In this document: one piece after another, positions 1-64,000 of the stretch
Layout: each line of letters begins with the position of its first letter
Position numbering within the stretch: the first letter of the stretch is position 1
Made by a program: the position numbers and the translations under genes
NCBI GenBank assembly: GCA_036488585.1
Contig: DASXHH010000004.1
Span: forward strand, 65,254 to 129,253
DNA from: Candidatus Saccharimonadia bacterium
GTDB taxonomy: Bacteria; Patescibacteriota; Saccharimonadia; UBA4664
Direction: 5' to 3'
DNA length: 64,000 nucleotides
Notes under the pieces: model-generated
Told to the model about the DNA's origin: nothing
The model's database searches: none
What the model saw: the letters and a program-made list of their open reading frames with translations, nothing else

Positions 1-745
1 ACAATTTTTCGGCGTTGTGGGTGGTAGCACGTCCGAGGTCTTCGAGCGATTCGCCGCGCAGCTCAGCCAGAAAGCGGGCGGTATGCTCAATGTAGGCGGG
101 CTCATTGCGCTTGCCGCGCATAGGTACGGGTGCCAGGAACGGGCAATCGGTTTCGAGAATGAGGCGGCCTTGGGGCACGCGGCGGGCGGCCTCGAGTTGG
201 TGCTCGTCTTTGGTGAAGGTCATGATGCCATTGAGGGCTATGTGGAGGCCGCGTACAAGCGAGCCTTCGAGCTCGCGGGTGCCGGCGGTGAAGCTGTGAA
301 CCACACCGCGAACGCCTTGGTAGTCGTCGAGGATGCGCCAGAAATCCTCGAAGGCCTCGCGGACGTGAAAGATCATTGGTAGGCCACACTCCAGGCCGAG
401 CTCTATCTGGAACCGCAGGGCGCGCTCTTGGTCTTCGAGGCTTGTCTCAGATTTGTACTGGTCGAGGCCGCACTCCCCGATCGCCACCACCGATTCGTGC
501 TCGGCCAGTGCCTGAACTTCCTCGAGGGCTTCGTAGCCGCGGTCGGCGTCGTGCGGGTGCAGACCAACGCTGGCCCAGAGGTTTTCGTAGGCGCGGGCGA
601 CGGCCACGGCTTGGGCGGAGTCGGCATCGTTTACGCCCACTACCAGCATCTTGTTGACGCCGGCCGCGTGAGCGCGATCGAGCACATCTTCTATCTCGTC
701 GCGGAATTCATCGAAATGGATGTGGGAATGGGTATCAACTAGCAT
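1..745 (-). CDS. TatD family metal-dependent hydrolase (DNase); C-terminus runs off window start
   Basis: Reverse-strand translation from ~745 begins MLVDTHSHIHFDEF and continues with TatD-typical HxH, IGECGLD and ILETDCPFL motifs. There is no stop before position 1. The ORF track omitted it because it has no in-window stop. Confidence 0.8.
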   Translation of the reverse strand, partial: MLVDTHSHIHFDEFRDEIEDVLDRAHAAGVNKMLVVGVNDADSAQAVAVARAYENLWASVGLHPHDADRGYEALEEVQALAEHESVVAIGECGLDQYKSETSLEDQERALRFQIELGLECGLPMIFHVREAFEDFWRILDDYQGVRGVVHSFTAGTRELEGSLVRGLHIALNGIMTFTKDEHQLEAARRVPQGRLILETDCPFLAPVPMRGKRNEPAYIEHTARFLAELRGESLEDLGRATTHNAEKL

Positions 746-1253
746 GGGCTGAATCCTTTAGGGTTTTTACCATAATTAACTCATCACCTTTGGTGCCGGC
801 CAAGTACTGGGTGGTGCCGTGCATCTTGAAGCCGAACGATTCGTAGAGGTGAATGGCCCGAGGGTTGTGCTCCCAGACCTGCAGCCAAACCTGACTGGCG
901 GCCGCAACACGAGGGTGGTCAAGGGCGGCCCGGAGCAGACGGCGGCCAATGCCCTGGCCTTGATGATCGGTTGCAATGTAGAGACGGTGGATTACCTGAT
1001 CGCCGGGCTCAGTATTAACGTCGGGCCACTCTGGATCCCCGAATTGAATGTAGCCAAACAGGCGGTCACTCTCGGTGTCGACCAATATAGTGTCGTGCTT
1101 AAGAGCGCGATGAAAATAGGCCTCCGAGCGGTTTTCCCTGAGTTCGGTCGTCAGGCGCTCGGGAGAATAGGTGTCACCAAATGTGTCCGCAAACGAGCTC
1201 GCAGCCAACTCTGCCAGCAAAGGCATGTCCGGCTGCTCGACCGGGCGGATCAT
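735..1253 (-). CDS. GNAT family N-acetyltransferase
   Basis: The in-frame M at MIRPVEQPDMP... overlaps the metG stop as ATGA. GNAT-like core includes HRLYIATDHQGQGIGRRLL and VWLQVWEHNPRAIHLYESFGF. The longer ORF upstream of that M is an Arg-rich overlap with metG and is probably not translated. Confidence 0.7.
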   Translation of the reverse strand: MIRPVEQPDMPLLAELAASSFADTFGDTYSPERLTTELRENRSEAYFHRALKHDTILVDTESDRLFGYIQFGDPEWPDVNTEPGDQVIHRLYIATDHQGQGIGRRLLRAALDHPRVAAASQVWLQVWEHNPRAIHLYESFGFKMHGTTQYLAGTKGDELIMVKTLKDSAHAS

Positions 1254-2722
1254 TTGGCCTCGGGCTTGACCTTGCCGCCGGTGGCGTGGGGCTGGTCTTG
1301 CTTGGGGAAGAGCAGGCCGACTTCGGGCCGTGCCACGCCGCCGGCGAAGGTGGCGGCGATTTTTTGGGCCGTGGTGGGCATGAACGGCATGATCATGGTG
1401 GCGATCTGGATGAGATCTGCAACGGCGTGATGGAGCACCTCGGCCAGGTGGTCTTTGTCGGATTTGGCCAGCTCCCACGGTTTTTCCTCTTCGAGGTACT
1501 GGTTGAGGCCGCGAATGAGCAGCCAAATCTCGGCCAGGGCTTTGTCGAAGCGGAGGTCAGCCATAGCCTCTTCGTAGGGCGTGGTGTCGTGCGAATGCGG
1601 CGGCAGATCGCCAACGATACCTTTGAAGTACTTGCCAAACATGACCTGTACGCGCTGCACAAGGTTGCCGAGATCGTTGGCAAGGTCGGCGTTGTAGACC
1701 TGCTCCATGCGGGCCCACGAATAGTCGCCGTCGCTGTCGGCGGGGATTTCGCGCAGTAGGTAGTAGCGCAGAGCGTCCACACTGTACTTATCGATAACGT
1801 CTTTTGGAGCCACAACGTTGCCAAGCGATTTGCTCATCTTGTGGCCCTCGCTCGAAATGAAGCCGTGTGCGTAAACGGATCTGGGGGTTGCGAGACCGGC
1901 GCTCATGAGCATGGCGGGCCAGAGGGCGGCGTGGAAGCGGGTGATGTCTTTGCCGACAACATGCACATCGGCCGGCCAGAAGTCGACAAATTTCGGAGCC
2001 TTGGTGTCCGGATAGCCGAGCGCCGAGATGTAGTTGGTGAGCGCATCGAACCAGACGTACATGACGTGGTCTTGGTCGTCCGGAACCTGGACACCCCAGT
2101 CGAGCTGGCCCTTCTCGCGGGAGATGCTAATGTCTTCTAAGCCACGCTCAAGGAGTGCCATGACCTCGTTTTTGCGGGATTCAGGCCGGACAACAAGGGC
2201 GCCAGAGCTAATGAGTTCTTTGACGCGATCGGTATAGGCGCTGAGTTTAAAGAAGTAATTTTCGGCCTTCATGTGCTCGAGCGGCTTTTTGTGGATGGGG
2301 CAAACGTGGTCGGGTACGTCGAGATCGGTGTAGAAGGCCTCGCAGCCGGTGCAGTACCACCCCTCGTAGTCTTTCTTGTAGATGTCCTTTTTGCAGGCAG
2401 CCCATAGTGCCTGGGCAGCTTCTTTGTGCTTGGGATCAGTAGTACGTATGAACTGGTCAATGGAGACGTTGAGGGTCGTGGCCAGATCCTTAAATTGCTT
2501 CGAGATATCGTCGACGTAGCCTTGCGGGGTCTTGCCGGCGGCCTCGGCGGCCTGCTTGTTCTTGTTGCCGTGCTCGTCGGTGCCGGTGAGGAACCAGACT
2601 TGATCGCCCTGCGCACGGTGGTAGCGCGCCAGCACATCGGCCTGAATTAGCTCCATGGCATATCCGATGTGAGGAGCGGCGTTGGTGTAGGCGATGGAGG
2701 TGGTGATATAGAATTTTGGCAT
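1250..2722 (-). CDS. metG: methionyl-tRNA synthetase
   Basis: 490-aa class I aaRS. N-terminal P-HIGY (HIGH-like) motif, KMSKS motif (KMSKSLGNVV), and CxxC...CPxH zinc knuckle. Confidence 0.9.
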   Translation of the reverse strand: MPKFYITTSIAYTNAAPHIGYAMELIQADVLARYHRAQGDQVWFLTGTDEHGNKNKQAAEAAGKTPQGYVDDISKQFKDLATTLNVSIDQFIRTTDPKHKEAAQALWAACKKDIYKKDYEGWYCTGCEAFYTDLDVPDHVCPIHKKPLEHMKAENYFFKLSAYTDRVKELISSGALVVRPESRKNEVMALLERGLEDISISREKGQLDWGVQVPDDQDHVMYVWFDALTNYISALGYPDTKAPKFVDFWPADVHVVGKDITRFHAALWPAMLMSAGLATPRSVYAHGFISSEGHKMSKSLGNVVAPKDVIDKYSVDALRYYLLREIPADSDGDYSWARMEQVYNADLANDLGNLVQRVQVMFGKYFKGIVGDLPPHSHDTTPYEEAMADLRFDKALAEIWLLIRGLNQYLEEEKPWELAKSDKDHLAEVLHHAVADLIQIATMIMPFMPTTAQKIAATFAGGVARPEVGLLFPKQDQPHATGGKVKPEAK

Positions 2723-2805
2723 ACCGAGTCCGGTTTATTACGCGGCCTATCTTACATTAATTTGACCTTTAAGGGAATTTTTGTAGGGGCGGATCAAGTA
2801 ATATT

Positions 2806-3639
2806 TCAGAGCAAATTTTCGCCCAGGGCGACGCGGTACAGGCGCTCCCAATCGTGGAGGCCGAGTTCTTGGGCGCGAGTGGTGGGGCTGAGCTTGGCCG
2901 CGGCCACGAGTTTGGCGGCATAGTCGGGGCTGAGGTTGAGGCCGCCGGCGAGAGCGTTCTTGAGTTGCTTGCGCTTTTCGCCGAAGCCGGCTTTGATGAG
3001 CCGGAACAACTTGTGGGCGTCCGCCGGGAAGGCGGGACCGGAGATTACCACTCGGAGAACGGCCGAATCAACCTCGGGCGCCGGCCAGAATTTGTGGCGC
3101 TCTACCAGGCGCACTAACTCGGGATGGCCGTAATATTGCACCGATAGCGCCAGTATAGAGAGCTCGCCGGGGGCGGCGGTAATGCGTTCGGCCACCTCTT
3201 TTTGGATCAGCATCGACATCACAGACGGCGGGTTGGGGCTTTCGATGAGAAGACGAAAGATTTTGGAGGTGAGGTAGTACGGTATGTTAGCGATCACTTT
3301 GTAGCCGGCTGGAAGCTGCTCCAGATCGAAGCGGAGGATGTCTTGCTCCACCACCTCAAGGTTGGCTGGGGCGTCACGGCGAAGGAGATCGGCCAGCACG
3401 TGGTCGGTTTCAACGGTCACTACGCGGCCTGCCAACTTGGTGAGCGGCCGGGTCATGACGCCAAGGCCAGGGCCGATCTCTAGCACCGTGTCGTTGGTGG
3501 TGACGGCGGCTGCATCCATGATGGCCTCGAGGCTGGGCTTGTCGACCAGGAAGTGCTGGCCCAAATTTTTATTCGGCTTAATACCCGCTAGCTTGAGGGC
3601 GGTGCGAACATCTTCGGCTCGGGATAAATCCATATGCAT
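2806..3639 (-). CDS. rsmA: 16S rRNA (adenine1518/1519-N6)-dimethyltransferase RsmA/KsgA
   Basis: GQHFLVD, LEIGPGLG (SAM-binding) and NIPYYLTS motifs. Start taken at MHMDLS rather than the upstream extension. Confidence 0.85.
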   Translation of the reverse strand: MHMDLSRAEDVRTALKLAGIKPNKNLGQHFLVDKPSLEAIMDAAAVTTNDTVLEIGPGLGVMTRPLTKLAGRVVTVETDHVLADLLRRDAPANLEVVEQDILRFDLEQLPAGYKVIANIPYYLTSKIFRLLIESPNPPSVMSMLIQKEVAERITAAPGELSILALSVQYYGHPELVRLVERHKFWPAPEVDSAVLRVVISGPAFPADAHKLFRLIKAGFGEKRKQLKNALAGGLNLSPDYAAKLVAAAKLSPTTRAQELGLHDWERLYRVALGENLL

Positions 3640-3664
3640 TATCTTAACAGGTGGGCTGGAACGT

Positions 3665-4219
3665 ATGAATAAGTCGATATTTTTGGCTGTGGTACCGGTG
3701 ATTTTCGTGATGGTGGTCGTTATATTCACGATGATTAATCATCGGCCGGGGAACATGAACCAACCAGGGAGCAAGGGTATGACAATTACGAGCACCGCAT
3801 TTCAAAGCGATACCGCAATACCGCAGCGGTACGAATGTGAGGGTGATGGCGTAAATCCGCCGCTGGCCTTTGATGGGGTGCCGAGCGAGGCGCAGGCGTT
3901 GGCGTTAGTGGTGGACGATCCGGATGCACCCAGCGGCACGTTCGACCACTGGGTACTGTGGAATCTGCCTGCTACGCTTAGGGAAATTCCCGAAAATTGG
4001 GAGCCGGAGCCGGGCGTGAGCGTGGGGGCGAACGGTGCTGATAAGAATTCCTGGTATCCGCCGTGTCCGCCGAGCGGGACTCATCATTACCATTTCAAAT
4101 TGTATGCTCTGGATGAAAAGTTAGACCTGGCGGAGGGGTCGAGCAAAGGCGAGCTCGAAAAGGCGATGCAGCGGCATATAGTGGCTCAGTCGGAGCTGGT
4201 GGGGACTTACTCCAAATAA
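3665..4219 (+). CDS. YbhB/YbcL (PEBP/Raf-kinase-inhibitor-like) family protein with N-terminal membrane anchor
   Basis: MNKSIFLAVVPVIFVMVVVIF transmembrane segment followed by the PEBP signature ...DDPDAPSGTFDHWVLWNLP...YPPCPPSGTHHYHFKLYALD. Transcribed divergently from rsmA. Confidence 0.75.
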   Translation: MNKSIFLAVVPVIFVMVVVIFTMINHRPGNMNQPGSKGMTITSTAFQSDTAIPQRYECEGDGVNPPLAFDGVPSEAQALALVVDDPDAPSGTFDHWVLWNLPATLREIPENWEPEPGVSVGANGADKNSWYPPCPPSGTHHYHFKLYALDEKLDLAEGSSKGELEKAMQRHIVAQSELVGTYSK

Positions 4220-4222
4220 TAA

Positions 4223-5398
4223 CTATTCGCTGGCGCAGGCACCGGTGGAGACAGGACCGTTGGTGGCGGCGGCGTTTAGGTCGGGTAGGATTTCGTTCGA
4301 TGTGAGGGCGTAACCGATGTTGCCGTCGGTGGTGGACATGGCAAAAACCACCCCTACCACGGTGCCATCTGGAGTAATGAGCGGGCCACCGGAGTTGCCG
4401 GGTCGGACCACAGCCTGGAGTGTGTAGATCTGGCGTCGGGTGAGGCCAGAGTCGTAGATGTCGCGGCCGAGGGCGGTCTGCTCGGACAGAATGGCAGCGG
4501 GCGACACGGTGAAGCTGCCGCCGCCCGGATAGCCGAGCACGGCGCCGACCACGCCGCGGGATTGCAGCGAGCCGGCGAGTGGCAGGGGCGCCGCAGCCAG
4601 ATTGGTAGTGCGGAGGACAGCAAAGTCGAGGCTAGGATCGAAGAAGACTACGGTGGCGCGGTGTGAGCCGTTGGCGTCGACGACTACGGGCTGATCGATA
4701 CCGGCGACTACATGCGCGTTAGTGGCGACGAGGCCAGGCCCAGCTACGAAGCCGGAGCCTTCGAGTAGACCGCCGCAGCCCAGACCCTCGATGCGGACGG
4801 TGGCGGCCCGGCCGGCGTTGGCTGCTGCGGTAACCGCGGCAGCGTTGGGGCCGGTAACCGGTGGGGCCGGCGAGGGTTCGAGGCCAGTGAAGACACGCGG
4901 AAAATTATTAACTCCCAGGGCGCGTTCAAAGCGGGCTAGCACATCGGGCGCAGGCGGAAGGTCACGATCGAGCGATTGCAGAATGCGCGAGTTTTGGATG
5001 TCGGTGGCCAAGGCGGGGCCGGCTGAACGAGCGAAGGTGGCCGCCAACATCCAGACCGTAAACAGGGCCACCCCGATGCCGAAAGCGGCACCGAGCACGG
5101 CGTCGAGCAGGGTAAGGCGGTAACGCTCGGCCAGGCCAGAGAGCGCGTAGCCCAGCGTCTCACCTAGCCCGCCGATCATAATGGCAACGCCGAAGAACAC
5201 CACAAGCACAACCATTGAGCGTGAGGTGCCGGGCGGAAAAGCGCTGCCAAGCCATGGGGCAATCACGGCTCCAGCCATTAGGCCCAGCACAAACCCACCG
5301 AGCGAGCCGGCTTGGCGCAGGAATCCGGAGGCAATACCGCGGGCAGCCACGGCGAGCACCAAAACAACAATGACGAAATCCAGGAAATTCACAGCCAC
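4223..5398 (-). CDS. CvpA-family membrane domain fused to trypsin-like S1 serine protease (MarP-like)
   Basis: N-terminal multi-TM CvpA-like region. The C-terminal chymotrypsin fold carries the catalytic triad context TNAHVV (His), DFAVL (Asp) and GNSGGPL (Ser). Confidence 0.75.
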   Translation of the reverse strand: MAVNFLDFVIVVLVLAVAARGIASGFLRQAGSLGGFVLGLMAGAVIAPWLGSAFPPGTSRSMVVLVVFFGVAIMIGGLGETLGYALSGLAERYRLTLLDAVLGAAFGIGVALFTVWMLAATFARSAGPALATDIQNSRILQSLDRDLPPAPDVLARFERALGVNNFPRVFTGLEPSPAPPVTGPNAAAVTAAANAGRAATVRIEGLGCGGLLEGSGFVAGPGLVATNAHVVAGIDQPVVVDANGSHRATVVFFDPSLDFAVLRTTNLAAAPLPLAGSLQSRGVVGAVLGYPGGGSFTVSPAAILSEQTALGRDIYDSGLTRRQIYTLQAVVRPGNSGGPLITPDGTVVGVVFAMSTTDGNIGYALTSNEILPDLNAAATNGPVSTGACASE

Positions 5399-5459
5399 AG
5401 TATACTACCACGAGCTGAGAAAAGGCCTTAGACGCTGAGTATTGGCTGTGCGGCCGCTG

Positions 5460-6515
5460 CTATTTGCACTGCCAGGGCGTGGTTCCCTGAGGGCCGGCCA
5501 TAATTTTGGCTGCGATCTGGATTTGGACGTTGCCGTCCAAAATGTTGTCCGCGGTGCCGCCATTGGCGGTCCAAGTGGAGGGCAAGAATTGGAAGAGGCC
5601 AGTGGGGTGTTGGCCGTTCACGATGAATGCGCTGACCTCCGTGGCGTTGCCGTGCGATTCGCAATTCATGATCCGTAGCATCATGTTGGGATCGAGGCCC
5701 CACTGAGTGGCCGCGGCCTCCACCTTGGGGCGCCAGTATTCGACTGAGCCGGCGAAGATTACCTTGGTGCCTACCGCCACAACTTGCGGCACAGGTGCGG
5801 TCTGGCTCACTACCTGCAACACTTCGCGACTGGTTTCGACGCCGTTTTGGTAGTGAATGCGGTAGGTGGTGGTCTTTTGCCCGTCGGAACCTTCTTGCTG
5901 CACAGCCGTTTGGCCCTTGAGCATGGTGGGGTCAGTAACGGTATGAACCGGGCGGGGCAACGTTTGCGTGAGCGTAACTACCGCTTCAGTGACGCGAGTG
6001 ATATTGACAGTCATACCAGAAATCACCGGAGTACTCAGGCTGGTGGAAATCGTATCTTTGAGACCAAGCGAGATGCCGGCAGCCTTGAGTGCGTCACCGA
6101 CTGTGCTGGCCTGAGTGCGGAGGTGACGAACACCGCCGTCAACCTGGACGTCGAGCGGTGTAGCCCGTTGCACGGTCACTTTTTCGCCGATGGAATCGTT
6201 TTGCACGATGTTGGTGATGATTTCGGTGTGGTAATTGTCTTCGGGATAGAGAGTGAGGCCAGCCGCCAAGGCGAGCAGACGCGGACTCTGGTACGCGCTG
6301 TGTATATGGTAGGAATGCACACCATCAACTACAACCACGGGGCGGGCCCGGTAGACGTTTATGTTGAACTGGCCGCCGGACATAGCGGTGCCAGCCGCCG
6401 GCTCTACTAGGTCACTCTGCCCGAGCGTAACGTGCGATCGACTGAGCACATCGCCGACAGTGGTGGCAGTGGTGGGGAACAATTTCTTTTGCCCATCCAC
6501 ATACAGCGAGACCAT
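5460..6515 (-). CDS. Rpf-like protein: DUF348 repeats + G5 domain + transglycosylase-like (lysozyme-like) domain
   Basis: DUF348-type starts (VSLYVDGQKK...TVGDVL; VQVDGGVRHLRTQASTVGDAL), a G5-like middle region and a C-terminal NCESHGN...WQ transglycosylase-like domain. The annotated ATG lacks the expected N-terminal TM anchor; see findings. Confidence 0.7.
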   Translation of the reverse strand: MVSLYVDGQKKLFPTTATTVGDVLSRSHVTLGQSDLVEPAAGTAMSGGQFNINVYRARPVVVVDGVHSYHIHSAYQSPRLLALAAGLTLYPEDNYHTEIITNIVQNDSIGEKVTVQRATPLDVQVDGGVRHLRTQASTVGDALKAAGISLGLKDTISTSLSTPVISGMTVNITRVTEAVVTLTQTLPRPVHTVTDPTMLKGQTAVQQEGSDGQKTTTYRIHYQNGVETSREVLQVVSQTAPVPQVVAVGTKVIFAGSVEYWRPKVEAAATQWGLDPNMMLRIMNCESHGNATEVSAFIVNGQHPTGLFQFLPSTWTANGGTADNILDGNVQIQIAAKIMAGPQGTTPWQCK

Positions 6516-6793
6516 GCGCTGAGAATCAGCGCTGGCAGTTGGCGATAAGGGTAGGCGGCCCGTGGACAGGCCGAAAATAACGATGGTGATGAGGATTCCG
6601 AGTGCCAGAATATTGCGGGAAACGGAACCCGTGTCGTCGCGTAAAATAGTAGTCTCTCTCGTTAATACGAAGGGACTTTTTATTTTGTCGCTTTTGCTTT
6701 TTAAAACCCATCAAAGGGCTTGTGGTTATGGTACCGCGATATCTGGTGGTGGTCAATTCCGTGGCTGTGGAAATGACCGGTTTTGGAGCCCGG

Positions 6794-7513
6794 TCAGCTG
6801 ACCTTGGTGCCGATCGGCTCGCCCTCGATGACGCGGCGGATGTTGCCGTTGGTGAGGAGGTCGAAGATGACAATGGGAAGATGGTTGTCCATGGCGAGGG
6901 AGATGGCGGCATTGTCCATGACAGTCATGTGGGGATCGGTGAGAACCCGGTCGAAGCTGAGTGAGTCATGCTTTTTGGCGTCGGTGTACTTGCGGGGATC
7001 CTTGTCGAACACCCCTTCGACCTTGGTGGCTTTGAGCACAAGGGCGCACTCAAGCTCGAGCGCGGTGGTGACGGCGGCTGTGTCGGTGGTGACGTAGGGA
7101 TTGCCGGTACCGCCGGCCACTACTACTACCCTCCCCTTCTCCATGTGCCGGATACCACGGCGGCGGATGTAGGGCTCGGCCACAGAGTCGACACTGAGGC
7201 GAGTCTGCAGGCGGGCTGGCACGCCGTTTTGCTCGAGGATGTCGACCAGTGCAATGCCGTTGATGATGGTCGCGAGCATGCCCATGTAATCGCCGGAGGC
7301 ACGCTCGATGCCATTACCGGCCACGCTGGCGCCACGCATGATGTTGCCGCCGCCTACAACTACTGCCAGCTCGACGCCGGTGGCGTGGATGGTTTCGGCC
7401 AGTTCCTTGGCCAAGCGATCGATAAATTTGGGGTCAACTCCGTATTCACGATCGCCAGCAAATTGTTCGCCGGACAGTTTAAGAAGGACGCGGGGGTGTT
7501 TGCCTGGTTTCAT
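6794..7513 (-). CDS. pyrH: UMP kinase
   Basis: 239 aa with VLLKLSGE, VVGGGN and VVVAGGTGNPY(V)TTD motifs typical of PyrH. Confidence 0.9.
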   Translation of the reverse strand: MKPGKHPRVLLKLSGEQFAGDREYGVDPKFIDRLAKELAETIHATGVELAVVVGGGNIMRGASVAGNGIERASGDYMGMLATIINGIALVDILEQNGVPARLQTRLSVDSVAEPYIRRRGIRHMEKGRVVVVAGGTGNPYVTTDTAAVTTALELECALVLKATKVEGVFDKDPRKYTDAKKHDSLSFDRVLTDPHMTVMDNAAISLAMDNHLPIVIFDLLTNGNIRRVIEGEPIGTKVS

Positions 7514-7595
7514 ATGGCTTCAGCATAACAGAAGAAATACTAAACCGCCGGCAGGCCCCCCAATGTGGGTAGGTCCGCCGGCGGTCGAGTGGCGA

Positions 7596-7967
7596 TCACC
7601 ACCACGCCGGGATGCAATCGAAGGAAAAGGTAATGCCGGCACAATCCGTCGGTGACGCCAGCCTGATGACGAGGCCGTTGCGGAAATCACCGTCGGTGAC
7701 CGCGCTGTACAAGCTGACGCCATTCCGATCGAGTTCCATGGCTACGCTAAACCCGCGATGGCCGCCTTGGAAGTCGTGAAGTGGTCCGTGAACCACTCCT
7801 AGTCTCCAGGTGGCGCCCAGGTCGAGGGTGAACTTGATGGCGCGGCCAGTGTCCGGGTTTGCTGGCCCGGCATACCGCATGAGTACCTCGAGACTGGTGA
7901 TGTCGCTCGGTTGAAGGATGGGTGGTTCGGATGCGGCCCTAGTACGTTCGATGTCTTCGTCGGGCAT
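7596..7967 (-). CDS. hypothetical protein (~123 aa)
   Basis: ORF MPDEDIERTRAASEPP... The longer track ORF start overlaps the uvrD 3' end, so the internal Met was chosen. No recognisable domain. Confidence 0.4.
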   Translation of the reverse strand: MPDEDIERTRAASEPPILQPSDITSLEVLMRYAGPANPDTGRAIKFTLDLGATWRLGVVHGPLHDFQGGHRGFSVAMELDRNGVSLYSAVTDGDFRNGLVIRLASPTDCAGITFSFDCIPAWW

Positions 7968-8013
7968 GGAGTAGCTCCCTCCGGTTGTCAAGGCGTGATA
8001 GTTTACATCACAA

Positions 8014-10227
8014 TTATGAATCTTGGTCAATTTTCTCAATGGGAGCGAAGGAGAGGCTGAGGCGCTTGGTGCCGAGACCCTGAAAGGTGGCCGAAACCTC
8101 GTCGCCGTTCACTTGGGCCACGATGCCCTCGCCAAATTTGGTGTGTTTGATGCGATCGCCGGGCTGCAGATCAAGGCCGAGCATACGCTCACGATGGATG
8201 GCGGCGCCGGTTTCGGTGGTAGGCAGGCCGGCAAGGGTGGGTGCGGACCAACTGGCGGCGCCAGCGCCGTGGCCGCCGGCTGCGCGGTTGTGCACGCCCC
8301 ATTCGCTGCCTTCGGCTTGGAGTTCGGCTGGGATTTCGAGAATGAAACGGCTGGGCGGGTTGTGGTTGGTGGAGCCGTAGAGCAGGCGCGAGTTGGCGTA
8401 GAGCAAGAAGAGACGCTCACGGGCGCGGGTCATGCCGACGTAGCAGAGGCGGCGCTCCTCTTCCATTTGTTCGCCGTCGAACAGGGAGCGGGAGTGCGGG
8501 AAGATCCCCTCTTCCATGCCGGGAATGAAGACTACTGGGAATTCCAGGCCCTTGGCGGCATGGAGGGTCATGAGGGTGACAGCGTCGGTGGACTCGGAGT
8601 AGTTGTCGACGTCGGAGATGAGGGCGATTTCTTCTAGGAAGGCCTCGAGGTTGAGCTCGTTGTAAGATTCGGCCACGGAGAGGAGCTCTTTAACGTTTTC
8701 GATGCGGTCAGCAGCCTGGATAGAATTATCGTCGAGGAAGGTGAGGTAGCCGGAACGCTTGAGGACCAGGTCGAGGAGCGGGCCTACGGGGAGCTTTTTG
8801 GCCTCATTACGCAAACCGTCGATGAGGAGCGCAAAGTTGCGCAGGGCGTTAACGGCGCGGGTCTGGAGGCCGGGGCAATCCTCGCAGCGGCGGAGGGCGT
8901 CCATGAGGCTGAGGCCCTGCTGCAGGCGCCAAGATTCAAGGCGAGCGAGCGTGACGTCGCCGAGGCCGCGCGCCGGCAGGTTGATGATGCGGCCAAAGCT
9001 GACCAGGTCGTCGGGCTGGTAGACGAAGCGCAGATATCCAAGTGCGTCCTTAATTTCTTTGCGCTCGTAGAAGCGGGTGCCGCCGACGATTTTGTACGGC
9101 AAGTTGTAGCGCAGGAACGATTCTTCGAGTGAGCGGGACTGGGCATTGGTGCGGTAAAGGACAGCAAAATCGTAGAGGCTGCGACCCTCGGTGCGCCGCA
9201 GCTCCTCGATTTGTCGCACGATGGTTTCGGCTTCCTGGATTTCGTTATAGACGTTAACCACTGCGATGCCGGCCCCATCCCCGGCCTCGGTCCAGAGTTT
9301 TTTGTCGGAACGGACACGGTTTTTGGTGATGACGGCATGGGCGGCGTCGAGGATGCGCTTGGTGGAACGATAATTTTGCTCAAGTTTAACGACGGTAGCT
9401 TCAGGATAATCCTTTTCGAAGTCGAGGATGTTTTGGAAGTTGGCACCGCGCCAGGAGTAAATGGACTGCCAGTCGTCGCCAACCACGCAGATGTTGTGAT
9501 GTCCGGCGCTTAGCAGTTTGGTGATTTGATATTGAGCGTGATTGGTGTCCTGATACTCGTCGACCATGATGTACTGGAATTGCTGCTGGTATTTGGCCAG
9601 GATTTCGGGGTAGTTGAGGAGCATCTTAACCGTGCGGAAAATCAGGTCGTCGAAATCGAGGGCACCAGCATCTTTCAGAATGCCCTGGTAGATCGGGTAG
9701 ACTTTGGCGGCCGCAACCTGGGCCTTGCCGGTGGCGAGCTTGGTGTACTGCGTGTGGTCGATGAGCTCGTTTTTGGCGCTGGAGATGAGGCCGTGAATGA
9801 GGCCGGGGGTGAGCTGTTTTTCGTCGATACCTACCTGGCGCATGGCTCGCTTGATGGCGGCTTGGGAGTCGGCAGAGTCGAAGATTAGAAAGTTTGAGGC
9901 CAGGCCGATTTCGGTAGCTTCGCGGCGTAGCAGGCGAAGGCAGATGGAGTGGAAGGTGCCAATGAATGGAAAGTAGCTGCGGTTATTTGTATCGATGTCA
10001 AGCAACTTAAGCACGCGACCGCGCATCTCGGCGGCAGCCTTATTGGTGAAGGTGACGGCCAAGATATTTACTGGACGCACGTGTTGCTCTGCCACCAGGT
10101 AGGCGACACGGTGCGTGAGGGCCTTGGTTTTGCCCGAACCGGCGCCAGCCAGAATCAACACGGGTCCCGAGGTTGTCTCGGCGGCCAGGCGCTGTTGATC
10201 ATTAAGATCGGAGAGAAGGGGTGTCAC
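8014..10227 (-). CDS. uvrD: ATP-dependent DNA helicase UvrD/PcrA family
   Basis: 737 aa with Walker A GAGSGKT, DEYQDTN (motif II), QNYRST and a C-terminal UvrD_C region. Superfamily 1 helicase. Confidence 0.9.
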   Translation of the reverse strand: MTPLLSDLNDQQRLAAETTSGPVLILAGAGSGKTKALTHRVAYLVAEQHVRPVNILAVTFTNKAAAEMRGRVLKLLDIDTNNRSYFPFIGTFHSICLRLLRREATEIGLASNFLIFDSADSQAAIKRAMRQVGIDEKQLTPGLIHGLISSAKNELIDHTQYTKLATGKAQVAAAKVYPIYQGILKDAGALDFDDLIFRTVKMLLNYPEILAKYQQQFQYIMVDEYQDTNHAQYQITKLLSAGHHNICVVGDDWQSIYSWRGANFQNILDFEKDYPEATVVKLEQNYRSTKRILDAAHAVITKNRVRSDKKLWTEAGDGAGIAVVNVYNEIQEAETIVRQIEELRRTEGRSLYDFAVLYRTNAQSRSLEESFLRYNLPYKIVGGTRFYERKEIKDALGYLRFVYQPDDLVSFGRIINLPARGLGDVTLARLESWRLQQGLSLMDALRRCEDCPGLQTRAVNALRNFALLIDGLRNEAKKLPVGPLLDLVLKRSGYLTFLDDNSIQAADRIENVKELLSVAESYNELNLEAFLEEIALISDVDNYSESTDAVTLMTLHAAKGLEFPVVFIPGMEEGIFPHSRSLFDGEQMEEERRLCYVGMTRARERLFLLYANSRLLYGSTNHNPPSRFILEIPAELQAEGSEWGVHNRAAGGHGAGAASWSAPTLAGLPTTETGAAIHRERMLGLDLQPGDRIKHTKFGEGIVAQVNGDEVSATFQGLGTKRLSLSFAPIEKIDQDS

Positions 10228-10293
10228 TATCTGATTTTAGCGCACCGAACGGAGCCGAACTAGGTTGACATTAGTGGCAGTATATTGCTTGTG

Positions 10294-12279
10294 CTATTTA
10301 ACGTCGAGGCAGTACGGGGTAGGGCTGGTTTCAAGCTGAGTGTAGAGCGCGACGTAATGAGTGAGCGTACGACCGGGCGTAATGGCAGCTGCAGTGCACC
10401 GGCCGCCGGCCTTGTACTGAATTTGACCGAGTGCAGTCGGGGTGGTAGTACCAACCGTGTACGGCTGGCCGGTGGTGGGATCACTAGCGGCGATGGTGAC
10501 ATTCGGGGGAACCACAGGGTAGTAGCCGTTTTGCATGTGGGTTTTAAAAGCGGCGGCGAACAGGGCTAGGTTGCTTTGACGCTGAGAATCGCGGGCGATA
10601 GCTCCAGACTGAGCAGGTGACGGCGACGGACTAAGGCTGGGCGTAGGGGTAACGGGAGTGGCGGCGGGGTCGGTGTTTTCGGGGATATTGGAAGCCTGAG
10701 TAGATTGGCCGAGGACGGACTTATTGCTGGCCGCAGTCTTGGGCTGGAGGAGGAACAGGTATACCATGGCTGCGATTACGCCCACTACTAGCACACCGAT
10801 GATCATGAACACCAACTTGCTAGAGTTACGCGGATGGGTTTCGGGCTGAAGCGGGGCCTTGCCGGCTTGCGGTGCGTTGCTGGGAACTGGGCTCCCGGAA
10901 GCGGGTGCGCCTGGAGTGGGCTGGCCGGGGGCGCCTGTGGGAACTGGAGCAGGTGCTGCATCCGCCGGAGCAGGTGTGGTTGGAGCCATGTCAGTCGAGG
11001 CGGGCGATGCCGAAGGGTCGGTCGGGGGTGCGTCAGTTGAAACGGGAGCAGAAGCCGGGGCATCGGTCGATGGAGCGGCAGAGGTGTCAGACGGCTGGGT
11101 GTCCTGAGGGGATTGAGTGGCATCGGGCTGATCGCCAGCTGGGGCATCCTCTGGTGTCGACGGCATGGTGGCCGCATCCGGAGTGACGCGGGAAGAGACA
11201 TCACCCTCGGCCGACTTGTCATCAGCAGGGCCGTCATCGGATGGTTCGTCCTCGGACTCGGAATTGCTAGCTTCCGGTTGGCTTACGGATTCGGTCGAAT
11301 CGGAAGCGTGCTCGGAGGACGATTCGGTAGGTTCAGGAGTGCTGTTGGGCTGGGAGACACTACCAGATTCTGGTGCAGATTCGGTTACAGACTCGACAGA
11401 CGGGTCGGGCGAAGTGCTCGGCGGCGGATCGGTGGGCAGGTCGTCCGCCTTGGCATCGTCGGACGGGTGCTCGATCAGGTCCTTTTCTACTTGCTCCAAA
11501 GTTTTGGGCATATCCGGTTGTTCCTGCGCGGCTGCATCCGTTTTGACCTCGGAATCCTTGGAATTCTCATCAACGGTATCTTTATCATCGATTGCTTTTG
11601 CGCCAGAGTTAGGTCGATCCGAGTCTTCGTCTTTCGAGTCTTCGTCTTTCGAGTCTTCGTCCTTAGATTCCCCGTCTTGCTTCTTTTTGGACGGCTTGTG
11701 CTTCTTGTGGACATCAGAGGCTGTGACGGGTGCAAGATGGGTGATAGACGGAGACTTCTCTTGATCATCCTGAGGCTGCTTGTCTTCAGAAGGTTGAGTG
11801 TTGTTGTCGGCTTCGGGCTCGATTTCCGGCTTGGCTTCTGCCTCGGCCTTGGCAGAGTCGACTGAAGGGGATTCGGGGCTGGAAGTACTGGAATCCTTGG
11901 ATTCGGCGCCCTCCGTATTGCCAGATGAGGCCTTCTCCACCTCGGCCACCGCTTTTTCCACCGCATTCAAATCAGCGTCGGAAGGCACAGCCGATACCGC
12001 ATCCGGCTTATCCGAATCGGAAGATTCGGAATTATCGCTTGCAGCGTCGGCTACAACTGGCTCTGGAGTCGAGGGTTGATCGGTAGTACCAGCAGTAACT
12101 GGTGTTGAGGCTGCGGATTCGGTCTTGGGAGGATCTGAGCTCGGGATATTGGCATGATCAGTAGTGATAGTAGCCGAGGAGGCGGGACCAGAGCTATCTG
12201 GCACGATGTTGCCGCAAGAGACGCAAAGCCACCCTGCGCGTGAGCGCACCATATCGTTATTACAGTTGGGGCATTTCAT
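10294..12279 (-). CDS. zinc-ribbon / acidic low-complexity membrane protein
   Basis: N-terminal CPNC...CVSCG zinc ribbon, ~450 aa Asp/Glu/Ser/Pro/Thr-rich disordered region, one TM helix (LVFMIIGVLVVGVIAAMVYLFLL) and a ~140-aa C-terminal extracytoplasmic domain. Antisense ORFs in the track here are artefacts of low complexity. Confidence 0.6.
   Translation of the reverse strand: MKCPNCNNDMVRSRAGWLCVSCGNIVPDSSGPASSATITTDHANIPSSDPPKTESAASTPVTAGTTDQPSTPEPVVADAASDNSESSDSDKPDAVSAVPSDADLNAVEKAVAEVEKASSGNTEGAESKDSSTSSPESPSVDSAKAEAEAKPEIEPEADNNTQPSEDKQPQDDQEKSPSITHLAPVTASDVHKKHKPSKKKQDGESKDEDSKDEDSKDEDSDRPNSGAKAIDDKDTVDENSKDSEVKTDAAAQEQPDMPKTLEQVEKDLIEHPSDDAKADDLPTDPPPSTSPDPSVESVTESAPESGSVSQPNSTPEPTESSSEHASDSTESVSQPEASNSESEDEPSDDGPADDKSAEGDVSSRVTPDAATMPSTPEDAPAGDQPDATQSPQDTQPSDTSAAPSTDAPASAPVSTDAPPTDPSASPASTDMAPTTPAPADAAPAPVPTGAPGQPTPGAPASGSPVPSNAPQAGKAPLQPETHPRNSSKLVFMIIGVLVVGVIAAMVYLFLLQPKTAASNKSVLGQSTQASNIPENTDPAATPVTPTPSLSPSPSPAQSGAIARDSQRQSNLALFAAAFKTHMQNGYYPVVPPNVTIAASDPTTGQPYTVGTTTPTALGQIQYKAGGRCTAAAITPGRTLTHYVALYTQLETSPTPYCLDVK
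11621..11665. repeat. 15-bp tandem repeat x3 (gagtcttcgtctttc) inside the acidic protein gene, encoding (DEDSK)n
   Basis: Three consecutive near-identical 15-mers are visible directly in the sequence. They correspond to KDEDSKDEDSKDEDS in the protein. Confidence 0.8.
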
Positions 12280-12308
12280 AGCACCAGCATAACATATTGT
12301 GCTTACGC

Positions 12309-12740
12309 TTAGTATTCACTGGAAATTTCGAGCCGATCGATACCATTTTCTTCGAGTTCTTCACGATAACGCTCTTCGATCGGTCGCAGCTCTAACAAGT
12401 CGTCGTCGCGATTGATTTCGTCGGCGCCAACTCCGCGCTGGCGAGCCAAGTCACGTTGAGCTAAGCGCTCTGTAAGCTCATCCCAGAACACATGGTCGTC
12501 GTAGTCCAAAATATATTTGTCGTAAACCCCTTCGACCCATTCGGAGTCCAGATAGTACTCGCCGGTTTCTTCATCTTTGCTGATGGTGCCTGGGGGTGCC
12601 GCGGCCAGGACGCGCTGGATAACTATTGAGGCGGCCTCGTCTTGGAATTCGGTGTCGTGGTGGGCGTTGATTACCCATTCACCCAGGTAGATGAGCTCAA
12701 GGAGCTTGGCGTATTCCTCGGGGCTGAGTTCAATGTTCAT
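12309..12740 (-). CDS. hypothetical acidic protein (~143 aa)
   Basis: ORF starting MNIELSPEEYAKLLELIYLGEWV... It is highly acidic and has no recognisable domain. Confidence 0.5.
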   Translation of the reverse strand: MNIELSPEEYAKLLELIYLGEWVINAHHDTEFQDEAASIVIQRVLAAAPPGTISKDEETGEYYLDSEWVEGVYDKYILDYDDHVFWDELTERLAQRDLARQRGVGADEINRDDDLLELRPIEERYREELEENGIDRLEISSEY

Positions 12741-12908
12741 AGAATAGTGGGGCCTCTTAGCAGACAATGGGCACATTCTAGCGGATTTGGCGACAGGATG
12801 CGACTAACTAGGCGATACCGATGCTTCTGGACGCACCAGGAAGCAAACGGTCATGAGGTATCCCCTTATTAAATGATGATCCTGATGTTCGCTTTTGTTT
12901 GGTATTTA

Positions 12909-13691
12909 TCAAACGGTGTGTTGGTCTAGCTCTTGCGCCACCTTCACCATCCTGGCGAAGGACTCGGGGTTGAGACTGGCGGTGCCGGGGAGGAGGCCAT
13001 CGACATAGTCCATCTCGAGGTAGGCTCGAGCGTTCTCGTGGTTGGAGCTGCCGCCATAAAGTAGGCGCACTCCGGCCGAGCCCTCCTCGCCGTAGAGTTC
13101 CTCTAGGGTGTGGCGGATGGCGCGGTAGGCAAATCGAATGTCGTCGGGGGTAGCAGGCTTGGGCACTTTGCCGTCGTGGTGGTTAATGGCCCAAACCGGC
13201 TCGTAGGCTATCACGATGCCTGAGACATCGGCGGCGGTGAGCATGGCGAGGTCGGCAGTGAGCTGGTCGACCACAATCTTCTCGGCCAAACCATGCTGGC
13301 GGTCGTCGAGATTTTCGCCGATGCAAAGAATGGGCGTGAGGCCGTTGCGGACGGCGGCGGCCAGCTTGTTAGCGATGAGCTTATCGGTCTCGCCCATGGC
13401 TCGGCGCTCGGAGTGGCCGACGATCACATAGTTGACGAGCCCTTTGAGCATGCTGGCACTGATTTCGCCGGTGTAGGGACCTTCGTCTAGGTGGTGGAGG
13501 TTCTGGGCACCTAGCTTAAGTTTCTTATGGTCGAGATCCCTAGCTAATGGCGCGAGATCGATGAACGGGGGGCAAATTACCACTTCCACGCCCGGGTGAG
13601 GCTCGATCTTTTGCTCAATGCGCTTAACAAGCACACTGGCCTCGTGTGGGCCCAAATTCATTTTCCAGTTACCGGCAATTAGGCGAGCCAT
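12909..13691 (-). CDS. tpiA: triosephosphate isomerase
   Basis: MARLIAGNWKMN start with AYEPVWAI and GGSxN motifs. Located downstream of pgk. Confidence 0.9.
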   Translation of the reverse strand: MARLIAGNWKMNLGPHEASVLVKRIEQKIEPHPGVEVVICPPFIDLAPLARDLDHKKLKLGAQNLHHLDEGPYTGEISASMLKGLVNYVIVGHSERRAMGETDKLIANKLAAAVRNGLTPILCIGENLDDRQHGLAEKIVVDQLTADLAMLTAADVSGIVIAYEPVWAINHHDGKVPKPATPDDIRFAYRAIRHTLEELYGEEGSAGVRLLYGGSSNHENARAYLEMDYVDGLLPGTASLNPESFARMVKVAQELDQHTV

Positions 13692-13727
13692 AAATCCCTC
13701 TTTTCAGCACAATTATACTACTAACAC

Positions 13728-14930
13728 TTATTTGTCTTGCAGCGCCTCGACACAGGCCAGTCCCTTGCCGCTCATGAGTTCGAGGCTGGCGCCGCCGCCG
13801 GTGGAGACCCAGGTGAATTTGTCGTGCAGGCCCTCCGAGTCTACAAAACTGGCCGTGTCACCACCGCCGATGATGGCGGTAGCGTGGGACTCGATGATGG
13901 CATTCGCCATGGCCATGGAACCGGCTCGGAATTCGGGCACTTCGGTGATGCCGAGCGGCCCGTTCCAAATGACGGTGGCTTGGTCGTCAACGTCTAAGAA
14001 TTGCTCGATTGTATCGAGTAGCGTTTGGCCGTAGGAGTCGGCGGCATCAACGATGTAATCGAGAGGGGCGACGTCCTCGAGATCGACAGTGCGCACGTTT
14101 TTGGGACCTTCCAGGCTTTCGGATACCACGACCTGCTCGGGGATGATCATCTCAGTATTCTCTTTTTTGGCGATGGCTAGAAGTTTTTTCACCGCCGGCT
14201 CCTGGTCACGTTCGGTCACCGATTTGCCGATGTCATGACCGTAAGCCAAAGCGAAGGTGTTGGCGATGGGACCAGTGAGCAGCATGGCGTCGACTTTGGG
14301 GATGAGGTTGGTAAGGATCTCGAGCTTGGTGGAAACTTTGGCGCCGCCAATAACGGCGACGAGCGGGCGCTTGGGATGCTCGATGGCGCCGGAGATATAA
14401 TCGACCTCCTTCTCCACTAGCAGTCCGGCTACACCGGGCAGAATATGGGCCACACCCTCGGTAGAGGCGTGCGGGCGGTAGGAGGCGAAGGCGTCGTACA
14501 CATAGATATCGGCGCCCGAGTCGTGAGCAAGTTGTTTGGCGAAAGTGGGATCGTTCTTCTCCTCCTCGGGATGAAAGCGAACGTTTTCGAGGCAGAGCAG
14601 TTCTCCGGGCTGAAGGTCTTTTACCGCTTGAACGACTTCGGCGCCAACACAATCGCCCACGAATTTCACCGGGCGCTTTAGCACCTCGGCGGCCTTCTTG
14701 GCCACCGGTTCGAGGCTAAATTCGGGTACGGGCTTACCGTCTGGCCGGCCGAGGTGGCTGGTGATAACAATGCGGCAATCGCGCTCCCAGAGGTACTGTA
14801 GCGTGTCACGGGTGGCTTCGATGCGGAAGGAGTCGGTAACTTTGCCGTTTTTGACCGGCACGTTCCAGTCTAAGCGTGCAAAAATGGTTTTTCCCTGAAC
14901 GTCGATATCGCGAATGGTCTTTTTTGTCAT
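13728..14930 (-). CDS. pgk: phosphoglycerate kinase
   Basis: 400 aa with RxDxNVP N-terminus, SHLGRP and GGGA/GGGDT motifs. Confidence 0.9.
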   Translation of the reverse strand: MTKKTIRDIDVQGKTIFARLDWNVPVKNGKVTDSFRIEATRDTLQYLWERDCRIVITSHLGRPDGKPVPEFSLEPVAKKAAEVLKRPVKFVGDCVGAEVVQAVKDLQPGELLCLENVRFHPEEEKNDPTFAKQLAHDSGADIYVYDAFASYRPHASTEGVAHILPGVAGLLVEKEVDYISGAIEHPKRPLVAVIGGAKVSTKLEILTNLIPKVDAMLLTGPIANTFALAYGHDIGKSVTERDQEPAVKKLLAIAKKENTEMIIPEQVVVSESLEGPKNVRTVDLEDVAPLDYIVDAADSYGQTLLDTIEQFLDVDDQATVIWNGPLGITEVPEFRAGSMAMANAIIESHATAIIGGGDTASFVDSEGLHDKFTWVSTGGGASLELMSGKGLACVEALQDK

Positions 14931-15059
14931 ACCTGAAGTTTATATTCGCTGCTATCGCAATGGAAGGACTTCCGAGGGAGGCGCGGGCATGATTCTCGCC
15001 TTTGGTGACTAGGGCATGGCGAGATAGTGGTGCCGGTGATGTATTCGGTTTATTTTGGC

Positions 15060-16208
15060 TCAAGCATTTCGGCGCTTGAGGCCGGCGATGGCCAAGAGTG
15101 TGAACACTACGGTGAACACCGCGAGTATGGTCACATTGAGCCAGACTCGGTCAACTCCCCAGCCGCGCAACATAACATCACGCAGCGCATCTATGCTCCA
15201 CGTAGGCGGGATGAGGTAGCAGAATGGGCGCAGCCAGCCGGGAAGGCTGGCGACCGGTACGAAGATCCCAGATAGCAGGAACACCGGGAAAATAATGAAC
15301 GGAATAAACTGGATAGCCTGGCCCTCGCGCTGAGCAGCAGCCGATACGAGTATGCCGATGGCCTGGGCAGTAACTGCTGTGAGCACGACAAGCAGCGCGG
15401 CGACCCACAGCGGCCCGAGTACCAGGATGTGGTACACCCAGATTGCCACAGCCAGCACCAGAAAGCCCTGGACTGCGGCAATCAGGCCAAATGCTAACTC
15501 GTAGCCCAGTACAACCTCGGCTTCGGTTGCGGGCGACACGCGCAGGCGATTGAGAGTGCCGCTGGTGCGTTCACTGACAAAGGCCAGTAACGTGAGCAAT
15601 GTAGTAAACAGCATGACGGCAAAGGCCATGATTCCGGGTACAAAGTAGTCGATATAACGAGCATCTTTGGCTTTCGAAAAGGCATAACTAAGGTCGAATG
15701 CGATAGGGCTCTTGGCGCCTTGGTCTTGTGCAAGTTTAAGGGTGGCCGAGGCAAGTGATGGTATGACTACGGCTGAGAGTTGCTGATTAGTGGTATCCAA
15801 GTAAACCTGGGCGTGAGCGCCCTTGGGTGGCTGTGGAACGGCTACAGGTTTGCCGGCGACAAGTCTGACGGAGACCGATGGGCTCGACTCGGCGGTGAAA
15901 TCGGGGCCGAAGATCACGGCGCCAACCGCCTTACCGTCCCGAACTTGCTGACGGGCCCAATCAGCGTCGGACGAGGAGGTGAGCTGGAGCGTATCATGAT
16001 CGATCTTATCCACCAGCTTAGTGGCGGACCCGCCCTTATCTTGGTTGACGATGATGACCGGGATGTGCTTGGGTGAATTACCAAAGGCGAAGCCAAAGAT
16101 CAACATAGCCATAACGGGTGCGAACAGCATGAGAGCGAGCGAGCGCCGGTCGTGCTTGAGGGTGAGGAACTGTTTGCGGGCGATGGCCGTGACGTGCGCG
16201 ACTTTCAC
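15060..16208 (-). CDS. ABC-2 type transporter permease
   Basis: 382 aa with an N-terminal TM, a large extracytoplasmic loop and a 5-TM ABC-2 core. Overlaps the upstream ATPase gene by 4 bp. Confidence 0.8.
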   Translation of the reverse strand: MKVAHVTAIARKQFLTLKHDRRSLALMLFAPVMAMLIFGFAFGNSPKHIPVIIVNQDKGGSATKLVDKIDHDTLQLTSSSDADWARQQVRDGKAVGAVIFGPDFTAESSPSVSVRLVAGKPVAVPQPPKGAHAQVYLDTTNQQLSAVVIPSLASATLKLAQDQGAKSPIAFDLSYAFSKAKDARYIDYFVPGIMAFAVMLFTTLLTLLAFVSERTSGTLNRLRVSPATEAEVVLGYELAFGLIAAVQGFLVLAVAIWVYHILVLGPLWVAALLVVLTAVTAQAIGILVSAAAQREGQAIQFIPFIIFPVFLLSGIFVPVASLPGWLRPFCYLIPPTWSIDALRDVMLRGWGVDRVWLNVTILAVFTVVFTLLAIAGLKRRNA

Positions 16209-16951
16209 TTCGCCACCTCCTTTCGACCCGCTAGCTTGAGAAAGGCGTCTTCCAAGGATTTGGTGCCTGTCTTGCGGATAAGTTCGGCTGGCGCGTCTTC
16301 GGCGATGAGCCGACCGTGGTTTACTAGACCGACTCTCTCACAACGCATGGCTTCATCCATATAATGCGTGGTAATGAGGATGGTGGTGCCTTCGGCCTGC
16401 ATACTGCGGAAGCGATCCCAGAAGGTGGCGCGCAGCTCAGGATCGACACCAACAGTGGGCTCGTCCAAAATTAATAGCTTGGGCTTGGGCAAGAGGGCGG
16501 CGGCCAGCGACGCCCGGTGCTGCATGCCTCCTGATAGCTCGGTTATCACCTTGTCGGCCCAGTCGGTGAGATTGACGAATTCCAGTAACTCCTTGATGCG
16601 AGCCTTCAGGTATTTCTTGTCCATGTCGTACAGGCGCCCGAAGAGCTCCAGATTTTCCCGAACGGTCAGGTCAAGGTACAGGGCGGTTTCCTGAGGCATG
16701 TATCCGACGTGTGACCGCACGGCGGGATCGTTTGGCTGTAAGCCCAGCACACTCACCTGACCCCCACCCGCGCTAACCAGGCCCGTCATTACCCGAATAC
16801 TGGTGGTCTTGCCGGCGCCGTTTGGCCCGATCAGACCATATAGTTCGCCTCGTTTGATAGAAAACGTCAGGCCATCCAAGGCCCGAAAGGTTTTGTTGAA
16901 AGTTTTTGTAACGTCCCGGAAAACGACAGCCTGCGAAGCCTCAGGCTCCAT
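16205..16951 (-). CDS. ABC transporter ATP-binding protein
   Basis: Walker A GPNGAGKTT, signature LSGGMQHR, and Walker B LLILDEPT. Confidence 0.85.
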   Translation of the reverse strand: MEPEASQAVVFRDVTKTFNKTFRALDGLTFSIKRGELYGLIGPNGAGKTTSIRVMTGLVSAGGGQVSVLGLQPNDPAVRSHVGYMPQETALYLDLTVRENLELFGRLYDMDKKYLKARIKELLEFVNLTDWADKVITELSGGMQHRASLAAALLPKPKLLILDEPTVGVDPELRATFWDRFRSMQAEGTTILITTHYMDEAMRCERVGLVNHGRLIAEDAPAELIRKTGTKSLEDAFLKLAGRKEVAK

Positions 16952-16972
16952 GCACCCTCCTGCAATTCATTT

Positions 16973-16988
16973 TTCAACGCCTGTTGAA
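16973..16988. promoter_or_regulatory. perfect inverted repeat TTCAAC-N4-GTTGAA in the tetR/ABC divergent intergenic region (candidate TetR operator) next to a TATAAT box
   Basis: Palindrome and TATAAT (16994-16999) read directly from the sequence. It sits between the divergently transcribed TetR gene and the ABC operon. Confidence 0.45.
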
Positions 16989-17016
16989 TTTCTTATCTGA
17001 ACTATAATGTTGGCAC

Positions 17017-17616
17017 ATGAGCGAAGTCAATAGCATAAGCGGTAAGAGTTTAGGACGACGGCCTGGGCCTGGTGACGCCAAGGAGGCAATCGTTGAGGCG
17101 GCCCGGGTACAGTTCGCCAAAAATGGTTACGACCGCACTTCTATGCGCCAGGTAGCGGCGGAGGCATCCGTGGACCCGTCTTTGATAGTCCATTACTTTG
17201 GCACCAAGCAGCGGCTGTTTATAGAGTCGATGTTGCCGCTGTTCGAGGCACCCAAACTTCTGCCAGTTGCATTGGCGGGCGACAAGGGCACAATCGGTCT
17301 GCGCCTGGCGACGCTGTTTATCAAGATGACTTCAGACATGTCGGTACAGAAGTTGATGCTGGGGGTGTTCCGGTCGGTAAGTTCTGAAGAAGAAGCCTCC
17401 AAGATGGCGCGGAATTTTGTGCAGGACGGGATCATGGATCTGGTGGAGCAGTATTTGCCAGGTCCCAACCGAAAGCTGCAAGCCAATATTTTGGGAGGTC
17501 AAATGGTGGGATTATTCGTAGCCAGATACATAATTAAAGTCGAGCCGTTGGTGAGCGCGAGCCCAGACGAGCTGATCGAGTATCTAGCGCCCCGTTTACA
17601 GGCACATTTCGACTAA
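17017..17616 (+). CDS. TetR/AcrR family transcriptional regulator
   Basis: N-terminal HTH (AARVQFAKNGYDRTSMRQVAAEASVDPSLIVHYF) and a C-terminal ligand-binding helical domain. Confidence 0.85.
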   Translation: MSEVNSISGKSLGRRPGPGDAKEAIVEAARVQFAKNGYDRTSMRQVAAEASVDPSLIVHYFGTKQRLFIESMLPLFEAPKLLPVALAGDKGTIGLRLATLFIKMTSDMSVQKLMLGVFRSVSSEEEASKMARNFVQDGIMDLVEQYLPGPNRKLQANILGGQMVGLFVARYIIKVEPLVSASPDELIEYLAPRLQAHFD

Positions 17617-17626
17617 GCTGACGGTT

Positions 17627-19048
17627 TTAATCGACGATTTTAATCTGGACGCGGTCGGTACCGCCGACGAGCCCGGGCTGGTGGCCGGAAGCCAGCACCA
17701 CGGCATCGCCGGGCGTAAGGTTACCGGCGGATTTGAGTTGGCGGATTACACGGTCGGAGGCACCCTTCATGTCGTCCACCAAGAACGACTTGCCGCCCCA
17801 CACGATGGCCATCTGGTAGTAAACGCGCTCGCTGTCGGTGACCATAACAACTGGCATGCTGGGCCGGAGAGCGGCGATGTTGCGGGCGGTCTGTCCGGAG
17901 CTGGTCTCAGCCACAATCACCTTGGCAGGCAACTGGCTGGCCAACACCACGGCGGCAGCGGAGATGGCGTTTTGACGCTCACCACGCTCACCGAACGACA
18001 CCTGGCGGTCTGGCAGCTTGGATAGCTCCTCGCGCTCTGTATAGAGGATGACCCGTTTCATCATCTTAACGGCTTCCACGGGGAACAGGCCCACGGTGGT
18101 TTCTCCGGATAGCATAACGGCGTCGGCGCCTTCGAGTACAGCGGTGGCGACATCCGAGACCTCGGCGCGTGTGGGCTGGGCCGACTGAATCATACTCTCA
18201 AGCATCTGAGTGGCCACGATTACCGGCTTGCGATGATGCTTGCCGAGCTCAATCATGCGGCGCTGGACGGCCGGGACCGACTCGGGCTTGGTTTCGATAG
18301 CCAGGTCGCCGCGAGCCACCATCACCACATCGGTGACGGCAAAGATTTCTTCGAGGTTTTCGACGGCAGAGGCGGTCTCGATCTTGGCAATAATCTTGGC
18401 GTCACTCTTGTGTTTGGCTAGAATCTTGCGCAAGTTGTGGATGTCCTGGGCGGTCTGCACAAACGAGTAGCCGATGTAGTCGACGCCACTCTTGCAGGCG
18501 AACTCGATGTCAGCCAGGTCCTTCTCCGTGAGGATATCGCCACCGAGGTCGGTGTCGGGCAGGTTCATACCCTGATTGGAGTAGACCAACCCTGGAGCGA
18601 GCACCTTGCCGGTGATGAGTTTCTTCTCAATCTTCTCGACCTCAATTTGTACCTGACCGTCGCGCAGGAAAACCCGCTCCCCTTTTTTGAGGTATTTGGA
18701 AACGTCGTGCTGGACCGGAATGACGCCAGTGGCCTCGTAATCGGCGCCATACTCGAAGTGCACCACAGTGTCACGCACAAATGGTAGACCGTCGGGCGGC
18801 AGGGTACCGACGCGGATCTTGGGTCCCTGGATATCGGCTAGCACCGCCATAGGCTTTTCGTGCTTGGCCGACAGCTTGCGCGCCATCTTTAACACCTCGC
18901 CATGCTCCTCGTGGGTACCATGAGCAAAGTTGAGACGGTACATGTTTACGCCGGCAAGTAGCAGCTCCTCCAGAACTTGAGGAGAATTGGTGGCCGGTCC
19001 GATGGTAGCGACGATTTTGGTGCGTTTAAATGATGCGGCAAGCATAAG
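17627..19048 (-). CDS. pyk: pyruvate kinase
   Basis: KIVATIGPA, NFSHG-like NFAHG and MVARGDL motifs. Start chosen at the internal Met (MLAASFKRTKIVATIGP). Confidence 0.85.
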   Translation of the reverse strand, partial: LMLAASFKRTKIVATIGPATNSPQVLEELLLAGVNMYRLNFAHGTHEEHGEVLKMARKLSAKHEKPMAVLADIQGPKIRVGTLPPDGLPFVRDTVVHFEYGADYEATGVIPVQHDVSKYLKKGERVFLRDGQVQIEVEKIEKKLITGKVLAPGLVYSNQGMNLPDTDLGGDILTEKDLADIEFACKSGVDYIGYSFVQTAQDIHNLRKILAKHKSDAKIIAKIETASAVENLEEIFAVTDVVMVARGDLAIETKPESVPAVQRRMIELGKHHRKPVIVATQMLESMIQSAQPTRAEVSDVATAVLEGADAVMLSGETTVGLFPVEAVKMMKRVILYTEREELSKLPDRQVSFGERGERQNAISAAAVVLASQLPAKVIVAETSSGQTARNIAALRPSMPVVMVTDSERVYYQMAIVWGGKSFLVDDMKGASDRVIRQLKSAGNLTPGDAVVLASGHQPGLVGGTDRVQIKIVD

Positions 19049-19149
19049 AGTCTTCCAGATTTTAACAACACTCACCATACTCCAACTCTGCCGCGTACGC
19101 CAGCGTTTTATATCTAGCACTAACAAAACTGACAGTGCTGCAGAAGGCT

Positions 19150-20133
19150 TTAGTGGCTAATGCCTACGTTTATAGACGAAGAGGAGGAGTTGGTGATGTT
19201 GCCGGGCGTAACGGTACCGGACAAGGTGTTGCCATTAATGGTGATGCTGCCCGAGGTGGCCGACTGGGTAGAGTTACTGGTAATGGAGACGCTGGTGCTC
19301 GACGACGAATCCGATGAGAAGCTGCTGGTGCAGCGGACAATGTTGGTGGAGCCGGGACCGGTGTCGGTGATGCTGATGTTGGTCGGGCAGGGACTGGCGC
19401 TGGGTGACGGCGTGGGGCTGGGCGAGCCGCTCGGTGACGGCGTGGGTGACGGGCTGGTGGTAGAGACGGCCGTGAAGGTGTTGCCGGTGAGGCTAGCGGT
19501 GGATGTGAGCTGGGCGAGGGTGGAGCCGGTGGCCAGTGCGACCATTCCCACTGCCAAGACTAATACACCGGCGCGAATGTAGACGCCATCGAGGCGGCGC
19601 AGGCGGCGGATCTGACCGGCAGCTGCGGGCACAGAGCGCAGCAACGCGCGCAGATGCCGCAGCTCGGACAAAATTACCACTAGACCGGGAATAATGATAA
19701 GTAATACGAGCACCGCCGGATTGTGGAACAGGCCGAGCGCGCGGCCGAGCCCGGGCACTACGGTGGCCACGCGACCCACCACCAGACCAGCCGGCACTGG
19801 CTGGTCATTAACCTTATTGGCGTCGCCCTTGGTGGTGACGGTGGGGGTGCCATGTAGCCGGCCGGTGGCCACGATGCGGTGCGTGATGGTGACGCCGTGG
19901 TGGTGCGGGTCTTGGTAGGTCACCACTTGGCCAGGACGCAGGCTAGCAGCCGGCACCCGGTGCACCAGTACCAGCGCGCCCGGTGCGATGGCCGGTTTCA
20001 TGCTGGGCGTGAGTACATTGAGGGCCCGCCAGCCCAGTATGGGCGTGGTGAACATTATCACCAGGGCGCCGCATACCAGGTAGGCGGAGAGGCCAAGCCA
20101 TTTCCAGTTAAGTTGTGAGAGCCGGTGTTTCAT
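19150..20133 (-). CDS. SipW-like (S26B, archaeal/eukaryotic-type) signal peptidase I with C-terminal TM + cognate-motif + S/T/P-rich extension
   Basis: N-terminal TM, catalytic-Ser box LTPSMKP (cf. SGSMEP) and TKGDAN box. Then a second TM and ...TGSTLAQLTSTASLTGNTFTA..., followed by an SPSPTPSP linker and a Cys-containing tail. Confidence 0.75.
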   Translation of the reverse strand: MKHRLSQLNWKWLGLSAYLVCGALVIMFTTPILGWRALNVLTPSMKPAIAPGALVLVHRVPAASLRPGQVVTYQDPHHHGVTITHRIVATGRLHGTPTVTTKGDANKVNDQPVPAGLVVGRVATVVPGLGRALGLFHNPAVLVLLIIIPGLVVILSELRHLRALLRSVPAAAGQIRRLRRLDGVYIRAGVLVLAVGMVALATGSTLAQLTSTASLTGNTFTAVSTTSPSPTPSPSGSPSPTPSPSASPCPTNISITDTGPGSTNIVRCTSSFSSDSSSSTSVSITSNSTQSATSGSITINGNTLSGTVTPGNITNSSSSSINVGISH

Positions 20134-20156
20134 GACCTTCCTCTATTACAATTAGC

Positions 20157-20780
20157 TTACGGTGTTGAACTCGGACTTGGGCTAACGCTGGGACTGATGC
20201 TTGGGCTGGGCGTAACAGTACCGGTGGTGGTGCCGGTGAAGTCGAGGCCGAAGCTGGCATTTGCGACCGTGGCGGTGGATAATGCGCTGCTATCGAGCGT
20301 AACCCAGACATCGTATTCCGTGCCGGAAGTGGACGGCGTGTTGGTGAGAGTGACGCCGCTGCCGGAGCTGAGATCGGCCAAGGAGGCGGAGTTGTCGGTG
20401 TTAGTACCGGTCTTCTCGATGTGGATTATGACCTTAGAGTCATCGAGGTTGGGTGCCGACACGTCAGCGGCGGTCTCGTTGACGGTCACAGTGGCGTCGG
20501 TGGCGTTCTTGAGCCAGAAATGCTGGTGAGCGGCAGATGTTCCGCCCTCAGTGAGCGATCCGAAGTTGAAGCCCTGAGTGCTGGTGACAAAGGTACCGGG
20601 CGTACCGGAGTTGTCGGGCGCGATCAGGATTCCCCCGCTTCCCACCGAAAAAGTGTTGCCGGTGAGCGACGCAGTGCCAACCGTCGCGGCAAAAGTGGCG
20701 CCGATGACCATGGCGCTGGTGCCGCCGATAATGGCCAGGCTGCGCGCTATTTCTAGTGAACGTTTACTTAAATGTGATTT
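20157..20780 (-). CDS. TasA/camelysin-like secreted protein with SipW-cognate class signal peptide (copy 1)
   Basis: N-terminus ...IARSLAIIGGTSAMVIGATFAATVGTASLTGNTFSVGSG matches the TasA-type pattern (LVGGGTWAAFND...ATFASG). Beta-rich body and PS-rich C-terminal tail. SD GGGGGTG 8 nt upstream. Confidence 0.6.
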   Translation of the reverse strand, partial: KSHLSKRSLEIARSLAIIGGTSAMVIGATFAATVGTASLTGNTFSVGSGGILIAPDNSGTPGTFVTSTQGFNFGSLTEGGTSAAHQHFWLKNATDATVTVNETAADVSAPNLDDSKVIIHIEKTGTNTDNSASLADLSSGSGVTLTNTPSTSGTEYDVWVTLDSSALSTATVANASFGLDFTGTTTGTVTPSPSISPSVSPSPSSTP

Positions 20781-20940
20781 CATTCATACACCCCCTTACG
20801 CTTGAGTAAAATCAACATAAGGTATCTTCGTCCGGCGGACCGGACCGAGCCACGTGCATAGTTCCGAAAGTGGACAGCTCGCTCCACCGGTGGAGACAAA
20901 AGCAGCTTGGCAAGCTCGGCTAATGGCGGCCTGCAGGCGC

Positions 20941-21954
20941 TTACTGAATTGTAGTCGTGGTCGTGTTCGAATTAGTGGCGTCGCCGCTCGACGCGCCGTT
21001 ATCGGAATTGTTAGGGGTGGTAACGTCGCCGGTGGTGGCCTGTTGGTTGGACTGGTTTACGACGGTGACGTTGGTTGAATTGTTAATGCTTACGTGGGAG
21101 TGACTATTCGAATTTACGTACGCCACACACTGGCCCTGATTCTTGAATCGCGGCGAGCCGTCGGGGTCCTTAAACTGCTGCCAGCCCCCATTTTTGCAAT
21201 CGTCAGCCGAAGTGGGCGCCGCCAGGACGGTAATAATGCCCTGTGATTTGACCGAATTGGTGGTAGTGAGAGCGTAGGTATAACCAACCGGTAGGACTGC
21301 CACGAGTATCAGCAGGGCCAAGGTACGGGGACCCATGCCATCCAAGCGGCGGGTGGAGCGGCGAGTCGGCTGGGTTTCGGTAGGCGCGAGTGTGGGCGGG
21401 CCGGCCGGAGGCTCCTGGTCAGGAGGGTCGGATTTGGATCCAGACAGGCCGGTAGGTTTGCGGGCAAGCGACCGGCGCAGCGTTTGGATTTCGCCCCAGA
21501 TCACGAGTAGGCCCGGAATAATGATGAGAGCCAGCAGTCCGAGCGGGCTGTGCAAAATGTTGGCCAATTTCCCAACCATGGGCAGGTGCAGAACCTCTCG
21601 CCCGACGATCCGGCCACCGGCAAATGGCAGATCCGCCACCGAGTTGGCGTCGCCCTTGGTGACCACCATGGGCAGGCCGTCCTTCACCGGCAGCGCCACC
21701 ACACGGTGAGTAATGGTTTGCTGCGGGTGGACGGGATCGGTGTAGGTGACGACATCGCCAGGATGTATATCGCGCAATGGCACGCGATGAATAATTACGA
21801 GGTCGCCCGGCTGAATCCCCGGCCTCATGCTGCCGGTTAGCACATCGAGGGCTTTCCAGCCGCCAATTGGCAACACTGAAGCTACTATCACAACCGCACA
21901 GGCGGCGTAAACGAGCAGGGCGAGCCATTTGGCGATGGAGGCAGCAGATTTCAT
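20941..21954 (-). CDS. SipW-like signal peptidase I, paralog 2, with long C-terminal extension
   Basis: LDVLTGSMRPGIQPGDLVI and TKGDANSV boxes, paralogous to 19150-20133. Followed by a second TM, a Pro-rich linker, a third TM and an Asn/Thr/Ser-rich tail with 2 Cys. Confidence 0.75.
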   Translation of the reverse strand: MKSAASIAKWLALLVYAACAVVIVASVLPIGGWKALDVLTGSMRPGIQPGDLVIIHRVPLRDIHPGDVVTYTDPVHPQQTITHRVVALPVKDGLPMVVTKGDANSVADLPFAGGRIVGREVLHLPMVGKLANILHSPLGLLALIIIPGLLVIWGEIQTLRRSLARKPTGLSGSKSDPPDQEPPAGPPTLAPTETQPTRRSTRRLDGMGPRTLALLILVAVLPVGYTYALTTTNSVKSQGIITVLAAPTSADDCKNGGWQQFKDPDGSPRFKNQGQCVAYVNSNSHSHVSINNSTNVTVVNQSNQQATTGDVTTPNNSDNGASSGDATNSNTTTTTIQ

Positions 21955-21978
21955 TGCGGGCGACCTAAGAGTTATTGA

Positions 21979-22536
21979 TTAGTGGCTAACGGTACCATCG
22001 CTAGTGCCGGTGAGTTGAAGCGTGAAGTCGTTCAGCGCGTTAAGCACGGGCGTAGAGGCATCGGCGGTAACCCAGGCCTCGAGGTCATTAGAAGTACTAC
22101 CGGTGTTAGCGAGGGCTCCCAGACCGGCGAGGCTCGAGTCGGAGCTGCCGCCGAGGGCGCTAAACGGAATGCTTACTGTATTACCATTAAGCATGAAGTT
22201 CATGGTTAGATGAGACTCTTCTGCACTCACGTTGGTGTTCCATGTGGTGATTTTGGCCGATAGTTTGACGCTATTGGCCGGCTCGGTTGTCTCCAAGTAA
22301 ATGTGAGTGTGGGCAACCGATGGGCTACCCGGTGCAGTACTGAATACAAAACCACTGGCGGAAGGGCCGTAGTTTACATGGTCGCTGGAAATCGACAGGT
22401 TATCGGAAACGGCTACTGCACCGGTGGCCGTCACCGCGTTGGTAGTGGTGGCTGCGAATGTAGCCCCGACGATTAGGGCGCTAGTGCCGCCAATGACAGC
22501 CACGGCGCGCGCGATTGCAAACGTTCGTACGTTCAT
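21979..22536 (-). CDS. TasA/camelysin-like secreted protein with SipW-cognate class signal peptide (copy 2)
   Basis: Start at MNVRTFAIARAVAVIGGTSALIVGATFAAT..., nearly identical in its signal region to copy 1. SD GTGAGGT upstream. The 81-codon track extension upstream of that Met looks non-coding. Confidence 0.6.
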   Translation of the reverse strand: MNVRTFAIARAVAVIGGTSALIVGATFAATTTNAVTATGAVAVSDNLSISSDHVNYGPSASGFVFSTAPGSPSVAHTHIYLETTEPANSVKLSAKITTWNTNVSAEESHLTMNFMLNGNTVSIPFSALGGSSDSSLAGLGALANTGSTSNDLEAWVTADASTPVLNALNDFTLQLTGTSDGTVSH

Positions 22537-22639
22537 AGAAACCTCACAGTTTAATGCTGTTACCATGGTAAATCGCATTAGGGATTGGCACAATAATGTT
22601 TTTACTAAGCCAAAAGTTAAGAATTTGTTAAGAACGAAT

Positions 22640-23245
22640 GAGGCGTTAAAAATGAAACCGTCCGGCTGCACGAATGGCAACCGGACGAGGGGTGGCGCGA
22701 AGCCACGATGTGGTAGAACCACGGGGTCCGAGAGTTTTCTCGGGCACTTGGACCCCGTGGATTTTGTGAACCGAAGCATTCCTTGTCACTCTGCATCGGC
22801 GCCCCTAGTGTGGGGCTAGTTTATCACGCGCCATCAGTGAATCACCCGTGTTGATCCAAAGATGGTCCTCATGCTTCTGCATGGCATGAGGCTCTCGAGG
22901 AATAATATCCTGGAGGCGTGGTCCTGCTGGCCTTCCGAGACCTTGTTCCGGGTTCCATGACAAGCTGGAACGATCCGGGGTCTTGGCAGCAGGCGGCGCG
23001 AACCTTATCGGTAATCGCTGGCGCAACGGGAGGCACTTTCGCAGCGTCTGTCTAACTTCGCAGTACAGACTCGTCGCGAACTTCACGACGATTGCGATCC
23101 CGTGTGCCGGTGCAAGCGGTCGGATTTGATGGCTATGCGCCTCGCACCGATCGCTGAGGTCCCGGATATTTCCGTGGTGTGGGCCAATGATGGGCCCCGC
23201 GGATAGGTGGCCGGGTACCTCGACTATAAATCCGCCCCTAACTAA
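22640..23245 (-). ncRNA. candidate structured non-coding RNA (possible rnpB/RNase P RNA plus 3' hairpins), ending at an intrinsic terminator
   Basis: ~600 bp with no credible ORF and multiple perfect hairpins. On the minus strand GGAAAUAUCCGGGACCUC (23156-23173) resembles the RNase P P4 5' strand GGAAAGUCCGGGCUCC. GGAACCCGGAAC (22946-22958) resembles the P4 3' strand ACAGAACCCGGCUUA. A GAAAGUGCC motif is also present. The 3' end is the hairpin GUCCGG...CCGGAC followed by UUUCAUUUUU (22645-22672). Confidence 0.3.
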
Positions 23246-23295
23246 GAAGCGAACGCGCATATGTTAACACAGTGAATAACTTATGTCAACCCTTT

Positions 23296-23841
23296 TTAGA
23301 GACCGAGAGCACCGAGCGCACTAGTAACAGGACTGAGGACGTGTTTAACGAGGTTGGGTACGGGATTTTCAAGCTTAACGTTAACTTGAGGGGTGGCCGT
23401 GGGGGTATGGGCCAGCAGAGTGGGAGCGGGAGTGGTTTCGGCGGCCAAAACCCCGGTGGTGGGAACAGGCGTGGCGGACGGGCTGGCTGGCGTGCGGGTC
23501 GCTGCGACGGCAACCCTTGTGGCAGCTGGCGCGGACGGGGTGGCGCGGGTCGTGGCTGGATGCGAAGGCTTAATTTCCGAGCTCACGGCCTTAATGCCAC
23601 CGGCCGCCACGGCCAGAGTGACCACAGCGATCGCCACCGAGCGGGCCCAGGGCGGCAAGATGTTACGCATAAACCATTTACGGTGGCGAAAGCTGGCTTG
23701 CACCCGCTGAAGATCAGGACCGGTCAGCACCGTGGCGAGCTGGTCCTTGGGCACCCTTAGCTTGGTGCCGTCCTGAAAAACGAGCAGCACCTCTCCGTCG
23801 CCTTCGATCGAGAAATTCGCCAACTGCTTCATAGATACCAT
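23296..23841 (-). CDS. hypothetical membrane-anchored protein
   Basis: 181 aa with a soluble N-terminus, one TM (SVAIAVVTLAVAAGGI), and a Pro/Thr/Ala-rich extracytoplasmic tail. Confidence 0.5.
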   Translation of the reverse strand: MVSMKQLANFSIEGDGEVLLVFQDGTKLRVPKDQLATVLTGPDLQRVQASFRHRKWFMRNILPPWARSVAIAVVTLAVAAGGIKAVSSEIKPSHPATTRATPSAPAATRVAVAATRTPASPSATPVPTTGVLAAETTPAPTLLAHTPTATPQVNVKLENPVPNLVKHVLSPVTSALGALGL

Positions 23842-23920
23842 TTTAGCAAACGATCATGGCTGTTACTGCTTGAGCAAAGGCCGATTATCTGGTACTATTT
23901 ACCAGTTTCAAAAGCTACGT

Positions 23921-23996
23921 GGCCCCATCGTCTAGAGGTCTAGGACAGCGGGTTTTCAGTCCGTCAACCGGGGTTCGAATCCCCGTGGGGTCACCA
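23921..23996 (+). tRNA. tRNA-Glu (anticodon UUC)
   Basis: 76 nt. Acceptor GGCCCCA/UGGGGUC + A + CCA. D-arm UCGUCUAGAGGUCUAGGAC resembles E. coli tRNA-Glu. Anticodon stem GCGGG/UCCGU with loop UUUUCAG (UUC at 34-36, U33, A37). T-arm CGGGGUUCGAAUCCCCG. Confidence 0.85.
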
Positions 23997-24030
23997 TAAG
24001 CATTTATCAATGTCATTGTAATTATCGTTT

Positions 24031-24073
24031 GAGCTCGCCCGAATCAAGCTTGTGCGCTTGTCTCGGGCGAGCT
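24031..24073. terminator. perfect 12-bp inverted repeat hairpin (GAGCTCGCCCGA ... TCGGGCGAGCTC) between tRNA-Glu and the convergent small gene
   Basis: Seen directly. No clear U-tract on either side, so a terminator function is uncertain. Confidence 0.35.
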
Positions 24074-24117
24074 CTAGAGTGGCGCTGTATGAGCTTGGAG
24101 ACGCTGCTCCGGCCACA

Positions 24118-24420
24118 CTACTGTTCCACGGAACCCCGTACCGCCGGGGCCTCATTGGAATCGGCGGCGTAGCCACCAAATCCTTCATAAGGGTCCACGA
24201 CCAGCTTGGTGAGGGGCATACCGCCTGGTTTCCATGCCGGGGCGGGCACCTCAATTCCAAGTACCTCCCGCACAGAGCGGCGGCCTGCTTCTTCGGCCGC
24301 GACCGTCTCGGGATCATCTGAGTCGAAAATGCCTTCGTGCGGGTTGACCACCAATTCGGAGAGAGGCATTGCACCTTCATCTCGGGACGGCTCGCCGTGA
24401 GTATTCGTCAACTGAATCAT
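24118..24420 (-). CDS. small hypothetical protein with internal duplicated motif
   Basis: 100 aa with two copies of MPL[ST][EK]LVV[ND]P[HY]EG[IF]. Coding status is uncertain. Confidence 0.35.
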   Translation of the reverse strand: MIQLTNTHGEPSRDEGAMPLSELVVNPHEGIFDSDDPETVAAEEAGRRSVREVLGIEVPAPAWKPGGMPLTKLVVDPYEGFGGYAADSNEAPAVRGSVEQ

Positions 24421-24524
24421 CTCCCTTGCTCGCTTGTGTCGCCCACTTATTTAACGATGTTTTTCAAGATAGCACCAGAGGTGCCAGCGTATTACCTCAT
24501 CGTGGATAAGGTTCCAATTCGACT

Positions 24525-25112
24525 CTACCTCAGGAACTTATAGTTGAGGTAAACGAAACTGCTACTGCCTTTACCGTGGACCTGAACTCCCTCATCAAAT
24601 TTTTGTAAGCCAACTAGCTTTAGTTTTTGTTGTACCCCTTCCGGTAGCCAATAATTACCGCTCCCAACGATAATGGGCGCAATAAACTGATGCAGCTCAT
24701 CTACTAAACCGGCCCTTATGGCCTCCGCAGCTAAGTGAGGACCGCCAATACCAATATTCATATCGGATTTTGATTTTATACGACTAATTTCTTCAGCATT
24801 GAATTCGTGCTCAATTTCAGTGTTCTTTGTAGCGGGATTGGATAACGAGGAAGAATAGACGATTTTCTTCGCCGCTCGCCAAATCTTGCCATACTCGTTT
24901 GCAGCTGAGCTTGGCCCGTCTTCTGGCCAGGTTTCCCAAGCTGCCAAGGTTTCATACATATGGCGCCCGAGCAAAAGAATACCTGTGTCTCGCTCTATGT
25001 TATTGATGAATGCATGAACCTCTTCAGTTGGTGCCGCCCATTCGAAATTACCTTCTTTATCGGCTACATATCCGTCTAATGACGTCAGCATTAAATAAGT
25101 AAGTTTTGCCAT
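24525..25112 (-). CDS. dihydrofolate reductase family protein (RibD C-terminal-domain type)
   Basis: MAKLTYLMLTSLDGYVADKEGNFEW... and ...GGPHLAAEAIRAGLVDELHQFIAPIIVGSG, typical of YwjB/YyaP-like DHFR-fold proteins. Lower-GC gene. Confidence 0.75.
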   Translation of the reverse strand: MAKLTYLMLTSLDGYVADKEGNFEWAAPTEEVHAFINNIERDTGILLLGRHMYETLAAWETWPEDGPSSAANEYGKIWRAAKKIVYSSSLSNPATKNTEIEHEFNAEEISRIKSKSDMNIGIGGPHLAAEAIRAGLVDELHQFIAPIIVGSGNYWLPEGVQQKLKLVGLQKFDEGVQVHGKGSSSFVYLNYKFLR

Positions 25113-25119
25113 AATAGTA

Positions 25120-25761
25120 TTAGAGCCTACGCGTTTTCTTCACAAAATATCGAAGGAAAGTAGGCCCCCAAGAAGTCTCTTCGGCTGAAAATTCAATGGG
25201 CGTAAAGCCTGACTTATTGAGCTTCAATTCAAGCTCGTCCTCTTGATAATCTGAGAAGTGCCTGTCGGGCCAGTTGTTCGAAACATTAGGCCGCAGGTCG
25301 TCAAAATCCCCTTTCATTACTGATATAAATGCGACGCCTCCTGCCCTAAGAACTCTATGAAAACCCTCAAGAGTCGTATCGGCATCGGCCTTAGGGATAT
25401 GTAGAAAAGAAGCATTTACCCATAGACCGTCAAAAGATTCATCGGGAAGGTCGAGGTTGCGCATATCGGCAACAAAAAACTTCCCAGAAGGACATGCACG
25501 CCTGGCGACTTCAATAAACTCCTCCGTAATGTCTGTGCCCGTTACATTGAAGCCATGATCTAACAGATATTTTGACTCCCGGCCAGTCGCACAGCCAATG
25601 TCCAATACATCTTTACCGGGCATTATCTCAATAAATCGGTCGAGCAATTGCTGGATCTCAGAACGAAGCTTGGTGTTCTGATCGGCATACTCAGCATGTA
25701 TTTGACTGTACGTTTTCTGGGTCTGTGCAATATGAGAATTTGGATCTTCCTGTTCGGCCAT
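25120..25761 (-). CDS. class I SAM-dependent methyltransferase
   Basis: Motif I VLDIGCATGRES and post-I DGLWVNASFLHIP. Lower-GC gene. Confidence 0.8.
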   Translation of the reverse strand: MAEQEDPNSHIAQTQKTYSQIHAEYADQNTKLRSEIQQLLDRFIEIMPGKDVLDIGCATGRESKYLLDHGFNVTGTDITEEFIEVARRACPSGKFFVADMRNLDLPDESFDGLWVNASFLHIPKADADTTLEGFHRVLRAGGVAFISVMKGDFDDLRPNVSNNWPDRHFSDYQEDELELKLNKSGFTPIEFSAEETSWGPTFLRYFVKKTRRL

Positions 25762-25798
25762 AGAATAAGCATATCTCCACCATGATTCTAATGCATTT

Positions 25799-26410
25799 TT
25801 ACTCGGAACTAGGCGAATGTTTTCGATACGGCTTGCGAAAACGTATTGACGGTAGCAGCACTAAAGCCGCAATCAGCGAGTCAGTTAGCAGCACATAGAA
25901 ACCGTAGGCTGAGTTTGATACGGACCACATCTTGATTGTCAGCAGCGTGGTCAAGGCAGCGAGTGCTCCCCACAAAAACGGGAAACCGCTCTCAGACTCT
26001 GGTTCTAGGTATGATTTTTTGATGGTGGGCACGGCTGCAAAGAAGTCGGCAACAATACTTAGTACTAAAGCTACAAATCCCCTTCCGGTTAATGCCCACA
26101 GGACAAGTGCAAGCAGCGAAACAGACCCGCAGAGAATGTCAAAAGTTGTCAGCTTCCAGAAAGCCTTCCTGTTCACAAAGGATGCGATGAGTACAAGTAA
26201 CGGCCCGAAGCCAATGGAGAATGTAAGTAGACTTTGCAAGCCAACATGCTGGCTAAGTTGAGCGAAGAAGCCAATCATTGGTGCAACCGCCCACAAGGCC
26301 CAAGTAACACGGTTAGGGCGATTTCGGCCCTTTAGCGTGTCATAGGCGTACTGAGCGGCACTCGCCACAGTGATTAACCCTGATAGTATTACGAACTTAT
26401 CGCTTAGCAT
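25799..26410 (-). CDS. hypothetical polytopic membrane protein
   Basis: 203 aa with ~6 predicted TM helices and no recognisable motif. Confidence 0.5.
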   Translation of the reverse strand: MLSDKFVILSGLITVASAAQYAYDTLKGRNRPNRVTWALWAVAPMIGFFAQLSQHVGLQSLLTFSIGFGPLLVLIASFVNRKAFWKLTTFDILCGSVSLLALVLWALTGRGFVALVLSIVADFFAAVPTIKKSYLEPESESGFPFLWGALAALTTLLTIKMWSVSNSAYGFYVLLTDSLIAALVLLPSIRFRKPYRKHSPSSE

Positions 26411-26451
26411 ACGATTACTATGTTACCAAACTTCTCTGCTAAAATATCCGC

Positions 26452-27012
26452 ATGGCAAACGCAATTATTCTGCATGGGCAGCCGACTAAAAAACACTACT
26501 TTGACCCAGCATTTCCGGCTAGCAGCAATTACTACTGGATACCCTGGTTGCAAAAGCAACTTATTGTTCGCGATATACCCACGGCGACACCTGACGTGCC
26601 AAATAACTGGAAGCCAGAACTAGCTGTCTGGCGTAAAGAATTCGAGCGGTACGACATTAACGAGCAGACATTGCTGGTTGGTCATAGTTGCGGGGGCGGT
26701 TTCTTAGTTCGATGGCTCAGCGAACACCAAGAAATTAAACCTGCAAAAGTCGTGCTACTAGCCCCATGGTTAAACCCTAAGAAGCTCGAAGAAACGTGGG
26801 ACTTCTTTGAATTTAATATTGATAAAAGCCTAACTGAACGTACTAATGTGACGGTCGTCTATTCTGATGATGATATGCCCCAGATACTCGACACAGTTTC
26901 ATTACTGAAACAAGTACTGCCAGAAGCTTCATTTAAAGAGCTTCATGGTCGCCGACATTTCTACGATGACGAGTGCATGGAGATCCCCGAAGTTCTGGAA
27001 CTATTAGTCTGA
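26452..27012 (+). CDS. alpha/beta-fold serine hydrolase (RBBP9/YdeN-like)
   Basis: 186 aa with LVGHSCGG nucleophile elbow (GxSxG). The size and N-terminal ILHGQP are typical of the YdeN/RBBP9 family. Confidence 0.65.
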   Translation: MANAIILHGQPTKKHYFDPAFPASSNYYWIPWLQKQLIVRDIPTATPDVPNNWKPELAVWRKEFERYDINEQTLLVGHSCGGGFLVRWLSEHQEIKPAKVVLLAPWLNPKKLEETWDFFEFNIDKSLTERTNVTVVYSDDDMPQILDTVSLLKQVLPEASFKELHGRRHFYDDECMEIPEVLELLV

Positions 27013-27116
27013 GTTTCGACCAATAGCTCCAGAGATCTTGACCCTGCTCTTTTCTGGATACCGTTATACTCCCCTGGCGTGTATACTGTGCATGCTTCAT
27101 CCACAGAGAAGAAGGC

Positions 27117-27347
27117 GTGGTTATGGAAGAGCGGCCTAGTACATCCGATAACCGTGAGTTCAACCTCAAAACAGACGGGGGCATATGCCTAATCTTCGGC
27201 CTTGTGGTGACCATCTTTGCGGTGGGGCCATGGCCGTTGCCGTGGTGCATAGGCCTTGGAGCGGGGGCAGCTGTATTGGTGACCGTCGGCGCCGCACTGC
27301 TCCGGGCTGCACGACGTATTCGCAAGCGGCAGTACTACGGGGGCTAA
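27117..27347 (+). CDS. small hypothetical membrane protein
   Basis: 76 aa with two TM segments. Followed by a strong terminator. Confidence 0.4.
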   Translation: MVMEERPSTSDNREFNLKTDGGICLIFGLVVTIFAVGPWPLPWCIGLGAGAAVLVTVGAALLRAARRIRKRQYYGG

Positions 27348-27402
27348 ACTACTGCTGCCGGTCGTCGAACAACCCCGCACTCTCCTCCAACTGAGCAGAA
27401 GG

Positions 27403-27440
27403 CTCCGGGCACACAACAAGTGCCCGGAGCTAATTTGATT
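27403..27440 (+). terminator. rho-independent terminator (CTCCGGGCAC-acaaca-GTGCCCGGAG + T-rich tail)
   Basis: Perfect 10-bp stem followed by ctaatttgattt. Confidence 0.6.
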
Positions 27441-27489
27441 TAAAGGGCCAATACTGGATATGCTGATAACGAAACTGGAGCAAGCTGTT

Positions 27490-27867
27490 ATGCAAAAGAT
27501 TTTAATGATAGAAGATGACCCGTTAGTGGGTCGGCTGTACAAGCGCGTGTTTGAGCTCGAAGGCTTTACGATCGAGTGGGCCGAGAACGGCCAGGACGGG
27601 TTGGATAAGGTAAAGACGATGGGGCCGGATATCATTTTGCTGGACGTGATGATGAAAGGCTTGAACGGGCTCGAGGTGCTGACGCGGCTGAAAGACGAGC
27701 CGAAGACGGCCGGCATTCCGGTGCTAGTACTCACCAACGTGTCGGATGCTCGCATAACGCAGCTCGCGACCGAGAAGGGTGCGGTGGCGGCCATGGTGAA
27801 GAGCGAGACTGAGCCGGAAGGCGTGGTCGGGATGATAAAAGGAATTCTGGCAAAGGCCGGAAAATAG
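27490..27867 (+). CDS. single-domain response regulator (CheY-like receiver)
   Basis: KILMIEDD...ILLDVMMKGLNG...LVLTNVSD...MVKSE shows the receiver-domain Asp/Thr/Lys pattern. No output domain. Confidence 0.8.
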   Translation: MQKILMIEDDPLVGRLYKRVFELEGFTIEWAENGQDGLDKVKTMGPDIILLDVMMKGLNGLEVLTRLKDEPKTAGIPVLVLTNVSDARITQLATEKGAVAAMVKSETEPEGVVGMIKGILAKAGK

Positions 27868-29010
27868 ATGGGGATGCGTGAGGAGCAGGGCCTGGAGAAA
27901 CGGATCCGAGAACTCGAGGCGACCGTCAAACTCAGGACCGAGCAGCTGATTGCCTCCACCTCGCGGGCATACTCGTTTCTGGACAGCCTGCACATGGGTT
28001 TCATTATGTGTGACGTGAACCCGGAGGTGGTGCTCACCAACACCTCGGTACGGGGGTTTTTGTCGGATGAGGCACGGGGTGAATGGACGCTCGCTGAGAT
28101 CGACCAGCTGTTGGAGCCAAGCCTGCATCTGAAGGAACTCGTGACCCAGAGTCTGAAAGAGCAACGCTCGATGGAGCTTAACGAGGTGAATCTGGGTAAG
28201 CGGGTGCTGCGGCTGTTTATTGCGCCCATGGTTAATAATGAGGCGAAAGGTGACGTCCAGCCGATCGGAGCGGTGATTTTGGTGGAGGATGTGACCGAGA
28301 AAACGGTACTGGAACGATCGAAGGACGAGTTTTTCTTTATTGCTTCGCACGAATTGCGCACGCCGCTGACCGCTATTCGGGGGAACGCGTCGGTAATGAA
28401 AAAATATTATCCGGATGTAATGAAAGACCAGAATCTGAGCGCAATGGTGGATGATATTCACACTAGCTCGATGCGATTGATTGAACTCGTGAACGACTTT
28501 CTGGACGTGTCGGCGCTGGAGCAGGGCAAAATCCAGATGAACCCGGAGGCGTTTAAGCTGGATGACGTGGTGACCGAGGTGCTGCGTGAGCTGCAGAGCC
28601 TGGGCGATGCCAAGAGCTTGAAGCTGGTGGCCGGACCGGGTCTCGGCGGCACGCCGGCAGTGTTAGCCGACCGCAAACGGGTGAAGCAGGTGGTGTACAA
28701 CCTGTTGGGAAACGCCATTAAGTTTACCGACGGCGGGGGCATTACTGTGGATGCGCAGGCCGAGGGAAAATTCGCGCACTGTACCGTGACGGATACAGGC
28801 AGCGGGATGTCCGAGGAGAACCAGAAGTTACTATTTCGCAAATTCCAGCAGGCGGGCAGCAGCCTGCTGTCGCGCGACACCACCACGGGCACTGGCCTGG
28901 GGCTGTACATCTCGAAGCTGATCGTGGAGCTGTCAGGGGGCAAGATTGGTCTGGAGCACTCCGAAGTGGGCAAGGGTAGCACTTTTGGATTTACGCTGCC
29001 GGTAGCGTAA
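27868..29010 (+). CDS. cytoplasmic sensor histidine kinase (PAS-like + HisKA + HATPase_c)
   Basis: H-box FFFIASHELRTPLTAIRGN. N/G1/G2 boxes (NLLGNAIKFT, DTGSGM, GTGLGL). No TM segments. Confidence 0.85.
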   Translation: MGMREEQGLEKRIRELEATVKLRTEQLIASTSRAYSFLDSLHMGFIMCDVNPEVVLTNTSVRGFLSDEARGEWTLAEIDQLLEPSLHLKELVTQSLKEQRSMELNEVNLGKRVLRLFIAPMVNNEAKGDVQPIGAVILVEDVTEKTVLERSKDEFFFIASHELRTPLTAIRGNASVMKKYYPDVMKDQNLSAMVDDIHTSSMRLIELVNDFLDVSALEQGKIQMNPEAFKLDDVVTEVLRELQSLGDAKSLKLVAGPGLGGTPAVLADRKRVKQVVYNLLGNAIKFTDGGGITVDAQAEGKFAHCTVTDTGSGMSEENQKLLFRKFQQAGSSLLSRDTTTGTGLGLYISKLIVELSGGKIGLEHSEVGKGSTFGFTLPVA

Positions 29011-29056
29011 ATTATATCGCTTGACATTATATCGCGAGACGATATATATTGCAGAT

Positions 29057-29407
29057 ATGAATAATTCAGTGTCACCACTCACCCAGCCCGCATTTTACGT
29101 GCTGCTGGCTTTGCACCAGCACGAACGGCATGGGTACGAAATTATGAAGAGCGTAGAACAGGAATCCGGCGGGCAGACTCGCCTAGGCCCTGGCACGCTG
29201 TACGGCGTAATCAAGCGGCTGTTGAGCGAGGGCATGATCGAGGAATCGGGCGAGCGACCCGACCCGGAACGCGATGATGAGCGGCGGAAGTACTACAGGC
29301 TTACCGTGGCCGGGCGGCAGAGGCTGGGCGTGGAGCTGGGCCGCCTGGATCAGGCCGTACGGCGGGCACGGGAGCTGGGCATCAACTTCGCGGGAGCAGT
29401 GCGATGA
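29057..29407 (+). CDS. PadR family transcriptional regulator
   Basis: PAFYVLLALHQHERHGYEIMKSVEQESGGQTRLGPGTLYGVIKRLLSEGMIE is a PadR winged-HTH signature. Confidence 0.75.
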   Translation: MNNSVSPLTQPAFYVLLALHQHERHGYEIMKSVEQESGGQTRLGPGTLYGVIKRLLSEGMIEESGERPDPERDDERRKYYRLTVAGRQRLGVELGRLDQAVRRARELGINFAGAVR

Positions 29408-30027
29408 GTCGGCAGAGCCGGGCCGAGCGGTGGTACGGCCATCTGCTACGGTTGTACCCAGCCGACTACCGGGAGCGGTTTGGTGTGGAGATGCAGCAAA
29501 CGTTTCGCGACCTATACCGGGAGCAGCGCCACCCGGCGGCTGGTTTCTGGGCGCGGCTGGCGGCCGATGCCGTGCGGGGAGCGGCGAGCGAGAATTTGGC
29601 ATTAATGAGGAGCGGCGAGATGAAATTATATTGGTCGAATTCGGCAGACCAGCGGGTGCTAGCTTGGGGGATCGGACTGATGGCGCCGGCGGGACTGTTT
29701 TTCATGGCGGCAGCAGCGGGGGTGCTGCGGCGGGTCCAACTGCCAGTGCTGCGCCCATCGCTGCCGGTGCTTCAGATTTTGATCGTGGTGTTGCCGCTGG
29801 TGGCACTAGCTATTAACGCGGTGGCGTTGGCGCGCCAGATCACCAAGCGCAGGGACCGCGGGCTGAGCGAGAAATTTGTGACGAAATACTTTTGGACACT
29901 GGCGCTAATGATCGTGGCAGGGGGCTGGCTGGTGCTACTGTTTGGCCACGACACCATTGGTTGTGCGCTGCAGAACCTGCCGATGCTGAACTGGGCCGGC
30001 TTCCAGCATTGCTCCGCCACGCACTGA
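29404..30027 (+). CDS. hypothetical membrane protein (PadR-associated)
   Basis: Overlaps the PadR stop (ATGA). Soluble N-terminus plus 3-4 TM helices. Confidence 0.5.
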   Translation: MSRQSRAERWYGHLLRLYPADYRERFGVEMQQTFRDLYREQRHPAAGFWARLAADAVRGAASENLALMRSGEMKLYWSNSADQRVLAWGIGLMAPAGLFFMAAAAGVLRRVQLPVLRPSLPVLQILIVVLPLVALAINAVALARQITKRRDRGLSEKFVTKYFWTLALMIVAGGWLVLLFGHDTIGCALQNLPMLNWAGFQHCSATH

Positions 30028-30049
30028 GCGCAGGCGATATACTGCATAC

Positions 30050-30418
30050 ATGGTTAACGTTAGCGACGAAGAGTTTCAGGAGATGGTGAGGGAGGCCGTG
30101 GCCCGGATTCCGAAGCGATTTGCGGATCATTTAAACAATGTGAGCTTCATGGCGGCTGAGGAGGCTACACCGGAACAGCTACGCCAGAACCGGGTGCGCG
30201 GCCAATTGTTGGGCCTGTACGAGGGTATTCCCCTGCCGGCGCGCAACAACGGGTACAACGGGGTGCTGCCGGACATAATTACGGTGTTTAAGCGCCCGCA
30301 CGAGCGGATGGCGCGGGATAAGCAGGATTTATGGGAACAAGTGCGACATACGGTATGGCACGAGGTGGCGCATTACTTCGGACTTAACCATGACCGGATT
30401 CATGCGCTAGAGGGTTAG
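30050..30418 (+). CDS. zincin-like metallopeptidase family protein (HExxH)
   Basis: 122 aa with HEVAHYFG (HExxH) near the C-terminus, as in the COG3824-type family. Confidence 0.6.
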   Translation: MVNVSDEEFQEMVREAVARIPKRFADHLNNVSFMAAEEATPEQLRQNRVRGQLLGLYEGIPLPARNNGYNGVLPDIITVFKRPHERMARDKQDLWEQVRHTVWHEVAHYFGLNHDRIHALEG

Positions 30419-32085
30419 GCCGCTGCGGCGGGCGGGTTCGATGCGGGCGCCGACGGAGGTGTGGGCTGGGCGGAGCCGGCGGGTGTCGCGAGTGGCAGGC
30501 TGAAGCCAATGGTGGTGCCAATGCCGAGCGCCGAGGAGTCGACCTGGATGGAGCCGCCCATTTGTTCCACGATTTTTTTGGAAATGAACAGGCCTAGGCC
30601 GGAGCCGCGCAGAGCGTCCTTGGCCTGGACCTGTTTAAAGCGCTGGAAGAGCTGGCGCGAGGTGACCTCGTCCATACCGCGGCCGGTATCGGTGACATAG
30701 ACGTGCATCTTGCCTTGATCGGGCTCGGCCTTGATGGTGATGCCGCCGGTCTCAGTAAACTTCATGGCGTTGCCAAACAGGTTGAGAATTACCTGGCGCA
30801 CGCGCTCCTGATCAGCCAGCACCGGCGGCAGGTCGGCGGGGACTTGGATTTCGACATGCAGGTTTTTCTGGTGGGCAGTGGCCTTGAGTTGCGGTTCGAG
30901 ATTGGTGACGAGGCCGGCCAGGGCAAAGGCCTTGGGCTCCCACGGGATCTTGCCACTCTCGAGGCGGGCGGCGTCGAGGTAGACGTTGACCACGCCGATC
31001 AACTGCGAGCCGGCCTGGTCGATGCTATCGGCCATGTGGTCGAAGCTTGGGTCTTTGATGGTGTTCGAGAATTTGAATTTCATGAGCTGGGCATAATTGC
31101 GAATAACGGTGAGCGGTGTGCGCAGCTCATGGTTAGCGATGGAGAAGAATTCGTTTTTGAGGGCAATGGTGCGATCGCGGCTACGCAAAAGCATCATAAA
31201 TATCACTACGACTACGGTCGAAAGGACCAGTAGCAGGACTGAAATGAACATAAATTTGCGGATTGCGCCGGTGGCGGTTTGATGGATTTCACGTGGACTT
31301 TGGACCCGGGCCACCAAAGCAGGGTGGCCGTACACATCGTTGACAGTCTGATAACCAACGATGGTGTTGTCTGAAGGAGTGGCGACGGCGGTCTTCGTGG
31401 TGGTGGGCTGCCCAATCAAGGCGGTCACGTCGGCCGGGCGCGACTTGTCGTCTAGCCGGTAGAAGGCCGTTTTTAGGTGTGTGACCTGGGAGATTAGATT
31501 AACATCATCGGAGGTGATAACGGTGGCGAAGACTAGCGTGCCATGGTATGGGCCAGTGGAGTCTGATGTGAGTATCGGCAGGGCGACGAATTTGACCGTC
31601 TGCTCCCCTGGTAGAGCGATGAACCCCTTAGATTCGCTGGTAATACCGGTGGCCAATAGTTTGCTGCCAGGCATGAAGGCGCCGAGCAAGGCCTGGGGAA
31701 TAGTCGAATCCTGGCCGGTAACGGGATCGACGGCTTTCGACTCCACCAGTTGTTGCTGTACGTTATAGAACAGCATGTAGTGGATGCCGAGATTGTTGAG
31801 TGCGCCGCTAACTAAGTTAGACTTGATGTAAGCGGGATTGTGGTTAAGGACGAAGGCGTAGGTGTCGTCCCACGAGGCCCAGTCTGTGGCCTTAAACTTA
31901 AGGTTGTCTATCTGGTTGGTGAGAGCGTCAACGGCGCGGGCAGTGTCTTGTTTCGCGTTGTCGGTTTCGACCTTGCTAAAGGCCTGATTTATTACGGTGA
32001 TGGTGGCAAAAAAGAAAAAACTGATCGCCACAAGCATAATAAGCAAGGCGGCAGGTAAGAACCCGATCTTGAGTTTCAGGTGCAT
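30415..32085 (-). CDS. membrane sensor histidine kinase with periplasmic sensor domain
   Basis: TM1 near the N-terminus, a ~250-aa extracytoplasmic domain, TM2, H-box FSIANHELRTPLTVIRN and an HATPase_c (NLFGNAMKFT, DTGRGM, GSGLGL). Pro/Ala-rich C-tail. Confidence 0.85.
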   Translation of the reverse strand: MHLKLKIGFLPAALLIMLVAISFFFFATITVINQAFSKVETDNAKQDTARAVDALTNQIDNLKFKATDWASWDDTYAFVLNHNPAYIKSNLVSGALNNLGIHYMLFYNVQQQLVESKAVDPVTGQDSTIPQALLGAFMPGSKLLATGITSESKGFIALPGEQTVKFVALPILTSDSTGPYHGTLVFATVITSDDVNLISQVTHLKTAFYRLDDKSRPADVTALIGQPTTTKTAVATPSDNTIVGYQTVNDVYGHPALVARVQSPREIHQTATGAIRKFMFISVLLLVLSTVVVVIFMMLLRSRDRTIALKNEFFSIANHELRTPLTVIRNYAQLMKFKFSNTIKDPSFDHMADSIDQAGSQLIGVVNVYLDAARLESGKIPWEPKAFALAGLVTNLEPQLKATAHQKNLHVEIQVPADLPPVLADQERVRQVILNLFGNAMKFTETGGITIKAEPDQGKMHVYVTDTGRGMDEVTSRQLFQRFKQVQAKDALRGSGLGLFISKKIVEQMGGSIQVDSSALGIGTTIGFSLPLATPAGSAQPTPPSAPASNPPAAAA

Positions 32086-32158
32086 GTTGCTCCGGATAAA
32101 TGCTTTGGCTTTATTCTACGATAATTCTTATGCTAGATCGAGGGCTTTGGCGCCGGTA

Positions 32159-33058
32159 TCAATGCGGAGTTGTAAACCGTCGAGTGGACTTATTTGCGGC
32201 GCATAGGCCCGGCACTGACGATAATACTGAAATGGGACCCCGCGCGCATGGCGCAAGGTCCCGTAATGAATTGGATTCCAGCTTGAGCTCGTTGAAGACC
32301 AATGGCGGCCAATGCCAGCGGGGACGCGCGTTGTCATCGAGGCGCATCTGCTTGAGCTGGTCGTATCGGGGCCGCCGCAACCTCACGGTCACCCACTTGT
32401 AGTCACGGCCGAGAACGGTGGCCATGCGGTAGGCGGTAAGCCAATCGCCGGCCGGCGGGTACGAGTCGGCCTCAACCAGAGTTAGGGCATCCGACAGGTC
32501 GTAGTGCCCGGAGCTTCTGCCGTGGTCGGTGAGGTAGGACCCGGCTGACTTGCCCTGCTTGAGCCTCCGTCTAACCGTTTTAGGATGGCGCCCGGTGCGG
32601 CGGGCGATTTCGCTGCACGTTCCGAGCGAAACTGGAGCGAACTCGTCACGCAACCGTTGCAACTTGAGGAAGGCATTGGGTGACAGGGCGTAGGTTACGT
32701 GGCCGTTAGTGTCAGTACGCTTGGCTAGTTTGGGCAAGCGGTACTCTGGCTTACCCATGCGCTTAATGATCCATACCTTGTTGCACCCAAGCTCTTCCGC
32801 GGCACGGGCGAGAGCATACCAATCGCCAATGGGCGGGTACTTGTCCCTTTGCCGCTTGAGCGCTATTTGGCATGCAGGCGAGTAACAACGGCGACCGCGC
32901 GTAGGCCATCTGGGGTCGGAGCGCGTCTCAGGCTGCCATTTGCCGGCTTGAATCCGGGGCAAGGCCCAGCTGCGGGTGACACCAAGCCAGTCACTGATTT
33001 CTTCGACGGTTCGCCAGCCGTCTTTCGGCGGCCAGCTATGTTTTGGTGCTCCAGACAT
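32159..33058 (-). CDS. DNA-binding protein with four tandem excisionase/MerR-type (HTH_17-like) helix-turn-helix repeats
   Basis: Four ~60-aa repeats: WRTVEEISDWLGVTRSWALPRIQAGKW; DWYALARAAEELGCNKVWIIKRMGKP; CSEIARRTGRHPKTVRRRLKQGK; DWLTAYRMATVLGRDYKWVTVRLRRP. Start taken at MSGAP, preceded by GGAGGTG. Confidence 0.6.
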   Translation of the reverse strand: MSGAPKHSWPPKDGWRTVEEISDWLGVTRSWALPRIQAGKWQPETRSDPRWPTRGRRCYSPACQIALKRQRDKYPPIGDWYALARAAEELGCNKVWIIKRMGKPEYRLPKLAKRTDTNGHVTYALSPNAFLKLQRLRDEFAPVSLGTCSEIARRTGRHPKTVRRRLKQGKSAGSYLTDHGRSSGHYDLSDALTLVEADSYPPAGDWLTAYRMATVLGRDYKWVTVRLRRPRYDQLKQMRLDDNARPRWHWPPLVFNELKLESNSLRDLAPCARGPISVLSSVPGLCAANKSTRRFTTPH

Positions 33059-33154
33059 ACGTTCACCTCCGATGGAGTCTGGGTATGACATTTTTACCAA
33101 AGCTAGGGAAAAGGAGAAAGCATAAGCTTGTATCCAAGGGTGTAAAATAAGCGC

Positions 33155-33649
33155 ATGGCATGGTTTAAACCCCACAACTTGCTCGACCGAACCTTCGAGA
33201 TCGGGATTATTCTGAAGGGAATCGACGGCGTCGTGGAGGTGATCGGCGGTCTGTTATTGCTAGTGGTGCCCGCGAGCCTCATCAACAGCCTGGCCGTGTC
33301 ATTGACGCGCGGGGAGTTGTCGGATGATCCGCACGATTTTATTGCTACTCACCTACTGCGGACGGCCCACGGCCTCACCGGTACCGGTTTGTGGTACGGC
33401 GCACTGTATTTGTTGTCGCACGGAATCTTGAAGATCGTGATTGTGTGGGCGCTGCTGCGAAACAAACTATGGGCTTACCCGTGGGCTATCGCTTTTTTGC
33501 TGGTATTCATTGTGTATCAAACCTACCGGGTGGCGCTTGACCACAGCCTGGGTCTCACCGGCCTCACCATTTTCGATATCTTAGTGGTCTGGCTGACGTA
33601 TCGCGAGTGGAACCAGCAGCGGGCGCGGCTGAATGTTACAGATAAATAG
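33155..33649 (+). CDS. DUF2127 family membrane protein
   Basis: RTFEIGIILKGIDGVVEVIGGLLLLV... with 4 TM helices is the characteristic DUF2127 N-terminus. Confidence 0.65.
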   Translation: MAWFKPHNLLDRTFEIGIILKGIDGVVEVIGGLLLLVVPASLINSLAVSLTRGELSDDPHDFIATHLLRTAHGLTGTGLWYGALYLLSHGILKIVIVWALLRNKLWAYPWAIAFLLVFIVYQTYRVALDHSLGLTGLTIFDILVVWLTYREWNQQRARLNVTDK

Positions 33650-33690
33650 TTAGCGACAGCCAGCCAAAAGCCAAGTATAATGATCCCCAT

Positions 33691-34749
33691 ATGAGGGTTC
33701 CGAAACTGAGCTTTAACGACGCTCAGCTTGGGCGTTTGCTGTCGTTTCTGGGGGTGGTGATGGTATTGGCAGGCGCCGGCTGGGCTCAAGCGCGGGCATG
33801 GCCGCAATCTGATCTGGCGCCGTCCTATAACGTGAGGTTTCCATCGGACTTGCGTAAGAGTTACGCCAAGGTGGTGCAAAACGTGAGGCTGTTTGAGGAC
33901 CGCCAGCAACGCGTGCACAACACGGTGGCATCCGATAGGCAGTTACAGGATATGTTGTCGGCGGTGCAGCTGGATGCAGCCAACGGAAATTTTGTGTTGG
34001 CGCAACAGGACGCGACTGGAGTGCAAAAAGCGCTTGATAATTGGAACCTGGAGCTCAGCGGCGGCACGAAGCCAGCGGACAATCCCCTCGCCAACGTTTT
34101 TCTGCCGATACTCATATATCACTACACTCCACCGAATTTTGACGAGCAACTGACCTACCTCGAGCAGCACGGTTACACGGTAATTGATCTGGACCAGGCG
34201 ATGCTGGGATTACGAGGTGCGGCGGAGCTACCGCCCAAGCCGGCGGTGATTACATTTGATGATGGGTTTGCGAACCAGATGGCGGCGTTCACGATACTAC
34301 AGCGGCACAATATGAAGGCGACTTTTTTCATTATTAACGGCGGGGTGGCCAGCAACTGGTGCATCGGTGCAGGACGCAAATACGGCCTGCCATCGCAGCC
34401 GCCGAATGGTTGTGGCGACCAGTACCTTAGCTGGGACCAGGTACGCATGCTCGACCACAGTGGACTAATTACGATTGGCGGTCACACACTGGACCATTCG
34501 AACTTGGCTGGGATGTCGCCAGACAAGCAGCGACACGAGATTGCGGATTCGAAAGCTGGGATCGAGCAAGAGATCGGCCATCCGATTCGTGACTTTGCTT
34601 ATCCGTACGGTGCCTATAACAACACCACCATACAGCTGGTAAAAGAGGCCGGGTATGATACGGCGGTAACGACACTGCCGGGCGATTACCAATCGTGGGA
34701 CTTCCAGTACACGCTGCGGCGGGTGCGCGACACGCTGGAATTGCCTTAG
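33691..34749 (+). CDS. polysaccharide deacetylase (CE4/NodB homology domain) with N-terminal TM anchor
   Basis: VITFDDGFANQ (TFDDG motif), GGHTLDHSNL and FAYPYG motifs. Confidence 0.8.
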   Translation: MRVPKLSFNDAQLGRLLSFLGVVMVLAGAGWAQARAWPQSDLAPSYNVRFPSDLRKSYAKVVQNVRLFEDRQQRVHNTVASDRQLQDMLSAVQLDAANGNFVLAQQDATGVQKALDNWNLELSGGTKPADNPLANVFLPILIYHYTPPNFDEQLTYLEQHGYTVIDLDQAMLGLRGAAELPPKPAVITFDDGFANQMAAFTILQRHNMKATFFIINGGVASNWCIGAGRKYGLPSQPPNGCGDQYLSWDQVRMLDHSGLITIGGHTLDHSNLAGMSPDKQRHEIADSKAGIEQEIGHPIRDFAYPYGAYNNTTIQLVKEAGYDTAVTTLPGDYQSWDFQYTLRRVRDTLELP

Positions 34750-34840
34750 GGCTGGTATATTAGCGCTTTTGGGTGAGGATAAGGGGCAGGCCCCGGAGCC
34801 GGTAATAACCGGTCCGGAACCTACCCCGTGGGTAGTTGAA

Positions 34841-36742
34841 CTAGGCGCTGCAGGCCGTGTGTTGAGCCGCTGTGGCGGCGGTCTGGCAGTAGTTGGGGTT
34901 GCCGTTGGCCATGTCGGCCGGCGAATTGCTGTCGAACACGGCCTTGGCGTAATACGGCCCGACCGGCTGAAGCACGAAGGTCTGGCCCACTTGCGGGTCC
35001 GGCGGGTAGGCCGGGTTGCCAGACTGGAACTTCAGCCCGATGCTCCCATCGCCAACCTGGGTGACGGTTAGGTCCGATTGGTTGGCTGCGGACCAGCTAA
35101 TGCTGGCTGACAGCCCGCTGCCCCCGGGCTTGAACGTAAGCAGGACGCCGTGTACCCGCCAGACGCCTCCGTCCTGTAGCCAGTACCCAGGGTAGGAGAA
35201 CTGGTTAGCGGGTGCGGGCAGGCTGGCGAGGTAGGCGCGGATCGCGTTCGCTGTATCCTGTTCCACCTGAAGGCTGTGCGGCAGCGACTTGTGCGAGCAA
35301 GAAGCATCCAGATGGGTCGGAGTAGCGGTGCACGACACTACTAGATCCGATCCACTGCTGGAATCACGGGTCTGTAGCGCAGACTTCTGTCCGACGACGA
35401 TGTCGGAATGAGTGTTATCGATCGCATGGACTCCGAATACGACGGTGCCAATGGAGAGGTCGCCGCCGATAGCGGTGACACCGATGTTGGGCGGCAGCCA
35501 CGGCAGGCTCTGGATTTGAGGCGAACGCTCACTGAGCCCCTGGAGCGCAGAAATGTCGGGACAGGCGCTTACATTTGGGCCATACAGGCTTATCGGCGCG
35601 GTCGATCGGCAGGCAGCCTGAAACATCGGATCGACAACGTTGGCCCAGGCACTGCCCAGGTTGGGCGTGCCGATAGTGACTTCGTAGCCGATGTACCGAC
35701 CTGCACCACCGTTAGTGGCCGCCCAGCGGACAGCGTCGCCGCCCATGGAATGGGCAACGATTACGACCCGGCCGGGACCCCCGGCTTCGGCCGAAGCGGC
35801 AGCATCGCATTTGATGGTACCGGCGAGAGCCGGTCCGATAGCCGGGTTGTCGACCCAGGATGTGTTGACCGACGAGTAGTCGAACGTGGTCACGTCGATG
35901 CCCGGAATTTTGCTGAGTACCGTGAGCATGGAATGCGGATCGCTCAGTGTGCCCCAGGCTTCCGTAGGACTGCCCAGGAAGCCGTGGACCAGAATCACGG
36001 GCAGCCTGGTACCGACCCCCGGTAGGCAGTTGGTGCTGTACGAGGATTGCAGGCGGGCCAGGGTGGTGGCCTGAAAGACAGAACGGGTAGCGGTGGTGGC
36101 GACTGTGGTCTTGGCCATCCCGCCGAGGCGCGTGCCGTAGATCAGCCAGCCGGACTTGTCCTGGTATAGGCCCGCAGTGTAGACCCGGCCTTGCGCGTCA
36201 CCTGCTTGCACGAGCCCGAGATGGCCCTGGCTTCGGAAAGTCGACGCGTTGAATTTGACACCGGTGAGTCCCGGCTGCGTTATTGCGCCTCCGGGAACCA
36301 TTGCCAGGTCGGGTGCGAGGGCGCGGGCCTGAACACTGCGGTCTGTTGAATTGACCTCACGCTCCAGCACATGAAGGTTGGCTTGGAGCGCGGTCTCAGT
36401 ACGGGAGCTCGGCCCGCTGCTCGGGGCTGGCTGCCCGCCGTTCGGGGTTGGACCGGGGGCTGGCGGCATGTGAGCCGGCGCGGTCCCGGTCCAGACCGGC
36501 GCTGAAGCTGCTGCGCTGGAGGTCGAGGTAGGCGCCGAAGAAGAAGTGGTAGGCGCGGGCGATCGCTCAGCCGCGTGGACCGGCTGCTGGGCTGAGTGAT
36601 GGAAGAACAGATACCATGTCCAGAGAAACACGGCCACGATGCCCATTACAACTACCGAGACCCGCACCAATATGTCGAGCCTGGTGAGTCGTTGCCAGGA
36701 CTGGCGCGAGAAGGGCCAGATCGACCCTCGCCCATCCCTCAT
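34841..36742 (-). CDS. membrane-anchored alpha/beta hydrolase (lipase/esterase-like) with large C-terminal domain
   Basis: N-terminal TM plus Pro/Ser-rich linker. VILVHGFLGS and AHSMGG (GxSxG) are typical of lipase class 2/PGAP1-like folds. Confidence 0.7.
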   Translation of the reverse strand: MRDGRGSIWPFSRQSWQRLTRLDILVRVSVVVMGIVAVFLWTWYLFFHHSAQQPVHAAERSPAPTTSSSAPTSTSSAAASAPVWTGTAPAHMPPAPGPTPNGGQPAPSSGPSSRTETALQANLHVLEREVNSTDRSVQARALAPDLAMVPGGAITQPGLTGVKFNASTFRSQGHLGLVQAGDAQGRVYTAGLYQDKSGWLIYGTRLGGMAKTTVATTATRSVFQATTLARLQSSYSTNCLPGVGTRLPVILVHGFLGSPTEAWGTLSDPHSMLTVLSKIPGIDVTTFDYSSVNTSWVDNPAIGPALAGTIKCDAAASAEAGGPGRVVIVAHSMGGDAVRWAATNGGAGRYIGYEVTIGTPNLGSAWANVVDPMFQAACRSTAPISLYGPNVSACPDISALQGLSERSPQIQSLPWLPPNIGVTAIGGDLSIGTVVFGVHAIDNTHSDIVVGQKSALQTRDSSSGSDLVVSCTATPTHLDASCSHKSLPHSLQVEQDTANAIRAYLASLPAPANQFSYPGYWLQDGGVWRVHGVLLTFKPGGSGLSASISWSAANQSDLTVTQVGDGSIGLKFQSGNPAYPPDPQVGQTFVLQPVGPYYAKAVFDSNSPADMANGNPNYCQTAATAAQHTACSA

Positions 36743-36875
36743 CGGGCTTCCCCTTTCGATCGGAAACGTGAAAGGCCTAGTAAGGAAATGGGCCGTAATG
36801 GCCCTTCTTTACCGCTGCGTTACGATACTATAATTGCGTACTTCCATCAACAGACGGAATACTAGTTGCTGTGAC

Positions 36876-37055
36876 TTAGCGGCCGACGTTGGTGACGAAG
36901 GCGTAAATGGCCATGAGGACGGCGAAGGCCCAGGAACCCCAGTGTGGGGACCAATCGGGGGTGCGGCGGAGGTGGTAGTAGAGCCATTCGGCGGCGCGGA
37001 GACCCAAGAAGACTAAGGTGAAGATGGCAAAGGCGGTGAGGAGCGACCTAAGCAT
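36876..37055 (-). CDS. possible small membrane protein (59 aa), not in ORF track
   Basis: Manual translation: MLRSLLTAFAIFTLVFLGLRAAEWLYYHLRRTPDWSPHWGSWAFAVLMAIYAFVTNVGR, with two hydrophobic helices. AGGGG 7 nt upstream. Followed by hairpin GGGCCATTACGGCCC. Confidence 0.3.
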   Translation of the reverse strand: MLRSLLTAFAIFTLVFLGLRAAEWLYYHLRRTPDWSPHWGSWAFAVLMAIYAFVTNVGR

Positions 37056-37064
37056 ACGCCGCCC

Positions 37065-37514
37065 CTATTTGCCGTCTATACCAAGCTTTTTGGCAATGGT
37101 ATCGAGTACCTGGCGAGGTGTGAGTTCGGCTTTCACCAGATACTCGGCGCCGTACGAGATGGCTTTTTTGCGATCGCCCACGTCGTTGGAGTTGGTGAGG
37201 ACGATGACGGGCATGGAGCCGAAATCGAAGCCATCGCTTTGCAGCGCGCCCAGTACCTCCAGGCCGGTGAGCTCAGGCATGTTGAGGTCGAGGACGGCGA
37301 GGTCCGGGCGCTGGGCCTTAATGGACTCGTAGGCCTCGCGGCCGTTGGTTTTGAGCACCACCTTAAAGCCGGCGCCCTCCAGCTTAATCTGGTACATGCG
37401 TGAAATAAATGGGTCGTCCTCGGCAATGAGAATAGTCTTACCGCCCCCGGATTGGGTGTCCTTGGATTCGGTTTTGGGTTCGTCAGTGGGACTGGGCATG
37501 TTTGGTGTCCTCAT
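37065..37514 (-). CDS. single-domain response regulator (CheY-like receiver)
   Basis: ILIAEDDPF...LAVLDLNMPELTG...VIVLTNSND...KAEL. No output domain. Overlaps the 3' end of the upstream kinase gene. Confidence 0.8.
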   Translation of the reverse strand: MRTPNMPSPTDEPKTESKDTQSGGGKTILIAEDDPFISRMYQIKLEGAGFKVVLKTNGREAYESIKAQRPDLAVLDLNMPELTGLEVLGALQSDGFDFGSMPVIVLTNSNDVGDRKKAISYGAEYLVKAELTPRQVLDTIAKKLGIDGK

Positions 37515-39663
37515 GTTTTACGGGTTTGGGCTTGAACGGCAGTTCGAAGCCGAATGTCGAGCCCTTACCCTCTACGCTGTTGAATATAATTGTACCATCC
37601 TGGTCTTGGATAACGCGCTTGGCCAGATATAGGCCCAGCCCGGTGCCGTCAGGCCGGACGATTTGGGCGTTTTCGGCGCGATAAAACTTAGTGAAGAGTT
37701 TTCTGCGGGCTTGTTCGGGCACACCGATGCCGGTGTCGTGAACCTCCAGATGAACCATGTCGCCGGTTTGTTTGAGGACCACTCGAACTTCGCCTTTTTG
37801 GGTGTAATAGATGGCGTTGTCGATGAAGTTCATGACCACCTGGCGAGTCTTGTTTTCGTCGATTTCCACAGGCGGGAGCGGATGATCGGGCCGGTCGAAC
37901 ACCAACTTAAGGCCCTTGCCGTCGGCATGCTGGGTGGCTTGGCGAACCTCATCTTCGATCATCTGCACCATGTCGGTGGGGGTGCGCTGGATGAGGAAAC
38001 GGCCCGCGTTAAGACGGGAGATGTTGAGCAGATCAGAAATGAGATTCACCATGCGCTCAGAGGAGTCGAAAGCGAACTGAGCAAATTCTTTTTGGCCCGG
38101 CGAGATGGGGCCGGCGTCGCCTTCAAGCATCATCGATAGGTAACCTTTGATGGTGGTAAGCGGGGTGCGGAGCTGGTGTGAGGCCATGGAAATGAACTCA
38201 TCTTTGGCCTTATCGAGCTCTTTGAGATGGCGGTTGGCGACCCGCAGGCGATTGGTAGCGTGGTCTACACGGGCCTGGAGCGATGCGTTGAAGGCCTGGA
38301 TTTCAGCGTAGGCCTTGGCGTTTAGAATTGCCACCGCTAGCTCGTTACGAATGATTTCGAGCAGCGCGATGTCTTGGTTGGAGTAGATATCACCGGAGAG
38401 TTTGTCGCCGAGGAGGAAGTAACCCACAAACTGGTCATGGGTGGACAGCATCATACTTATGCGTACGCCATGACCTTCCAGGAGACTTTTGCGCTCGCCT
38501 CCCTCGAGCTCGTCGGCCACCAGAATGCTGCGGTTAAGGCGCCGCAACTCTGGCGCCACCATGAGCCTATGCGGGAGCGGGCCGTAATGCTCGATGCGGT
38601 AGACACTGTCATTGTTAAACACAATAATCTGACCGAACTGGATGCGCAGACTATCACATAGGGTGGTGAGGGCTTTTTTGAGGATGCGATTGAGGTCGAG
38701 CTCAGAGACTAGAATCTGAGTGAAATTATTGAGAACAACCTGGGAATCATAATGGTCACGATAGAAAACTCTTTCTGTGATTCGTTCAAAGAAGCGACGA
38801 AGCTGCTGAAATGTGAGGGCGAGTATGAGCGCCATCGCCAGGTATACGAAGCTTTGAGAGACTTCCACCCTGTGTGCAGGGAACAGAACCTGCGAAATCG
38901 CAAAAATGGCAAGAACATAAATAACCGCCACAGTGGCGAGGACAAGAACAAATGCAACGGACCTAGCTACGGCTAGGCGGATGTCAAAAAGCCGGTGTTT
39001 GACTATGGCATACGATATGCCACAAACAAGAAAAAGGGTTGAAAATGGACCATAGTTTGCGAGCGTGAAGTTGTGCGCTAATAATGGCAGGATTAAGTTG
39101 GTCGTAAGCGCCACCACAAATGATGACAGGATACCAGCAATAATATAGCCGAGCCGAGCACGCGTAGAGCCTGTGGAGTGCTTGAAAGAGAACAGGAATA
39201 TCCCAAGGGCTAGTCCGAAATACGCAATAAGGTATGCGAAATACATAGGTACAGCAGGCCCAAATACTATTCCGACCCCTTGGGGAACAATAGTAATACC
39301 TTCAACTACCAGCTTAGTAGAACTTAAGCCCGACTCAACGAATGCTATTAGGGTTGCCGAAACGACGAGCCATTTTGAGGTGCGCCCTAGAATTCCCGTA
39401 AATGAAGCACTAAAGCCTAGCACGAAGAAGGCAGACAAGGCCGGGAAGACAAAAATGGCAGAATTTAATACAAGAAGAACACCAGAGCTTTGGGTAGAAT
39501 CATTGCTAAAGTAGTTTGTAACCAGCCAACCGATAACAGTAAGTACGAAACCAAAGAAGAATAGATTCGACTTATCCTGTTTGTTCTTCAGAAGAACAAA
39601 CAGCCCAATCATCAGATGAATTAGGCATATCAGAACTAGTGCTATTACGCTTACGCCCACCAT
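37483..39663 (-). CDS. multi-TM sensor histidine kinase (7TM-type sensor + GAF-like + HisKA + HATPase_c)
   Basis: About 7 N-terminal TM helices and a central region. H-box SMASHQLRTPLTTIKGY. NAIYYT, DTGIGV and GTGLGL boxes. Confidence 0.85.
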   Translation of the reverse strand: MVGVSVIALVLICLIHLMIGLFVLLKNKQDKSNLFFFGFVLTVIGWLVTNYFSNDSTQSSGVLLVLNSAIFVFPALSAFFVLGFSASFTGILGRTSKWLVVSATLIAFVESGLSSTKLVVEGITIVPQGVGIVFGPAVPMYFAYLIAYFGLALGIFLFSFKHSTGSTRARLGYIIAGILSSFVVALTTNLILPLLAHNFTLANYGPFSTLFLVCGISYAIVKHRLFDIRLAVARSVAFVLVLATVAVIYVLAIFAISQVLFPAHRVEVSQSFVYLAMALILALTFQQLRRFFERITERVFYRDHYDSQVVLNNFTQILVSELDLNRILKKALTTLCDSLRIQFGQIIVFNNDSVYRIEHYGPLPHRLMVAPELRRLNRSILVADELEGGERKSLLEGHGVRISMMLSTHDQFVGYFLLGDKLSGDIYSNQDIALLEIIRNELAVAILNAKAYAEIQAFNASLQARVDHATNRLRVANRHLKELDKAKDEFISMASHQLRTPLTTIKGYLSMMLEGDAGPISPGQKEFAQFAFDSSERMVNLISDLLNISRLNAGRFLIQRTPTDMVQMIEDEVRQATQHADGKGLKLVFDRPDHPLPPVEIDENKTRQVVMNFIDNAIYYTQKGEVRVVLKQTGDMVHLEVHDTGIGVPEQARRKLFTKFYRAENAQIVRPDGTGLGLYLAKRVIQDQDGTIIFNSVEGKGSTFGFELPFKPKPVKHEDTKHAQSH

Positions 39664-39709
39664 TGGTTATAGTATATATCAAAGAGCTTGTGCTTGTTGT
39701 GGTACCTCG

Positions 39710-40606
39710 CTAACCAAGGTCCATGGGGTCATGTAGCCGTAATGCATTTAGCAGGAGTGCCTTGAATAGCGTTGCATGATGGTGCAGAAAGGGCCATCTG
39801 ATTAACCGGCTCGTACGTTCTTTCACGTCAATATGGAGGACTGCTGGTGCAGGAGGCTGAACTTTGAACCCAACAAGAAGCCCAAGAACGAGTGTGGCGG
39901 TCATTGAAGCACAGAGATCAACGGCAGGAGCGATTGCCGGCGCTTCAATACTCCCGTCTGATACCGCCCGCAATACTTGAAGATCGCCATAGCTCGGGAT
40001 ATGGGGCAGCCAACGCCACAGGTTAACTTTCGCATTCCCTGAGTTGAATTGCTCCAAGTTTATATCTTTTGATAAACCCAGATATCTTTCATAGGCATAC
40101 CCAACTGGATCAAACCAAGTTACCGTTGCACCAAAACCAATTTCTACTCCCATAACTAGCGCAATCTTCTTATCTCGTGCCAATCGGGCAAGTTGTATGC
40201 CAAGCTGAGGAAGTTTGAAGTCTATTGCCTCAATAATGAGGTCGCTGCCAGAGACAAAATCCCTGATATTGGAATCGTTGATTCCGATTTCGAGTAAATC
40301 AAGCTTAATCTTAGGGTTGATGTCGCGGCACAGTTTAGCAATTGTATCTGCCTTGGATTTGCCAATTGTGCTTTGGTAGCTCCCCTCTTGACGATTTAAG
40401 TTTGATATAGAAAAGACTTCAGGATCTGCAATTTTCAGATGCCCCACTCCGAGGCGCGTGAGCTCAACTGCGATTCTGCCACCGACGCCCCCCACACCTG
40501 CAATGGCTATGGTGGAGTTCCCAAGCTTGTCTTGTTGGGTTTTACTAATAAATCCAGTATTTCTGCTTAGGTGATTTTCTTCCGGTTCACGCTTCATCGA
40601 CTGCAT
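39710..40606 (-). CDS. ThiF/MoeB/HesA-family E1-like adenylyltransferase
   Basis: Rossmann P-loop IAIAGVGGVGGRIAVELTRLGVGHLKIAD. No obvious C-terminal CxxC or rhodanese domain. Confidence 0.8.
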   Translation of the reverse strand: MQSMKREPEENHLSRNTGFISKTQQDKLGNSTIAIAGVGGVGGRIAVELTRLGVGHLKIADPEVFSISNLNRQEGSYQSTIGKSKADTIAKLCRDINPKIKLDLLEIGINDSNIRDFVSGSDLIIEAIDFKLPQLGIQLARLARDKKIALVMGVEIGFGATVTWFDPVGYAYERYLGLSKDINLEQFNSGNAKVNLWRWLPHIPSYGDLQVLRAVSDGSIEAPAIAPAVDLCASMTATLVLGLLVGFKVQPPAPAVLHIDVKERTSRLIRWPFLHHHATLFKALLLNALRLHDPMDLG

Positions 40607-41420
40607 CTCTTAATACTTCATCGCCACGACTATAGTTTAATGCTCTCAGATGATGAGGTTTGAGATATTTAGTGGGAAGCCCCTCCAGGAAGAACCGAAT
40701 ATACTCCCGGTGAAGAAGACGCTGGGCGGGGTTAAGGCTTCTAGAGTTTGAGATCATTATATCCAGCGAGCGATCAACCTCAAGCGCGGCCGGTATGACC
40801 CTACTCCCCATATAGAAGGTTTCTTCACCTATCTGCATAAGAGCATCACGAAACAAGAACTTGAGTCGGTTGTAGTAGATCGCATCACATGCCATTAACC
40901 AAAGTTGGTGCTGAGCCCGAACCGAATGCTGCCATAATGCACGATAAATTAGGAAGCTAGCGAAGCTTGAGTAGCCTTTTCGTTTTGCTAGAGCTGAAAT
41001 CTCCACACATTGCATGGGATCTAACGATTCTATGGCTTTACGAACGTTATTTTCAAGTTTCAGCTTTTCCATGGTCGGGAAGGAAGCGTGGCCTTTCTTA
41101 CCTTTAGGGTGGATCTGCCTAGCTGTGGCGACAATTTGCTCCTCGCTACCGTTCATTTCCACGACAACAAAATATGTCGCGTGAGACTGATATGGGTCAT
41201 GCTCAACAGAGATGGTGCCATTTGCGTCTATATGGCCGGGCTCTATATATCCGTTTTCAAGATACACCTCGGCATGGAGACGCTTTGCTTGGTGAAGATG
41301 AGTTTGTTTGGTTACACGTAACACCTTCAGGTTCGGGTGCCCAGATCTCAGAAGGCGACGGTACGCGAGCATCCTTGAAATTTTTCGGATCATTAAGAGT
41401 CCTTTTGCTTGCCTTAACAT
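40587..41420 (-). CDS. GNAT-fold autoinducer-synthase / N-acyl amino acid synthase-like protein
   Basis: AKRLHAEVYLENGYIEPGHIDANGTISVEHDPYQSHATYFVVV follows the a.rLR..VY.eelg....dg.E.DeyD..a.h.l pattern of LuxI/N-acyl-amino-acid-synthase (PEP-CTERM-associated) families. Call by motif only. Confidence 0.45.
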   Translation of the reverse strand: MLRQAKGLLMIRKISRMLAYRRLLRSGHPNLKVLRVTKQTHLHQAKRLHAEVYLENGYIEPGHIDANGTISVEHDPYQSHATYFVVVEMNGSEEQIVATARQIHPKGKKGHASFPTMEKLKLENNVRKAIESLDPMQCVEISALAKRKGYSSFASFLIYRALWQHSVRAQHQLWLMACDAIYYNRLKFLFRDALMQIGEETFYMGSRVIPAALEVDRSLDIMISNSRSLNPAQRLLHREYIRFFLEGLPTKYLKPHHLRALNYSRGDEVLRDAVDEA

Positions 41421-41463
41421 GGCATTATGGTAAAAATATAGCAGCTACTAATATAAGAATGAA

Positions 41464-42135
41464 GTGATAGACACAGATCGTGCCGCTCCGAAAGTAACAT
41501 GGCTTGATTCCGATGTTGCGGCTCGGATTATCCACGCAAACTCATTATTATGCTATTGGTTATCAAAGGGAGTTGGCAATTTACTTAGCCACTCTACTCG
41601 CATTTCTCTAGACGAGGGAGATATTGACCCCAAGTCACTCTATGTTGTTGCTGCAAATCACCAGTGTCGCATTGATCCTTTTCTGATTTGTGCACAGATG
41701 CCATACTCCGCATGGAAAAGGCTCGGAGACTTCAGATACTTTCTCTACAATCCGTTATTGGACATACCCGTGTTGGGGTCTGTTTTGCGCGGACTTGGTT
41801 GCTTTCCTGCAAAATATCACACAAAGTACCCATACGGCTTAGGCTACGCCACAGAACAGCTCTCAAAAGGAAGAAGCATATTTATATTCCCCGAGGGACG
41901 CCGTACGATTCAGGGAGAATACCCCGCACACAATGGAGTGGCAGTGCTCGCAAAGCTCCCACGGGTGATGATAATCCCTGCACATATTGAATGGCGCGAT
42001 CGAGGGGCTTGGCATGGCTTTAAAATCGGCATCGGAAAGCCTTTTAACGGCAAAGACCTGACGGCACAAGAGATACTCAATAGAGTATATGAAGTTCCGG
42101 TTGATAAGCCCTTACGGATAAGAACGAGAGCTTAA
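41464..42135 (+). CDS. lysophospholipid acyltransferase (PlsC/LPLAT family)
   Basis: VVAANHQCRIDPFL (HX4D acyltransferase motif) and FPEGRRT (motif III). Confidence 0.75.
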   Translation: MIDTDRAAPKVTWLDSDVAARIIHANSLLCYWLSKGVGNLLSHSTRISLDEGDIDPKSLYVVAANHQCRIDPFLICAQMPYSAWKRLGDFRYFLYNPLLDIPVLGSVLRGLGCFPAKYHTKYPYGLGYATEQLSKGRSIFIFPEGRRTIQGEYPAHNGVAVLAKLPRVMIIPAHIEWRDRGAWHGFKIGIGKPFNGKDLTAQEILNRVYEVPVDKPLRIRTRA

Positions 42136-43121
42136 TGAATAATAGTTACCCTAACGAAGCGAGCGATATAAACCCAAAACACATTGAGCTATTGAATGCC
42201 AGCCTCCGGGCGCCCTCTGCACACAATGCGCAGCCCTGGCGAATAAAGCCAATAGACAGCCACAAATACGAATTACATTACATTCAAAGCTCTGACCTAC
42301 CAGAAGACCCAAACAATAAGGACGCGTATCTCACAATGGGTGCCTTCGTGGAGACAATGGCCTTGCAAGCTCCAAATTTTGATCTTAGTGTGAAAGTTGA
42401 GGCGGTTTTGACCCGCCATGATACGGATTTCCTCATGGCTATGGTGACAATTGACGACACGAAAGATAGCCATGCCGACCCCTTGAGTAAGTGGGTAGAC
42501 AAAAGGGTTACGAATAGAAATAGCTACCTAAAAGAAGACTTGCCGCCAGAGCTTGAAGTCAAGCTAAAGAACCTAGGAAACGTGCTATTAGATCCAAAGT
42601 TACTGAAGGGTGCTGTCCTTGAGGCTAGCATGAAGGGCTGGTCAAATAGGAGATTTGTTTCAGATTTGAAGAATTGGCTCAGAACTGATGATTCTGCACC
42701 CGATGGTCTGAGCGTGGGCCTGATGAACTTAACGGCAATAGATGTTATGGCCCTACGCTTCGCGTTCTGGAAGGGCAGCTTTAAGTCGAAGTTAATGCAG
42801 TGGGTGTTTTCTTCAAGCGAAGTGTCTATGTTTGCAACAGCCCCGAAGGTGGCAGTGCTTACTTCGCCTGGCATGACCCCCTCGGCCCTCTTTGGGGCTG
42901 GTAGAAGGTTGCTACGGTCTTGGGTAGAAATTACTTCTGCTGGTTACACCACACAACCATACTCAGTGGGAGTGGATGACGAGGCTGCGGCTCTCAAGGT
43001 GGCGGAGGTGGCCGGCGGCGGAGTACCTGTGGCACTTTACAGGATAGGTAAGCCCTCGAAGCCCTTGAGTGCCCCCTCGCACAGAAGGCCTCTTAGCGAC
43101 GTGCTCATACCACGTTCGTAG
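42135..43121 (+). CDS. nitroreductase-superfamily protein, long form (SagB-type dehydrogenase-like?)
   Basis: LRAPSAHNAQPWRIKP is the nitroreductase FMN-binding signature. At 328 aa it is much longer than classical NfsA/NfsB, closer to SagB/McbC-type or Acg-type. Confidence 0.6.
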   Translation: MNNSYPNEASDINPKHIELLNASLRAPSAHNAQPWRIKPIDSHKYELHYIQSSDLPEDPNNKDAYLTMGAFVETMALQAPNFDLSVKVEAVLTRHDTDFLMAMVTIDDTKDSHADPLSKWVDKRVTNRNSYLKEDLPPELEVKLKNLGNVLLDPKLLKGAVLEASMKGWSNRRFVSDLKNWLRTDDSAPDGLSVGLMNLTAIDVMALRFAFWKGSFKSKLMQWVFSSSEVSMFATAPKVAVLTSPGMTPSALFGAGRRLLRSWVEITSAGYTTQPYSVGVDDEAAALKVAEVAGGGVPVALYRIGKPSKPLSAPSHRRPLSDVLIPRS

Positions 43122-43214
43122 CTAAGCCGTTTGACGCCATGGAATGAGCGCACAAGAGATATTGGACCGGATACTGGCGTTGCCGGTAAAGTAACAAGCG
43201 CCTATACTGAGCAC

Positions 43215-43598
43215 ATGAGTAACCAAAAAGTCAAAGTCGCAATTATCGAGGACGATATTGCGATTGTTCAGATGTACCGGACCAAGTTTGAGAACGAGGG
43301 CTACGAGGTGGCGACTGCCGGCGATGGCGTGACGGGCCTGGAGCTAATTGAGTCGTTTGACCCCGATATAATTTTGCTCGACTTAATGATGCCGAACATG
43401 AACGGGCTCGACATGCTGAGCAAACTGCGGTCGCAGCCGAATGGTCGTGAGGCCAAGGTGGTGGTGCTGACAAACATGGGTGATACCGAGACTGCGACTA
43501 AGGTATACAAGATGGCGGCCGATGATTACATCGTGAAGGCCGAGATGACGCCAAAGGAAGTAGCCGAGCGCGTACGGGCGCTATTGGCGAAAAAGTAA
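43215..43598 (+). CDS. single-domain response regulator (CheY-like receiver)
   Basis: KVAIIEDD...ILLDLMMPNMNG...VVVLTNMGD...VKAE. No output domain. Confidence 0.8.
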   Translation: MSNQKVKVAIIEDDIAIVQMYRTKFENEGYEVATAGDGVTGLELIESFDPDIILLDLMMPNMNGLDMLSKLRSQPNGREAKVVVLTNMGDTETATKVYKMAADDYIVKAEMTPKEVAERVRALLAKK

Positions 43599-43614
43599 GC
43601 TAATCCGCGACTGG

Positions 43615-44385
43615 CTACGGGCGGCGCTGGGCGGCGATGAGGAGATTGTCGAATAAGGCGGTCACTGTCATGGGGCCGACGCCGCCAGGATTGGGCGTGA
43701 TGGTAAGATCGTCACGGTCATAGAGTGCTGGGTCGAGTTCGGGCACGGGTGAGCCGGCGTCTACTACCACGGCGCCGTGTTTAACCATGTCTGATTTAAC
43801 GAGGTGCTCGCGGCCAGTGGCGGTGAAGATGGCTTCGGCCTGGAGGGTGGCAGCTGGAAGGTCTTCGGTGTGGATATCGCAGCGCACAACATCATGGCCG
43901 GAGGCGGCGAGGCGGTCGGCCAGCGGTTTACCCACCAGTCTCCCCTGCCCCACCACCACGATGCGGCCGTGCAGGTCAACGTTGTGGGCGGCCAGTAGCC
44001 AGAGCACTGCCTTCGGCGTGGCGGCCTCAAACGGCGATCCAGGCGCAAGGCCGTCGACGTCTTTGCGGAGGTCGACGGCGGCGGTAGCGATGGCGGTGAT
44101 TTTGGGATCGGTGAGCGGCAGCTGAATGATAATGCCGGTGACGGTGCTGTCGCGGTTGAGCTCATCGATGCGGCCGAGGATAGTGCCCGAAGTTTCCACA
44201 TACAGGTCCACCGGCACACCAATGTCTTCGCCGTACGCTCGCTTCATTTTGAGGTAAAGATCGCCGGCCTCATTGTCCCTCGAGCGAATGATGGCCAAGC
44301 GGGGCGGCACCGATAGGCCGGCTACCTGCCCGGCATGGCGCTGTTTAATAAAATCGGCGGCCGCGCGGCCGTCTAGCAGTTTCAT
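43615..44385 (-). CDS. folD: bifunctional methylenetetrahydrofolate dehydrogenase/cyclohydrolase
   Basis: MKLLDGRAAA..., ...GIIIQLPLT..., ...VVVGQGRLVGKPLA... and ...VVVDAG... are FolD hallmark blocks. Confidence 0.9.
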   Translation of the reverse strand: MKLLDGRAAADFIKQRHAGQVAGLSVPPRLAIIRSRDNEAGDLYLKMKRAYGEDIGVPVDLYVETSGTILGRIDELNRDSTVTGIIIQLPLTDPKITAIATAAVDLRKDVDGLAPGSPFEAATPKAVLWLLAAHNVDLHGRIVVVGQGRLVGKPLADRLAASGHDVVRCDIHTEDLPAATLQAEAIFTATGREHLVKSDMVKHGAVVVDAGSPVPELDPALYDRDDLTITPNPGGVGPMTVTALFDNLLIAAQRRP

Positions 44386-44394
44386 GGTATTAGT

Positions 44395-44763
44395 CTACCC
44401 TGCCAGCCATCGCCGTACCAGCTCCTCGGCAACCAGATCAGGCGTATAGTCGGACTTAACCCAGAAATCTTCGGCACCGAGGCGCCTTACTATGTCTTGC
44501 TGTCTGGCGCCGGCCATGTTTGAGAACACAATAACGTGAGTTTTATGTACGCGCGGGCCCAATCGGCGCAGGAATTCCTCACCGCCCATTACCGGCATCA
44601 TCATGTCTAGCAGTATAAAATTGGGATCAAAATCAGATAATTTGCCGAGTGCGACCTGGCCATTTTCCGCGACCTGAATGCTGAAACCAACCAGCTCAAA
44701 CTTCATGGCGTAGATTTCGCGGATGGCCTCATCGTCTTCTATGAGCAAAACTTTAGGTAACAT
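44395..44763 (-). CDS. single-domain response regulator (CheY-like receiver)
   Basis: VLLIEDDEAI...ILLDMMMPVMGG...VIVFSNM...VKSD. No output domain. Confidence 0.8.
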   Translation of the reverse strand: MLPKVLLIEDDEAIREIYAMKFELVGFSIQVAENGQVALGKLSDFDPNFILLDMMMPVMGGEEFLRRLGPRVHKTHVIVFSNMAGARQQDIVRRLGAEDFWVKSDYTPDLVAEELVRRWLAG

Positions 44764-44822
44764 AAATCACCTATACCTACCCAAGTATCAGCATGAGCTA
44801 AGCGCGGGGCGAGAGCAAGAGG

Positions 44823-47246
44823 CTAGAGATCGACGCGGCGGTAGAATTGGCGTTTCACTACCTCGGCCAGCACCAGATACACCGCCACAATGCCAATAAC
44901 GGCCGCGATGGCGGAGACCGGAACCGGACCGAAACGAAAATACTTCCCGAACGAGCTCAGTGCGATGGCGTAGCCGATTAGCACGGTGCCCAGGGTGGAA
45001 ATAACCAGGAACGGGCTGGGGCGCGACTGCACAAAGGGGATTTTGCGGGTGCGAATAATATAGACAACGAAGGTTTGGGTGGCGACCGATTCCAAAAACC
45101 AACCAGCTTGGAACGAGGCCTCGCCGAAGTGGAACACCAGCAGCAGGGCAGCGAAGGTGGCGAAATCGAAAATGGAGCTTAAAGGGCCAAAGACCCACAT
45201 GGCCTGCTTGAGCGCCGAGATTTTGAGGGTGCGAGGACGCTTGAGGCTGTCGGCGTCGACGCCGTCGAGGGGCAAAGCGAACTGGGAGGTGTCGTAGAGC
45301 AGGTTGGTGAGCAGGATCTGGGTGGCCTGCATCGGCAAAAATGGAAGGAAGAGCGAACCGGCGGCCATGGAGAACATATTGCCGAAGTTGGAGCCGAGCG
45401 ACATCATGAGGTACTTGAGCGTGTTGGAGTAGGTGCGGCGACCCTCGATGATGCCATCAATGAGGATACTGAGCGATTTGCGCAGCAATATGAGGGCGGC
45501 CGTGGATTTGGCGACGTCGACGGCATTGTTGACTGAGATGCCTATATCAGCGGCCTTGAGTGACGGCGCATCGTTGATGCCGTCGCCCATGTAGCCGACC
45601 ACGTGGCGATTAGCACGCAGAGTCTGGATGATTTGGAGTTTTTGCTCGGGATTAACGCGAGCAAAGATGGTGGTGCGCTCGACGGCTTCGCGGAGTTGGA
45701 CCTGGCTCAGGCGCTCGATCTCAGATCCGGTGAGGATACCTTTGATTTCGAGGCCGATGTCCTGGGCGATTTTGCGGGTAACGAGCGCATTGTCGCCGGT
45801 GACGATTTTGACCTCGATGCCATGGTCACGAATTTTTTCGAGGGTGGGGCCGGCTGACTGTTTGGCAGGATCGAGGAAGGCTAGGAAGCCGACAAAGCTG
45901 AGGCTACGCTCGATGGCCGGCTCGTATTGTTTTTCCTCGGGCACATGGTGAGCGGCCACCGCCAGCACCCGGAATCCCTGGGCGCTGAGCGATTCGTACT
46001 CGGCCTCTACCTCGCTTTTGACGGCCTCAAACGGACGGCCGCCCACGTAGTGACTGCAGATGCGCATGATCTCTTCGGGAGCGCCCTTGGTGATGAGCAG
46101 CCGGCGGCCGAGGTGACCCACCACTACGGATTCACGTTTGCGCTCGAAGTCGTACGGGATTTCGTCGATTTTTTTGTACTCGCTGGCTTTAACCTGGCTC
46201 TTGAAGGCCTTAACGGCGCGGTCGAGTGGGTTTTCGAAGCCGGTGGAGAAGGTACTGGCAAGATAGCCGTAAAGCAGAACTTTGGGTGAGTCGGCGCCGA
46301 ATCCATCCAAATGGCGGACCAGCGCGATGTGGTCCTCGGTGAGAGTACCGGTTTTGTCGGTGCACAACACGTCCATGGAGCCGAGGTTTTGGATGGAGCT
46401 GAGTTTTTTAACGATGACACCATGGCGAGCCATGGCGAGTGAGCCCTTGGTAAGGTTGAGCGTAATAATGAGCGGCAACAGTTCCGGGGTGAGTCCCACG
46501 GCCAGAGCCACGCTGAAAAGCAGCGATTCGAGCAGACTGTGGCGGAAAAAAATATTGACCGCGAAGATGAAAATCACCAGGAACGTAGTGATTTTAATAA
46601 TGAGCAGGCTGAAATCCTTGATTTCGCGGTCAAACTCGGTGGGCTGGTCGGCGGCAGTGAGGGCGTGGGCGACGTGCGAAAACTTGGTGCCACGGCCGGT
46701 GCGTTCCACGCGCATGGTGGCCTCGCCGCTGGTGATACTAGCGCCGAGATAGAGGGGGGCTTTGGGGGGCTTGGGCTGTGGGAAGGATTCGCCCGTGAGG
46801 GCCGACTCATTGGCGTACAGATCTTTGCTACTAATGACCTCGCCGTCGGCCGGGATGAGCCTCCCGGCCGCAAGTTGCACTAGATCGCCAGGCACCAGGG
46901 TGCGCAAGGGCAGGCTCGCCCATTTGCCGTCGCGCATGACGGTGGCCTCCACCCGTACCCGCTCTTTGAGAGCCTCGGCGGCTCGCTCAGAGCGGAAGGT
47001 ATTAACAAAGTCGAGCACGGTGCTCACCATTACGATGGCGATGATGATGATAAAGTTGACGCGGTCGCCGGTGAAGGCCGACACCACGGCGGCCAGTACC
47101 AGGATGATGACCAGTGGGTTGGTGAAACGGGACAAGAAGGCCACCACTGGCGACGCATGCTTGGTTTCGATCAAAGTGTTGGGGCCGTATTGCTTGAGGC
47201 GCTTGGCTGCTTCGCGGCTGGTGAGGCCGCCGGTTTGGGTATTCAT
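44823..47246 (-). CDS. P-type cation-transporting ATPase (MgtA-like Mg2+ importer family)
   Basis: CTDKTGTLT phosphorylation site, TGES-like LTGES, MGDGINDAPSLKAADIG hinge and 10 TM segments. The N-terminus LTSREAAKRLKQYGPN is typical of the MgtA/Ca-ATPase family. Confidence 0.85.
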   Translation of the reverse strand: MNTQTGGLTSREAAKRLKQYGPNTLIETKHASPVVAFLSRFTNPLVIILVLAAVVSAFTGDRVNFIIIIAIVMVSTVLDFVNTFRSERAAEALKERVRVEATVMRDGKWASLPLRTLVPGDLVQLAAGRLIPADGEVISSKDLYANESALTGESFPQPKPPKAPLYLGASITSGEATMRVERTGRGTKFSHVAHALTAADQPTEFDREIKDFSLLIIKITTFLVIFIFAVNIFFRHSLLESLLFSVALAVGLTPELLPLIITLNLTKGSLAMARHGVIVKKLSSIQNLGSMDVLCTDKTGTLTEDHIALVRHLDGFGADSPKVLLYGYLASTFSTGFENPLDRAVKAFKSQVKASEYKKIDEIPYDFERKRESVVVGHLGRRLLITKGAPEEIMRICSHYVGGRPFEAVKSEVEAEYESLSAQGFRVLAVAAHHVPEEKQYEPAIERSLSFVGFLAFLDPAKQSAGPTLEKIRDHGIEVKIVTGDNALVTRKIAQDIGLEIKGILTGSEIERLSQVQLREAVERTTIFARVNPEQKLQIIQTLRANRHVVGYMGDGINDAPSLKAADIGISVNNAVDVAKSTAALILLRKSLSILIDGIIEGRRTYSNTLKYLMMSLGSNFGNMFSMAAGSLFLPFLPMQATQILLTNLLYDTSQFALPLDGVDADSLKRPRTLKISALKQAMWVFGPLSSIFDFATFAALLLVFHFGEASFQAGWFLESVATQTFVVYIIRTRKIPFVQSRPSPFLVISTLGTVLIGYAIALSSFGKYFRFGPVPVSAIAAVIGIVAVYLVLAEVVKRQFYRRVDL

Positions 47247-47319
47247 GCTTATGGTTATTATACCCTTATACGCCGACCCAAGCGCTTAGTGCGAGCCTAC
47301 CCGTGTGTAGCTCACGTTA

Positions 47320-47353
47320 ACGAAAAGCCCCGGCATGCGAGATGCGGGGGCTT
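47320..47353 (-). terminator. intrinsic terminator/attenuator hairpin within the mgtA-like leader (GCCCCCGCAU-CUCGC-AUGCCGGGGC + UUUUCGUU)
   Basis: 9-bp GC-rich stem with one mismatch plus U-tract, ~75-105 nt upstream of the ATPase start codon on the minus strand. Confidence 0.55.
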
Positions 47354-47604
47354 GGCGAGAAAGAATTATTGCGAAGCGCCTCCCGGCGCGAAGCTATTGT
47401 ATGGGTATTGCCGACCGAAGTCGCGGGAGGGTTGGTTTGTCCTGGCCGGAGGCCAGAGCAAGAATTTGGGGTGAAAGCAGACCGATAGGTCGTTTCCCTC
47501 GACGTTAGCCGAGGAGTCTTTCGCCCATAGGCGAACTCCATTTTGGTGGTTTTTGAGAGTGCGCCTACGGGCGAACGACGCCCGGTTTTTCAAAGTAATG
47601 GATG

Positions 47605-47633
47605 AGTATATCAGGTAGCTTTAACTTTGTCAA
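47605..47633 (-). promoter_or_regulatory. consensus sigma70 promoter (TTGACA-17-TATACT) for the mgtA-like gene, overlapping the last codons of ndh
   Basis: On the minus strand: TTGACA aagttaaagctacctga TATACT. The predicted TSS is ~350 nt upstream of the ATPase ATG. Confidence 0.55.
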
Positions 47634-48855
47634 TAGGGGTGGTGGCCGGGGTGCCGGAACAAATCGGGCAGAGGTCTTCGCGGCGACCATCCTGGAGCCA
47701 GAGTTTGATTGCCTTAGGCCAGCTTTCGATATCGGCGTAACCGACTAGATCGGCTAGGCGGCGCAGGATGTAGCCAGCCATGCCATAAAGCTTGAGGCTC
47801 CCCCACTCGGCCGTTGCCCAGTGCTCGCCCACCGGGATTACACTGATCGGCGCTTTAGGCTTGTAAGCGGGGCGGGGGTGACCGGCTAGAGCACGTGCAA
47901 GATCGGCAGCCGCATAGTCGGCGTCATAGAGAGCGGTCTGAGCCATGCCGGAGAACTGGGTGGCGGCATTGTCACCGAGCACATACACGTGCGGCCGGGC
48001 TTGCAGGTGCTCGTCCACCTGGACCTTGCCGCGCTCATTAATTGTGAAAGCGGAGGCGTTGTCTTTGAAGAACGGGTTGTTGGCGACACCGGCGGTCCAG
48101 ACCACGGTCTTGGTTTGGAGCGTTTTGTTGCCTAGAGTTAGCGCCTCAGCCGTTTCGCCCTTCACGGTCTGGCCGGTCATAACGGTAACGCCGAGTGATT
48201 CGAGCTGGCGCTGGACCCGGACGCTCACGGCTTCGGGCGAGCGGGGCAAAATGCGGGGTGCAGCCTCGATGAGATCGATTTTGTACTGAGGCTTATCTAG
48301 CCCGTGCAGCCGAGTGATGCGATGAAGGTAGCTGCCCAATGCGGCTGCCAGCTCCACGCCAGTGGGGCCGGCACCGACCACCACATAGTTGAGATCGGTG
48401 CGCTTCTCCTCTACAAGCTGACGGTGCAGATGCTGTTTGAAGCGTTCGGCGCCGGCAATGGATTTAATGCCATAGGAAAACTCTTTGAGGCCCTCAATGC
48501 CGAAGTAGTTGGTGATGCTGCCGAGTGATAGCACCAGTTCATCAAAAGCGTAACTGGCGCCGGAAGCGGTAGTAATAGTGTTGTGATCGGGGTCGAGTTT
48601 GGTGACCGTGTCGCGCACAACGCGCACAGGCAGGCCGCCCAGTAGCTCGGCGAGCGGAATTGACGACTCGGAGCGGGAGCCGCCAGTGGCCGAGTGGTAG
48701 AGCTGCGGATAGTAGGCGAAACTGTCCTCGATGGAAATAAGCGTGAGGTCGAGGTTAGAGTGCCTGGCCAGCTTGTGCGCGATTCGAACACCACCGAAGC
48801 CGCCCCCCACGATTACGACTTTGGATTGGCGTTGATTTTGGGTTGACGTCGACAT
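47611..48855 (-). CDS. ndh: type II NADH:quinone oxidoreductase (NDH-2)
   Basis: Start at MSTSTQNQRQSKVVIVGGGFGGV (first GxGxxG). Second dinucleotide fold YVVVGAGPTGVE. The 150-codon Arg-rich upstream extension in the track is unlikely to be coding. Confidence 0.8.
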   Translation of the reverse strand: MSTSTQNQRQSKVVIVGGGFGGVRIAHKLARHSNLDLTLISIEDSFAYYPQLYHSATGGSRSESSIPLAELLGGLPVRVVRDTVTKLDPDHNTITTASGASYAFDELVLSLGSITNYFGIEGLKEFSYGIKSIAGAERFKQHLHRQLVEEKRTDLNYVVVGAGPTGVELAAALGSYLHRITRLHGLDKPQYKIDLIEAAPRILPRSPEAVSVRVQRQLESLGVTVMTGQTVKGETAEALTLGNKTLQTKTVVWTAGVANNPFFKDNASAFTINERGKVQVDEHLQARPHVYVLGDNAATQFSGMAQTALYDADYAAADLARALAGHPRPAYKPKAPISVIPVGEHWATAEWGSLKLYGMAGYILRRLADLVGYADIESWPKAIKLWLQDGRREDLCPICSGTPATTPIDKVKAT

Positions 48856-48890
48856 GATGCCCCAATCATAAGCGTCTTTATCTGAAACGT

Positions 48891-49751
48891 CTAGGTTTGC
48901 CGGATAAGATCGATCGCGATGCGGGCGCGGGCGATGGCCGAGATGGCGTCGCCGCCGGGCTTGTTGATGTGCCAGGACACATCGGCCAGCATTTTGTAGA
49001 CCGCGTGAATGCGCACAGCTTCGCGATCGGACACCTGGAGCGTGTGTTGCAGAACGAGATCGCGCGAGTCGGCGTAGCCTAGCAGTGAGTACCACAGCGA
49101 CATTAGATCTTGAGTAACGTCGCCGTAGCCGGCCTGGTCCCAATCGAGAACGCCCGAAACGACGCCGTTTTGCAGTAGCACCTGTGTGTAACCCATGTCG
49201 CCGTGCACGAGGTCGGTTTTGGGCAACATTTTGCCCTGGAGGCCGAGCACAAGATTTTCGATGTCGGTGACAAGAGCGGAACTGTCGCCGGAAAATTGCA
49301 TGAGGGCGCGCACCAAACCCCACTCTCCGCGGAATACCACATCCATTAAGTACCAGACCCAATCTTGGCCCTGGACTTCGGAGATGGCTTGGTTTTTCTG
49401 CAGGTCGACGAACTGCAGCAGGCTAGTGACGGCCGGGGGTGTGGGTTCGGCGCTCATGCCAGGAAGTTCGCTTTGCAGTGAATAGGTGCCGCGATCGGTG
49501 GAGCCGGTCACCAGATATTTTGGCACCGGATAGCCCAACCCAGCCAGGTGCGTGGTGGCGGCTTTGGCGCGCTCCACCTGGCGGATCCATTGCGGATTGG
49601 TGTTAACCTTGAGCACCGCGCGAGTGCCGTCGGCGTTCACTACCCGGTAGGCGCCGTGGTCTTCGCCGCCAGAATATTGCGCATTGAGAGAGTAAGAAGT
49701 ATGCTCGGATGCATTGATGAGTTCGAGTGCTTCTTCGGGAGTCATGGGCAT
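48891..49751 (-). CDS. aminoglycoside/choline-kinase-type phosphotransferase (APH family)
   Basis: Brenner motif LVHGDMGYTQVL (HGDxxxxN-like) and DWDQAGYGD (DxD) are typical of the APH/ChoK family. Confidence 0.7.
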   Translation of the reverse strand: MPMTPEEALELINASEHTSYSLNAQYSGGEDHGAYRVVNADGTRAVLKVNTNPQWIRQVERAKAATTHLAGLGYPVPKYLVTGSTDRGTYSLQSELPGMSAEPTPPAVTSLLQFVDLQKNQAISEVQGQDWVWYLMDVVFRGEWGLVRALMQFSGDSSALVTDIENLVLGLQGKMLPKTDLVHGDMGYTQVLLQNGVVSGVLDWDQAGYGDVTQDLMSLWYSLLGYADSRDLVLQHTLQVSDREAVRIHAVYKMLADVSWHINKPGGDAISAIARARIAIDLIRQT

Positions 49752-50005
49752 ATTATAGTTGTTCAGTCTATCCTCAGGGAAGCATTTGATAATCTATAAT
49801 AGATAGTTGTAAACGTTAGGGATCGGTCTGTGATTAGATTTTTCGCATATGTTGACCCGGGCACCGGCAGTTTCGCTCTGCAAGCAGTTATAGGAACGGT
49901 AATGGGTGTATCGTACGCCGCTCGAAACCGGATCAAAATGATTGTTGGAAGATTTAAGAAGGGCTCTCCGGCGACCTCAAAGACTGACAACCACGGAGAC
50001 TAAAA

Positions 50006-51385
50006 TTGTTGCAAAAGGACCCGTCATCGTTTCGCGACAATTTTGGGTTCGTGTTCTGGACGGGTGGTCGCGTCTACCGACAGATTAATCCGGCGGGCAA
50101 GGCTACCTATGACCAACTTATGGTTAGCGGGCTGCATAAACAGCTAGTAAAAGACGGCCTCATAGTAGACCACGAAGAAGTGCCGCCGGGTAGCGTGGGC
50201 GCGGACGGAGCCTACAGGGTGATACGGCCTGAGCTGGTACCGTTTATATCCTACCCGTACGAGTGGTCGTTTTCGCAGTTGCAAGACGCGGCTCTAGCAA
50301 CTTTGCGCGCGCAGAAATTGGCGCTTGATGCCGGCATGACCTTGCGCGACGCCACGGCCTACAATGTGCAGTTCGTAGAGGGACGGCCTCGTTTGATCGA
50401 CACATTGTCGTTTGATGAATACCTGCCGGGCGATGCTTGGGTGGCCTACCGGCAGTTTTGCCAGCACTTTTTGGCGCCGTTGGCGCTGATGAGCCGGGTG
50501 GACCCGGATTTGTTGCAGTTGATGCGCGTGTATATTGACGGTATTCCCCTGCCGCTGGCAGCAAAGCTGCTGCCAGCGCGGGCCGCCCTGAACCTGGGGT
50601 TGGCCACTCACGTGCATTTGCACGCTCGGTTCCAGCGGAGGCATGAAGGTACCGGCCAGAAGGCGGCGGCAAGCGTGAGCCGGGAATCGCTACTTGGTCT
50701 GATCGACAGCTTGGAGCGAACGGTGCGAGCCATGCGGCTTAGTAGCGTTTCGAAAACCGAGTGGGGCGACTACTACGACAACACCAACTACACCGACGCG
50801 TCATTTAAGGCCAAGGAGCAGATTACCAGCGAGTTTGTGCAGCGGGTGGAGCCGGACGCGGTGCTCGATCTGGGCTCCAACGATGGCACCTTTAGCCGGA
50901 TCGCGGCCAAAGCTGGTGCGCTAGTGGTGAGCGCCGACATCGACCCGCTGGCGGTGGATGCCAACTATCTGAAGGTGAAGAAAAACCATGAGACGCGGTT
51001 GTTGCCGATTTTGGTGGACCTCCACAACCCCAGCCCGGATTTGGGCTGGGCCAATCAGGAACGGTCGAGCTTCGCCAAGCGGGCGCGGGCCAAGATGGTG
51101 CTATCATTGGCACTCATTCATCACCTGGCCATTTCCAACAATCTCCCGTTCGATCGGATCGCTGAGTACTTTGCCGGATTGGGTACGTGGCTGGTGATTG
51201 AGTTTGTGCCGAAATCGGATTCGAAGGTGAAGCGGCTGCTGGCAACTCGTGAGGACATTTTCCCTGAATACACGTCAGAGGGTTTTGAAAAGGCCTTCGG
51301 TGAGTACTACGAGATACGCGAGAAACAGAACGTGGCGGGCTCGGAGCGCATTATGTACCTAATGCAGCGCAAGGACGCGCGGTGA
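50006..51385 (+). CDS. class I SAM-dependent methyltransferase-like protein with large N-terminal domain
   Basis: The C-terminal half has VLDLGSNDGTFSRIAA (motif I) and VVSADIDP (motif II). The N-terminal ~270 aa is unassigned. Confidence 0.55.
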   Translation: MLQKDPSSFRDNFGFVFWTGGRVYRQINPAGKATYDQLMVSGLHKQLVKDGLIVDHEEVPPGSVGADGAYRVIRPELVPFISYPYEWSFSQLQDAALATLRAQKLALDAGMTLRDATAYNVQFVEGRPRLIDTLSFDEYLPGDAWVAYRQFCQHFLAPLALMSRVDPDLLQLMRVYIDGIPLPLAAKLLPARAALNLGLATHVHLHARFQRRHEGTGQKAAASVSRESLLGLIDSLERTVRAMRLSSVSKTEWGDYYDNTNYTDASFKAKEQITSEFVQRVEPDAVLDLGSNDGTFSRIAAKAGALVVSADIDPLAVDANYLKVKKNHETRLLPILVDLHNPSPDLGWANQERSSFAKRARAKMVLSLALIHHLAISNNLPFDRIAEYFAGLGTWLVIEFVPKSDSKVKRLLATREDIFPEYTSEGFEKAFGEYYEIREKQNVAGSERIMYLMQRKDAR

Positions 51386-53154
51386 AATCAAACCGGGGGC
51401 GCTGGCAACAACGCTGGCGGAGTTTTCGGCGATGGGCGCCGTACTGGGGCCTGTTTAGCGCCCTGGCGCTAGTGCCGAGCGTAAGCAATTTTTTATATAA
51501 CCGTTACCAGGTGTCGATGCAAGATCTGGGGCTGCCAGTGGTGATCGCGCTACTGCTGGGCGCCGTGGTGGCGGGGGCGGTCTGGCGGCTAGTGGTGCGC
51601 GACCGGTTGGCTGGAGTGGTGGCGGGCACTTTGGCTACGTTGGTGATGGCGCAGGGATTTGACGCGCGGCTGAGTGGACTATCGCCCATACTGCAGGCGC
51701 TGACGCCGATCAGTCTCGGCGGAATCCAAAACACGGTATATTCGGTGGTAATAGCGGTGGCGGTGCTATGGCTGGCGGCGCTGGCCGGTCGGGGCGTTAG
51801 CCGGCTAGTGGACAGGCTGGGGTGGAAGAGCCGCGACATCGCCACAGCGGTGGCGGTGGCAATCGTGGGCATGGCGGCAGTGCAATTTTGGACTCTGATA
51901 ATGGTGCTGGGGCAAGAGTGGCCGCAGTTCTTTTACCACGCGCCGAAACTAGCGGCAGCGCCGGCGGCAGCCAAAGCATCGTCGGCCAAGCCCGATATTT
52001 ATTACCTGGTGCTGGAAGATTATGCCAGCCAGGATGTACTCAAAAACCAGTTCAGCTTTGACAACAACGACTTCATGAGTTTCCTGAAGAGCAAGGGCTA
52101 CTACGTGAACCCGACGCAGCGGGTGAACTACCCTTACACGGCCATGTCGGTGGCTTCAACGCTGAGCGCGAATTACCTAAACGATATCGTGCAAAAGTTT
52201 AGCAAGGCGCCGAAGCAGACCGTGGTACCGTTTAACGACGCGACGCGTGACGCCCCGGTGGCGCAGGCGCTGAAGTCGGCGGGTTACAAGTACATAGAGA
52301 TTGGCAACTGGTACGAAGCATTCGATTCCTCGCGATCGGACGACCAGATTTACCAGCCCAATGGCCTGCTGACTGTGTTCGGCCACACCTTTGTGCTGAA
52401 TAATTTTCCAAAGTACAAGCTCACCGAGAGCCTGTTTGGGTCATTACTTGAAATGGGCATTCATCTGGGCAAATTCACGGTGCTCGGATACCAAAACCTG
52501 GGCGACGTGGACTTGGCGCACTACCAGCTGAGCACATTGAAGAACTTGGTGAGTCAGCCATCTGGGGGCCGATTTATCATGGCAGATATCCTGGTGCCGC
52601 ACGAAGCGCCGTTTTACTTCAATGCCGATGGGTCGATCTCACAAACCCCGGACGGTAATAATAACGGTGAGCCGCTGCGGAAGAAATACGTGGGTGCGGT
52701 GAAATACATTAACGCCCAGGTGAAGACCATTCTGCAGCAGATTGACGACCAGAGCCATGGCCGGGCGGTGATAGTACTAATGTCGGATGAGGGGCCGCAA
52801 ATTCTGAATGTGAACGATGAGAGCTATGACCAGGGCGATTCCGGGGACGAGCTGCTAGGTGGGGACATGCGTAAATGGAGCCAAGAGAATTTGGACCTAA
52901 AGTATGGGGTGCTGGCGGCGTTTAGCCTGCCGGGGGTGGACCAATCGGCGGTATCAGCCAACAACACCAGTGACGTGAATATTTTTCGGCTGGTACTCAA
53001 TTCGTATCTGGGGTACAGCCTCCCCTACCTGCCAAACTGCAACTTTGCCTACCCGGACGGTCGCAATTTTCCAGAGCGGTTCGTAGACATTACGGCGCGA
53101 GTGAGCGGCACTTCGGACGCGCGCTGCCAGGCTAACGGAACCGTTAAGCCGTAA
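51382..53154 (+). CDS. membrane protein with C-terminal sulfatase-like (alkaline-phosphatase superfamily; LtaS/EptA-like) domain
   Basis: About 5 N-terminal TM helices, then PDIYYLVLEDYASQ, resembling the N-terminus of sulfatase/phosphotransferase domains. Overlaps the upstream gene by 4 bp. Confidence 0.55.
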   Translation: MKSNRGRWQQRWRSFRRWAPYWGLFSALALVPSVSNFLYNRYQVSMQDLGLPVVIALLLGAVVAGAVWRLVVRDRLAGVVAGTLATLVMAQGFDARLSGLSPILQALTPISLGGIQNTVYSVVIAVAVLWLAALAGRGVSRLVDRLGWKSRDIATAVAVAIVGMAAVQFWTLIMVLGQEWPQFFYHAPKLAAAPAAAKASSAKPDIYYLVLEDYASQDVLKNQFSFDNNDFMSFLKSKGYYVNPTQRVNYPYTAMSVASTLSANYLNDIVQKFSKAPKQTVVPFNDATRDAPVAQALKSAGYKYIEIGNWYEAFDSSRSDDQIYQPNGLLTVFGHTFVLNNFPKYKLTESLFGSLLEMGIHLGKFTVLGYQNLGDVDLAHYQLSTLKNLVSQPSGGRFIMADILVPHEAPFYFNADGSISQTPDGNNNGEPLRKKYVGAVKYINAQVKTILQQIDDQSHGRAVIVLMSDEGPQILNVNDESYDQGDSGDELLGGDMRKWSQENLDLKYGVLAAFSLPGVDQSAVSANNTSDVNIFRLVLNSYLGYSLPYLPNCNFAYPDGRNFPERFVDITARVSGTSDARCQANGTVKP

Positions 53155-53259
53155 TTTTAACGAAAAAATTGGCCGAAAAGTCATGGAAATGTGGAAATGC
53201 ACAAATACTGTCGTGGCGGAATTTTGATAGTCTGATGGCCGTCTAACGGAGAGTAACTC

Positions 53260-53583
53260 ATGACAAAACGACGCGACGAAGAAGAATTCTATGAGGCGAT
53301 GCCTGGTACGATGCAGGGTACCCGGGTGCGGCGTGAGCGTGAACTCAATGATTATGCCGACCGGGAACAAAGCAGTAGCGTAATTGGCTGGGTGGCGTTA
53401 GCGGCAGTGATTTTGCTGGGGCTGCTCTTGCTGGGGACGGTAAATGCCCGCTCCCGGACGGTCACGCCCGGTGCCAACACCGGTAACGGCGTCCAGAATT
53501 TAAAGGGCAGCCAGCCCGGTAGTGCCGGCGGGACGCAGCAGAACGGCATCACGCCAGGTAGCGGCGGCCAAACGACGAAGTAG
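53260..53583 (+). CDS. small hypothetical membrane-anchored protein
   Basis: 107 aa with a charged N-terminus, one TM and a Gly/Asn/Gln-rich tail. GGAGAG SD 6 nt upstream. Confidence 0.4.
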   Translation: MTKRRDEEEFYEAMPGTMQGTRVRRERELNDYADREQSSSVIGWVALAAVILLGLLLLGTVNARSRTVTPGANTGNGVQNLKGSQPGSAGGTQQNGITPGSGGQTTK

Positions 53584-53617
53584 AATTAAAATATTGATCG
53601 CCCGCCAGGCCGCACTG

Positions 53618-53995
53618 TTACGGCTTGGGGGCGGGATTAGCGCATGATATAAAATACCGATCGCCGCCAGTGTCGCGCAGATGCCGCAATGTTCCGGAAA
53701 TAGGGATGATGGCGCCAGATTTTGCCACTAGTCGAGTTGAGAATCGCAGAGGCTCAGGGTACAAAACGGAAATGGTGCGCAGGACCCACGCGGCGTGATG
53801 CTGAGATTTTTCGATGGTTTGAGATAAATGCATACTCGTGAGCTCCTCGGCGGTAAAGCCGATGACAGCTTCATGGTTTGGAGATGCGTAAAGATAATAT
53901 CCGTTCCGGTCGAAGGCTGCGACCAAAGCCTCCGAGTGGTCCGACTCGAGGCGCTCAATATAGCCCAGTATTTTGGGAGGCAGATCCGCTTTCAT
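53618..53995 (-). CDS. hypothetical protein (PAS-like fold?)
   Basis: 125 aa with no diagnostic motif. Confidence 0.4.
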   Translation of the reverse strand: MKADLPPKILGYIERLESDHSEALVAAFDRNGYYLYASPNHEAVIGFTAEELTSMHLSQTIEKSQHHAAWVLRTISVLYPEPLRFSTRLVAKSGAIIPISGTLRHLRDTGGDRYFISCANPAPKP

Positions 53996-54178
53996 GTTGG
54001 CTATTGTACTCCCGATTTTATAGGCCTAACCGGCAGCTTTATTACACGTAAGCGTCCAGCCAACCTATTACGGCGAGACTTGTGCAAGTAGCTCAACGCC
54101 TAGGGTCAGGCTCTGGTAGTAAGTAGCCGGCTAAATGGGTGCGGGCAGAAAGCATATGGCCTGATAACAAAAATGGCC

Positions 54179-54215
54179 TGGAGGGCCATCTTTGATGCTA
54201 TCGCAACTACACGTC
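54179..54215 (+). repeat. conserved intergenic box, copy 1 (TGGAGGGCCATCTTTGATGCTATCGCAACTAC)
   Basis: Member of the box family TGCT(A/T)TGGAGGGCCATCGTAG-AGGCTATCGCA.. seen at least 10 times between 54.2 and 63.6 kb. Confidence 0.6.
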
Positions 54216-54221
54216 AAGCAA

Positions 54222-54977
54222 TTACCTCTGTTGATCCGTCGGGCGAATCAAGATTTCATTTACGTCAACGTGGTCTGGTTGGGTGACGGCGTAAAGTACC
54301 GCAGCTGCTATATCCTCGGCCTCAAGTTGCCTCACCGATTGCGCCCATTCATTCACCTGTCGCTTAGTTTCTTTATGTGTGATGTGATCACGTAATTCGG
54401 TCGCTACTAAGCCGGGCTCTATTAGTGTGGTTCTTATTTTGTGCTCTACCAGCTCCTTACGCAGCCCCTCGGTAAATCCGTTTACTCCCCATTTTGTCAG
54501 ATTGTAAACGGCACTGTCCAAATTGGCGGTACGGCCAGCCACGGACGAGGTCTGAACAATATGACCGCTCTTTTGCTTCACCATCTGTGGAAGTACAGCG
54601 TGCGTACACCAAATCAACCCGTACAGGTTTGTATCAATCATTCGCCGCCAATCCGTCACATCGGCATCGATTACCGGCCCGAGTAGCATCACTCCAGCAT
54701 TATTGAACAGTACATCGATCTTGCCGTACTTTTCCTGCGCCGTTTGCACCATATTATTAACACTGGCGTAATCGGTGACGTCGGTCGTAATTGCCAGCGC
54801 CCGCCCGCCGTCTTTATCAATATCTTTGCGCACCTGCTCAAGCCTGTCTTCTCGTCGTCCAGCCAGGACTGTAATGGCGCCTTCACGGGCTAACATTCTG
54901 CCTGTTGCTTCACCAATGCCGGATGTTGCACCCGTAATGATCACTACTTTGTCCTTGATACTATGCTGAGGCATCAC
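54222..54977 (-). CDS. SDR family NAD(P)-dependent oxidoreductase
   Basis: VVIITGATSGIGEA (TGxxxGxG), NNAG and the catalytic YxxxK context. Confidence 0.85.
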   Translation of the reverse strand: MMPQHSIKDKVVIITGATSGIGEATGRMLAREGAITVLAGRREDRLEQVRKDIDKDGGRALAITTDVTDYASVNNMVQTAQEKYGKIDVLFNNAGVMLLGPVIDADVTDWRRMIDTNLYGLIWCTHAVLPQMVKQKSGHIVQTSSVAGRTANLDSAVYNLTKWGVNGFTEGLRKELVEHKIRTTLIEPGLVATELRDHITHKETKRQVNEWAQSVRQLEAEDIAAAVLYAVTQPDHVDVNEILIRPTDQQR

Positions 54978-55070
54978 AATCTCCTTTTGGCATTAAGATA
55001 CGGAAACAGCAATCCTCTGAATTTAGGCTAAATGCTGAGAGCTGATCAAACCAACGCCCAAACAAAAGGT

Positions 55071-55110
55071 GCTATGGAGTCCATCGTGCTCGCCGTTGCA
55101 GCCGGAATTA
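55071..55110 (+). repeat. conserved intergenic box, copy 2 (GCTATGGAGTCCATCGTGCTCGCCGTTGCAGCCGG)
   Basis: Near-identical to copy 4 (GCTATGGAAGGGCCATCGTAGCCCCTATTGCAGCCGAG). Confidence 0.6.
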
Positions 55111-55370
55111 TGGACAAGGGGCCTTATATTGTTACGGCTAGATCATTCGAACCTCGTTAGCGGTTTGGTGGCGCGACGAACGACCGCGGCAGATTTGTGC
55201 TGTTGCTGGATCTTCAGCAAGGAGATCATTTCGGTGGCCGGGTAGAAGCCGTCGCTGGTGAACTGAGCAAGCGTATCCATAGCATTCACCGCGACGATCC
55301 AATCAACCTCCTTGGAGGAAAGTAACTGCTTGAGCCAGTTAAGGGCGCGATTTTTCTTATAGCGTAGGAG

Positions 55371-56297
55371 TCAGCGCCAGAATTCGGTGAGCTGGCCGGC
55401 GAGAGCTTTGCCTTGGCTGTAACCGACTTGCGCAGACGGCACCCACATAGATGGATCCATCACATTCATGCCTAACGAGTTGCGGGTGTTCAAGTCGTAT
55501 AGCACCCCACTATCGGGGAAGATGGTTTCGACTCTGCTGCCGCCGGCACGTAGTTCGTCGCTCTGGGTGGCGAGATGCATGCCCCAGTCTAGAGGCATCC
55601 GTGATCTGCCGCCGAATGGTGATAGCACCAGCACCCGCCCGTATCCGGCCGCCAGATCGGCGTTCTCGTTGCGCCGGTAGCCGCCGTCAATGTACCGGTG
55701 ATCGCCGATGATGTAGGGAGGGGCACCCGGCCCGGAAGTGCTGGCGGCGACGGCGTCCACCATGTCGACTCCGCTGTGGCGGTCGAACACGGCCGGTTCA
55801 CCGGTATGGGCATCAACCGCCGTGATCTGCACCGTTTGTTCCGGCCATTGCTGACTGGGCAGCCGGGCGGCGACGGTAGCCCGCCACTGCGTTCGCCTGG
55901 ATGCGTCCGAGACGGCATCCAGCTCGAGCGCCGACGCGCCCAATCTGCGGCGCATGTCAGACACGTCCCGCGCTGCAGCGATGATTGTGCTCATCTTTTC
56001 CAGAGGGCTCACCGCCGACCTATTCGGGCGCTGTACACCGCCAGATCCGGCCGGACTAGTTCGTAACTGGGACGGAGCGGCAAGAACTTCGGCCAGCAGT
56101 TTGGACGGGTTGGTACTAGTGATCTGGACCGCGGTCGTCGCTCCGGCCGAGGTGCCGATGATCAGATCGGCATCCGTCACATCCAGCCCGGCATCAAGCA
56201 AGCCGGCGATGACGCCGATCTCCCACCCATTGCCGGCCGCTCCGCCGCCGCCAAGGACCAACGCTCGCTCACCCCGCAAATTAGTGTCTTTACTCAT
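55371..56297 (-). CDS. patatin-like phospholipase
   Basis: GGGAAGNGWEIGV (oxyanion GGGxxG), GTSAG (GxSxG) and IDGG (DGA/G) motifs. Confidence 0.8.
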   Translation of the reverse strand: MSKDTNLRGERALVLGGGGAAGNGWEIGVIAGLLDAGLDVTDADLIIGTSAGATTAVQITSTNPSKLLAEVLAAPSQLRTSPAGSGGVQRPNRSAVSPLEKMSTIIAAARDVSDMRRRLGASALELDAVSDASRRTQWRATVAARLPSQQWPEQTVQITAVDAHTGEPAVFDRHSGVDMVDAVAASTSGPGAPPYIIGDHRYIDGGYRRNENADLAAGYGRVLVLSPFGGRSRMPLDWGMHLATQSDELRAGGSRVETIFPDSGVLYDLNTRNSLGMNVMDPSMWVPSAQVGYSQGKALAGQLTEFWR

Positions 56298-56396
56298 CGA
56301 TTTATTCGTTATTGTCGTCGAGGTTAATCTTGATAATAGTATCTGGCATCGGCTTCATAACTTAACTATAAAGACTATAAAGCTAAAGTAAAAAAG

Positions 56397-56460
56397 CAAA
56401 AACGACCTTCGGTTTAAGCATAAGTACTATAGAGGGCCATCATGGAGGCTATCGTGTTGG
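56397..56460 (+). repeat. terminator-like hairpin + conserved box, copy 3 (aaaaacgaccttcggtt TAAGCATAAGTACTATAGAGGGCCATCATGGAGGCTATCGTG)
   Basis: A-run/hairpin/T-run followed by the box. Overlaps the stop of the NTF2-like pseudogene. Confidence 0.6.
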
Positions 56461-56845
56461 CACTGAATGATGCTCGTGTTTGATAGTCCACGCTCCATTG
56501 ACCTTCTCCAACCCAATGGTGAGCCTGAAGTCTAATGGAATGAATACGCCGCCTACTTTATCTTCACACCGCATACCTGCGAAGCAGAAGGCCGCCCGAT
56601 CATCGGCGACTACATGTAGTTCTTTAATGTCGAACACGCCCTTTTTGGTGTTGGCAAAGAATATTTCCCAGGTTTTTCGGTACCCCCCCTAGCCCGATTA
56701 ATTGAAAGGGCTCGGGAACGTCGAACATTACCATATCCGGAGAATGATGGGCTAGTATCGTATCCAGATCTCGCGAGCGAACTGCCATTGCCCAATTCTG
56801 TACCAACTCTCGGACCGCCGACGATTCTTTTGACTCAGGGCTCAT
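56449..56845 (-). pseudogene. NTF2-like (SnoaL/DUF4440-type) protein gene interrupted by +1 frameshift in a C7/G7 homopolymer
   Basis: Two adjacent ORFs (56624-56845 and 56449-56637) in frames offset by one. Removing one C from the run at 56683-56689 gives a continuous ...FDVPEPFQLIGLGGYRKTWEIFFANTKKGVFDIKELHVVADDRAAFCFAGMRCEDKVGGVFIPLDFRLTIGLEKVNGAWTIKHEHHSVP. Confidence 0.6.
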
Positions 56846-56919
56846 TTTTAATTCTGCTATTTATGTGCGCTACGCGGCCATCGCTATTGCAACTGAAATC
56901 TCAGTTGGTGCCAAAACAA

Positions 56920-57264
56920 CTACTTATCTTTTACGTCCCAACCGAAATAGACTTCTAAACGGACGATTTTATGTGCATCAAATGTAACTATGTCGGTGTT
57001 ACGCCCCCTTGCACCGTCAGGCTTAGTGTATTCATGGGTAATTATAACTTCATTACCACTTTCTATTACTCGAATATATTCAATGTCCTTAAGGTTGCCT
57101 CCCTGAGGCCAACACCTCTTAAAGAAACCGGCACGATCCAAAAATGGGTCAGGCGGTGCCGAGAATGTGAAGTTAGGAGCCAACAATCTTTCTACAAAGT
57201 CATTTCGGTCTACCTCTGAAAATGCTTTATAGAACTGCTTTACAAGTCCAGGGCGATCACTCAT
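56920..57264 (-). CDS. NTF2-like (SnoaL_2/DUF4440-type) small protein
   Basis: 114 aa. FYKAFSEVDRNDFVERLLAPNFTFSAPPDP...VYFGWDV. Paralogous to 58368-58703. Confidence 0.6.
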   Translation of the reverse strand: MSDRPGLVKQFYKAFSEVDRNDFVERLLAPNFTFSAPPDPFLDRAGFFKRCWPQGGNLKDIEYIRVIESGNEVIITHEYTKPDGARGRNTDIVTFDAHKIVRLEVYFGWDVKDK

Positions 57265-57340
57265 GCAGACATCATATGGCGAGAATAGTTGGGTGTCTAC
57301 GATGGAGGGTATGGCCCCGTGCTGGCTAACTTTGCTAAAT

Positions 57341-57412
57341 AAAAAACGACCTGGCGGTCCTTTTAAGCATAATTGCTATGGAAGGGCCATCGTAGCCCCT
57401 ATTGCAGCCGAG
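57341..57412 (+). repeat. hairpin + conserved box, copy 4
   Basis: aaaaaacgacctggcggtcctttTAAGCATAATTGCTATGGAAGGGCCATCGTAGCCCCTATTGCAGCC. Confidence 0.6.
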
Positions 57413-58244
57413 CTCTCTGTAAGCCAACCCTATGTGTGCGATTTAGGTAAAGTATGATATCGGCTGCGGCGATCAAGATCGGCAAAGCACTTAGCCCGGC
57501 TACTACCTCCATTCCATAAAGAGCGGCACTGACTCCAAAGCCCAACCCGATTAAGCCATACCCGATTGCTGGAATCAGGAGCAAATAAGCCTCGGCGTAA
57601 TACTTTCCGGGTCTGCAATATTCATACAGCCTAAATATTCCCGTCACTACAACTGTGACAATGAACCAGCCCATAAAATTGCCAAGTGGAACACCGAAGT
57701 ATGCGCCATGGTCAAGCCACGTCCATGAACCTTCCCTGATTTTGACCGGATCCATAATTAAGTCGATTGCAACTGTGAGCACGCCATCAAGAGCAATGAG
57801 TGCCAGCAACGCAGTCCATGATGAAGATTTTTCGGATGGCCCCTGAGGGTCCAGCCAGCGCCTAAAGCCATTGGTGATAGAGTATGCCGTGTAAATGAAT
57901 ATTGCCCAGTATATAGGTATGATATATGGGACGCCCCAAAGCTTGGGCTGGCCTCCATTATATGTATAGTGACCGCCAAAGAAGGTTCCGCTTTTTAAGC
58001 CCCAAATCTCAAAAAACAGGCCGGTTAAAGCAGCTAGCATGAAAAAAGAAACGGCTCTTCTGGACCCGAGCTGCCACTTTGAGTGCAAGGCTAATAGGCA
58101 AGCCAGAGCCACTAATACGATCGACGCAGCGTAATCCTTGTTAGAATGCAGGCCGGCTGCTCGAAGAATAACATCTAAGACGCCACTGACTGCGGCAATT
58201 ATCAGCAGAACATACATCCATTTTGCATTTTGGCCAAGCTTCAT
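57399..58244 (-). CDS. DUF422/carotenoid-biosynthesis-associated-type membrane protein
   Basis: GVPLGNFMGWF is the hallmark of the DUF422 (COG2324) family. About 7 TM helices. Confidence 0.65.
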   Translation of the reverse strand: MKLGQNAKWMYVLLIIAAVSGVLDVILRAAGLHSNKDYAASIVLVALACLLALHSKWQLGSRRAVSFFMLAALTGLFFEIWGLKSGTFFGGHYTYNGGQPKLWGVPYIIPIYWAIFIYTAYSITNGFRRWLDPQGPSEKSSSWTALLALIALDGVLTVAIDLIMDPVKIREGSWTWLDHGAYFGVPLGNFMGWFIVTVVVTGIFRLYEYCRPGKYYAEAYLLLIPAIGYGLIGLGFGVSAALYGMEVVAGLSALPILIAAADIILYLNRTHRVGLQRARLQ

Positions 58245-58258
58245 GCCGCTATCATAAC

Positions 58259-58325
58259 AAAAACGACGCTTCGTTAAGCATAAGTGCTTTGGAGGCCATC
58301 TGTAGCAATCGATTACAAGCTAGTC
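58259..58325 (+). repeat. hairpin + conserved box, copy 5
   Basis: aaaaacgacgcttcgtTAAGCATAAGTGCTTTGGAGGCCATCTGTAGCAATCG. Confidence 0.6.
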
Positions 58326-58367
58326 CGCTGCTATTTATAGCTGGGTTATGACTTCCAGCAACTCCTC

Positions 58368-58703
58368 CTACTTAACGTCCCACCCAAAGTAGACCTCGGA
58401 TCTGCAGACTTTGTCACCGTCAAATGTGAGTACTTCGGTATTGCGCCCTGCGGTTCCGTCCAGTTTTGTTGCCTCATATGTTACCACCACCTCGTCACTG
58501 TGCTCAATTAGGCGCACAAAGTTGAAGGTGCTGCGACTGCCAGCGCCTGGCCAGCATCGTTCAAAGAAACCATTCCGATCTAAAAGAGGATCCGGCGGAG
58601 CTGAGAACGTAAAGTCTGGGGCTAACAAATTATCTACGAAGTCACGATCGGCCTTTGCGAAGGCTAGGTAAAAATCTTTTGCTAGCTGGGCGTGGCGACT
58701 CAT
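58368..58703 (-). CDS. NTF2-like (SnoaL_2/DUF4440-type) small protein, paralog
   Basis: Start at MSRHAQLAKDFYLAFAKADRDFVDNLLAPDFTFSAPPDP... About 60% identical to 56920-57264. Confidence 0.6.
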   Translation of the reverse strand: MSRHAQLAKDFYLAFAKADRDFVDNLLAPDFTFSAPPDPLLDRNGFFERCWPGAGSRSTFNFVRLIEHSDEVVVTYEATKLDGTAGRNTEVLTFDGDKVCRSEVYFGWDVK

Positions 58704-58756
58704 AAGCACATTGTACGCCTGTAATCTGATGGGGATGTAAGATTTCACTCGTCTAT

Positions 58757-58806
58757 ACGCTGTTCAGCGTTGCACTGGAGGGGCCATCGTCGAAGCTGCC
58801 AGAACT
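58757..58806 (+). repeat. hairpin + conserved box, copy 6
   Basis: acgctgttcagcgt tgcACTGGAGGGGCCATCGTCGAAGCTGCC. Confidence 0.55.
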
Positions 58807-58849
58807 GCCTTAGTCCACAGCTTAACAGCAGATACTCTCTTGGCGGTTG

Positions 58850-59239
58850 CTATTTTATAAAAGACACCGTGCCCTTGGGATAGACTAGTGCGCCCTTAAG
58901 CTGGGTGATTGGTAGCCATACCACCTTATAACTGTTGGCAGATGTCTGCTTATGCTCTTCCATCCATACTGGCTCAGCGCTTTCGTCTAATGATGCCCTA
59001 ACAATCCAGGTCTCTCGGGCGGTTTGCGAGAGGTCTTTTTCTTTGTTCTCTACCGTAATATCAACCCCTAACTCTTCTTTCATTTCCCGAATAGCAGCCT
59101 GCTCCGGTGTCTCTCCCTCTTCTACCCCACCTCCCGGTAATACATAGTACATGGGCTCAGGAGTCCTGGTGCGCTCAATTAAAAGCAACATGTCGTCTTT
59201 AATGATAAGGACTGCGCTTCTTGCTTTCTGTTGCATCAA
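58850..59239 (-). CDS. NUDIX hydrolase
   Basis: Nudix box GGGVEEGETPEQAAIREMKEELG (GX5EX7REUXEEXGU). Confidence 0.8.
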   Translation of the reverse strand: MMQQKARSAVLIIKDDMLLLIERTRTPEPMYYVLPGGGVEEGETPEQAAIREMKEELGVDITVENKEKDLSQTARETWIVRASLDESAEPVWMEEHKQTSANSYKVVWLPITQLKGALVYPKGTVSFIK

Positions 59240-59751
59240 GAATATCCGTTTAAGACTCAGATTGTATCAAATTGGAAATACTCGAAACCTGGGTTGCAAA
59301 ACGTTTTTCAAATGCAAAGCTTGCCACCTAAGTACTTTGCTTATTAACGGCATCCTTAAACTAAGAGCTACTACGGATAAACAAAAGGGTGGAACATCAA
59401 ACATTACGAAATCCGCAGAGTGGTATCCAAGAATTGTATCTATCTCTCTTACGGACAGCTCTTCGGCCCAATTCTCACTAAGATTCTTTACTATACCAAA
59501 CCGGTGGGACTAAACCGGTGGGCACCGTGGAGACCACGAACATAAATAACAGTTTTGCAAAGCTGTTATTTATCCTGGAGTGTCATCATACTTCCAAAAT
59601 ATTACGCTTATATTGTATAAATGCACAATGCTTTTGCGGCGGGTTCGGTAATATTGTTTCCAAGTTGTATTCAGGCAATGTTGTATTCAGGCAATGATTT
59701 ATTAAACAGTAAACGTAAGGTGAGGACGTCTACTAATCAGGATCCTCCCCC

Positions 59752-60492
59752 ATGAACAATAAAGTTAAAAATTCCGCTAGGAGCAGGTACCCCAACCAGT
59801 TCAGCGAGAGATTATTGGTTGATTTGAAAGCGAAGTCGAACCAGCCGACCCTGGATTTGCGAGGTTATGGTGAAGAGCCGCGCAAATCCGCCCATGTTCT
59901 GGATTTGAGCCGTGATCAAACCAACAGGCTCGCCACTGAATTAAAGGACAATTTTTTTGAAATGATGCCGGCTACTCCTCTAGCGCCCAGGCGGTTTGAC
60001 GTCGACGGTATCAAGCCGGCCCTAGCCGACCGTCTTGGAGACAGGCACTGGCGCAAAGCGGCGCTTCCGATCGTCGCCATTGCCGGGCTGCTAGGTATAA
60101 TTGGTACCGCCCAGCTGATGTTCGCGCCTCACAATTTGAACACTAAACCCGCAGCCACCGAACCGGCCGGCAAGGGATCCAGCACAAGTTCCAGTACAGG
60201 TGTCAATTCGACAGCCCAATCCGGCTCGCAGCCCCCGGTCGTCCAGCAATCTGGGGGTGCTACAGTCGGCGGCTCCAGATCCACGTCCGGTGGCTCGTCA
60301 TCCTCATCCCCGGCTGGCGGGGGGACCTCTACGCATCCAGCAGCAGGCGGCTCGGGCGGCGCTGCAGGTAGCGGTGGCTCCGCGCAGACGCCTTCTGGCG
60401 GTTCGCAAACGATTGACCCGGCAATTACCGTTCCTGGTGCCGGTACCGCACGAGTAGAAGTCCAACCGACGCCAGCTCTGCTGGGTCCGTAA
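59752..60492 (+). CDS. hypothetical single-pass membrane protein with Gly/Ser-rich extracellular tail
   Basis: 246 aa with a charged N-terminus, one TM (AALPIVAIAGLLGIIGTAQLMF) and a G/S/T-rich low-complexity C-terminus. Higher GC than its neighbours. Confidence 0.45.
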   Translation: MNNKVKNSARSRYPNQFSERLLVDLKAKSNQPTLDLRGYGEEPRKSAHVLDLSRDQTNRLATELKDNFFEMMPATPLAPRRFDVDGIKPALADRLGDRHWRKAALPIVAIAGLLGIIGTAQLMFAPHNLNTKPAATEPAGKGSSTSSSTGVNSTAQSGSQPPVVQQSGGATVGGSRSTSGGSSSSSPAGGGTSTHPAAGGSGGAAGSGGSAQTPSGGSQTIDPAITVPGAGTARVEVQPTPALLGP

Positions 60493-60520
60493 TATCGAGC
60501 TAAGCTTTGCGGTAGTGAAT

Positions 60521-60578
60521 AAAAATAACGGCTGTAGAGCCGTTATTTAAGAATAAGTGCTTTGGAGGGCCATCGTAG
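60521..60578 (+). repeat. bidirectional terminator hairpin + conserved box, copy 7
   Basis: aaaaataacggctgtagagccgttaTTTAAGAATAAGTGCTTTGGAGGGCCATCGTAG. Lies between convergent genes. Confidence 0.65.
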
Positions 60579-60675
60579 TAAATAGTACCACTTTGTAGCA
60601 CTGTGCGATTTTGCCGCTGAAGTGTTCATAGAAAACTTGCGTGGGTCGGGAAGGCTATCGTGGGCGCTGTCGTAA

Positions 60676-61224
60676 CTATATTTTCCTCATACGAAGTAGA
60701 ATCAGCCGAATAGTTTTAGGTGTCCGACTCGTAATGTCTTTGCCGAACTGCTTTTCTAGCCATGTCATATAGTCTGGGGTTTTGCCACTAGTTAAATCAA
60801 CGGACCCGTACGTAGCGTTCGCTATACGGCCCAAGAGAGTGTATGGTTTGTTCTTCGGTGTGTGGGGCAATTCCAGTGTAATAGTTTGTGCATGCCTAAA
60901 GAATGTAATTAACAGGTAAGAAGATTTGTTATGATCTTGCTCAAGGCCCTTAAACGGGTCAGAATCAATCAAATGTTGGAGTTCTGACTCGCTTCTTACT
61001 ATGACGCTTCTGCTAAATCCAAGTTTTTGCGGCAAAGCTTTTTCTATACGCCCAGCCAAAGCTTCTTCATCGTTGCTTGGGCTTTCAAATATAATATTTC
61101 CACTAGCGAGTACGACCTGAACGCCAGTAAACCCGAGACCCTCAAAGAAAGACTTAAACTTTTCGCTCGTCATGTTAGGGTCGCCTGGCCCAATCCCTCG
61201 TAACATGGCGGCATACTTCATCAT
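60676..61224 (-). CDS. DUF1697 family protein
   Basis: MKYAAMLRGIGPGDPNMTSEKFKSFFEGLGFTGVQVVLASGNIIFES matches the DUF1697 N-terminal consensus (MxYxALLRGIN-G---). Confidence 0.7.
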   Translation of the reverse strand: MMKYAAMLRGIGPGDPNMTSEKFKSFFEGLGFTGVQVVLASGNIIFESPSNDEEALAGRIEKALPQKLGFSRSVIVRSESELQHLIDSDPFKGLEQDHNKSSYLLITFFRHAQTITLELPHTPKNKPYTLLGRIANATYGSVDLTSGKTPDYMTWLEKQFGKDITSRTPKTIRLILLRMRKI

Positions 61225-61267
61225 GAGACCACTATAGCAAAACACTCCACGTTTCGAGGTTATACCA

Positions 61268-61340
61268 AAAATAACGGCTTTGTGAAGCCTTTATTTTGCG
61301 AATTATGACTGGAGGGTCATCGTAGAGGCTACCGCAACGG
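61268..61340 (+). repeat. hairpin + conserved box, copy 8
   Basis: aaataacggctttgtgaagcctttattttgcgAATTATGACTGGAGGGTCATCGTAGAGGCTACCGCAACGG. Confidence 0.6.
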
Positions 61341-61368
61341 AATTCCAGCGCCGGCCCGCAGGGTTACA

Positions 61369-62343
61369 TCATTTCTCGACGAATGAACAGAGCTCATCCC
61401 AAATTGGGTCGGCGATGTCGATTTCGTCCAAAGAGTTTGCCTTGTCGGTGAGCTGATCGCCGCGCTCGCCCGGCAGCAATACCATCTGGCCGGCGAGCGG
61501 CTTGGCCGAGGCCACTTTCCCGACTAACTCTGTGGCATTTTTAAGGTACGCATCTTTGCCAATAAGTAAGCCGGGGTCGAGTGCCATAACAAACATGCCT
61601 GCACCCTCATCTTTATTGGCGTCCACAAATGACGCGCCGGAGAATGGTCCGCCGAGAAGCTGGACGAGTAACGAGAGGCCAAAGCCCTTATGTCCGGCAA
61701 AAGTCGAGACGGAGCCGTCGAGAGCTTTGGCGGCATCAGTGGTGGGGTTGCCATCGGCATCGAAGCCAACGCCTTCCGGCAGTGGCTCACCCTTGAGCTT
61801 GTACTCCATGACGCCAAAAAAGGCCATGGCAGCGGTGGCGGTGTCGAAGACGACGGATTGCTTGCTGGTTGGAAAAGCATAGGCGAGCGGGTTGGTGCCG
61901 AGCTTGGCTACAGACGAGCCGTGGGGCGCGACGAAAGGGGGTGTTCCGACGCAGATGAGACCGATGTAGCCGGCATCGGCGATCTTGCGGGCGAAGTAGC
62001 CAATGGCGCCGGAGGAGGTGAAGGTGTGGTTTGAGCCGACAATACCGACGCCATGCTCGGCCGCGAGTTCGTTGGCGAGTTTTACGGCCTTGTCGGTGGC
62101 AACCATGGCATGGCCGCCCGAGATGAGTGCGCCGCACTTATTGCGTTTGACCACCCGGTATTCTTCGACTTCGCCGGCTTTGGGCACGCCGCCCGTGGCG
62201 ATTTTGGTGATGCCTTGGTTGTTGCCTCGGAGTTGCGCGTAGAGCAGAGTTTCGGCGATTATTTTGGCCTCCTCCCCCTTATAGCCAAGCTTGGCCACCC
62301 CAGCATTTACTTTGCCCTTGAGTTCCTGAACCTTAACTTTCAT
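61369..62343 (-). CDS. Ldh_2 family (malate/L-lactate/sulfolactate-type) NAD(P)H-dependent dehydrogenase
   Basis: GHKGFGLSLLVQLLGGPFSGA and ...VGSNHTFTSSGAIGYFA... are characteristic of the Ldh_2 (PF02615) family. Confidence 0.75.
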   Translation of the reverse strand: MKVKVQELKGKVNAGVAKLGYKGEEAKIIAETLLYAQLRGNNQGITKIATGGVPKAGEVEEYRVVKRNKCGALISGGHAMVATDKAVKLANELAAEHGVGIVGSNHTFTSSGAIGYFARKIADAGYIGLICVGTPPFVAPHGSSVAKLGTNPLAYAFPTSKQSVVFDTATAAMAFFGVMEYKLKGEPLPEGVGFDADGNPTTDAAKALDGSVSTFAGHKGFGLSLLVQLLGGPFSGASFVDANKDEGAGMFVMALDPGLLIGKDAYLKNATELVGKVASAKPLAGQMVLLPGERGDQLTDKANSLDEIDIADPIWDELCSFVEK

Positions 62344-62391
62344 GCTCGTCCTCGATGCGGTTATGTGGCCCTTACTATAGCAAAAAGCTAC

Positions 62392-62472
62392 ATAACAAAA
62401 TAACGGCTCCGTGGAGCCGTTATTTTGTTAATAATTCCCGTAGGACCACCGTGAAGGCTATCGCATCTGCGG
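62392..62472 (+). repeat. hairpin + conserved box, copy 9
   Basis: aaaataacggctccgtggagccgttattttgttAATAATTCCCGTAGGACCACCGTGAAGGCTATCGCATCTGCGG. Perfect 9-bp stem with A/T flanks. Confidence 0.6.
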
Positions 62473-62493
62473 TTCAGTTTGCCGAAACCTCAC

Positions 62494-63501
62494 CTATTTT
62501 AGAATCCGAATTCTCTTAAAGTTCTTTCCGGTAAGCTTGGGGATCTCCATATCCACAAACTCGAAACTGGTTTCTTCTAGCTGGGCAGGCGAAAGAATTA
62601 GTTGCCGATAACTGTCGACTTTTGGCCTGAGGACGCCTGCACCCACCCAAAATTTCATGACGGAGTCTTTCGTTGTCCCTACCGAAATCATGGTGCCGGA
62701 CGGCAGGGGCTGCGTAAAGACTAGGATCTTTTCGGGACGATTCTTGTGATAACCAGGCTCAGCCTTGGTTGCCATATAAGCGTTGTGAAGGTGATAGACC
62801 TTTTCCTTCCAGAGCGGATCCCGAGTCTGATCAAGTGTGACCTTAGTGTTGAGCTCAACAGAGGCGCGTTGCTCGGCGGTGAGCTGCGGCAAACCGCCCG
62901 GGGTGGCTGCGATGAGCTTCGCTAGACTTCGTGTCAGTGATTGGTCAAACGCCTCAGGTGACTCAAACCGACTGCCAACCGGAGTGATAGTCATTTTGAG
63001 GTTTTTGGGCTGATAGGGTTTGAGAAAATCCATCACTGCTTGGTAGCTCGAGATGTATGTATGAATGTCCTTAAGCGGAATATTATCGATTTTGGGCACA
63101 ATGAGATCATCCACAAAGAAATCAAACCAGACGCCGGGTTCATAGATTTCGCAGATGGCCTTTACCCAGCGGGTGTAATACATTAGGGCAAAGAGCTCGG
63201 CCCAGTCTGCCTCGGGCGATTCCTTGAGCCGCCAAAGTTTGTACGCGCCGTGGAGGAAGGTGAAGTTGATGGGATGGCGCTGCTCGACATTGACACGGAT
63301 AGCTTCGCGAACATGTTCGACCAGGGTGTCATTTGCCGAGTACTTACGAAATTTTTTGGACATGACGGCTCTAAAAATGGCCTCTTGCAGCCCATAATCG
63401 TTCGCGGGCACTGGCTGAGCAGAAGGCTCGGCAAGATCATCTAGTTTGGATAGGATGTAGTCTTGAGGTGTCATAGGTAATTGGAGATGCGGGGTGGACA
63501 T
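62494..63501 (-). CDS. hypothetical protein (~335 aa)
   Basis: ORF from MSTPHLQLPMTPQDY... with no recognisable motif. Lower GC. Confidence 0.45.
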   Translation of the reverse strand: MSTPHLQLPMTPQDYILSKLDDLAEPSAQPVPANDYGLQEAIFRAVMSKKFRKYSANDTLVEHVREAIRVNVEQRHPINFTFLHGAYKLWRLKESPEADWAELFALMYYTRWVKAICEIYEPGVWFDFFVDDLIVPKIDNIPLKDIHTYISSYQAVMDFLKPYQPKNLKMTITPVGSRFESPEAFDQSLTRSLAKLIAATPGGLPQLTAEQRASVELNTKVTLDQTRDPLWKEKVYHLHNAYMATKAEPGYHKNRPEKILVFTQPLPSGTMISVGTTKDSVMKFWVGAGVLRPKVDSYRQLILSPAQLEETSFEFVDMEIPKLTGKNFKRIRILK

Positions 63502-63586
63502 GACTCCACCGTGGTTAGCTTTGCAAGCTAGCACCTATTCTCGGCCACCGCATCGCCACGGATAATTGTCACTGTTGCAACTGCCG

Positions 63587-63617
63587 TAAGGGGCATCGGG
63601 CGTGAGCTGCATACGGC
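63587..63617 (+). repeat. degenerate copy 10 of conserved box (GTAAGGGGCATCGGGCGTGAGCTGCATACGG)
   Basis: Resembles copy 6 (GGAGGGGCCATCGTCGAAGCTGCC). Lower identity. Confidence 0.35.
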
Positions 63618-63714
63618 GTCCCTTACCTAGCGCTCGATTTCCCGATAAAGCGTATACACTACTTGGGCGTAGCGAGGGAGCACTACGGCTTCATAAAATT
63701 GTTCGAGAAACTTT

Positions 63715-64000
63715 TCATCCATAATAATTCCCAACACCCCGGTTTACCGGCTCGGTCATTTCTAAGTCCCAGACTGCGCAATTAGGGATTTGTTCTGTGA
63801 TTAGACTTTCAAGTGTAGAGACTCCTAACGCTGCACGAATTACCCTCATTGGGCCACCATGGGCCACTACTAGTACATCCTCATCTGGACGCTGATCGTA
63901 TATCTCATTCAGGAACTCTAATACGCGTTCACTTAAATCTGTCCACGACTCACCACCTGGAGCTTTCTTGGTTAAGGCGGTCCCCTCTAGTAGTTGCCAG
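63715..64000 (-). CDS. histidine phosphatase (phosphoglycerate-mutase-like) family protein; N-terminus outside window
   Basis: Reverse translation ends ...ESWTDLSERVLEFLNEIYDQRPDEDVLVVAHGGPMRVIRAALGVS...* The VLVVAHGG block is typical of the His-phosphatase superfamily. Confidence 0.6.
   Translation of the reverse strand, partial: WQLLEGTALTKKAPGGESWTDLSERVLEFLNEIYDQRPDEDVLVVAHGGPMRVIRAALGVSTLESLITEQIPNCAVWDLEMTEPVNRGVGNYYG

Follow-up and report, generated by a model that had tools for sequence, protein, structure and literature searches.

Two Diverged Subunit and Signal Peptidase Modules of a Candidate TasA-Type Fiber System in a Saccharimonadia Genome

Four consecutive genes in a soil Saccharimonadia genome (candidate phyla radiation), the products of which are at present annotated no further than "hypothetical protein" and "signal peptidase I", were found to form two pairs of a small secreted protein and a SipW-like signal peptidase. 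On balance, we favor the reading that the two pairs are diverged and probably orthogonal modules, of two genes each, for a TasA-superfamily extracellular fiber, with a TapA-like initiator or anchor joined to each SipW-type peptidase. The locus is most informative in the C-terminal tails of the peptidases, where an internal signal-like segment is followed by a copy of the putative N-terminal strand of the adjacent subunit. The whole stretch of DNA that was analyzed, 64,000 nucleotides in length, is called the window.

Gene content and catalytic domains

The four genes are located on the minus strand directly upstream of pyk, and their open reading frames were confirmed in the order given by the first-pass annotation, a small secreted protein followed by a signal peptidase, twice.

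smallA, 21979-22536, minus strand: 185 aa, secreted subunit of module A
pepA, 20941-21954, minus strand: 337 aa, S26B (SipW-like) signal peptidase of module A with a fused tail
Spacer between modules A and B, 20784-20940, minus strand: 157 nt
smallB, 20157-20783, minus strand: 208 aa, secreted subunit of module B
pepB, 19150-20133, minus strand: 327 aa, S26B (SipW-like) signal peptidase of module B with a fused tail
pyk, 17627-19078/19126: follows the four genes

The subunit and peptidase genes are separated by 23-24 nt within each module, and no terminator-like site was found on the minus strand of the spacer between the modules. A longer reading frame of 266 aa for smallA, with the start extended to 22779, is not credible because the orthologues are 181-185 aa in length and a terminator-like hairpin lies within the extension; the frame of 185 aa is called by NCBI and Logan. 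The structured region upstream is neither tmRNA nor RNase P, as determined with ARAGORN and Rfam.

The proposed duplication of the module is borne out by the paralogy of both gene types. smallA and smallB are 34% identical (E 3e-11), and pepA and pepB are 36% identical (E 4e-50). A recent duplication was ruled out by these identities of just 34-36%, and it is also contradicted by four related loci (L009, L008, L012, and L015), in which A-type and B-type orthologues are likewise arranged in tandem and in this order.

Both peptidases exceed the TIGR02228 cutoff of 51.85 bits (76.3 bits for pepB and 93.8 bits for pepA), in agreement with their earlier assignment as SipW-like S26B enzymes, and the Ser boxes (PSMKP and GSMRP) and the GDAN box were found as described. 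SipW-type catalysis uses a Ser and a His, rather than a Lys, together with the conserved Asp of the GDxN box. The corresponding residues are S42, H83, and D102 in pepA and S44, H85, and D104 in pepB, and in an alignment of 23 homologues S44, H85, and D104 are invariant, as are K102, G103, and N106. The equivalog model for the Bacillus SipW (NF046067) failed with scores of 55.6 and 64.5 bits against a cutoff of 190, and by these scores pepA and pepB are members of the family and not orthologues of SipW. Hydropathy places TM1 at residues 15-33 of pepB and 10-28 of pepA, and TM2 at residues 140-158 and 138-156, respectively. The N-terminal anchor and a C-terminal TM segment thus flank the catalytic domain, and a third TM segment is extra to the usual layout of the family. 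In the AlphaFold2 model of pepB the catalytic domain has pLDDT values of 80-96, with helices at 2-29, 139-167, and 172-210, and the tail is below 50.

Secreted subunits and their relation to TasA

The predicted features of the two small proteins are listed below; the cleavage site in smallA was set by alignment to A27|A28 of TasA.

smallA predicted signal peptide, aa 1-28, nt 22453-22536, minus strand: cleavage after T-F-A28
smallA mature N-terminus with putative donor strand ATTTNAVTATGAVAV, nt 22405-22452, minus strand
smallB predicted signal peptide, aa 1-32, nt 20688-20783, minus strand
smallB mature N-terminus with putative donor strand ATVGTASLTGNTFSV, nt 20643-20687, minus strand

In smallB, ATVGTASLTGNTFSV is followed by a predicted β-sandwich body and a short PS-rich C-terminus. 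The nearly identical N-termini reported earlier were found in part: both proteins contain IAR..A.IGGTSA...GATFAAT, but NTFS.G is present only in smallB, and smallA has TGAVAVS at this position.

The TasA-like identity of the small proteins holds, from the profile comparisons, as remote homology only. No direct match was obtained: smallA and smallB did not match PF12389 (checked to E<=1) or, in their N-termini, TIGR04088 (checked to E<=10; cutoff 19 bits), the window proteins did not match the BsaA model (TIGR04090), and both were below the reach of the TasA equivalog models. Searches of Pfam and NCBIfam with the whole small proteins and with the N-terminal 60 residues gave nothing useful. The link is made through the family of subunits of ~190 aa to which smallA belongs (E 1.8e-50), and for which a profile search gave 352 cluster representatives. 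At E<=0.1, TIGR04088 was matched by 25 of 149 family members (best 3.9e-5), PF12389 by nine, TIGR04089 by eight, and TIGR04090 by two. Two relatives pass the PF12389 cutoff of 22.5, P0163 with 39.4 bits and P0116 with 25.4 bits, and the profile of the window family reaches them at E 8e-11 and 7e-13, respectively. An hhalign comparison with B. subtilis TasA, the sequence of which was verified against 8aur (chain starting at residue 28), gave a probability of 65% (E 6e-5) and covers the signal peptide, the first strand, and the first sandwich strands; most of the similarity behind the links to PF12389 and TasA lies in the N-terminal third, signal peptide included. Against PDB sequences the family profile found nothing significant, the best match being a surface-anchored protein (E 0.027). 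PF12389 homologues in Patescibacteria have been mentioned in passing (PMC9245690). The first-pass annotation depended on a link of the small proteins to TasA, camelysin, or SipW-cognate models and of the peptidases to S26B; the first was found remotely through the family, and the second directly with TIGR02228.

The Pfam name of PF12389 is "Camelysin metallo-endopeptidase", and the relatives that pass this model would make the small proteins candidates for camelysin-type (Peptidase_M73) secreted metalloproteases. This assignment is extremely improbable. The window proteins themselves do not match the model, only H88, D114, and E123 are even nearly invariant in an 11-sequence alignment, and the conserved positions in the 149-sequence alignment are limited to R, T, A, L, and G. 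A metalloprotease role was rejected because His, Glu, and Asp are never invariant, and the structurally characterized members of the PF12389 family are filament subunits (PMC9674648). Sortase pilins and type IV pilins were also rejected, as the sequences contain neither an LPXTG motif nor a prepilin G|F/M...E motif.

Peptidase tails and strand pairing

The first-pass annotation described a second TM segment and a long tail in each peptidase, which is correct but incomplete. pepA and pepB each have three TM-like segments by hydropathy, and neither the internal signal-like segment nor the strand copy that follows it had been noticed.

pepA internal signal-like segment RRLDGM...VGYTYA228, nt 21271-21351, minus strand
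pepA strand copy LTTTNSVKSQGIITVLAA, nt 21217-21270, minus strand: matches smallA with a score of 34 (non-cognate mean 11)
pepA predicted extracellular tail, aa 247-337, minus strand
pepB internal signal-like segment RRLRRLDG...TGSTLA207, nt 19513-19608, minus strand
pepB strand copy QLTSTASLTGNTFTAV, nt 19465-19512, minus strand: TASLTGNTF identical to smallB
pepB S/T/P/N-rich tail, nt 19153-19464, minus strand: contains a C-x19-C motif and an N-x-Q-x-A-T-S-G module

The loop between TM2 and TM3 is rich in K and R (seven in 24 aa for pepB and nine in 49 aa for pepA). Each tail then presents, in order, an internal segment resembling a SipW-type signal, a copy of the cognate subunit strand, and a stretch rich in S/T/P/N. 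TIGR04088 is the recurrent NCBIfam match, found in 6 of the 11 tail segments tested but in every case below threshold (11-15 bits); the pepB segment scored 14.8 bits against the cutoff of 19. No Pfam or NCBIfam domain was found in the tails, and the Ig domain of TapA is absent. In the AlphaFold2 model of full-length pepB the tail is unresolved and the tail strand is docked nowhere. The fusion of peptidase and tail is not an artifact of gene calling, as more than 20 independent clusters contain the uninterrupted reading frame.

A search for related loci seeded with alignment A1 gave one genome locus and eight metagenome loci. The subunit gene adjoins the peptidase gene in the window (twice), in L003 (twice), in L004, L009, L010, L013, L014, L016, L018, and L020, and on the P0004 and P0025 contigs; this adjacency holds in nearly all relatives with enough flanking sequence. 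There is no adjacent peptidase gene in L019, a distant family member. In L018 the counterparts of the signal, strand, and PT-linker are found on a gene of their own, immediately after a short SipW-like gene.

The tail strands were compared with the subunit strands using BLOSUM62. Against its own subunit a tail strand scores 34-45, with 7-9 of 16 residues identical, and the non-cognate means are 8-19. In a permutation test of the pairing the observed sum was reached in only 1 of 720 arrangements, and L016 and L020 provide two more pairs with the same cognate match. In 11 pairs from relatives the strand copy is specific to its own pair; because cross-scores among the four B-like strand types are as high as cognate scores, the covariation is backed by only about four independent strand types. 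By these alignments the tail strand appears to be a pair-specific sequence mimic of the strand of the cognate subunit.

Such covariation would also be expected if a single peptidase cuts both proteins. The small proteins could then be non-polymerizing, monomeric β-sandwiches that are secreted or surface-bound (adhesins or envelope proteins), with the conserved segment serving as a recognition element for the peptidase and the tail copy as a pseudo-substrate or a site of autoprocessing, evolving together with the specificity of the enzyme. We consider this unlikely. S26 signal peptidases read a few residues on either side of the scissile bond, and the conserved pair-specific stretch of ~15 residues counts against a mere recognition element because it is far longer. 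It is also predicted to be β (strands at 37-40 and 43-47 of the subunit), and it aligns with the intercalated strand of TasA, D31-S41 (PMC10151520). The subunits match no filament family directly, and the structural matches to the monomer model are modest and include some non-filament β-sandwiches, but the top ones are enriched for donor-strand filament subunits, with FimA pilins first in Foldseek (E 5e-5).

The composition of the tails (54-74% S/T/P/N/G) and their lack of a recognizable fold are what would be seen if the tail were a relic of gene fusion, permanently membrane-anchored as a probably glycosylated S/T/P/N-rich surface stalk with no role in assembly, and if its strand resembled that of the subunit through shared descent from SipW substrates. 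In other lineages LTD, dockerin-like repeats, or β-rich domains with no Pfam match are fused after the same kind of signal, and the C-terminal tail module also occurs as TM-anchored stand-alone copies; a Pfam search of the tail modules and of one stand-alone protein (P0203) gave no family. These fusions and stand-alone copies fit a stalk as well. However, the strand copy tracks the strand of the cognate subunit across at least four independent kinds of strand, which argues for continued selection for the match and not for shared ancestry alone, and the T-x-A site is kept in every tail. A role confined to a surface stalk is, in our estimate, a little less probable still than monomeric subunits.

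Proposed assembly and comparison with known systems

For the fiber reading, the following sequence of events is proposed. A preprotein of ~190 aa would be exported via Sec and cut after T-x-A by the neighboring S26B (SipW-type, Ser/His/Asp) peptidase, at the position of A27|A28 of B. subtilis TasA. Cleavage would free an N-terminal strand of ~15 residues (ATVGTASLTGNTFSV in module B and ATTTNAVTATGAVAV in module A), and the mature β-sandwich subunits would polymerize by donor-strand exchange, with the strand of one subunit inserted into the next. The peptidase would be a three-TM protein with an N-terminal anchor, the catalytic domain, TM2, and a basic cytoplasmic loop, and its third hydrophobic segment would act as an internal SipW-type signal peptide with the same T-x-A site. 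The cognate strand copy directly after this site, at the start of an extracellular S/T/P/N-rich tail, may fill the acceptor groove of the first subunit, whether cut free by the peptidase or left tethered to the membrane. It would start the fiber, anchor it to the cell, or both, the role of TapA for TasA in Bacillus and of TafC in the haloarchaeal tafi.

More tentatively, and with somewhat less than even confidence, we suggest that the peptidase itself is the fiber primer and membrane anchor. A single three-TM polypeptide would process the subunit and offer its own cognate donor strand behind a possibly self-cleaved internal signal, such that two genes make a complete orthogonal system, and the window genome would keep two of them with non-interchangeable strands. 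The two systems may possibly serve in the attachment of an ultrasmall epibiotic bacterium to hosts or surfaces.

TasA-type donor-strand fibers are an emerging matrix and pilus system common to bacteria and archaea, and work is still under way to learn how they are initiated and attached when no chaperone-usher machine is involved (TapA in Bacillus and TafC in tafi). An initiator strand on the peptidase's own tail would, if true, be more compact than any solution described to date, and pair-specific strand matching would constitute a directly testable specificity code. Surface appendages matter in Saccharibacteria and the candidate phyla radiation because these cells live attached to hosts. To our knowledge, type IV pili are the appendages characterized so far in these bacteria, and the locus predicts a second, uncharacterized fiber class. 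A literature search found no published account of such a fiber system in Saccharibacteria. The two-gene module could also serve as a minimal scaffold for engineered extracellular fibers.

No sequence similarity to the window subunits was detectable for the CanX/CanA cannulae, Hyper2 (DUF1102), the AbpA bundling pili, or the Saci_0406 threads, and the CanX and AbpA loci, unlike the window, have no dedicated peptidase. In the BsaA-SipW system of Clostridium perfringens (TIGR04090 family) the SipW-dependent subunit gene also adjoins sipW, and the BsaA model is the one matched by two family members but not by the window proteins. BsaA polymers are reported to contain intermolecular isopeptide bonds (PMC11580942).

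For the haloarchaeal tafi (TafA subunit, TafD, and TafC) the comparison is limited to the available part of the report (PMC11821415). A dedicated S26-type peptidase is likewise needed there for subunit processing; this peptidase, TafD, has four TM segments and a second extracellular domain, similar to the extra segments and tail found here, and the initiator TafC is the proposed supplier of the first donor strand. In contrast, tafi is an archaeal system of 5-7 genes, TafC is a separate protein, no tail strand copy is mentioned for TafD in that part of the report, and the tafi subunits use Tat, whereas there is no R-R pair in the n-regions of smallA and smallB.

The Bacillus tapA-sipW-tasA operon also places a gene for a dedicated archaeal/ER-type signal peptidase beside the substrate gene, but, as the first-pass annotation recognized, the gene order differs, with subunit then peptidase in the window, and the module is present twice. 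The window subunits share with B. subtilis TasA the G-x-T-aromatic-A|A end of the signal peptide (GGGTWA|AFND in TasA) and a predicted β-sandwich with a putative N-terminal strand, but they are ~190 aa rather than 261 aa in length, and the peptidases, at 56-65 bits against the NF046067 cutoff of 190, differ from the Bacillus SipW. TapA is located at the beginning of the filament and donates the strand at its N-terminus (PMC10151520). At the sequence level, the window tails are similar to TapA as accessory elements with a strand copy behind a SipW-type signal-like segment; unlike TapA, they have no Ig domain, and the TapA-like strand is found not on a separate protein but on the C-terminus of the peptidase, behind the third TM segment.

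Tandem Subunit-Peptidase Modules

The window lies within a 152.9-kb contig from a soil metagenome-assembled genome, which is named Candidatus Saccharimonadia bacterium at NCBI and belongs to the Patescibacteria (candidate phyla radiation). Five consecutive minus-strand genes make up the locus.

Genes of the locus (window positions)
21979-22536, minus: smallA, small secreted subunit of module A, 185 aa
20941-21954, minus: pepA, signal peptidase of module A, 337 aa
20157-20783, minus: smallB, small secreted subunit of module B, 208 aa
19150-20133, minus: pepB, signal peptidase of module B, 327 aa
19078/19126 down to 17627, minus: pyruvate kinase, pyk (PF00224, E 1.6e-98)

The intergenic gap is 23-24 nt inside each pair and 157 nt between the pairs. 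A 266-aa open reading frame for smallA is not credible, since a length of 181-185 aa was assigned by other gene callers and is seen in every orthologue; the extension also contains a terminator-like hairpin, which argues against the longer start as well.

The two tandem modules described in the first-pass annotation were recovered, with 34% identity between smallA and smallB (E 3e-11) and 36% identity between pepA and pepB (E 4e-50). By these comparisons, the duplication of the subunit-peptidase module is genuine and old. The quoted signal-region motifs were found, except that NTFS.G is limited to smallB. The A and B paralogue types each have their own orthologues in other assemblies (61-82% identity), and the order of A pair followed by B pair is repeated in four related loci (L009, L008, L012, and L015). 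In a fifth, L003, the two pairs are separated by 6 kb. A single pair is present in several relatives, two of which likewise have it directly upstream of pyk. The subunit family also has a distant member (P0109; L019 5001-5585, on an 897-kb contig) next to which no signal peptidase gene lies, and the adjacency of subunit and peptidase is therefore not universal.

At least three genomes have the putative fibre module immediately ahead of pyk, with no functional link apparent. The conserved surroundings (window 12900-20133 and the contigs of P0004 and P0025) consist of the fibre module, pyk, a variable insert, pgk, tpi, and a uvrD-like helicase gene; the insert is a TetR gene with an ABC transporter in the window, and the P0004 contig has a SpoU methylase there. 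The sole tRNA of the window is a tRNA-Glu (anticodon TTC) at 23921-23996 on the plus strand. The G+C content is 0.46-0.51 at 24001-28000, 38001-42000, and 56001-60000 versus 0.56-0.62 elsewhere, and these three stretches, which also show locally reversed GC skew, may be acquired islands.

A candidate structured RNA, about 610 nt long, is located just upstream of smallA (22650-23262, minus), in a region where no gene was called. It is flanked on one side by a strong promoter-like site (TTGACA-17-TAACAT with TG, 23289-23261) and on the other by a terminator-like hairpin with a T-run (22688-22658); a 151-aa open reading frame at 22805-23260 is probably spurious. The minimum free energy is -266.5 kcal/mol versus -213.9 ± 8.1 for shuffled sequences (z -6.5). 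The region is 76% identical at the DNA level to its counterpart in L009, with no consistent reading frame, and the consensus fold of the two sequences has 149 pairs, of which 11 are changed on both sides and none is broken. Rfam gave no match to this region at E ≤ 0.1, and no tmRNA was found in it. The region could encode a large non-coding RNA of a new kind, or it could serve as a long leader for the module A operon.

Subunits and Catalytic Domains

The small proteins had been likened to TasA and camelysin. Neither smallA nor smallB, nor their N-terminal 60 residues, matched any Pfam or NCBIfam model, PF12389 (TasA/camelysin) and TIGR04088 (SipW-cognate signal) included, and the likeness was recovered only through the wider family. 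With a profile built from the 11 closest sequences, 352 cluster representatives (length about 190 aa) were retrieved from a library of 1.84 billion proteins. At E ≤ 0.1, TIGR04088 matched 25 of 149 family members, PF12389 matched 9, TIGR04089 matched 8, the TasA equivalog matched 3, and the BsaA family matched 2; the relatives P0163 and P0116 exceed the PF12389 threshold. An hhalign alignment of the family profile to Bacillus subtilis TasA (probability 65%, E 6e-5) has 66 columns and runs from the signal peptide through the first strand into the opening strands of the sandwich. The TasA query agreed with PDB 8aur, whose chain starts at residue 28, and the alignment predicts cleavage at T-F-A32|A33 in smallB and T-F-A28|A29 in smallA. 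No PDB sequence was found with the family profile. Chaperone-usher pilins are scattered among the structural matches of the subunit, and Foldseek ranks FimA pilins first. It is unlikely that the small proteins are camelysin-type proteases. From the profile comparisons, the subunits are remote relatives that fall below the curated PF12389 and TIGR04088 thresholds.

The assignment of the peptidases as SipW-like held for the enzyme class. With TIGR02228 (archaeal/ER-type signal peptidase I; cutoff 51.85), pepB scored 76.3 bits and pepA 93.8 bits, and both fell short of the Bacillus SipW equivalog (56-65 bits versus a cutoff of 190). By these scores, they are members of TIGR02228 yet not SipW orthologues. 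Residues S44, H85, D104, K102, G103, and N106 (pepB numbering) are invariant in 23 aligned homologues, and a Ser/His/Asp signature is characteristic of SipW-type enzymes. AF2 models the catalytic domain with confidence (pLDDT 80-96).

The Peptidase Tail and Its Strand Copy

Both peptidases contain three hydrophobic segments, a feature not remarked in the first-pass annotation. The loop between the second and third segments contains 7 Lys/Arg in 24 aa (pepB) or 9 in 49 aa (pepA), which under the positive-inside rule would place the loop in the cytoplasm and the tail, the part following the third segment (TM3), outside the cell. In pepB, the tail covers aa 208-327. TM3 ends in a subunit-like T-x-A motif (pepB, GSTLA|Q; pepA, GYTYA|L), and right behind it is a copy of the mature N-terminal strand of the cognate subunit: QLTSTASLTGNTFTAV in pepB versus ATVGTASLTGNTFSV in smallB, and LTTTNSVKSQGIITV in pepA versus ATTTNAVTATGAVAV in smallA. 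The same layout is present in all Saccharimonadia homologues of 290-345 aa: a basic linker with R-x-L-D-G, TM3, G-x-T-[FL]-A|[QA]-L-T-S-x-x-S-L-T-G-N-x-F, a P/S/T linker, a Cys-bracketed N-T-G-P-G-S motif, and an N-x-Q-x-A-T-S-G module. The recurrent NCBIfam match was TIGR04088, in 6 of 11 tail segments at 11-15 bits, below the cutoff of 19.

Nine subunit-peptidase pairs were compared over the 16 residues after each site using BLOSUM62. Cognate scores were 34-45 (7-9 identities) versus non-cognate means of 8-19, and two extra pairs, L016 and L020, are consistent with cognate matching. With one representative per strand type, the true pairing alone of 720 permutations reached the observed sum, a signal that rests on only about four independent types since the B-like strand types resemble one another. 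Modules A and B are probably orthogonal because their strands differ. The matching could also be accommodated if the small proteins were non-polymerizing surface proteins and the shared segment merely a recognition element for the peptidase; in the reading proposed here, the copy would instead serve as a donor strand.

The motif R-x-L-D-G-[MV] is conserved just ahead of the internal signal-like segment (LDGMG at aa 204-208 of pepA; LDGMRR in P0175, P0177, P0181, L003, L004, L013, and L020). Its Met may be a start codon left over from a once-separate downstream gene, or an internal start for the tail alone. In L018, the gene behind a PF12389-passing subunit is an ordinary SipW-like one of 193 aa, and after it comes a separate open reading frame that starts with a SipW-type signal, a strand copy (LFSDTATSSGNTFTAAS), and a PT linker; this arrangement appears to be the ancestral, unfused one. 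The peptidases of other lineages continue behind TM3, a SipW-type site, and a strand with different extracellular domains, among them a lamin-tail domain (PF00932 in P0198, E 9e-15), a set of dockerin-like repeats, and additional beta-rich domains that match nothing in Pfam.

SipW-like peptidase fusions in other lineages
Loci: L014, L016, L018
Proteins: P0183, P0189, P0191, P0198, P0204, P0217

Various domains are fused behind the same kind of signal, and the fusion of a peptidase with a substrate thus seems to be more widespread. Such fusions would also suit a tail that is only a surface stalk left from fusion, a reading under which the cognate strand copy would have no priming role.

An S/T/N-rich C-terminal module, C..N[IV]SITNTGPGS.N...C followed by S[VI]..TN.S.Q.ATSG...N.T..G, matches no Pfam family. 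The peptidase tails have it in common with small free-standing proteins, TM- or signal-anchored, that are encoded close to the modules in relatives; within the window it is confined to the two peptidases.

Occurrences of the S/T/N-rich module
Window 19153-19401, minus: pepB aa 245-327
Window, minus: pepA aa ~290-337
Relatives: L003 12952-13417; L010 7514-7994; L013 1862-2354; P0203

A two-Cys motif specific to A-type tails, C-K-N-G-G-W-x-x-F...F-K-N-Q-G-Q-C-[VI] (pepA aa ~250-275, window ~21130-21205), is also found in the peptidase tails of L004, L013, and P0181 and has no family match.

Proposed Assembly and Related Systems

We propose that the small subunit would be exported by Sec and cleaved by the adjacent peptidase, that cleavage would expose the N-terminal strand, and that the subunits would then polymerize by a donor-strand mechanism, with the peptidase tail supplying the first strand and possibly also a membrane anchor. 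Subunit cleavage, tail export, polymerization, and priming are all predicted here from sequence-level facts. A literature search of limited scope found neither a paper on systems of this kind in Saccharibacteria nor a description of a peptidase with a fused donor strand; PF12389 homologues in Patescibacteria are mentioned in one sentence of PMC9245690.

Archaeal filament proteins and TasA have been placed in one superfamily (10.1101/2024.12.30.630787). The Bacillus initiator TapA is located at the start of the TasA filament, and its N-terminal 14 residues suffice for biofilm formation (PMC10151520). A TapA 44-62 peptide has been used in a polymerization test. A tail strand acting as the first donor would mirror TapA, and the system may work like the tapA-sipW-tasA operon, although the TapA-like element of the window lacks the domain of TapA and is fused to the peptidase. 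The tail would likewise mirror TafC, the initiator of the haloarchaeal tafi (PMC11821415), and the tafi peptidase TafD has a second extracellular domain of unknown function and extra TM segments, the latter being found in the peptidases of the window too.

Follow-up and report, generated by a model that had tools for sequence, protein, structure and literature searches.

Dedicated SipW-type signal peptidases and the TasA superfamily of donor-strand fibres are now known throughout bacteria and archaea, TapA not being conserved even within Bacillus. The donor strand of TasA comprises residues 28–38 and lies directly after the site of SipW cleavage (PMC9674648). The N-terminus of TapA resembles this strand, and TapA starts fibre growth by providing the first strand (PMC9674648, PMC10151520), and the same role as that of TapA has been proposed for AbpB (PMC9245690). 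The stop and start codons of tapA and the peptidase gene overlap, and TapA, like SipW, occurs at low stoichiometry (PMC10151520). A fusion of a type I signal peptidase to the accessory domain DUF5305 has also been noted (bioRxiv 10.64898/2026.01.04.697558). In the literature on SipW-cognate signal peptides and on TasA-linked or C-terminally extended signal peptidases we found no description of a peptidase fused to a donor-strand protein, and SipW was not found in the literature on Saccharibacteria, Patescibacteria, CPR or TM7.

Here we describe two paralogous peptidase genes of a Saccharimonadia genome, pep1 and pep2, in which the peptidase is followed by a C-terminal extension that mirrors the mature N-terminus of the subunit encoded next to it. 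Our preferred reading, which we hold at a probability of about 50%, is that pep1, and independently pep2, is a signal peptidase fused to a TapA-like donor-strand initiator, cap or anchor, which self-cleavage would set free.

Locus layout and conservation of the fusion

All positions refer to the analysed window, a stretch of 64 kb, and all features described lie on its minus strand. The gene order at the locus is subunit, then peptidase fusion. The pep1 gene (19150–20133) encodes a signal peptidase I of the Sec11/SipW type, 327 aa long with its C-terminal extension. Its neighbour sub1 (20157–20783) encodes a predicted secreted β-sandwich subunit of 208 aa, composed of a signal peptide (20688–20783), an N-terminal strand ATVGTASLTGNTFSVGS (20637–20687), a core (20226–20636) and a Pro/Ser tail (20160–20225). 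The second fused peptidase, pep2 (20941–21954, 337 aa), is a paralogue of pep1 (39% identity) and contains an internal signal (21271–21363), a mirrored strand LTTTNSVKSQGIITV (21226–21270), a Cys-bracketed insert (21127–21198) and a Ser/Thr/Asn tail (20944–21126). It is accompanied by sub2 (21979–22536, 185 aa), a paralogue of sub1 that aligns to sub1 and its homologues with 30% identity and has a signal peptide (22453–22536) and an N-terminal strand ATTTNAVTATGAVAV (22408–22452); its start codon (MNVRTF) was picked by comparison with homologues. The subunit gene is directly upstream of the peptidase gene in all 10 loci that were examined in detail. In nearly all of the further extended loci that were scanned, the tail motif has its best in-locus match in the N-terminal region of the ORF directly upstream of the peptidase gene.

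The C-terminal part of pep1 reads ...RRLRRLDGVYIRAGVLVLAVGMVALATGSTLAQLTSTASLTGNTFTAVSTTSPSPTPS..., as quoted in the first-pass annotation, which described a hydrophobic helix, a substrate-like motif and a tail with Cys and much Ser and Pro, all fused to the peptidase. At 327 aa the protein is oddly long compared with SipW (≈190 aa), and this was the sole basis that we found for supposing that an assembly or frameshift error had joined a short peptidase gene to a downstream substrate gene. Against such an error, the reading frame of pep1 is uninterrupted, and the search for extended peptidases found ≈24 homologues of 290–340 aa, from independent assemblies (JGI, ENA, NCBI and Logan), that align through the whole extension. 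These share one continuous order: a Sec11/SipW-type catalytic domain, TM2, an Arg-rich loop and a third hydrophobic segment ending in (T/A)-x-A, then the mirrored strand, followed by a linker of Pro, Ser and Thr and by a Ser/Thr/Asn-rich module with a Cys bracket. The extension was furthermore present in 22 of 71 related loci, recovered with a six-sequence alignment (A6), from species-representative genomes that include named (presumably cultured) Actinomycetota strains, and a paralogue of the same layout is found 800 bp away in the same window. The extended protein is thus a genuine gene product with the architecture first described, and a merging error is effectively refuted by the continuous frame and by the architecture kept across independent assemblies.

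The peptidase domain

The basic N-terminus of pep1 is followed by a first transmembrane segment (TM1, residues 13–33, 20035–20097, from hydropathy; AF2 helix 5–29), the catalytic domain (residues 34–130, 19744–20034) with Ser44 (20002–20004), His85 (19879–19881) and Asp104 (19822–19824), and a second transmembrane segment (TM2, residues 139–156, 19666–19719; AF2 helix 139–166). Both peptidases score above the cutoff (51.85 bits) of TIGR02228, the archaeal/ER-type signal peptidase I model, with 76.3 bits for pep1 and 93.8 bits for pep2. The cutoff of 190 bits for NF046067, the Bacillus SipW equivalog, was not reached (55.6 and 64.5 bits, respectively). The two proteins are the same enzyme type as Bacillus SipW, not orthologues of it.

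Among 56 homologues, S44 and H85 never vary and the conservation of D104 and D110 is at least 90%, i.e., a catalytic Ser and His (plus Asp) are conserved and not the Ser-Lys dyad of LepB. AF2 modelled the catalytic domain of pep1 with pLDDT >95, and the best Foldseek matches were human SEC11C and SEC11A (7p2q_A and 7p2p_A; E 2e-6 and 2e-5; TM 0.63 normalised to target), with Streptococcus pyogenes SipA (4n31_A) as the third-best structural match. As TIGR02228 is matched above its cutoff, S44 and H85 are invariant, D104 is nearly so and the fold matches SEC11, both pep1 and pep2 appear to be real, active enzymes.

A putative internal signal peptide

Following TM2 there is an Arg-rich loop (residues 157–187, 19573–19665, read from the sequence) with 8 Arg against one Glu and one Asp and a conserved RRLDG motif; R179 and D182 are invariant in close homologues. 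From the positive-inside rule this loop is predicted to be cytoplasmic, and it would form the n-region of an internal signal peptide. The third hydrophobic segment (residues 188–201, 14 aa, 19531–19572; AF2 helix 182–203) would then be the h-region, and TGSTLA (residues 202–207, 19513–19530), in which (T/A)-x-A is conserved in the homologues, the c-region. The latter aligns in register with GATFA|A of sub1, and the predicted cut follows Ala207, separating base 19513 from base 19512.

At position −1, ≈41 of the 45 sequences read have Ala. The residue at −3 is small throughout (Thr, Ala, Ser, Val or Gly), and none of these sequences has Pro at +1. The corresponding −3 and −1 residues of sub1, T30 and A32, are invariant in 55 homologues. 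The SipW-cognate signal model TIGR04088 (cognate_SipW) was the second-best family match of the third segment of pep1, with a score of 15.0 bits (E 0.021) that is under the cutoff of 19. This profile had no match in the N-termini of sub1 and sub2 or in the pep2 segment, and one distant member of the subunit family, P0111, reached 19.2 bits. Given the n-h-c layout, the residues at −1 and −3, the lack of Pro at +1, the invariant T-x-A of the subunits and the TIGR04088 score, the third segment looks like a signal peptide. The suggestion of a fused substrate that processes itself fits the layout and the (T/A)-x-A site, with cleavage being putative.

Alternatively, the third segment could be an uncleaved transmembrane helix, in which case the peptidase would hold the base of the fibre at the membrane through its tethered strand, or lend this strand transiently to each newly processed subunit until the next subunit displaces it, as the G1 strand does in chaperone-usher systems. 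The stability of the fusion across phyla is easiest to understand if both parts remain joined, and the covariation of the strand with the subunit, described below, also speaks for an anchor or chaperone. Anchors for the membrane or wall are common in TasA-superfamily loci, and their joining to the fibre by a donor strand has been predicted (bioRxiv 10.64898/2026.01.04.697558), and TapA has been termed a chaperone that acts by strand complementation (PMC10151520). However, (T/A)-x-A is as strictly kept as in true substrates, again with no Pro at +1, which would be needless for a plain anchor, and an h-region of this length is signal-peptide-like rather than anchor-like. A strand starting ≈5 residues from the membrane would also have scant room to reach a subunit groove. 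We consider a permanent anchor or chaperone of this kind rather unlikely, and prefer the reading in which the segment is a cleaved signal peptide and the strand behind it is released.

The mirrored strand

Residues 208–224 of pep1 (QLTSTASLTGNTFTAVS, 19462–19512) make up the substrate-mirroring strand, which covaries with the subunit. When the 64-kb window is translated in all six frames, the motif TASLTGNTF is found in exactly two places, once in pep1 (residues 212–220, 19474–19500) and once at the mature N-terminus of sub1 (residues 37–45, 20649–20675). The likeness reaches into the c-region of the signal peptides, with 12 of 18 residues identical between GATFAATVGTASLTGNTF and GSTLAQLTSTASLTGNTF. 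The first-pass annotation had the motif mirror the adjacent proteins, which is true of sub1 but not of sub2; the latter instead has ATTTNAVTATG, which is mirrored by LTTTNSVKSQG in pep2.

Aligned locally with the first 70 aa of its neighbour, the stretch of 70 aa that surrounds the third hydrophobic segment of pep1 gave a score of 77, against a mean of 29.6 (sd 5.6, max 63) for 5000 shuffles, none of which reached the observed score (z = 8.5). For pep2 and sub2 the same analysis gave z = 9.9 (0/5000 shuffles), while the two crossed pairs gave z values of only 2.2 and 3.5. The likeness of the motif instances within each pair is thereby statistically well founded.

Counted from the predicted cleavage site, identity is highest at +5 to +16 (61%), lower at +1 to +4, and drops past +16. 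The zone of highest identity is outside the usual active-site contacts of type I signal peptidases, and it has the position of the TasA donor strand. As the segment lies at ≈+5 to +16, beyond the contacts of the peptidase, it more probably has its function in the mature product, by analogy as a donor-strand mimic like the N-terminus of TapA, than as a recognition motif. What had been called a SipW-cognate-type recognition motif is substrate-like indeed, but it is poorly placed for recognition.

The motif likeness might still reflect shared recognition by the peptidase, the tail being either cargo that the enzyme cuts from itself or an autoinhibitory pseudo-substrate, with no role in fibre assembly. 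In relatives the cargo is very diverse (Ice_binding, LamG, LTD, dockerin, α-helical) and resembles general secretion cargo, the motif is inside the region spanned by the TIGR04088 signal-peptide model, and co-evolution of peptidase and substrate is likewise expected if recognition is what is shared. On the other hand, the likeness is highest outside the usual footprint of the active site and lower at +1 to +4, next to the cut, and the equivalent residues of TasA have been shown to be the donor strand (PMC9674648). There is also no Pro at +1 or other uncleavable feature to suggest an inhibitor. We find it quite improbable that the likeness is one of recognition only, and continue with the donor-strand reading.

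Covariation with the partner subunit

In each of the 10 loci compared, the tail of the own peptidase is the best match for the subunit's mature N-terminus. The mean score was 44.7 for own pairs and 25.8 for other pairs, and the observed total was matched in 0 of 200,000 permutations. The similarity of the subunits to each other across loci (28.6) is below that of the own pairs. At the nucleotide level the mirrored stretches have an identity of ≈0.5, without excess identity at synonymous sites, and just 31 of 75 identical residues share the same codon, some Ser residues having TCG in one stretch but AGC in its counterpart. This nucleotide identity and codon usage rule out recent gene conversion as the source of the likeness, and the lack of excess synonymous-site identity argues that the match is kept by selection. 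It is not strict, since the motif of the peptidase varies within the closest clade (PASLTDNHF, TVSLNGNVF) against a steady GTASLTGN(T/S)F in the subunit.

The linker and tail module

The mirrored strand continues into a Pro/Ser/Thr-rich linker (residues 225–248, 19390–19461, assigned by eye). Residues 204–247 are disordered in the AF2 model (pLDDT <50), which places the motif in neither the active site nor a groove; a model so disordered in this stretch says little for or against docking. The remaining residues (249–327, 19153–19389) constitute a tail module with a Cys249...Cys268 bracket (CPTNISITDTGPGSTNIVRC) and a Ser/Thr/Asn-rich β region; it is modelled with three long strands (pLDDT 52–66), and C249 and C268 are invariant in close homologues. 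No Pfam or NCBIfam family matched the module. It is ≈75 aa long and occurs in 2–5 tandem copies in many secreted proteins.

Using phmmer with the C-terminal 152 aa of pep1, we recovered fused peptidases, proteins that repeat the tail module in tandem, and small proteins in which a transmembrane segment, linker and tail module are combined with a different N-terminal motif. No stand-alone protein with a signal peptide, the same motif and the tail was found by this search. The tail of pep2, which the first-pass annotation took to be different, belongs to the same architecture, with a homologous Ser/Thr/Asn-rich module and an extra Cys-bracketed insert.

At the equivalent position, relatives carry Ice_binding (89 and 84 bits), Laminin_G_3 (58 bits), LTD and dockerin domains, or an α-helical domain in two loci (L012 and L018). 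In Actinomycetota the same fusion has other exported cargo (ice-binding-like, LamG, LTD, dockerin). From the 8 Arg in the loop, a tail nearly without basic residues, the invariant Cys pair and the extracellular domains of the relatives we infer that the tail of pep1 is exported, this topology being a prediction.

The subunits

AF2 models sub1 as a β-sandwich (mean pLDDT 82, pTM 0.72) in which residues 37–40 and 44–47, within the N-terminal motif, are strands. The top Foldseek matches of this model are self-complemented FimA structures (E 6e-5 to 4e-4, TM 0.35–0.50, identity 11–14%), and TasA is absent from the top 50 matches. Neither sub1 nor sub2 matched a Pfam or NCBIfam family, including PF12389 (Peptidase_M73; TasA/camelysin), which is matched by just one of 55 members of the subunit family (E 1.5e-4). 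A profile search for the subunits among PDB sequences returned only a chance antibody match, and no family was assigned. An hhalign comparison with TasA, whose sequence was verified against 8AUR and 5OF1, gave a probability of 6% with a sensible register (GGxTxAAF, LxPG...FxxxNxG). The kinship of sub1 and sub2 to TasA is therefore remote, and calling them TasA-like can be upheld only in that sense, the predicted fold being nearest to self-complemented FimA.

Proposed mechanism

We propose that pep1 has a cytoplasmic N-terminus, TM1, a catalytic domain on the outside, TM2, the Arg-rich loop on the inside and a third segment leading to an outside tail. The third segment would act as a cognate signal peptide, with a basic n-region, an h-region of 14 residues and the c-region TGSTLA. 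The peptidase domain would cut after Ala207, in cis or from a neighbouring molecule, and thereby free a product of ≈120 aa with a new N-terminus (QLTSTASLTGNTF...) that copies the N-terminal strand of the adjacent subunit. By analogy with TapA and TasA, the freed strand could complement a subunit as its donor strand by filling the acceptor groove, and its insertion would prime or cap the fibre. That fibre end might then be tethered to a surface by the linker together with the Cys-bracketed Ser/Thr/Asn-rich module.

This model draws on a mirrored strand that covaries with its partner and on the predicted β-sandwich of sub1 with its N-terminal motif as strands. Counting against it is the unexplained gain from fusion to the peptidase, if the product is freed anyway. 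Membership of the TasA/camelysin family is moreover not detectable for the subunits, and the TM-scores to FimA are modest. More tentatively, and at somewhat less than even odds, the peptidase would be its own first substrate, uniting an enzyme, an internal cognate signal peptide and a donor-strand primer or anchor in one polypeptide, with orthogonal cassettes in the same genome and binding domains in the Actinomycetota versions.

If the proposal is true, the locus would be a minimal two-gene fibre system with the primer strand on the C-terminus of the peptidase, and a natural enzyme–substrate fusion in which the signal peptide is internal. It would account for the way in which Saccharimonadia, with their tiny genomes, build surface fibres, possibly for host attachment, and the co-evolving primer strand would let two orthogonal cassettes coexist in one small CPR genome. 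Actinomycetota would use the same design to put ice-binding-like, LamG, LTD and dockerin domains at the groove end of a fibre. This would amount to a widespread, so far undescribed coupling of subunit processing to fibre initiation without chaperone, usher or sortase. The covarying strand/subunit pairs could serve as direct material for work on strand-complementation specificity, and the architecture flags many proteins of Patescibacteria and Actinomycetota that are annotated as ‘signal peptidase I’ as bifunctional.

Comparison with known systems

SipW and Sec11 share with pep1 the catalytic domain, the Ser-His(-Asp) residues, TM1 and TM2, and an operon with dedicated substrates, whereas the Arg-rich loop, the third hydrophobic segment and the 120-aa exported tail are additions of pep1. 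S. pyogenes SipA (LepA) likewise has a signal-peptidase fold dedicated to surface-fibre assembly and is needed for pilus polymerisation. SipA is catalytically inactive and serves sortase-built pili; unlike it, pep1 retains a catalytic Ser and His, and a tail is fused to it.

As for the subunits, the filaments of the TasA superfamily (TasA, AbpA, AbpX, Tafi, threads), which have tip, minor and anchor proteins besides, also combine a small secreted β-sandwich subunit with a dedicated type I signal peptidase, but sub1 and sub2 are not of the TasA family by profile. FimA of the chaperone-usher type 1 pilus is the nearest solved fold to the sub1 model, and its N-terminal strand completes the neighbouring subunit. 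Here, in contrast, neither a chaperone nor an usher is present, the organism is no typical diderm, and the resemblance is probably one of analogy.

The closest counterpart to the tail of pep1 is TapA (YqxM), encoded by the tapA-sipW-tasA operon of B. subtilis. Both are accessory elements with a signal peptide of the SipW-cognate type, in pep1 a putative one whose TIGR04088 score is below the cutoff, and both have a mature N-terminus, in pep1 a predicted one, that resembles a subunit strand (here z = 8.5 and 9.9, with the own partner best in 10/10 loci). Unlike TapA, the element lies inside the peptidase polypeptide, behind an internal signal peptide, and it has no homology to the Ig-like domain of TapA, its cargo being the ≈75-aa Ser/Thr/Asn-rich module of an unannotated repeat family. 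The order of the genes, subunit and then peptidase fusion, and the host, a member of the Saccharimonadia (CPR), also set the locus apart from the TapA system.

Architecture and Conservation of the Extended Peptidase

The signal peptidase pep1 is encoded by an uninterrupted 327-aa frame at 19150–20133 (minus strand). A basic N-terminus and a first TM helix (residues 13–33) precede the catalytic domain (residues 34–130), which matches TIGR02228 with 76.3 bits (cutoff 51.85) and was modeled by AF2 with pLDDT >95. Ser44 and His85 never vary in the homolog alignment, Asp104 hardly does, and the closest structures are human SEC11C and SEC11A, then S. pyogenes SipA. The second TM helix (residues 139–156) is followed by a loop with eight Arg and a conserved RRLDG motif (157–187), a hydrophobic core of 14 residues (188–201), a c-region TGSTLA (202–207), the strand mirrored in the neighboring subunit (208–224), a Pro/Ser/Thr linker (225–248) and a Ser/Thr/Asn-rich region with a Cys249...Cys268 bracket (249–327), for which AF2 gives three long strands at low confidence. 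Because of the positive-inside rule, the Arg loop is probably cytoplasmic, and the tail would then lie on the side of the catalytic domain.

NCBI lists the exact protein, from a Candidatus Saccharimonadia MAG, as signal peptidase I. A homolog search for C-terminally extended SipW proteins, as suggested by the first-pass annotation, yielded around 24 proteins of 290–340 aa that can be aligned along the entire extension (JGI, ENA, NCBI, and Logan assemblies). In a scan of species-representative genomes the extension was found in 22 of the 71 SipW-type loci recovered, 12 in Saccharimonadia or other Patescibacteria and 10 in Actinomycetota, the latter including named strains of Cellulosimicrobium, Kocuria, Paenarthrobacter, and Agromyces. 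With an unbroken frame and this many relatives keeping the extension, an artefact that merged two genes can be rejected as extremely improbable.

Long SipW-type peptidases with other kinds of extension occur at four further loci (L038, L039, L045, and L056), so C-terminal elaboration of these peptidases is diverse. Those of Nanopelagicaceae have a highly acidic, then Lys-rich tail without the third hydrophobic segment, and those of Halolamina (archaea) have additional TM segments. At one locus (L004, 287–2865) the cassette of subunit and fused peptidase adjoins genes for an EpsH-family exosortase and an Rce1-like (CPBP) protease, which are other protein-sorting or processing enzymes. A Saccharimonadia-like cassette, 45% identical to pep1 in the catalytic domain, was also seen on a contig labeled as a gammaproteobacterial Nevskiaceae MAG (L017, DATLCF010000002.1), which may reflect mis-binning or horizontal transfer.

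The third hydrophobic segment resembles a signal peptide. Of the 45 fused peptidases examined, about 41 carry Ala at position −1 and the others Ser or Gly; at −3 they have Thr, Ala, Ser, Val, or Gly, and none of them has Pro at +1. In the neighboring subunits, the true substrates, Thr at −3 and Ala at −1 are both invariant. TIGR04088 (cognate_SipW) is the second-best NCBIfam match of the pep1 segment, with 15 bits, below the cutoff of 19. The segment could instead stay uncleaved, with the peptidase itself anchoring or chaperoning the fiber; this would suit the evolutionary stability of the fusion but is unlikely given that the A-x-A site is conserved, the h-region is short and the strand lies close to the membrane.

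Peptidase Tails Match Their Adjacent Subunits

Past its peptidase domain and TM2, pep1 reads ...RRLRRLDGVYIRAGVLVLAVGMVALATGSTLAQLTSTASLTGNTFTAVSTTSPSPTPS..., exactly as first annotated. In a six-frame translation of the whole window the string TASLTGNTF occurs exactly twice, inside pep1 (19474–19500, minus strand) and inside sub1 (20649–20675, minus strand), a 208-aa putative secreted subunit encoded just upstream (20157–20783, minus strand). The likeness extends into the signal-peptide c-region (GATFAATVGTASLTGNTF in pep1 vs GSTLAQLTSTASLTGNTF in sub1, 12 of 18 identical). With a local alignment score of 77 against a shuffled mean of 29.6 (z = 8.5, 0 of 5000 shuffles), the similarity is far beyond chance, and the mirroring proposed in the first-pass annotation is thus confirmed statistically.

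A second instance had been overlooked. The window carries tandem cassettes on the minus strand in the order sub2, pep2, sub1, pep1; the sub2 and pep2 cassette (20941–22536, minus strand) is a diverged copy directly upstream of sub1 and pep1, with 39% identity between the peptidases and 30% between the subunits. The paralog pep2 (20941–21954, minus strand) has the same layout as pep1, and its post-helix strand YTYA|LTTTNSVKSQG mirrors the mature N-terminus of sub2, ATFA|ATTTNAVTATG (z = 9.9). Crossed pairs give only low values (z = 2.2 and 3.5). As each tail matches its own subunit only, two orthogonal fiber systems within one small genome are suggested. Ahead of the start of sub2 (22536), the leader contains a promoter-like site (22789–22761, minus strand) and then a GC-rich hairpin of 12 bp that has a T-run (22688–22658, minus strand); together (22658–22789) they may be a leader/attenuator element or a chance match. 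Upstream of both cassettes, a 181-aa ORF (23296–23841, minus strand) has one TM segment and a predicted Pro/Thr/Ala-rich ectodomain.

At each of the ten loci examined in detail, the gene directly upstream of the fused peptidase encodes a signal-peptide-bearing protein of ≈186–217 aa. When the 20 residues following the predicted cleavage site were compared across these loci, every subunit found its best match in its own peptidase tail, with a mean score of 44.7 for own pairs and 25.8 for other pairs (0 of 200,000 permutations reached the observed total). Subunit-to-subunit similarity between loci (28.6) is below the own-pair score, so ancient duplication followed by independent drift does not explain the match. 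Recent gene conversion is unlikely, since the matched segments are only about 50–56% identical in DNA and share the codon at 31 of 75 identical residues; for some Ser, one protein has TCG where the other has AGC. Selection at the protein level explains this most simply. Residues agree in 47% of cases at +1 to +4, in 61% at +5 to +16 and in 24% at +17 to +20. The matched zone thus falls mostly within the mature part, farther out than the active site of a type I signal peptidase usually reaches. In the closest clade the subunit strand is less variable than the peptidase strand. We consider it probable (about 0.85) that the pep1 extension is a genuine element, conserved and exported, that co-evolves with its partner.

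The Subunits and the Cargo of the Tails

The first-pass annotation called the neighbors TasA-like. Neither sub1 nor sub2 matches any Pfam or NCBIfam family. A profile search gave 57 relatives, mostly Saccharimonadia proteins of 170–220 aa; a distant one, P0111, matches TIGR04088 with 19.2 bits and, alone among 55 family members, also matches Peptidase_M73. Given 55 sequences, AF2 models sub1 confidently as a beta-sandwich (pLDDT 82), with strands at motif residues 37–40 and 44–47. Its top Foldseek matches are self-complemented FimA subunits (5lp9, 6erj, and 2m5g; E 6e-5 to 4e-4, TM 0.35–0.50), and TasA is absent from the top 50. Alignment by hhalign to TasA (TasA sequence verified against 8AUR and 5OF1) placed the expected motifs in register (GGxTxAAF, then LxPG...FxxxNxG), but with a probability of only 6%. 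The relationship to TasA is therefore remote at best; what the models show is a pilin-like beta-sandwich with an N-terminal strand. A Pro/Ser-rich C-terminal tail of sub1, TGTVTPSPSISPSVSPSPSSTP (20160–20225, minus strand), is missing in all aligned homologs.

The pep1 tail holds one copy (19153–19389, minus strand) of a ≈75-aa repeat, C..I.NTGPGS.N.V.C ... N.S.Q.A.SG ... GNT.GG.ATSG.A.N, for which no Pfam or NCBIfam family was found. Two to five tandem copies occur in many secreted proteins of 190–580 aa (e.g., P0116, P0122, P0124, P0131, and P0155). In relatives, the cassette is separated from the pyruvate kinase gene by a small gene of 140–170 aa (L007, 5124–5543; L001, 10420–10842). In such proteins (P0119, P0127, P0167, and P0170) a TM segment at the N-terminus is accompanied by an (A/V)(L/I)QIWNGS-like motif, a Pro/Ser/Thr linker and the tail module. 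This gene is absent in the window between pep1 (end 19150) and the pyruvate kinase gene (start 19126).

The third segment and the strand matched to the partner recur in other fused peptidases, with different domains attached: LTD (P0018, P0024, P0033, and L017), dockerin repeats (P0026), Ice_binding (PF11999; L070 with 89 bits, L075 with 84 bits) and Laminin_G_3 (L043, 58 bits), with weak Big_13 and CBM_2 matches in further tails. At almost every one of these loci the motif finds its best match within the locus in the N-terminal region of the ORF directly preceding the peptidase gene. Loci with alternative cargo (L070, L075, L043, L017, L048, and L074) belong to Actinomycetota and other Patescibacteria; L012 and L018 have long, alpha-helical-looking tails in place of those domains. 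As typical extracellular binding domains, the predicted cargo supports export of the extension. Diverse cargo would also suit a plain self-substrate or pseudo-substrate whose motif serves peptidase recognition; the position of the matched zone speaks against this reading, which we find rather improbable.

Proposed Role and Relation to Known Systems

We propose that the tail is exported by its internal cognate signal peptide and that the peptidase would cut pep1 after Ala207. The freed N-terminal strand could then fill the groove of a subunit and prime or cap the fiber, while the tail module, or a binding domain in relatives, would tie that fiber end to a surface. For this whole chain the odds seem about even.

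The closest precedent for the extensions is TapA. In B. subtilis the donor strand of TasA (residues 28–38) directly follows the SipW cleavage site. The N-terminus of TapA resembles this strand and is expected from predictions to complement TasA, and filaments form faster with TapA (PMC9674648, PMC10151520). For archaeal AbpB a comparable function has been suggested (PMC9245690), and tip, minor and anchor proteins of TasA-superfamily fibers are predicted to join by donor strands in a recent survey that also noted a fusion between SPase I and the accessory domain DUF5305 (bioRxiv 10.64898/2026.01.04.697558). In the literature searched, we found no link of SipW to Saccharibacteria or CPR and no description of a peptidase fused to a donor-strand-bearing protein. 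By analogy with these precedents, pep1 and pep2 may be fusions of a peptidase with a TapA-like element; the parts are all of known kinds, and their arrangement is new.

Follow-up and report, generated by a model that had tools for sequence, protein, structure and literature searches.

What lies between g181, a membrane-protein gene, and the TasA-like/SipW operon in a window of 64,000 nt (the whole stretch of DNA that was analysed) from a Saccharimonadia genome? The gap is flanked by NCBI locus tags VGH44_01115 and VGH44_01120, which on our reading of the PGAP numbering are consecutive, so that nothing is annotated between them. A sequence-only reading had taken it for an ORF-free, GC-rich and highly structured region and had proposed a stable RNA gene, rnpB or another large non-coding RNA (ncRNA). 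We find that the region probably holds a gene for a large structured ncRNA of soil Saccharimonadia (TM7, Patescibacteria), one that has not been described before, is transcribed independently and has a narrow distribution. This reading rests on motifs, conservation, covariation and the absence of a coding signal, from which we infer that the ncRNA accumulates and is stable. The promoter, the covarying terminator and helices, and the lack of a conserved ORF uphold the earlier proposal of a minus-strand gene for a structured RNA with its own terminator, but not its identification as rnpB.

Transcription signals and neighbouring genes

A promoter scan of the minus strand identified a sigma-70-type promoter, TTGACA-17-TGnTAACAT, upstream of the ncRNA, with the -35 hexamer starting 6 nt past the g181 stop codon (Table 1). 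At the two homologous loci described below, L084 and L087, the -10 equivalents are TGG-TATCAT and TGG-TAATAT, again with a spacer of exactly 17 nt, whose sequence diverges. An A-rich tract lies upstream of the -35 hexamer in the promoter alignment of the window, L084 and L087. Because the hexamers are kept while the spacer diverges, the promoter hexamers appear to be under selection. The minus-strand terminator, whose stem is followed by TTTCATTTTT, was confirmed by terminator scan; across the homologues four of its pairs are changed on both sides and the U-rich tail is kept in 3/3. We placed the ends of the ncRNA by these signals, with the start of transcription ~7 nt after the -10 hexamer and the 3' end within the U-tract. 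The resulting unit, with its promoter at 23289..23261 and the RNA from ~23254 to ~22648, is slightly larger than the one first delimited. At 55-59% GC against a window average of ~57%, the region is GC-rich only relative to the adjacent AT-rich promoter DNA, and that part of the sequence-only reading does not hold.

Table 1. Features of the ncRNA locus, in coordinates of the window
Feature	Position	Strand	Basis
g181, single-pass membrane protein, directly upstream of the RNA	23296..23841	minus	Co-occurrence with the RNA
-35 hexamer TTGACA	23284..23289	minus	Promoter scan; identical in L084 and L087
Extended -10 TGT-TAACAT, 17-nt spacer to -35	23261..23269	minus	Promoter scan
Predicted structured ncRNA, ~605 nt	22648..23254	minus	Promoter, terminator, fold, covariation
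151-codon ORF inside the RNA, judged non-coding	22805..23260	minus	Codon score, homologue searches, broken frame
5' core: H2 enclosing hairpin H3	23156..23221	minus	H2 in all three homologues, sequences differ
Nearly invariant element UCCGCGGGGC-N9-GCCCACACCACGGAAAU, H3 with ACAC internal loop	23168..23203	minus	Alignment
Domain 2: H4, multi-branch H5, H9	22998..23155	minus	Homologous helices in independent folds; compensatory pairs
Domain 3: long stem H10-H11-H12	22923..22993	minus	Same architecture in all three folds
Domain 4: closing helix H13 (CACGC/GCGUG), hairpins H14, H15, H16	22825..22920	minus	Folds, covariation
3' domain: H17 (GCCCC/GGGGC), H18, H19, H20	22692..22816	minus	Covariance model R1
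Intrinsic terminator, 12-13 bp GC-rich stem 22688..22658, then UUUCAUUUUU	22648..22688	minus	Terminator scan
Promoter of the TasA-like gene, TTGTGC-17-TACCAT	22565..22593	minus	Read by eye from alignment

Past the g181 stop (23296) the first terminator is that of the RNA itself, with none before the RNA promoter, so the RNA could arise partly or wholly as a g181 3' UTR. It would then form a long structured tail on the g181 mRNA, or be released from that mRNA by processing, and the promoter would be secondary or fortuitous; the invariable co-inheritance of g181 and the RNA also fits. A perfect TTGACA with an extended -10 at 17 nt recurs, however, in three lineages with differing spacers, and this is hard to explain without promoter function. 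We consider a 3' UTR origin unlikely, though the two modes of transcription are not exclusive. In the reading that we favour, RNA polymerase would start at the dedicated promoter, transcribe ~605 nt and stop at the strong intrinsic terminator, ~45 nt before the TasA-like/SipW operon promoter.

The RNA might also act in cis on that operon. Promoter, structured RNA, terminator and operon are co-oriented, with the operon 110 nt downstream, and the RNA-TasA2-SipW block is syntenic in all three lineages. As a leader or attenuator, the RNA would have its terminator overridden under some condition by riboswitch-like, protein-dependent or processive antitermination, and read-through would add to transcription from the operon's own promoter. 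The EAR element of the Bacillus eps operon exemplifies the long leaders and processive-antitermination RNAs found in biofilm and exopolysaccharide operons. Like these, the new RNA lies upstream of and co-oriented with its operon, here one for TasA-like/SipW secretion, and has a terminator at its end; unlike them, it is five to ten times longer, matches no such family, and precedes an operon that has its own promoter past the terminator and exists without the RNA in relatives. The TasA-like promoter follows the RNA terminator and precedes the ATG at 22536. It does not appear in the output of the simple promoter scan and was read from the alignment, where it is conserved in the window, L084, L087 and the RNA-less locus L086 (consensus TTGTGC-17-TAnCAT). 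The relatives L086, L088, L002 and L142 all have the operon without any such leader. In each of the three minimum free energy (MFE) folds the terminator forms a hairpin on its own, downstream of the stable hairpin H20. No riboswitch or leader family rose above sub-threshold noise; Guanidine-III, for instance, reached 15 bits where the gathering score is 36, and did so on the opposite strand. To our knowledge, a length of 600-810 nt is several times that of any leader. We therefore give a cis-acting leader only a small chance.

Coding potential and homologous loci

The region is not literally free of ORFs. One of 151 codons spans 73% of it, and its ATG abuts the -10 hexamer. The codon log-likelihood of this ORF is -0.175 per codon, compared with +0.16 to +0.40 in real genes. 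It has no Pfam match and no homologue in a word-indexed search of 5.8 billion proteins; the two matches from exhaustive phmmer against 1.84 billion representatives are multi-repeat proteins (5-7 stretches, 26-28% identity), which we judge to be artefacts. The translated ORF maps onto L084 in three different frames, and no counterpart to it exists in L087. Neither the JGI and Logan gene calls for the window's contig nor the L085 calls include it. Since the ORF fails every coding test, the earlier statement that no plausible ORF exists is right in substance. That the region is nonetheless a protein gene, or the remnant of one such as a decayed toxin-antitoxin module, is suggested by the extent of the ORF, by a homologous 157-codon ORF called as a gene in L084, L139 and L141, and by RHH and PIN genes in the same slot of the relatives L001 and L002. 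Against this, tblastn of the relatives' RHH, PIN and other slot proteins detected no trace in the region, and a decaying gene would not be expected to show the compensatory base changes described below. With the codon score, the lack of a credible homologue and the broken frame, these make a coding origin very improbable.

Two homologous RNAs were found in public metagenome assemblies, an L084-type RNA (75% identical; seven copies, all 100% identical to one another) and that of L087, which carries an extra ~260-nt domain. The size of the RNA across lineages is thus ~600-810 nt, and the three known sequences come from soil and rhizosphere metagenomes. In all three lineages the order is tRNA-Glu, g181, RNA, TasA-like gene and SipW-type peptidase. 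Between the window and L084 the RNA is 83.6% identical in ungapped columns, on a par with the flanking coding genes (76-84%). A covariance model built from the window and L084 only, R1, recovers the held-out L087 RNA along its full length (51 bits, E = 1e-12). All modelled pairs are kept in L087, ~10 of them via double changes, and 99.2% of cells are kept in the alignment as a whole. The sequence-only model from the same two-copy alignment, R2, misses it.

Further searches did not widen this distribution. Searches with TasA2 and g181 as queries returned the same three lineages only, and nhmmer --max and R1 over all other loci gave nothing credible; a 17-bit match on L050 overlaps the pyruvate kinase coding sequence and is taken as noise. 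A metagenome scan with the pattern CCGCGGGGN{8,18}CCCACACCACGG gave 50 matches, of which 48 were chance matches in GC-rich DNA and only the L084-type contigs were real by nhmmer. The region has no match in plasmid and phage databases by distant blastn, and a scan of viral contigs with the invariant motif gave 0 matches. Five related loci, L001, L002, L086, L088 and L142, lack the RNA in the syntenic slot. By pyruvate kinase identity the closest genomes are those of L001 (74%) and L002 (71%), where the slot has no similarity to the RNA and is occupied by RHH+PIN toxin-antitoxin genes; L142, a more distant TasA locus, has no room for the RNA.

Fold and covariation

The heavy structure reported from the sequence is borne out. 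The window copy has an MFE of -268 kcal/mol versus -218 +/- 8 in dinucleotide shuffles (z = -6.5), and the other two homologues have z-scores of -6.8 and -6.3. For twelve 623-nt coding controls from the same window z averages -0.2, with an sd of 1.35 and a minimum of -3.6. The hairpins first noted, CCACGGGGTCC/GGACCCCGTGG (22719-22732 / 22747-22760), CCTCATGC/GCATGAGG (22867-22874 / 22884-22891) and GCCCC/GGGGC (22801-22816), are all present. About 20 helices are common to the independently folded homologues at homologous positions, and the transcript would fold into four or five domains with the long-range closing helices H2, H5, H10 and H13. Energy does not decide the strand, as folding and alifold give equivalent values for the two; the excess of GU over AC pairs (29 vs 10) is biased by the method of structure prediction.

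The RNAalifold consensus has 145 pairs, with 90% of cells paired. Double-sided changes occur in 26 of the 145 pairs versus 11.9 +/- 2.5 in shuffles, 0/500 of which reach 26, and slid-control alignments give 1-7. In this analysis, of the kind that had been proposed as a check, the consensus structure was derived from the same alignment on which covariation was then tested. By R-scape standards the statistics are weak, because there are only three distinct sequences and the L084-type copies are all identical.

In the 5' core, H2 pairs GAGGU(A)CCCGG (23221-23211) with CCGGGACCUC (23165-23156), with a duplex dG of -20.9, -24.8 and -23.3 in the three homologues and compensatory changes. No other sequence of the RNA is as conserved as the element that it encloses, in H3: ~30/36 positions are identical in the window, L084 and L087, and the surrounding helices covary. 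This element near the 5' end can also be written CCGCGGGGC...GCCCACACCACGGAAAU or CCGCGGGGC...CCACGGAAAU. From its sequence conservation, we regard it as a candidate recognition site.

Domain 2 consists of H4 (23155-23115), H5 (23108-23098 / 23031-23020), which encloses H6, H7 and a conserved GCGAAAGUGCCUCC element, and H9 (23018-22998); compensatory pairs are present in its consensus helices 5-11. In domain 3, formed by the strands CCUGCUGCCAAGACC... / ...GGUCUCGG..CAGCAGG, six pairs of consensus helices 12-15 are changed on both sides. Within domain 4, L087 lacks H15 (CCUCAUGC/GCAUGAGG) by deletion and L084 has an expanded H16. The 3' domain includes H19 (CCACGGGGUCC/GGACCCCGUGG) and H20, with a UUCG-type loop. 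The peripheral domains thus vary in size, by +260 nt in L087 and by hairpins gained or lost elsewhere.

Known RNAs and a possible protein partner

RNase P RNA had been suggested by two strings resembling the P4 strands. Like RNase P RNA (RF00010/RF00011), the new RNA is a few hundred nt long, highly structured and, by prediction, independently transcribed, and the strings concerned, GGAAATATCCGGGACCTC (23173..23156) and GGAACCCGGAAC (22956..22945), are present, as is the further element GAAAGTGCC (23040..23032). However, in the covarying helix H2 the '5' strand', UCCGGGACCUC, has a local partner, GAGGU(A)CCCGG, which lies 55 nt upstream, and the '3' strand' is part of a local hairpin in domain 3. 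The candidate long-range pairing has a dG of -22.8 in the window copy and only -13.2 in L084, and the UCCGGG string is not conserved, reading UUCACGGG in L084 and AAGGGUCC in L087. At the gathering score, Rfam recognized only tRNA-Glu in the whole 64-kb window. The comparison that had been proposed as a check, cmscan against RNase P, tmRNA (RF00023) and 6S models, gave no match at 22400-23400 even at E<=10, where SRP, OLE, ROOL and GOLLD were also without a match and only noise was returned; at E<=5, L084 and L087 gave tRNA-Glu and noise, and no RNase P, tmRNA, 6S, SRP or OLE. The RNA is also not universal among relatives at the locus, although its absence from five related slots is weak evidence against rnpB, since rnpB could sit elsewhere in those genomes. 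RNase P identity is effectively refuted, and a highly divergent rnpB or another universal RNA (tmRNA, 6S, SRP) has a next to negligible probability.

Other assignments were rejected likewise. ARAGORN detected only tRNA-Glu in the window, and with Rfam also negative, tmRNA is as unsupported as the sequence-only reading had held. 6S RNA is a ~180-nt rod with a central bubble; the new RNA is three times longer and multi-branched, and RF00013 gave no match at E<=10. Arrays of the CRISPR or TIGR type combine tandem units, either repeats or stem-loops, with variable spacers and lie beside a Cas or Nop-domain Tas neighbour (PMC12045711). The region contains long-range helices instead of repeat units, which rules out such an array; the only tandem repeat in 22400-23500 is a 9-nt repeat inside g181, direct repeats are short and in two copies only, and the neighbouring genes encode no Nop or Cas domains. 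Because it matches no catalogued family, the ncRNA is a new orphan large RNA. In the searchable literature we came upon no class of structured ncRNA that is specific to Saccharibacteria.

Among large RNAs, ROOL, GOLLD, raiA and HEARO (PMC12286853, Rfam) are similarly multi-domain, covarying and without an ORF, with variable peripheral domains and a context that gives no function. The new RNA differs from these in matching none of the families, in having no phage, prophage or IS context, and in its far narrower range of three sequences. OLE RNA (RF01071) with its membrane partner OapA offers a further comparison, as a possible way of working and not as family membership. Both RNAs are of the ~600 nt size class, with many conserved helices and an invariant single-stranded or internal-loop sequence; both have a transcription unit of their own (here predicted), an adjacent, co-occurring small membrane-protein gene and a narrow phylogenetic range. 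Membership in the OLE family is rejected, as there is no sequence or structure match by covariance model (Rfam, E<=10). OLE is known from extremophilic or anaerobic Firmicutes, whereas the new RNA belongs to CPR Saccharimonadia, and g181, which spans the membrane once, falls into no known family and is not homologous to OapA.

g181 is present in 3/3 loci with the RNA and 0/5 without it, with homologues of 78% (L084) and 48% (L087) identity. It has no Pfam, NCBIfam or PADLOC family. Its AF2 model (mean pLDDT 53) is confident only for ~50 N-terminal residues, and Foldseek against the PDB gave no significant match, the best (E = 0.15) being an uninformative chromoshadow-like three-strand-plus-helix fold. 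The most conserved part of the protein is a basic cytoplasmic juxtamembrane segment, HRKWFMRNILPPWAR.

How might the RNA act? RNAduplex candidate sites in the 5' regions of g181, the TasA-like gene and SipW scored no better than shuffled targets and are not homologous between loci. In the reading that we favour, the RNA would accumulate as a stable stand-alone molecule and act as a folded scaffold or ribonucleoprotein (RNP), not via antisense pairing. The invariant element would be a putative binding site for a partner, for which the g181 protein is the best candidate; that the RNA may partner with this co-inherited protein is pure inference. Such an arrangement would be analogous to OLE RNA with OapA. 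The fuller proposal, by analogy, that a new large ornate RNA of ~600-810 nt and g181 form a membrane RNP acting on the SipW/TasA-like fibre-secretion module is speculative, and we hold it to be more doubtful than not by a wide measure.

Genomes of CPR/Patescibacteria are ~1 Mb, with almost no spare DNA. The retention of a covarying RNA of 600-800 nt under its own promoter in so compact a genome argues for a real function. Complex conserved bacterial ncRNAs longer than ~400 nt are few: the rRNAs, RNase P, tmRNA, group I/II introns, OLE, GOLLD, ROOL, HEARO and raiA. Each of these has proved to be catalytic, to form an RNP or to build a striking assembly of higher order (PMC12286853). With three sequences known, the very narrow distribution limits the find; the strict co-inheritance of the RNA with an orphan membrane protein beside a secretion operon provides a concrete, testable hypothesis. 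If the membrane RNP were real, an OLE-like system would have been invented independently in an ultra-small episymbiont genome, where it could possibly control secretion or the assembly of surface fibres for host attachment.

A predicted transcription unit between g181 and the TasA-like gene

The stop codon of g181, a single-pass membrane protein gene, lies 760 bp from the start of the TasA-like gene (22536). Consensus scans placed a near-perfect sigma-70-type promoter and an intrinsic terminator in this gap, which between them mark out a predicted transcription unit of ~605 nt, here called the RNA. Including the homologous loci L084 and L087, the RNA family has three distinct sequences. Across them the promoter keeps its hexamers and 17-nt spacing with divergent spacer sequence, and the -10 reads TAACAT, TATCAT or TAATAT, each preceded by TG. 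All three copies keep the terminator, in which four pairs show compensatory change, and its U-rich tail. The minus-strand terminator of the sequence-only reading is present, and the hairpins and sequence strings of that reading were likewise all found in place. The region is not GC-rich, as that reading had it: its GC content of 55-59% is that of the window average (~57%).

Features of the locus and its homologues (window coordinates unless a locus is named; RNA position i is window coordinate 23263-i)
Feature	Position	Strand	Remarks
tRNA-Glu (Rfam)	23921-23993
g181	23841..23296	minus	181 codons
RNA promoter	TTGACA 23289-23284; TAACAT 23266-23261	minus	17-nt spacer ending TG
151-codon ORF	22805..23260	minus	runs through RNA region
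RNA, window	23254..22648	minus	both ends approximate
RNA, L084	~L084:2125-2745
RNA, L087	~L087:843-1655		812 nt
H3 element	23203..23168	minus	UCCGCGGGGC-N9-GCCCACACCACGGAAAU, almost invariant in all three
RNA terminator	22688..22658	minus	12-bp GC-rich stem, then UUUCAUUUUU
Terminator/ATG spacer	22565-22647	minus	86-93% identity
Direct repeat in spacer	22616-22634		GTTAAGAA twice
TasA-like gene promoter			TTGTGC-17-TAnCAT
TasA-like/peptidase pairs	20157-22536; 19150-20133		tandem
100-codon ORF	24118-24420	minus	between tRNA-Glu and RibD_C gene
RHH+PIN pairs	L001:5557-6184; L002:1360-1984		replace g181 and RNA

Three observations favour the minus strand for the RNA: the promoter, the polarity of the terminator, and the fact that G-U pairs (29) outnumber A-C pairs (10), the last being a biased measure; folding energy does not discriminate between the strands. 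Because transcription of g181 meets no terminator before the RNA, the latter could also be a 3' extension of the g181 mRNA produced by read-through. A simple leader of the TasA-like operon is argued against by the operon's own promoter downstream of the RNA terminator, within a 110-nt segment that is 86-93% identical between the window and L084. Since this promoter is also present in L086, a related locus lacking the RNA, the operon is independent of the RNA promoter.

The spacer from the RNA terminator to the TasA-like ATG is better kept than the genes on either side. Within it lies a direct repeat, and at L084:2745-2858 a perfect palindrome, TTGGCA-N12-TGCCAA, overlaps the -35 of the TasA-like promoter; this is likely an operator for some regulator.

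The region had been described as ORF-free. Literally this does not hold, as a 151-codon ORF is present, but we judge that ORF to be non-coding. Its codon log-likelihood is -0.175 per codon, compared with +0.16 to +0.40 for pyruvate kinase, SipW, the TasA-like gene and g181. It has no Pfam domain and no homologue in an index of 5.8 billion proteins, and when 1.84 billion representatives were searched exhaustively, the only matches were two long repeat proteins, aligned in 5-7 low-identity stretches and regarded as artefacts. Its ATG adjoins the -10 hexamer and would therefore precede the likely transcription start. Neither JGI nor Logan calls a gene in the g181/TasA-like gap of the window's contig, and the genes on either side carry the NCBI locus tags VGH44_01115 and VGH44_01120, which follow one another directly if we read PGAP numbering correctly. 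A 157-codon homologous ORF is called as a gene in L084, L139 and L141. The homologue alignment is interrupted at scattered points by indels of 1, 4 and 5 nt. Decisive in rejecting a protein gene were two results: the translated window ORF aligns in pieces to three different L084 reading frames, and L087 lacks any counterpart of the ORF.

Conserved secondary structure

The region folds with a minimum free energy of -268 kcal/mol, compared with -218 +/- 8 for shuffles that preserve dinucleotide content (z = -6.5), and z is about -6.3 to -6.8 in all three homologues. In twelve length-matched coding segments of the window, z averaged -0.2 (sd 1.35), the worst value being -3.6. The worst, at ~15200-15822 (minus), was the sole control below -1, and the gene there may contain a local structured element.

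Folded independently, the three copies form ~20 helices in common, which occupy homologous positions though their sequences often differ. H2 pairs GAGGU(A)CCCGG with CCGGGACCUC in the window, GCAGUCGAGGU(G)CCCGU with ACGGGACUUCGGUCUGC in L084 and GUCGGGC..GGACCU with GGGUCCGCUCGAC in L087. For H19 the strands are CCACGGGGUCC and GGACCCCGUGG in the window and GCCAGGGAUCUGGA and UCCAGGUCUCUGGC in L087; for H20 they are GUGGC/GCCAC, GGCC/GGCC and GCGGCA/UGCCGC in window, L084 and L087. Identity between the window and L084 RNAs is 83.6% in ungapped columns, a level matching that of the flanking coding genes (76-84%).

Covariation was analysed by RNAalifold on a three-way MAFFT alignment. The consensus has 145 pairs, with standard pairs in 90.3% of paired cells. 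Both sides have changed in 26 of the 145, a count from three sequences in which the structure derives from the same alignment that tests it; shuffling partners gave 11.9 +/- 2.5 (none of 500 shuffles reached 26), and sliding them by 1-3 columns gave 1-7. That caveat is removed by a held-out test. For the 3' domain, a covariance model built from the window and L084 only, with 30 hand-specified pairs, retrieved L087:1492-1650 end to end (51 bits, E ~1e-12) with all modelled pairs kept, about ten through double changes, whereas a sequence-only model from the same alignment missed L087 at E<=1. The 3'-domain model also gave a weak full-length match at L050:31-175 (minus; 17 bits, rough E 0.006), on a Patescibacteria contig, overlapping a pyruvate kinase gene start on the opposite strand; this is probably noise.

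From 5' to 3', the RNA consists of hairpin H1; a core formed by H3, a hairpin whose internal loop is ACAC, enclosed within H2; H4; a multi-branch domain that H5 closes around H6, H7 and the conserved GCGAAAGUGCCUCC; H9; the long H10-H12 stem; a further domain, in which H13 closes around H14-H16; tandem hairpins H17-H20; and the terminator H21. The periphery varies: L087 lacks H15, and L084 has extra hairpins within H16. The L087 copy carries an additional well-folded 5' domain of ~260 nt (L087:870-1135), missing from the other two, which may have arisen by insertion or represent an expansion domain; in the MAFFT alignment it follows a short H2-like segment that looks duplicated. A functional structured RNA would be expected to show this combination of helices that covary, a single invariant element and a variable periphery.

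Comparison with known RNA families

At the gathering score, Rfam 15 found only tRNA-Glu in the whole window. At E<=10, 22400-23400 gave five noise matches (best 15 bits), among them no RNase P (RF00010/RF00011), tmRNA, 6S, SRP, OLE, ROOL, GOLLD, raiA, HEARO, intron or near-threshold riboswitch, and the two homologous loci likewise gave none of these. ARAGORN found no tmRNA, in agreement with the sequence-only reading, which could not support one. CRISPR arrays and TIGR arrays, the latter recently reported from CPR bacteria (PMC12045711), were rejected because tandem repeats are absent.

The RNase P P4 motifs proposed earlier dissolve into local helices. The supposed 5' strand, GGAAAUAUCCGGGACCUC, is the invariant ...ACGGAAAU tail of H3 plus the 3' strand of H2, a helix that all three homologues are predicted to form (duplex dG -20.9, -24.8 and -23.3). 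Its long-range pairing with GGAACCCGGAAC is good in the window copy only (-22.8) and poor in L084 (-13.2), and the UCCGGG string is unconserved among homologues. The supposed 3' strand is part of local stem H12. Taken with the complete lack of a match to RF00010 or RF00011, this excludes RNase P.

Distribution, neighbourhood and possible function

The window is 100% identical to JGI contig 3300036792 (153 kb) and Logan assembly SRR11834592, and an NCBI MAG protein is 100% identical to its window counterpart. The pyruvate kinase 3.5 kb away assigns the window to Candidatus Saccharimonadales/Saccharimonadia, with best genome matches 74% and 71% identical. These two closest genomes show no similarity in the RNA slot, which RHH+PIN toxin-antitoxin genes fill. 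In these genomes, L001 and L002, the RHH antitoxin and PIN toxin lie upstream of the TasA/SipW operon, adjoining tRNA-Glu in L001; this position is a hot spot of accessory modules. The adjacent TasA-like protein as query gave five closer lineages. L084/L085 are 75% identical across the full 760 nt, and in L087 three conserved patches remain in collinear order, together with a large insertion; the element is missing from L086, L088 and the more distant L142. Scanning metagenomes with the most conserved motif gave only more identical L084-type copies and 48 chance matches, and a viral scan gave none.

Elsewhere in the window, 24500-27000 and 39000-43000 have ~45% GC, compared with ~57% on average. 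The former, which contains RibD_C and methyltransferase genes, starts just past tRNA-Glu (23921-23996); both stretches may be horizontally acquired islands adjoining a tRNA gene. The 100-codon ORF nearby, called by JGI and Logan, matches no family in Pfam-precomputed, NCBIfam or PADLOC. Both secreted protein/peptidase pairs encode archaeal/ER-type signal peptidases (SipW-like, TIGR02228) with a long C-terminal extension. Neither secreted protein matches a Pfam/NCBIfam TasA/camelysin model, and the "TasA-like" label comes only from context and a signal-peptide motif.

The block common to all three RNA loci comprises a divergent tRNA-Glu, g181, the RNA, the TasA-like gene and the SipW-type signal peptidase. 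All three carry g181 along with the RNA, and all five related TasA/SipW loci lack both; this co-inheritance is the only contextual signal for function. No convincing antisense pairing was found with neighbouring 5' regions. g181 is an orphan without a Pfam, NCBIfam or PADLOC family. Its small N-terminal domain, three strands and a helix, is confidently modelled (pLDDT ~80) and, judging from basic residues flanking the transmembrane helix, would be cytoplasmic; a fold search was uninformative. The basic juxtamembrane stretch and transmembrane helix are its most conserved part. We propose that the RNA may be a folded scaffold that would bind g181 via the invariant H3 element. The likeness to OLE RNA and OapA is in mechanism only; when tested, the RNA did not qualify as a member of the OLE family.

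We found nothing comparable among structured ncRNAs of Saccharibacteria/Patescibacteria in the literature, and we file the RNA as a putative new family of large structured bacterial ncRNA. Tempered by a family of three members known from sequence, the interest of the finding is that large structured bacterial ncRNAs are rare and CPR genomes minimal.
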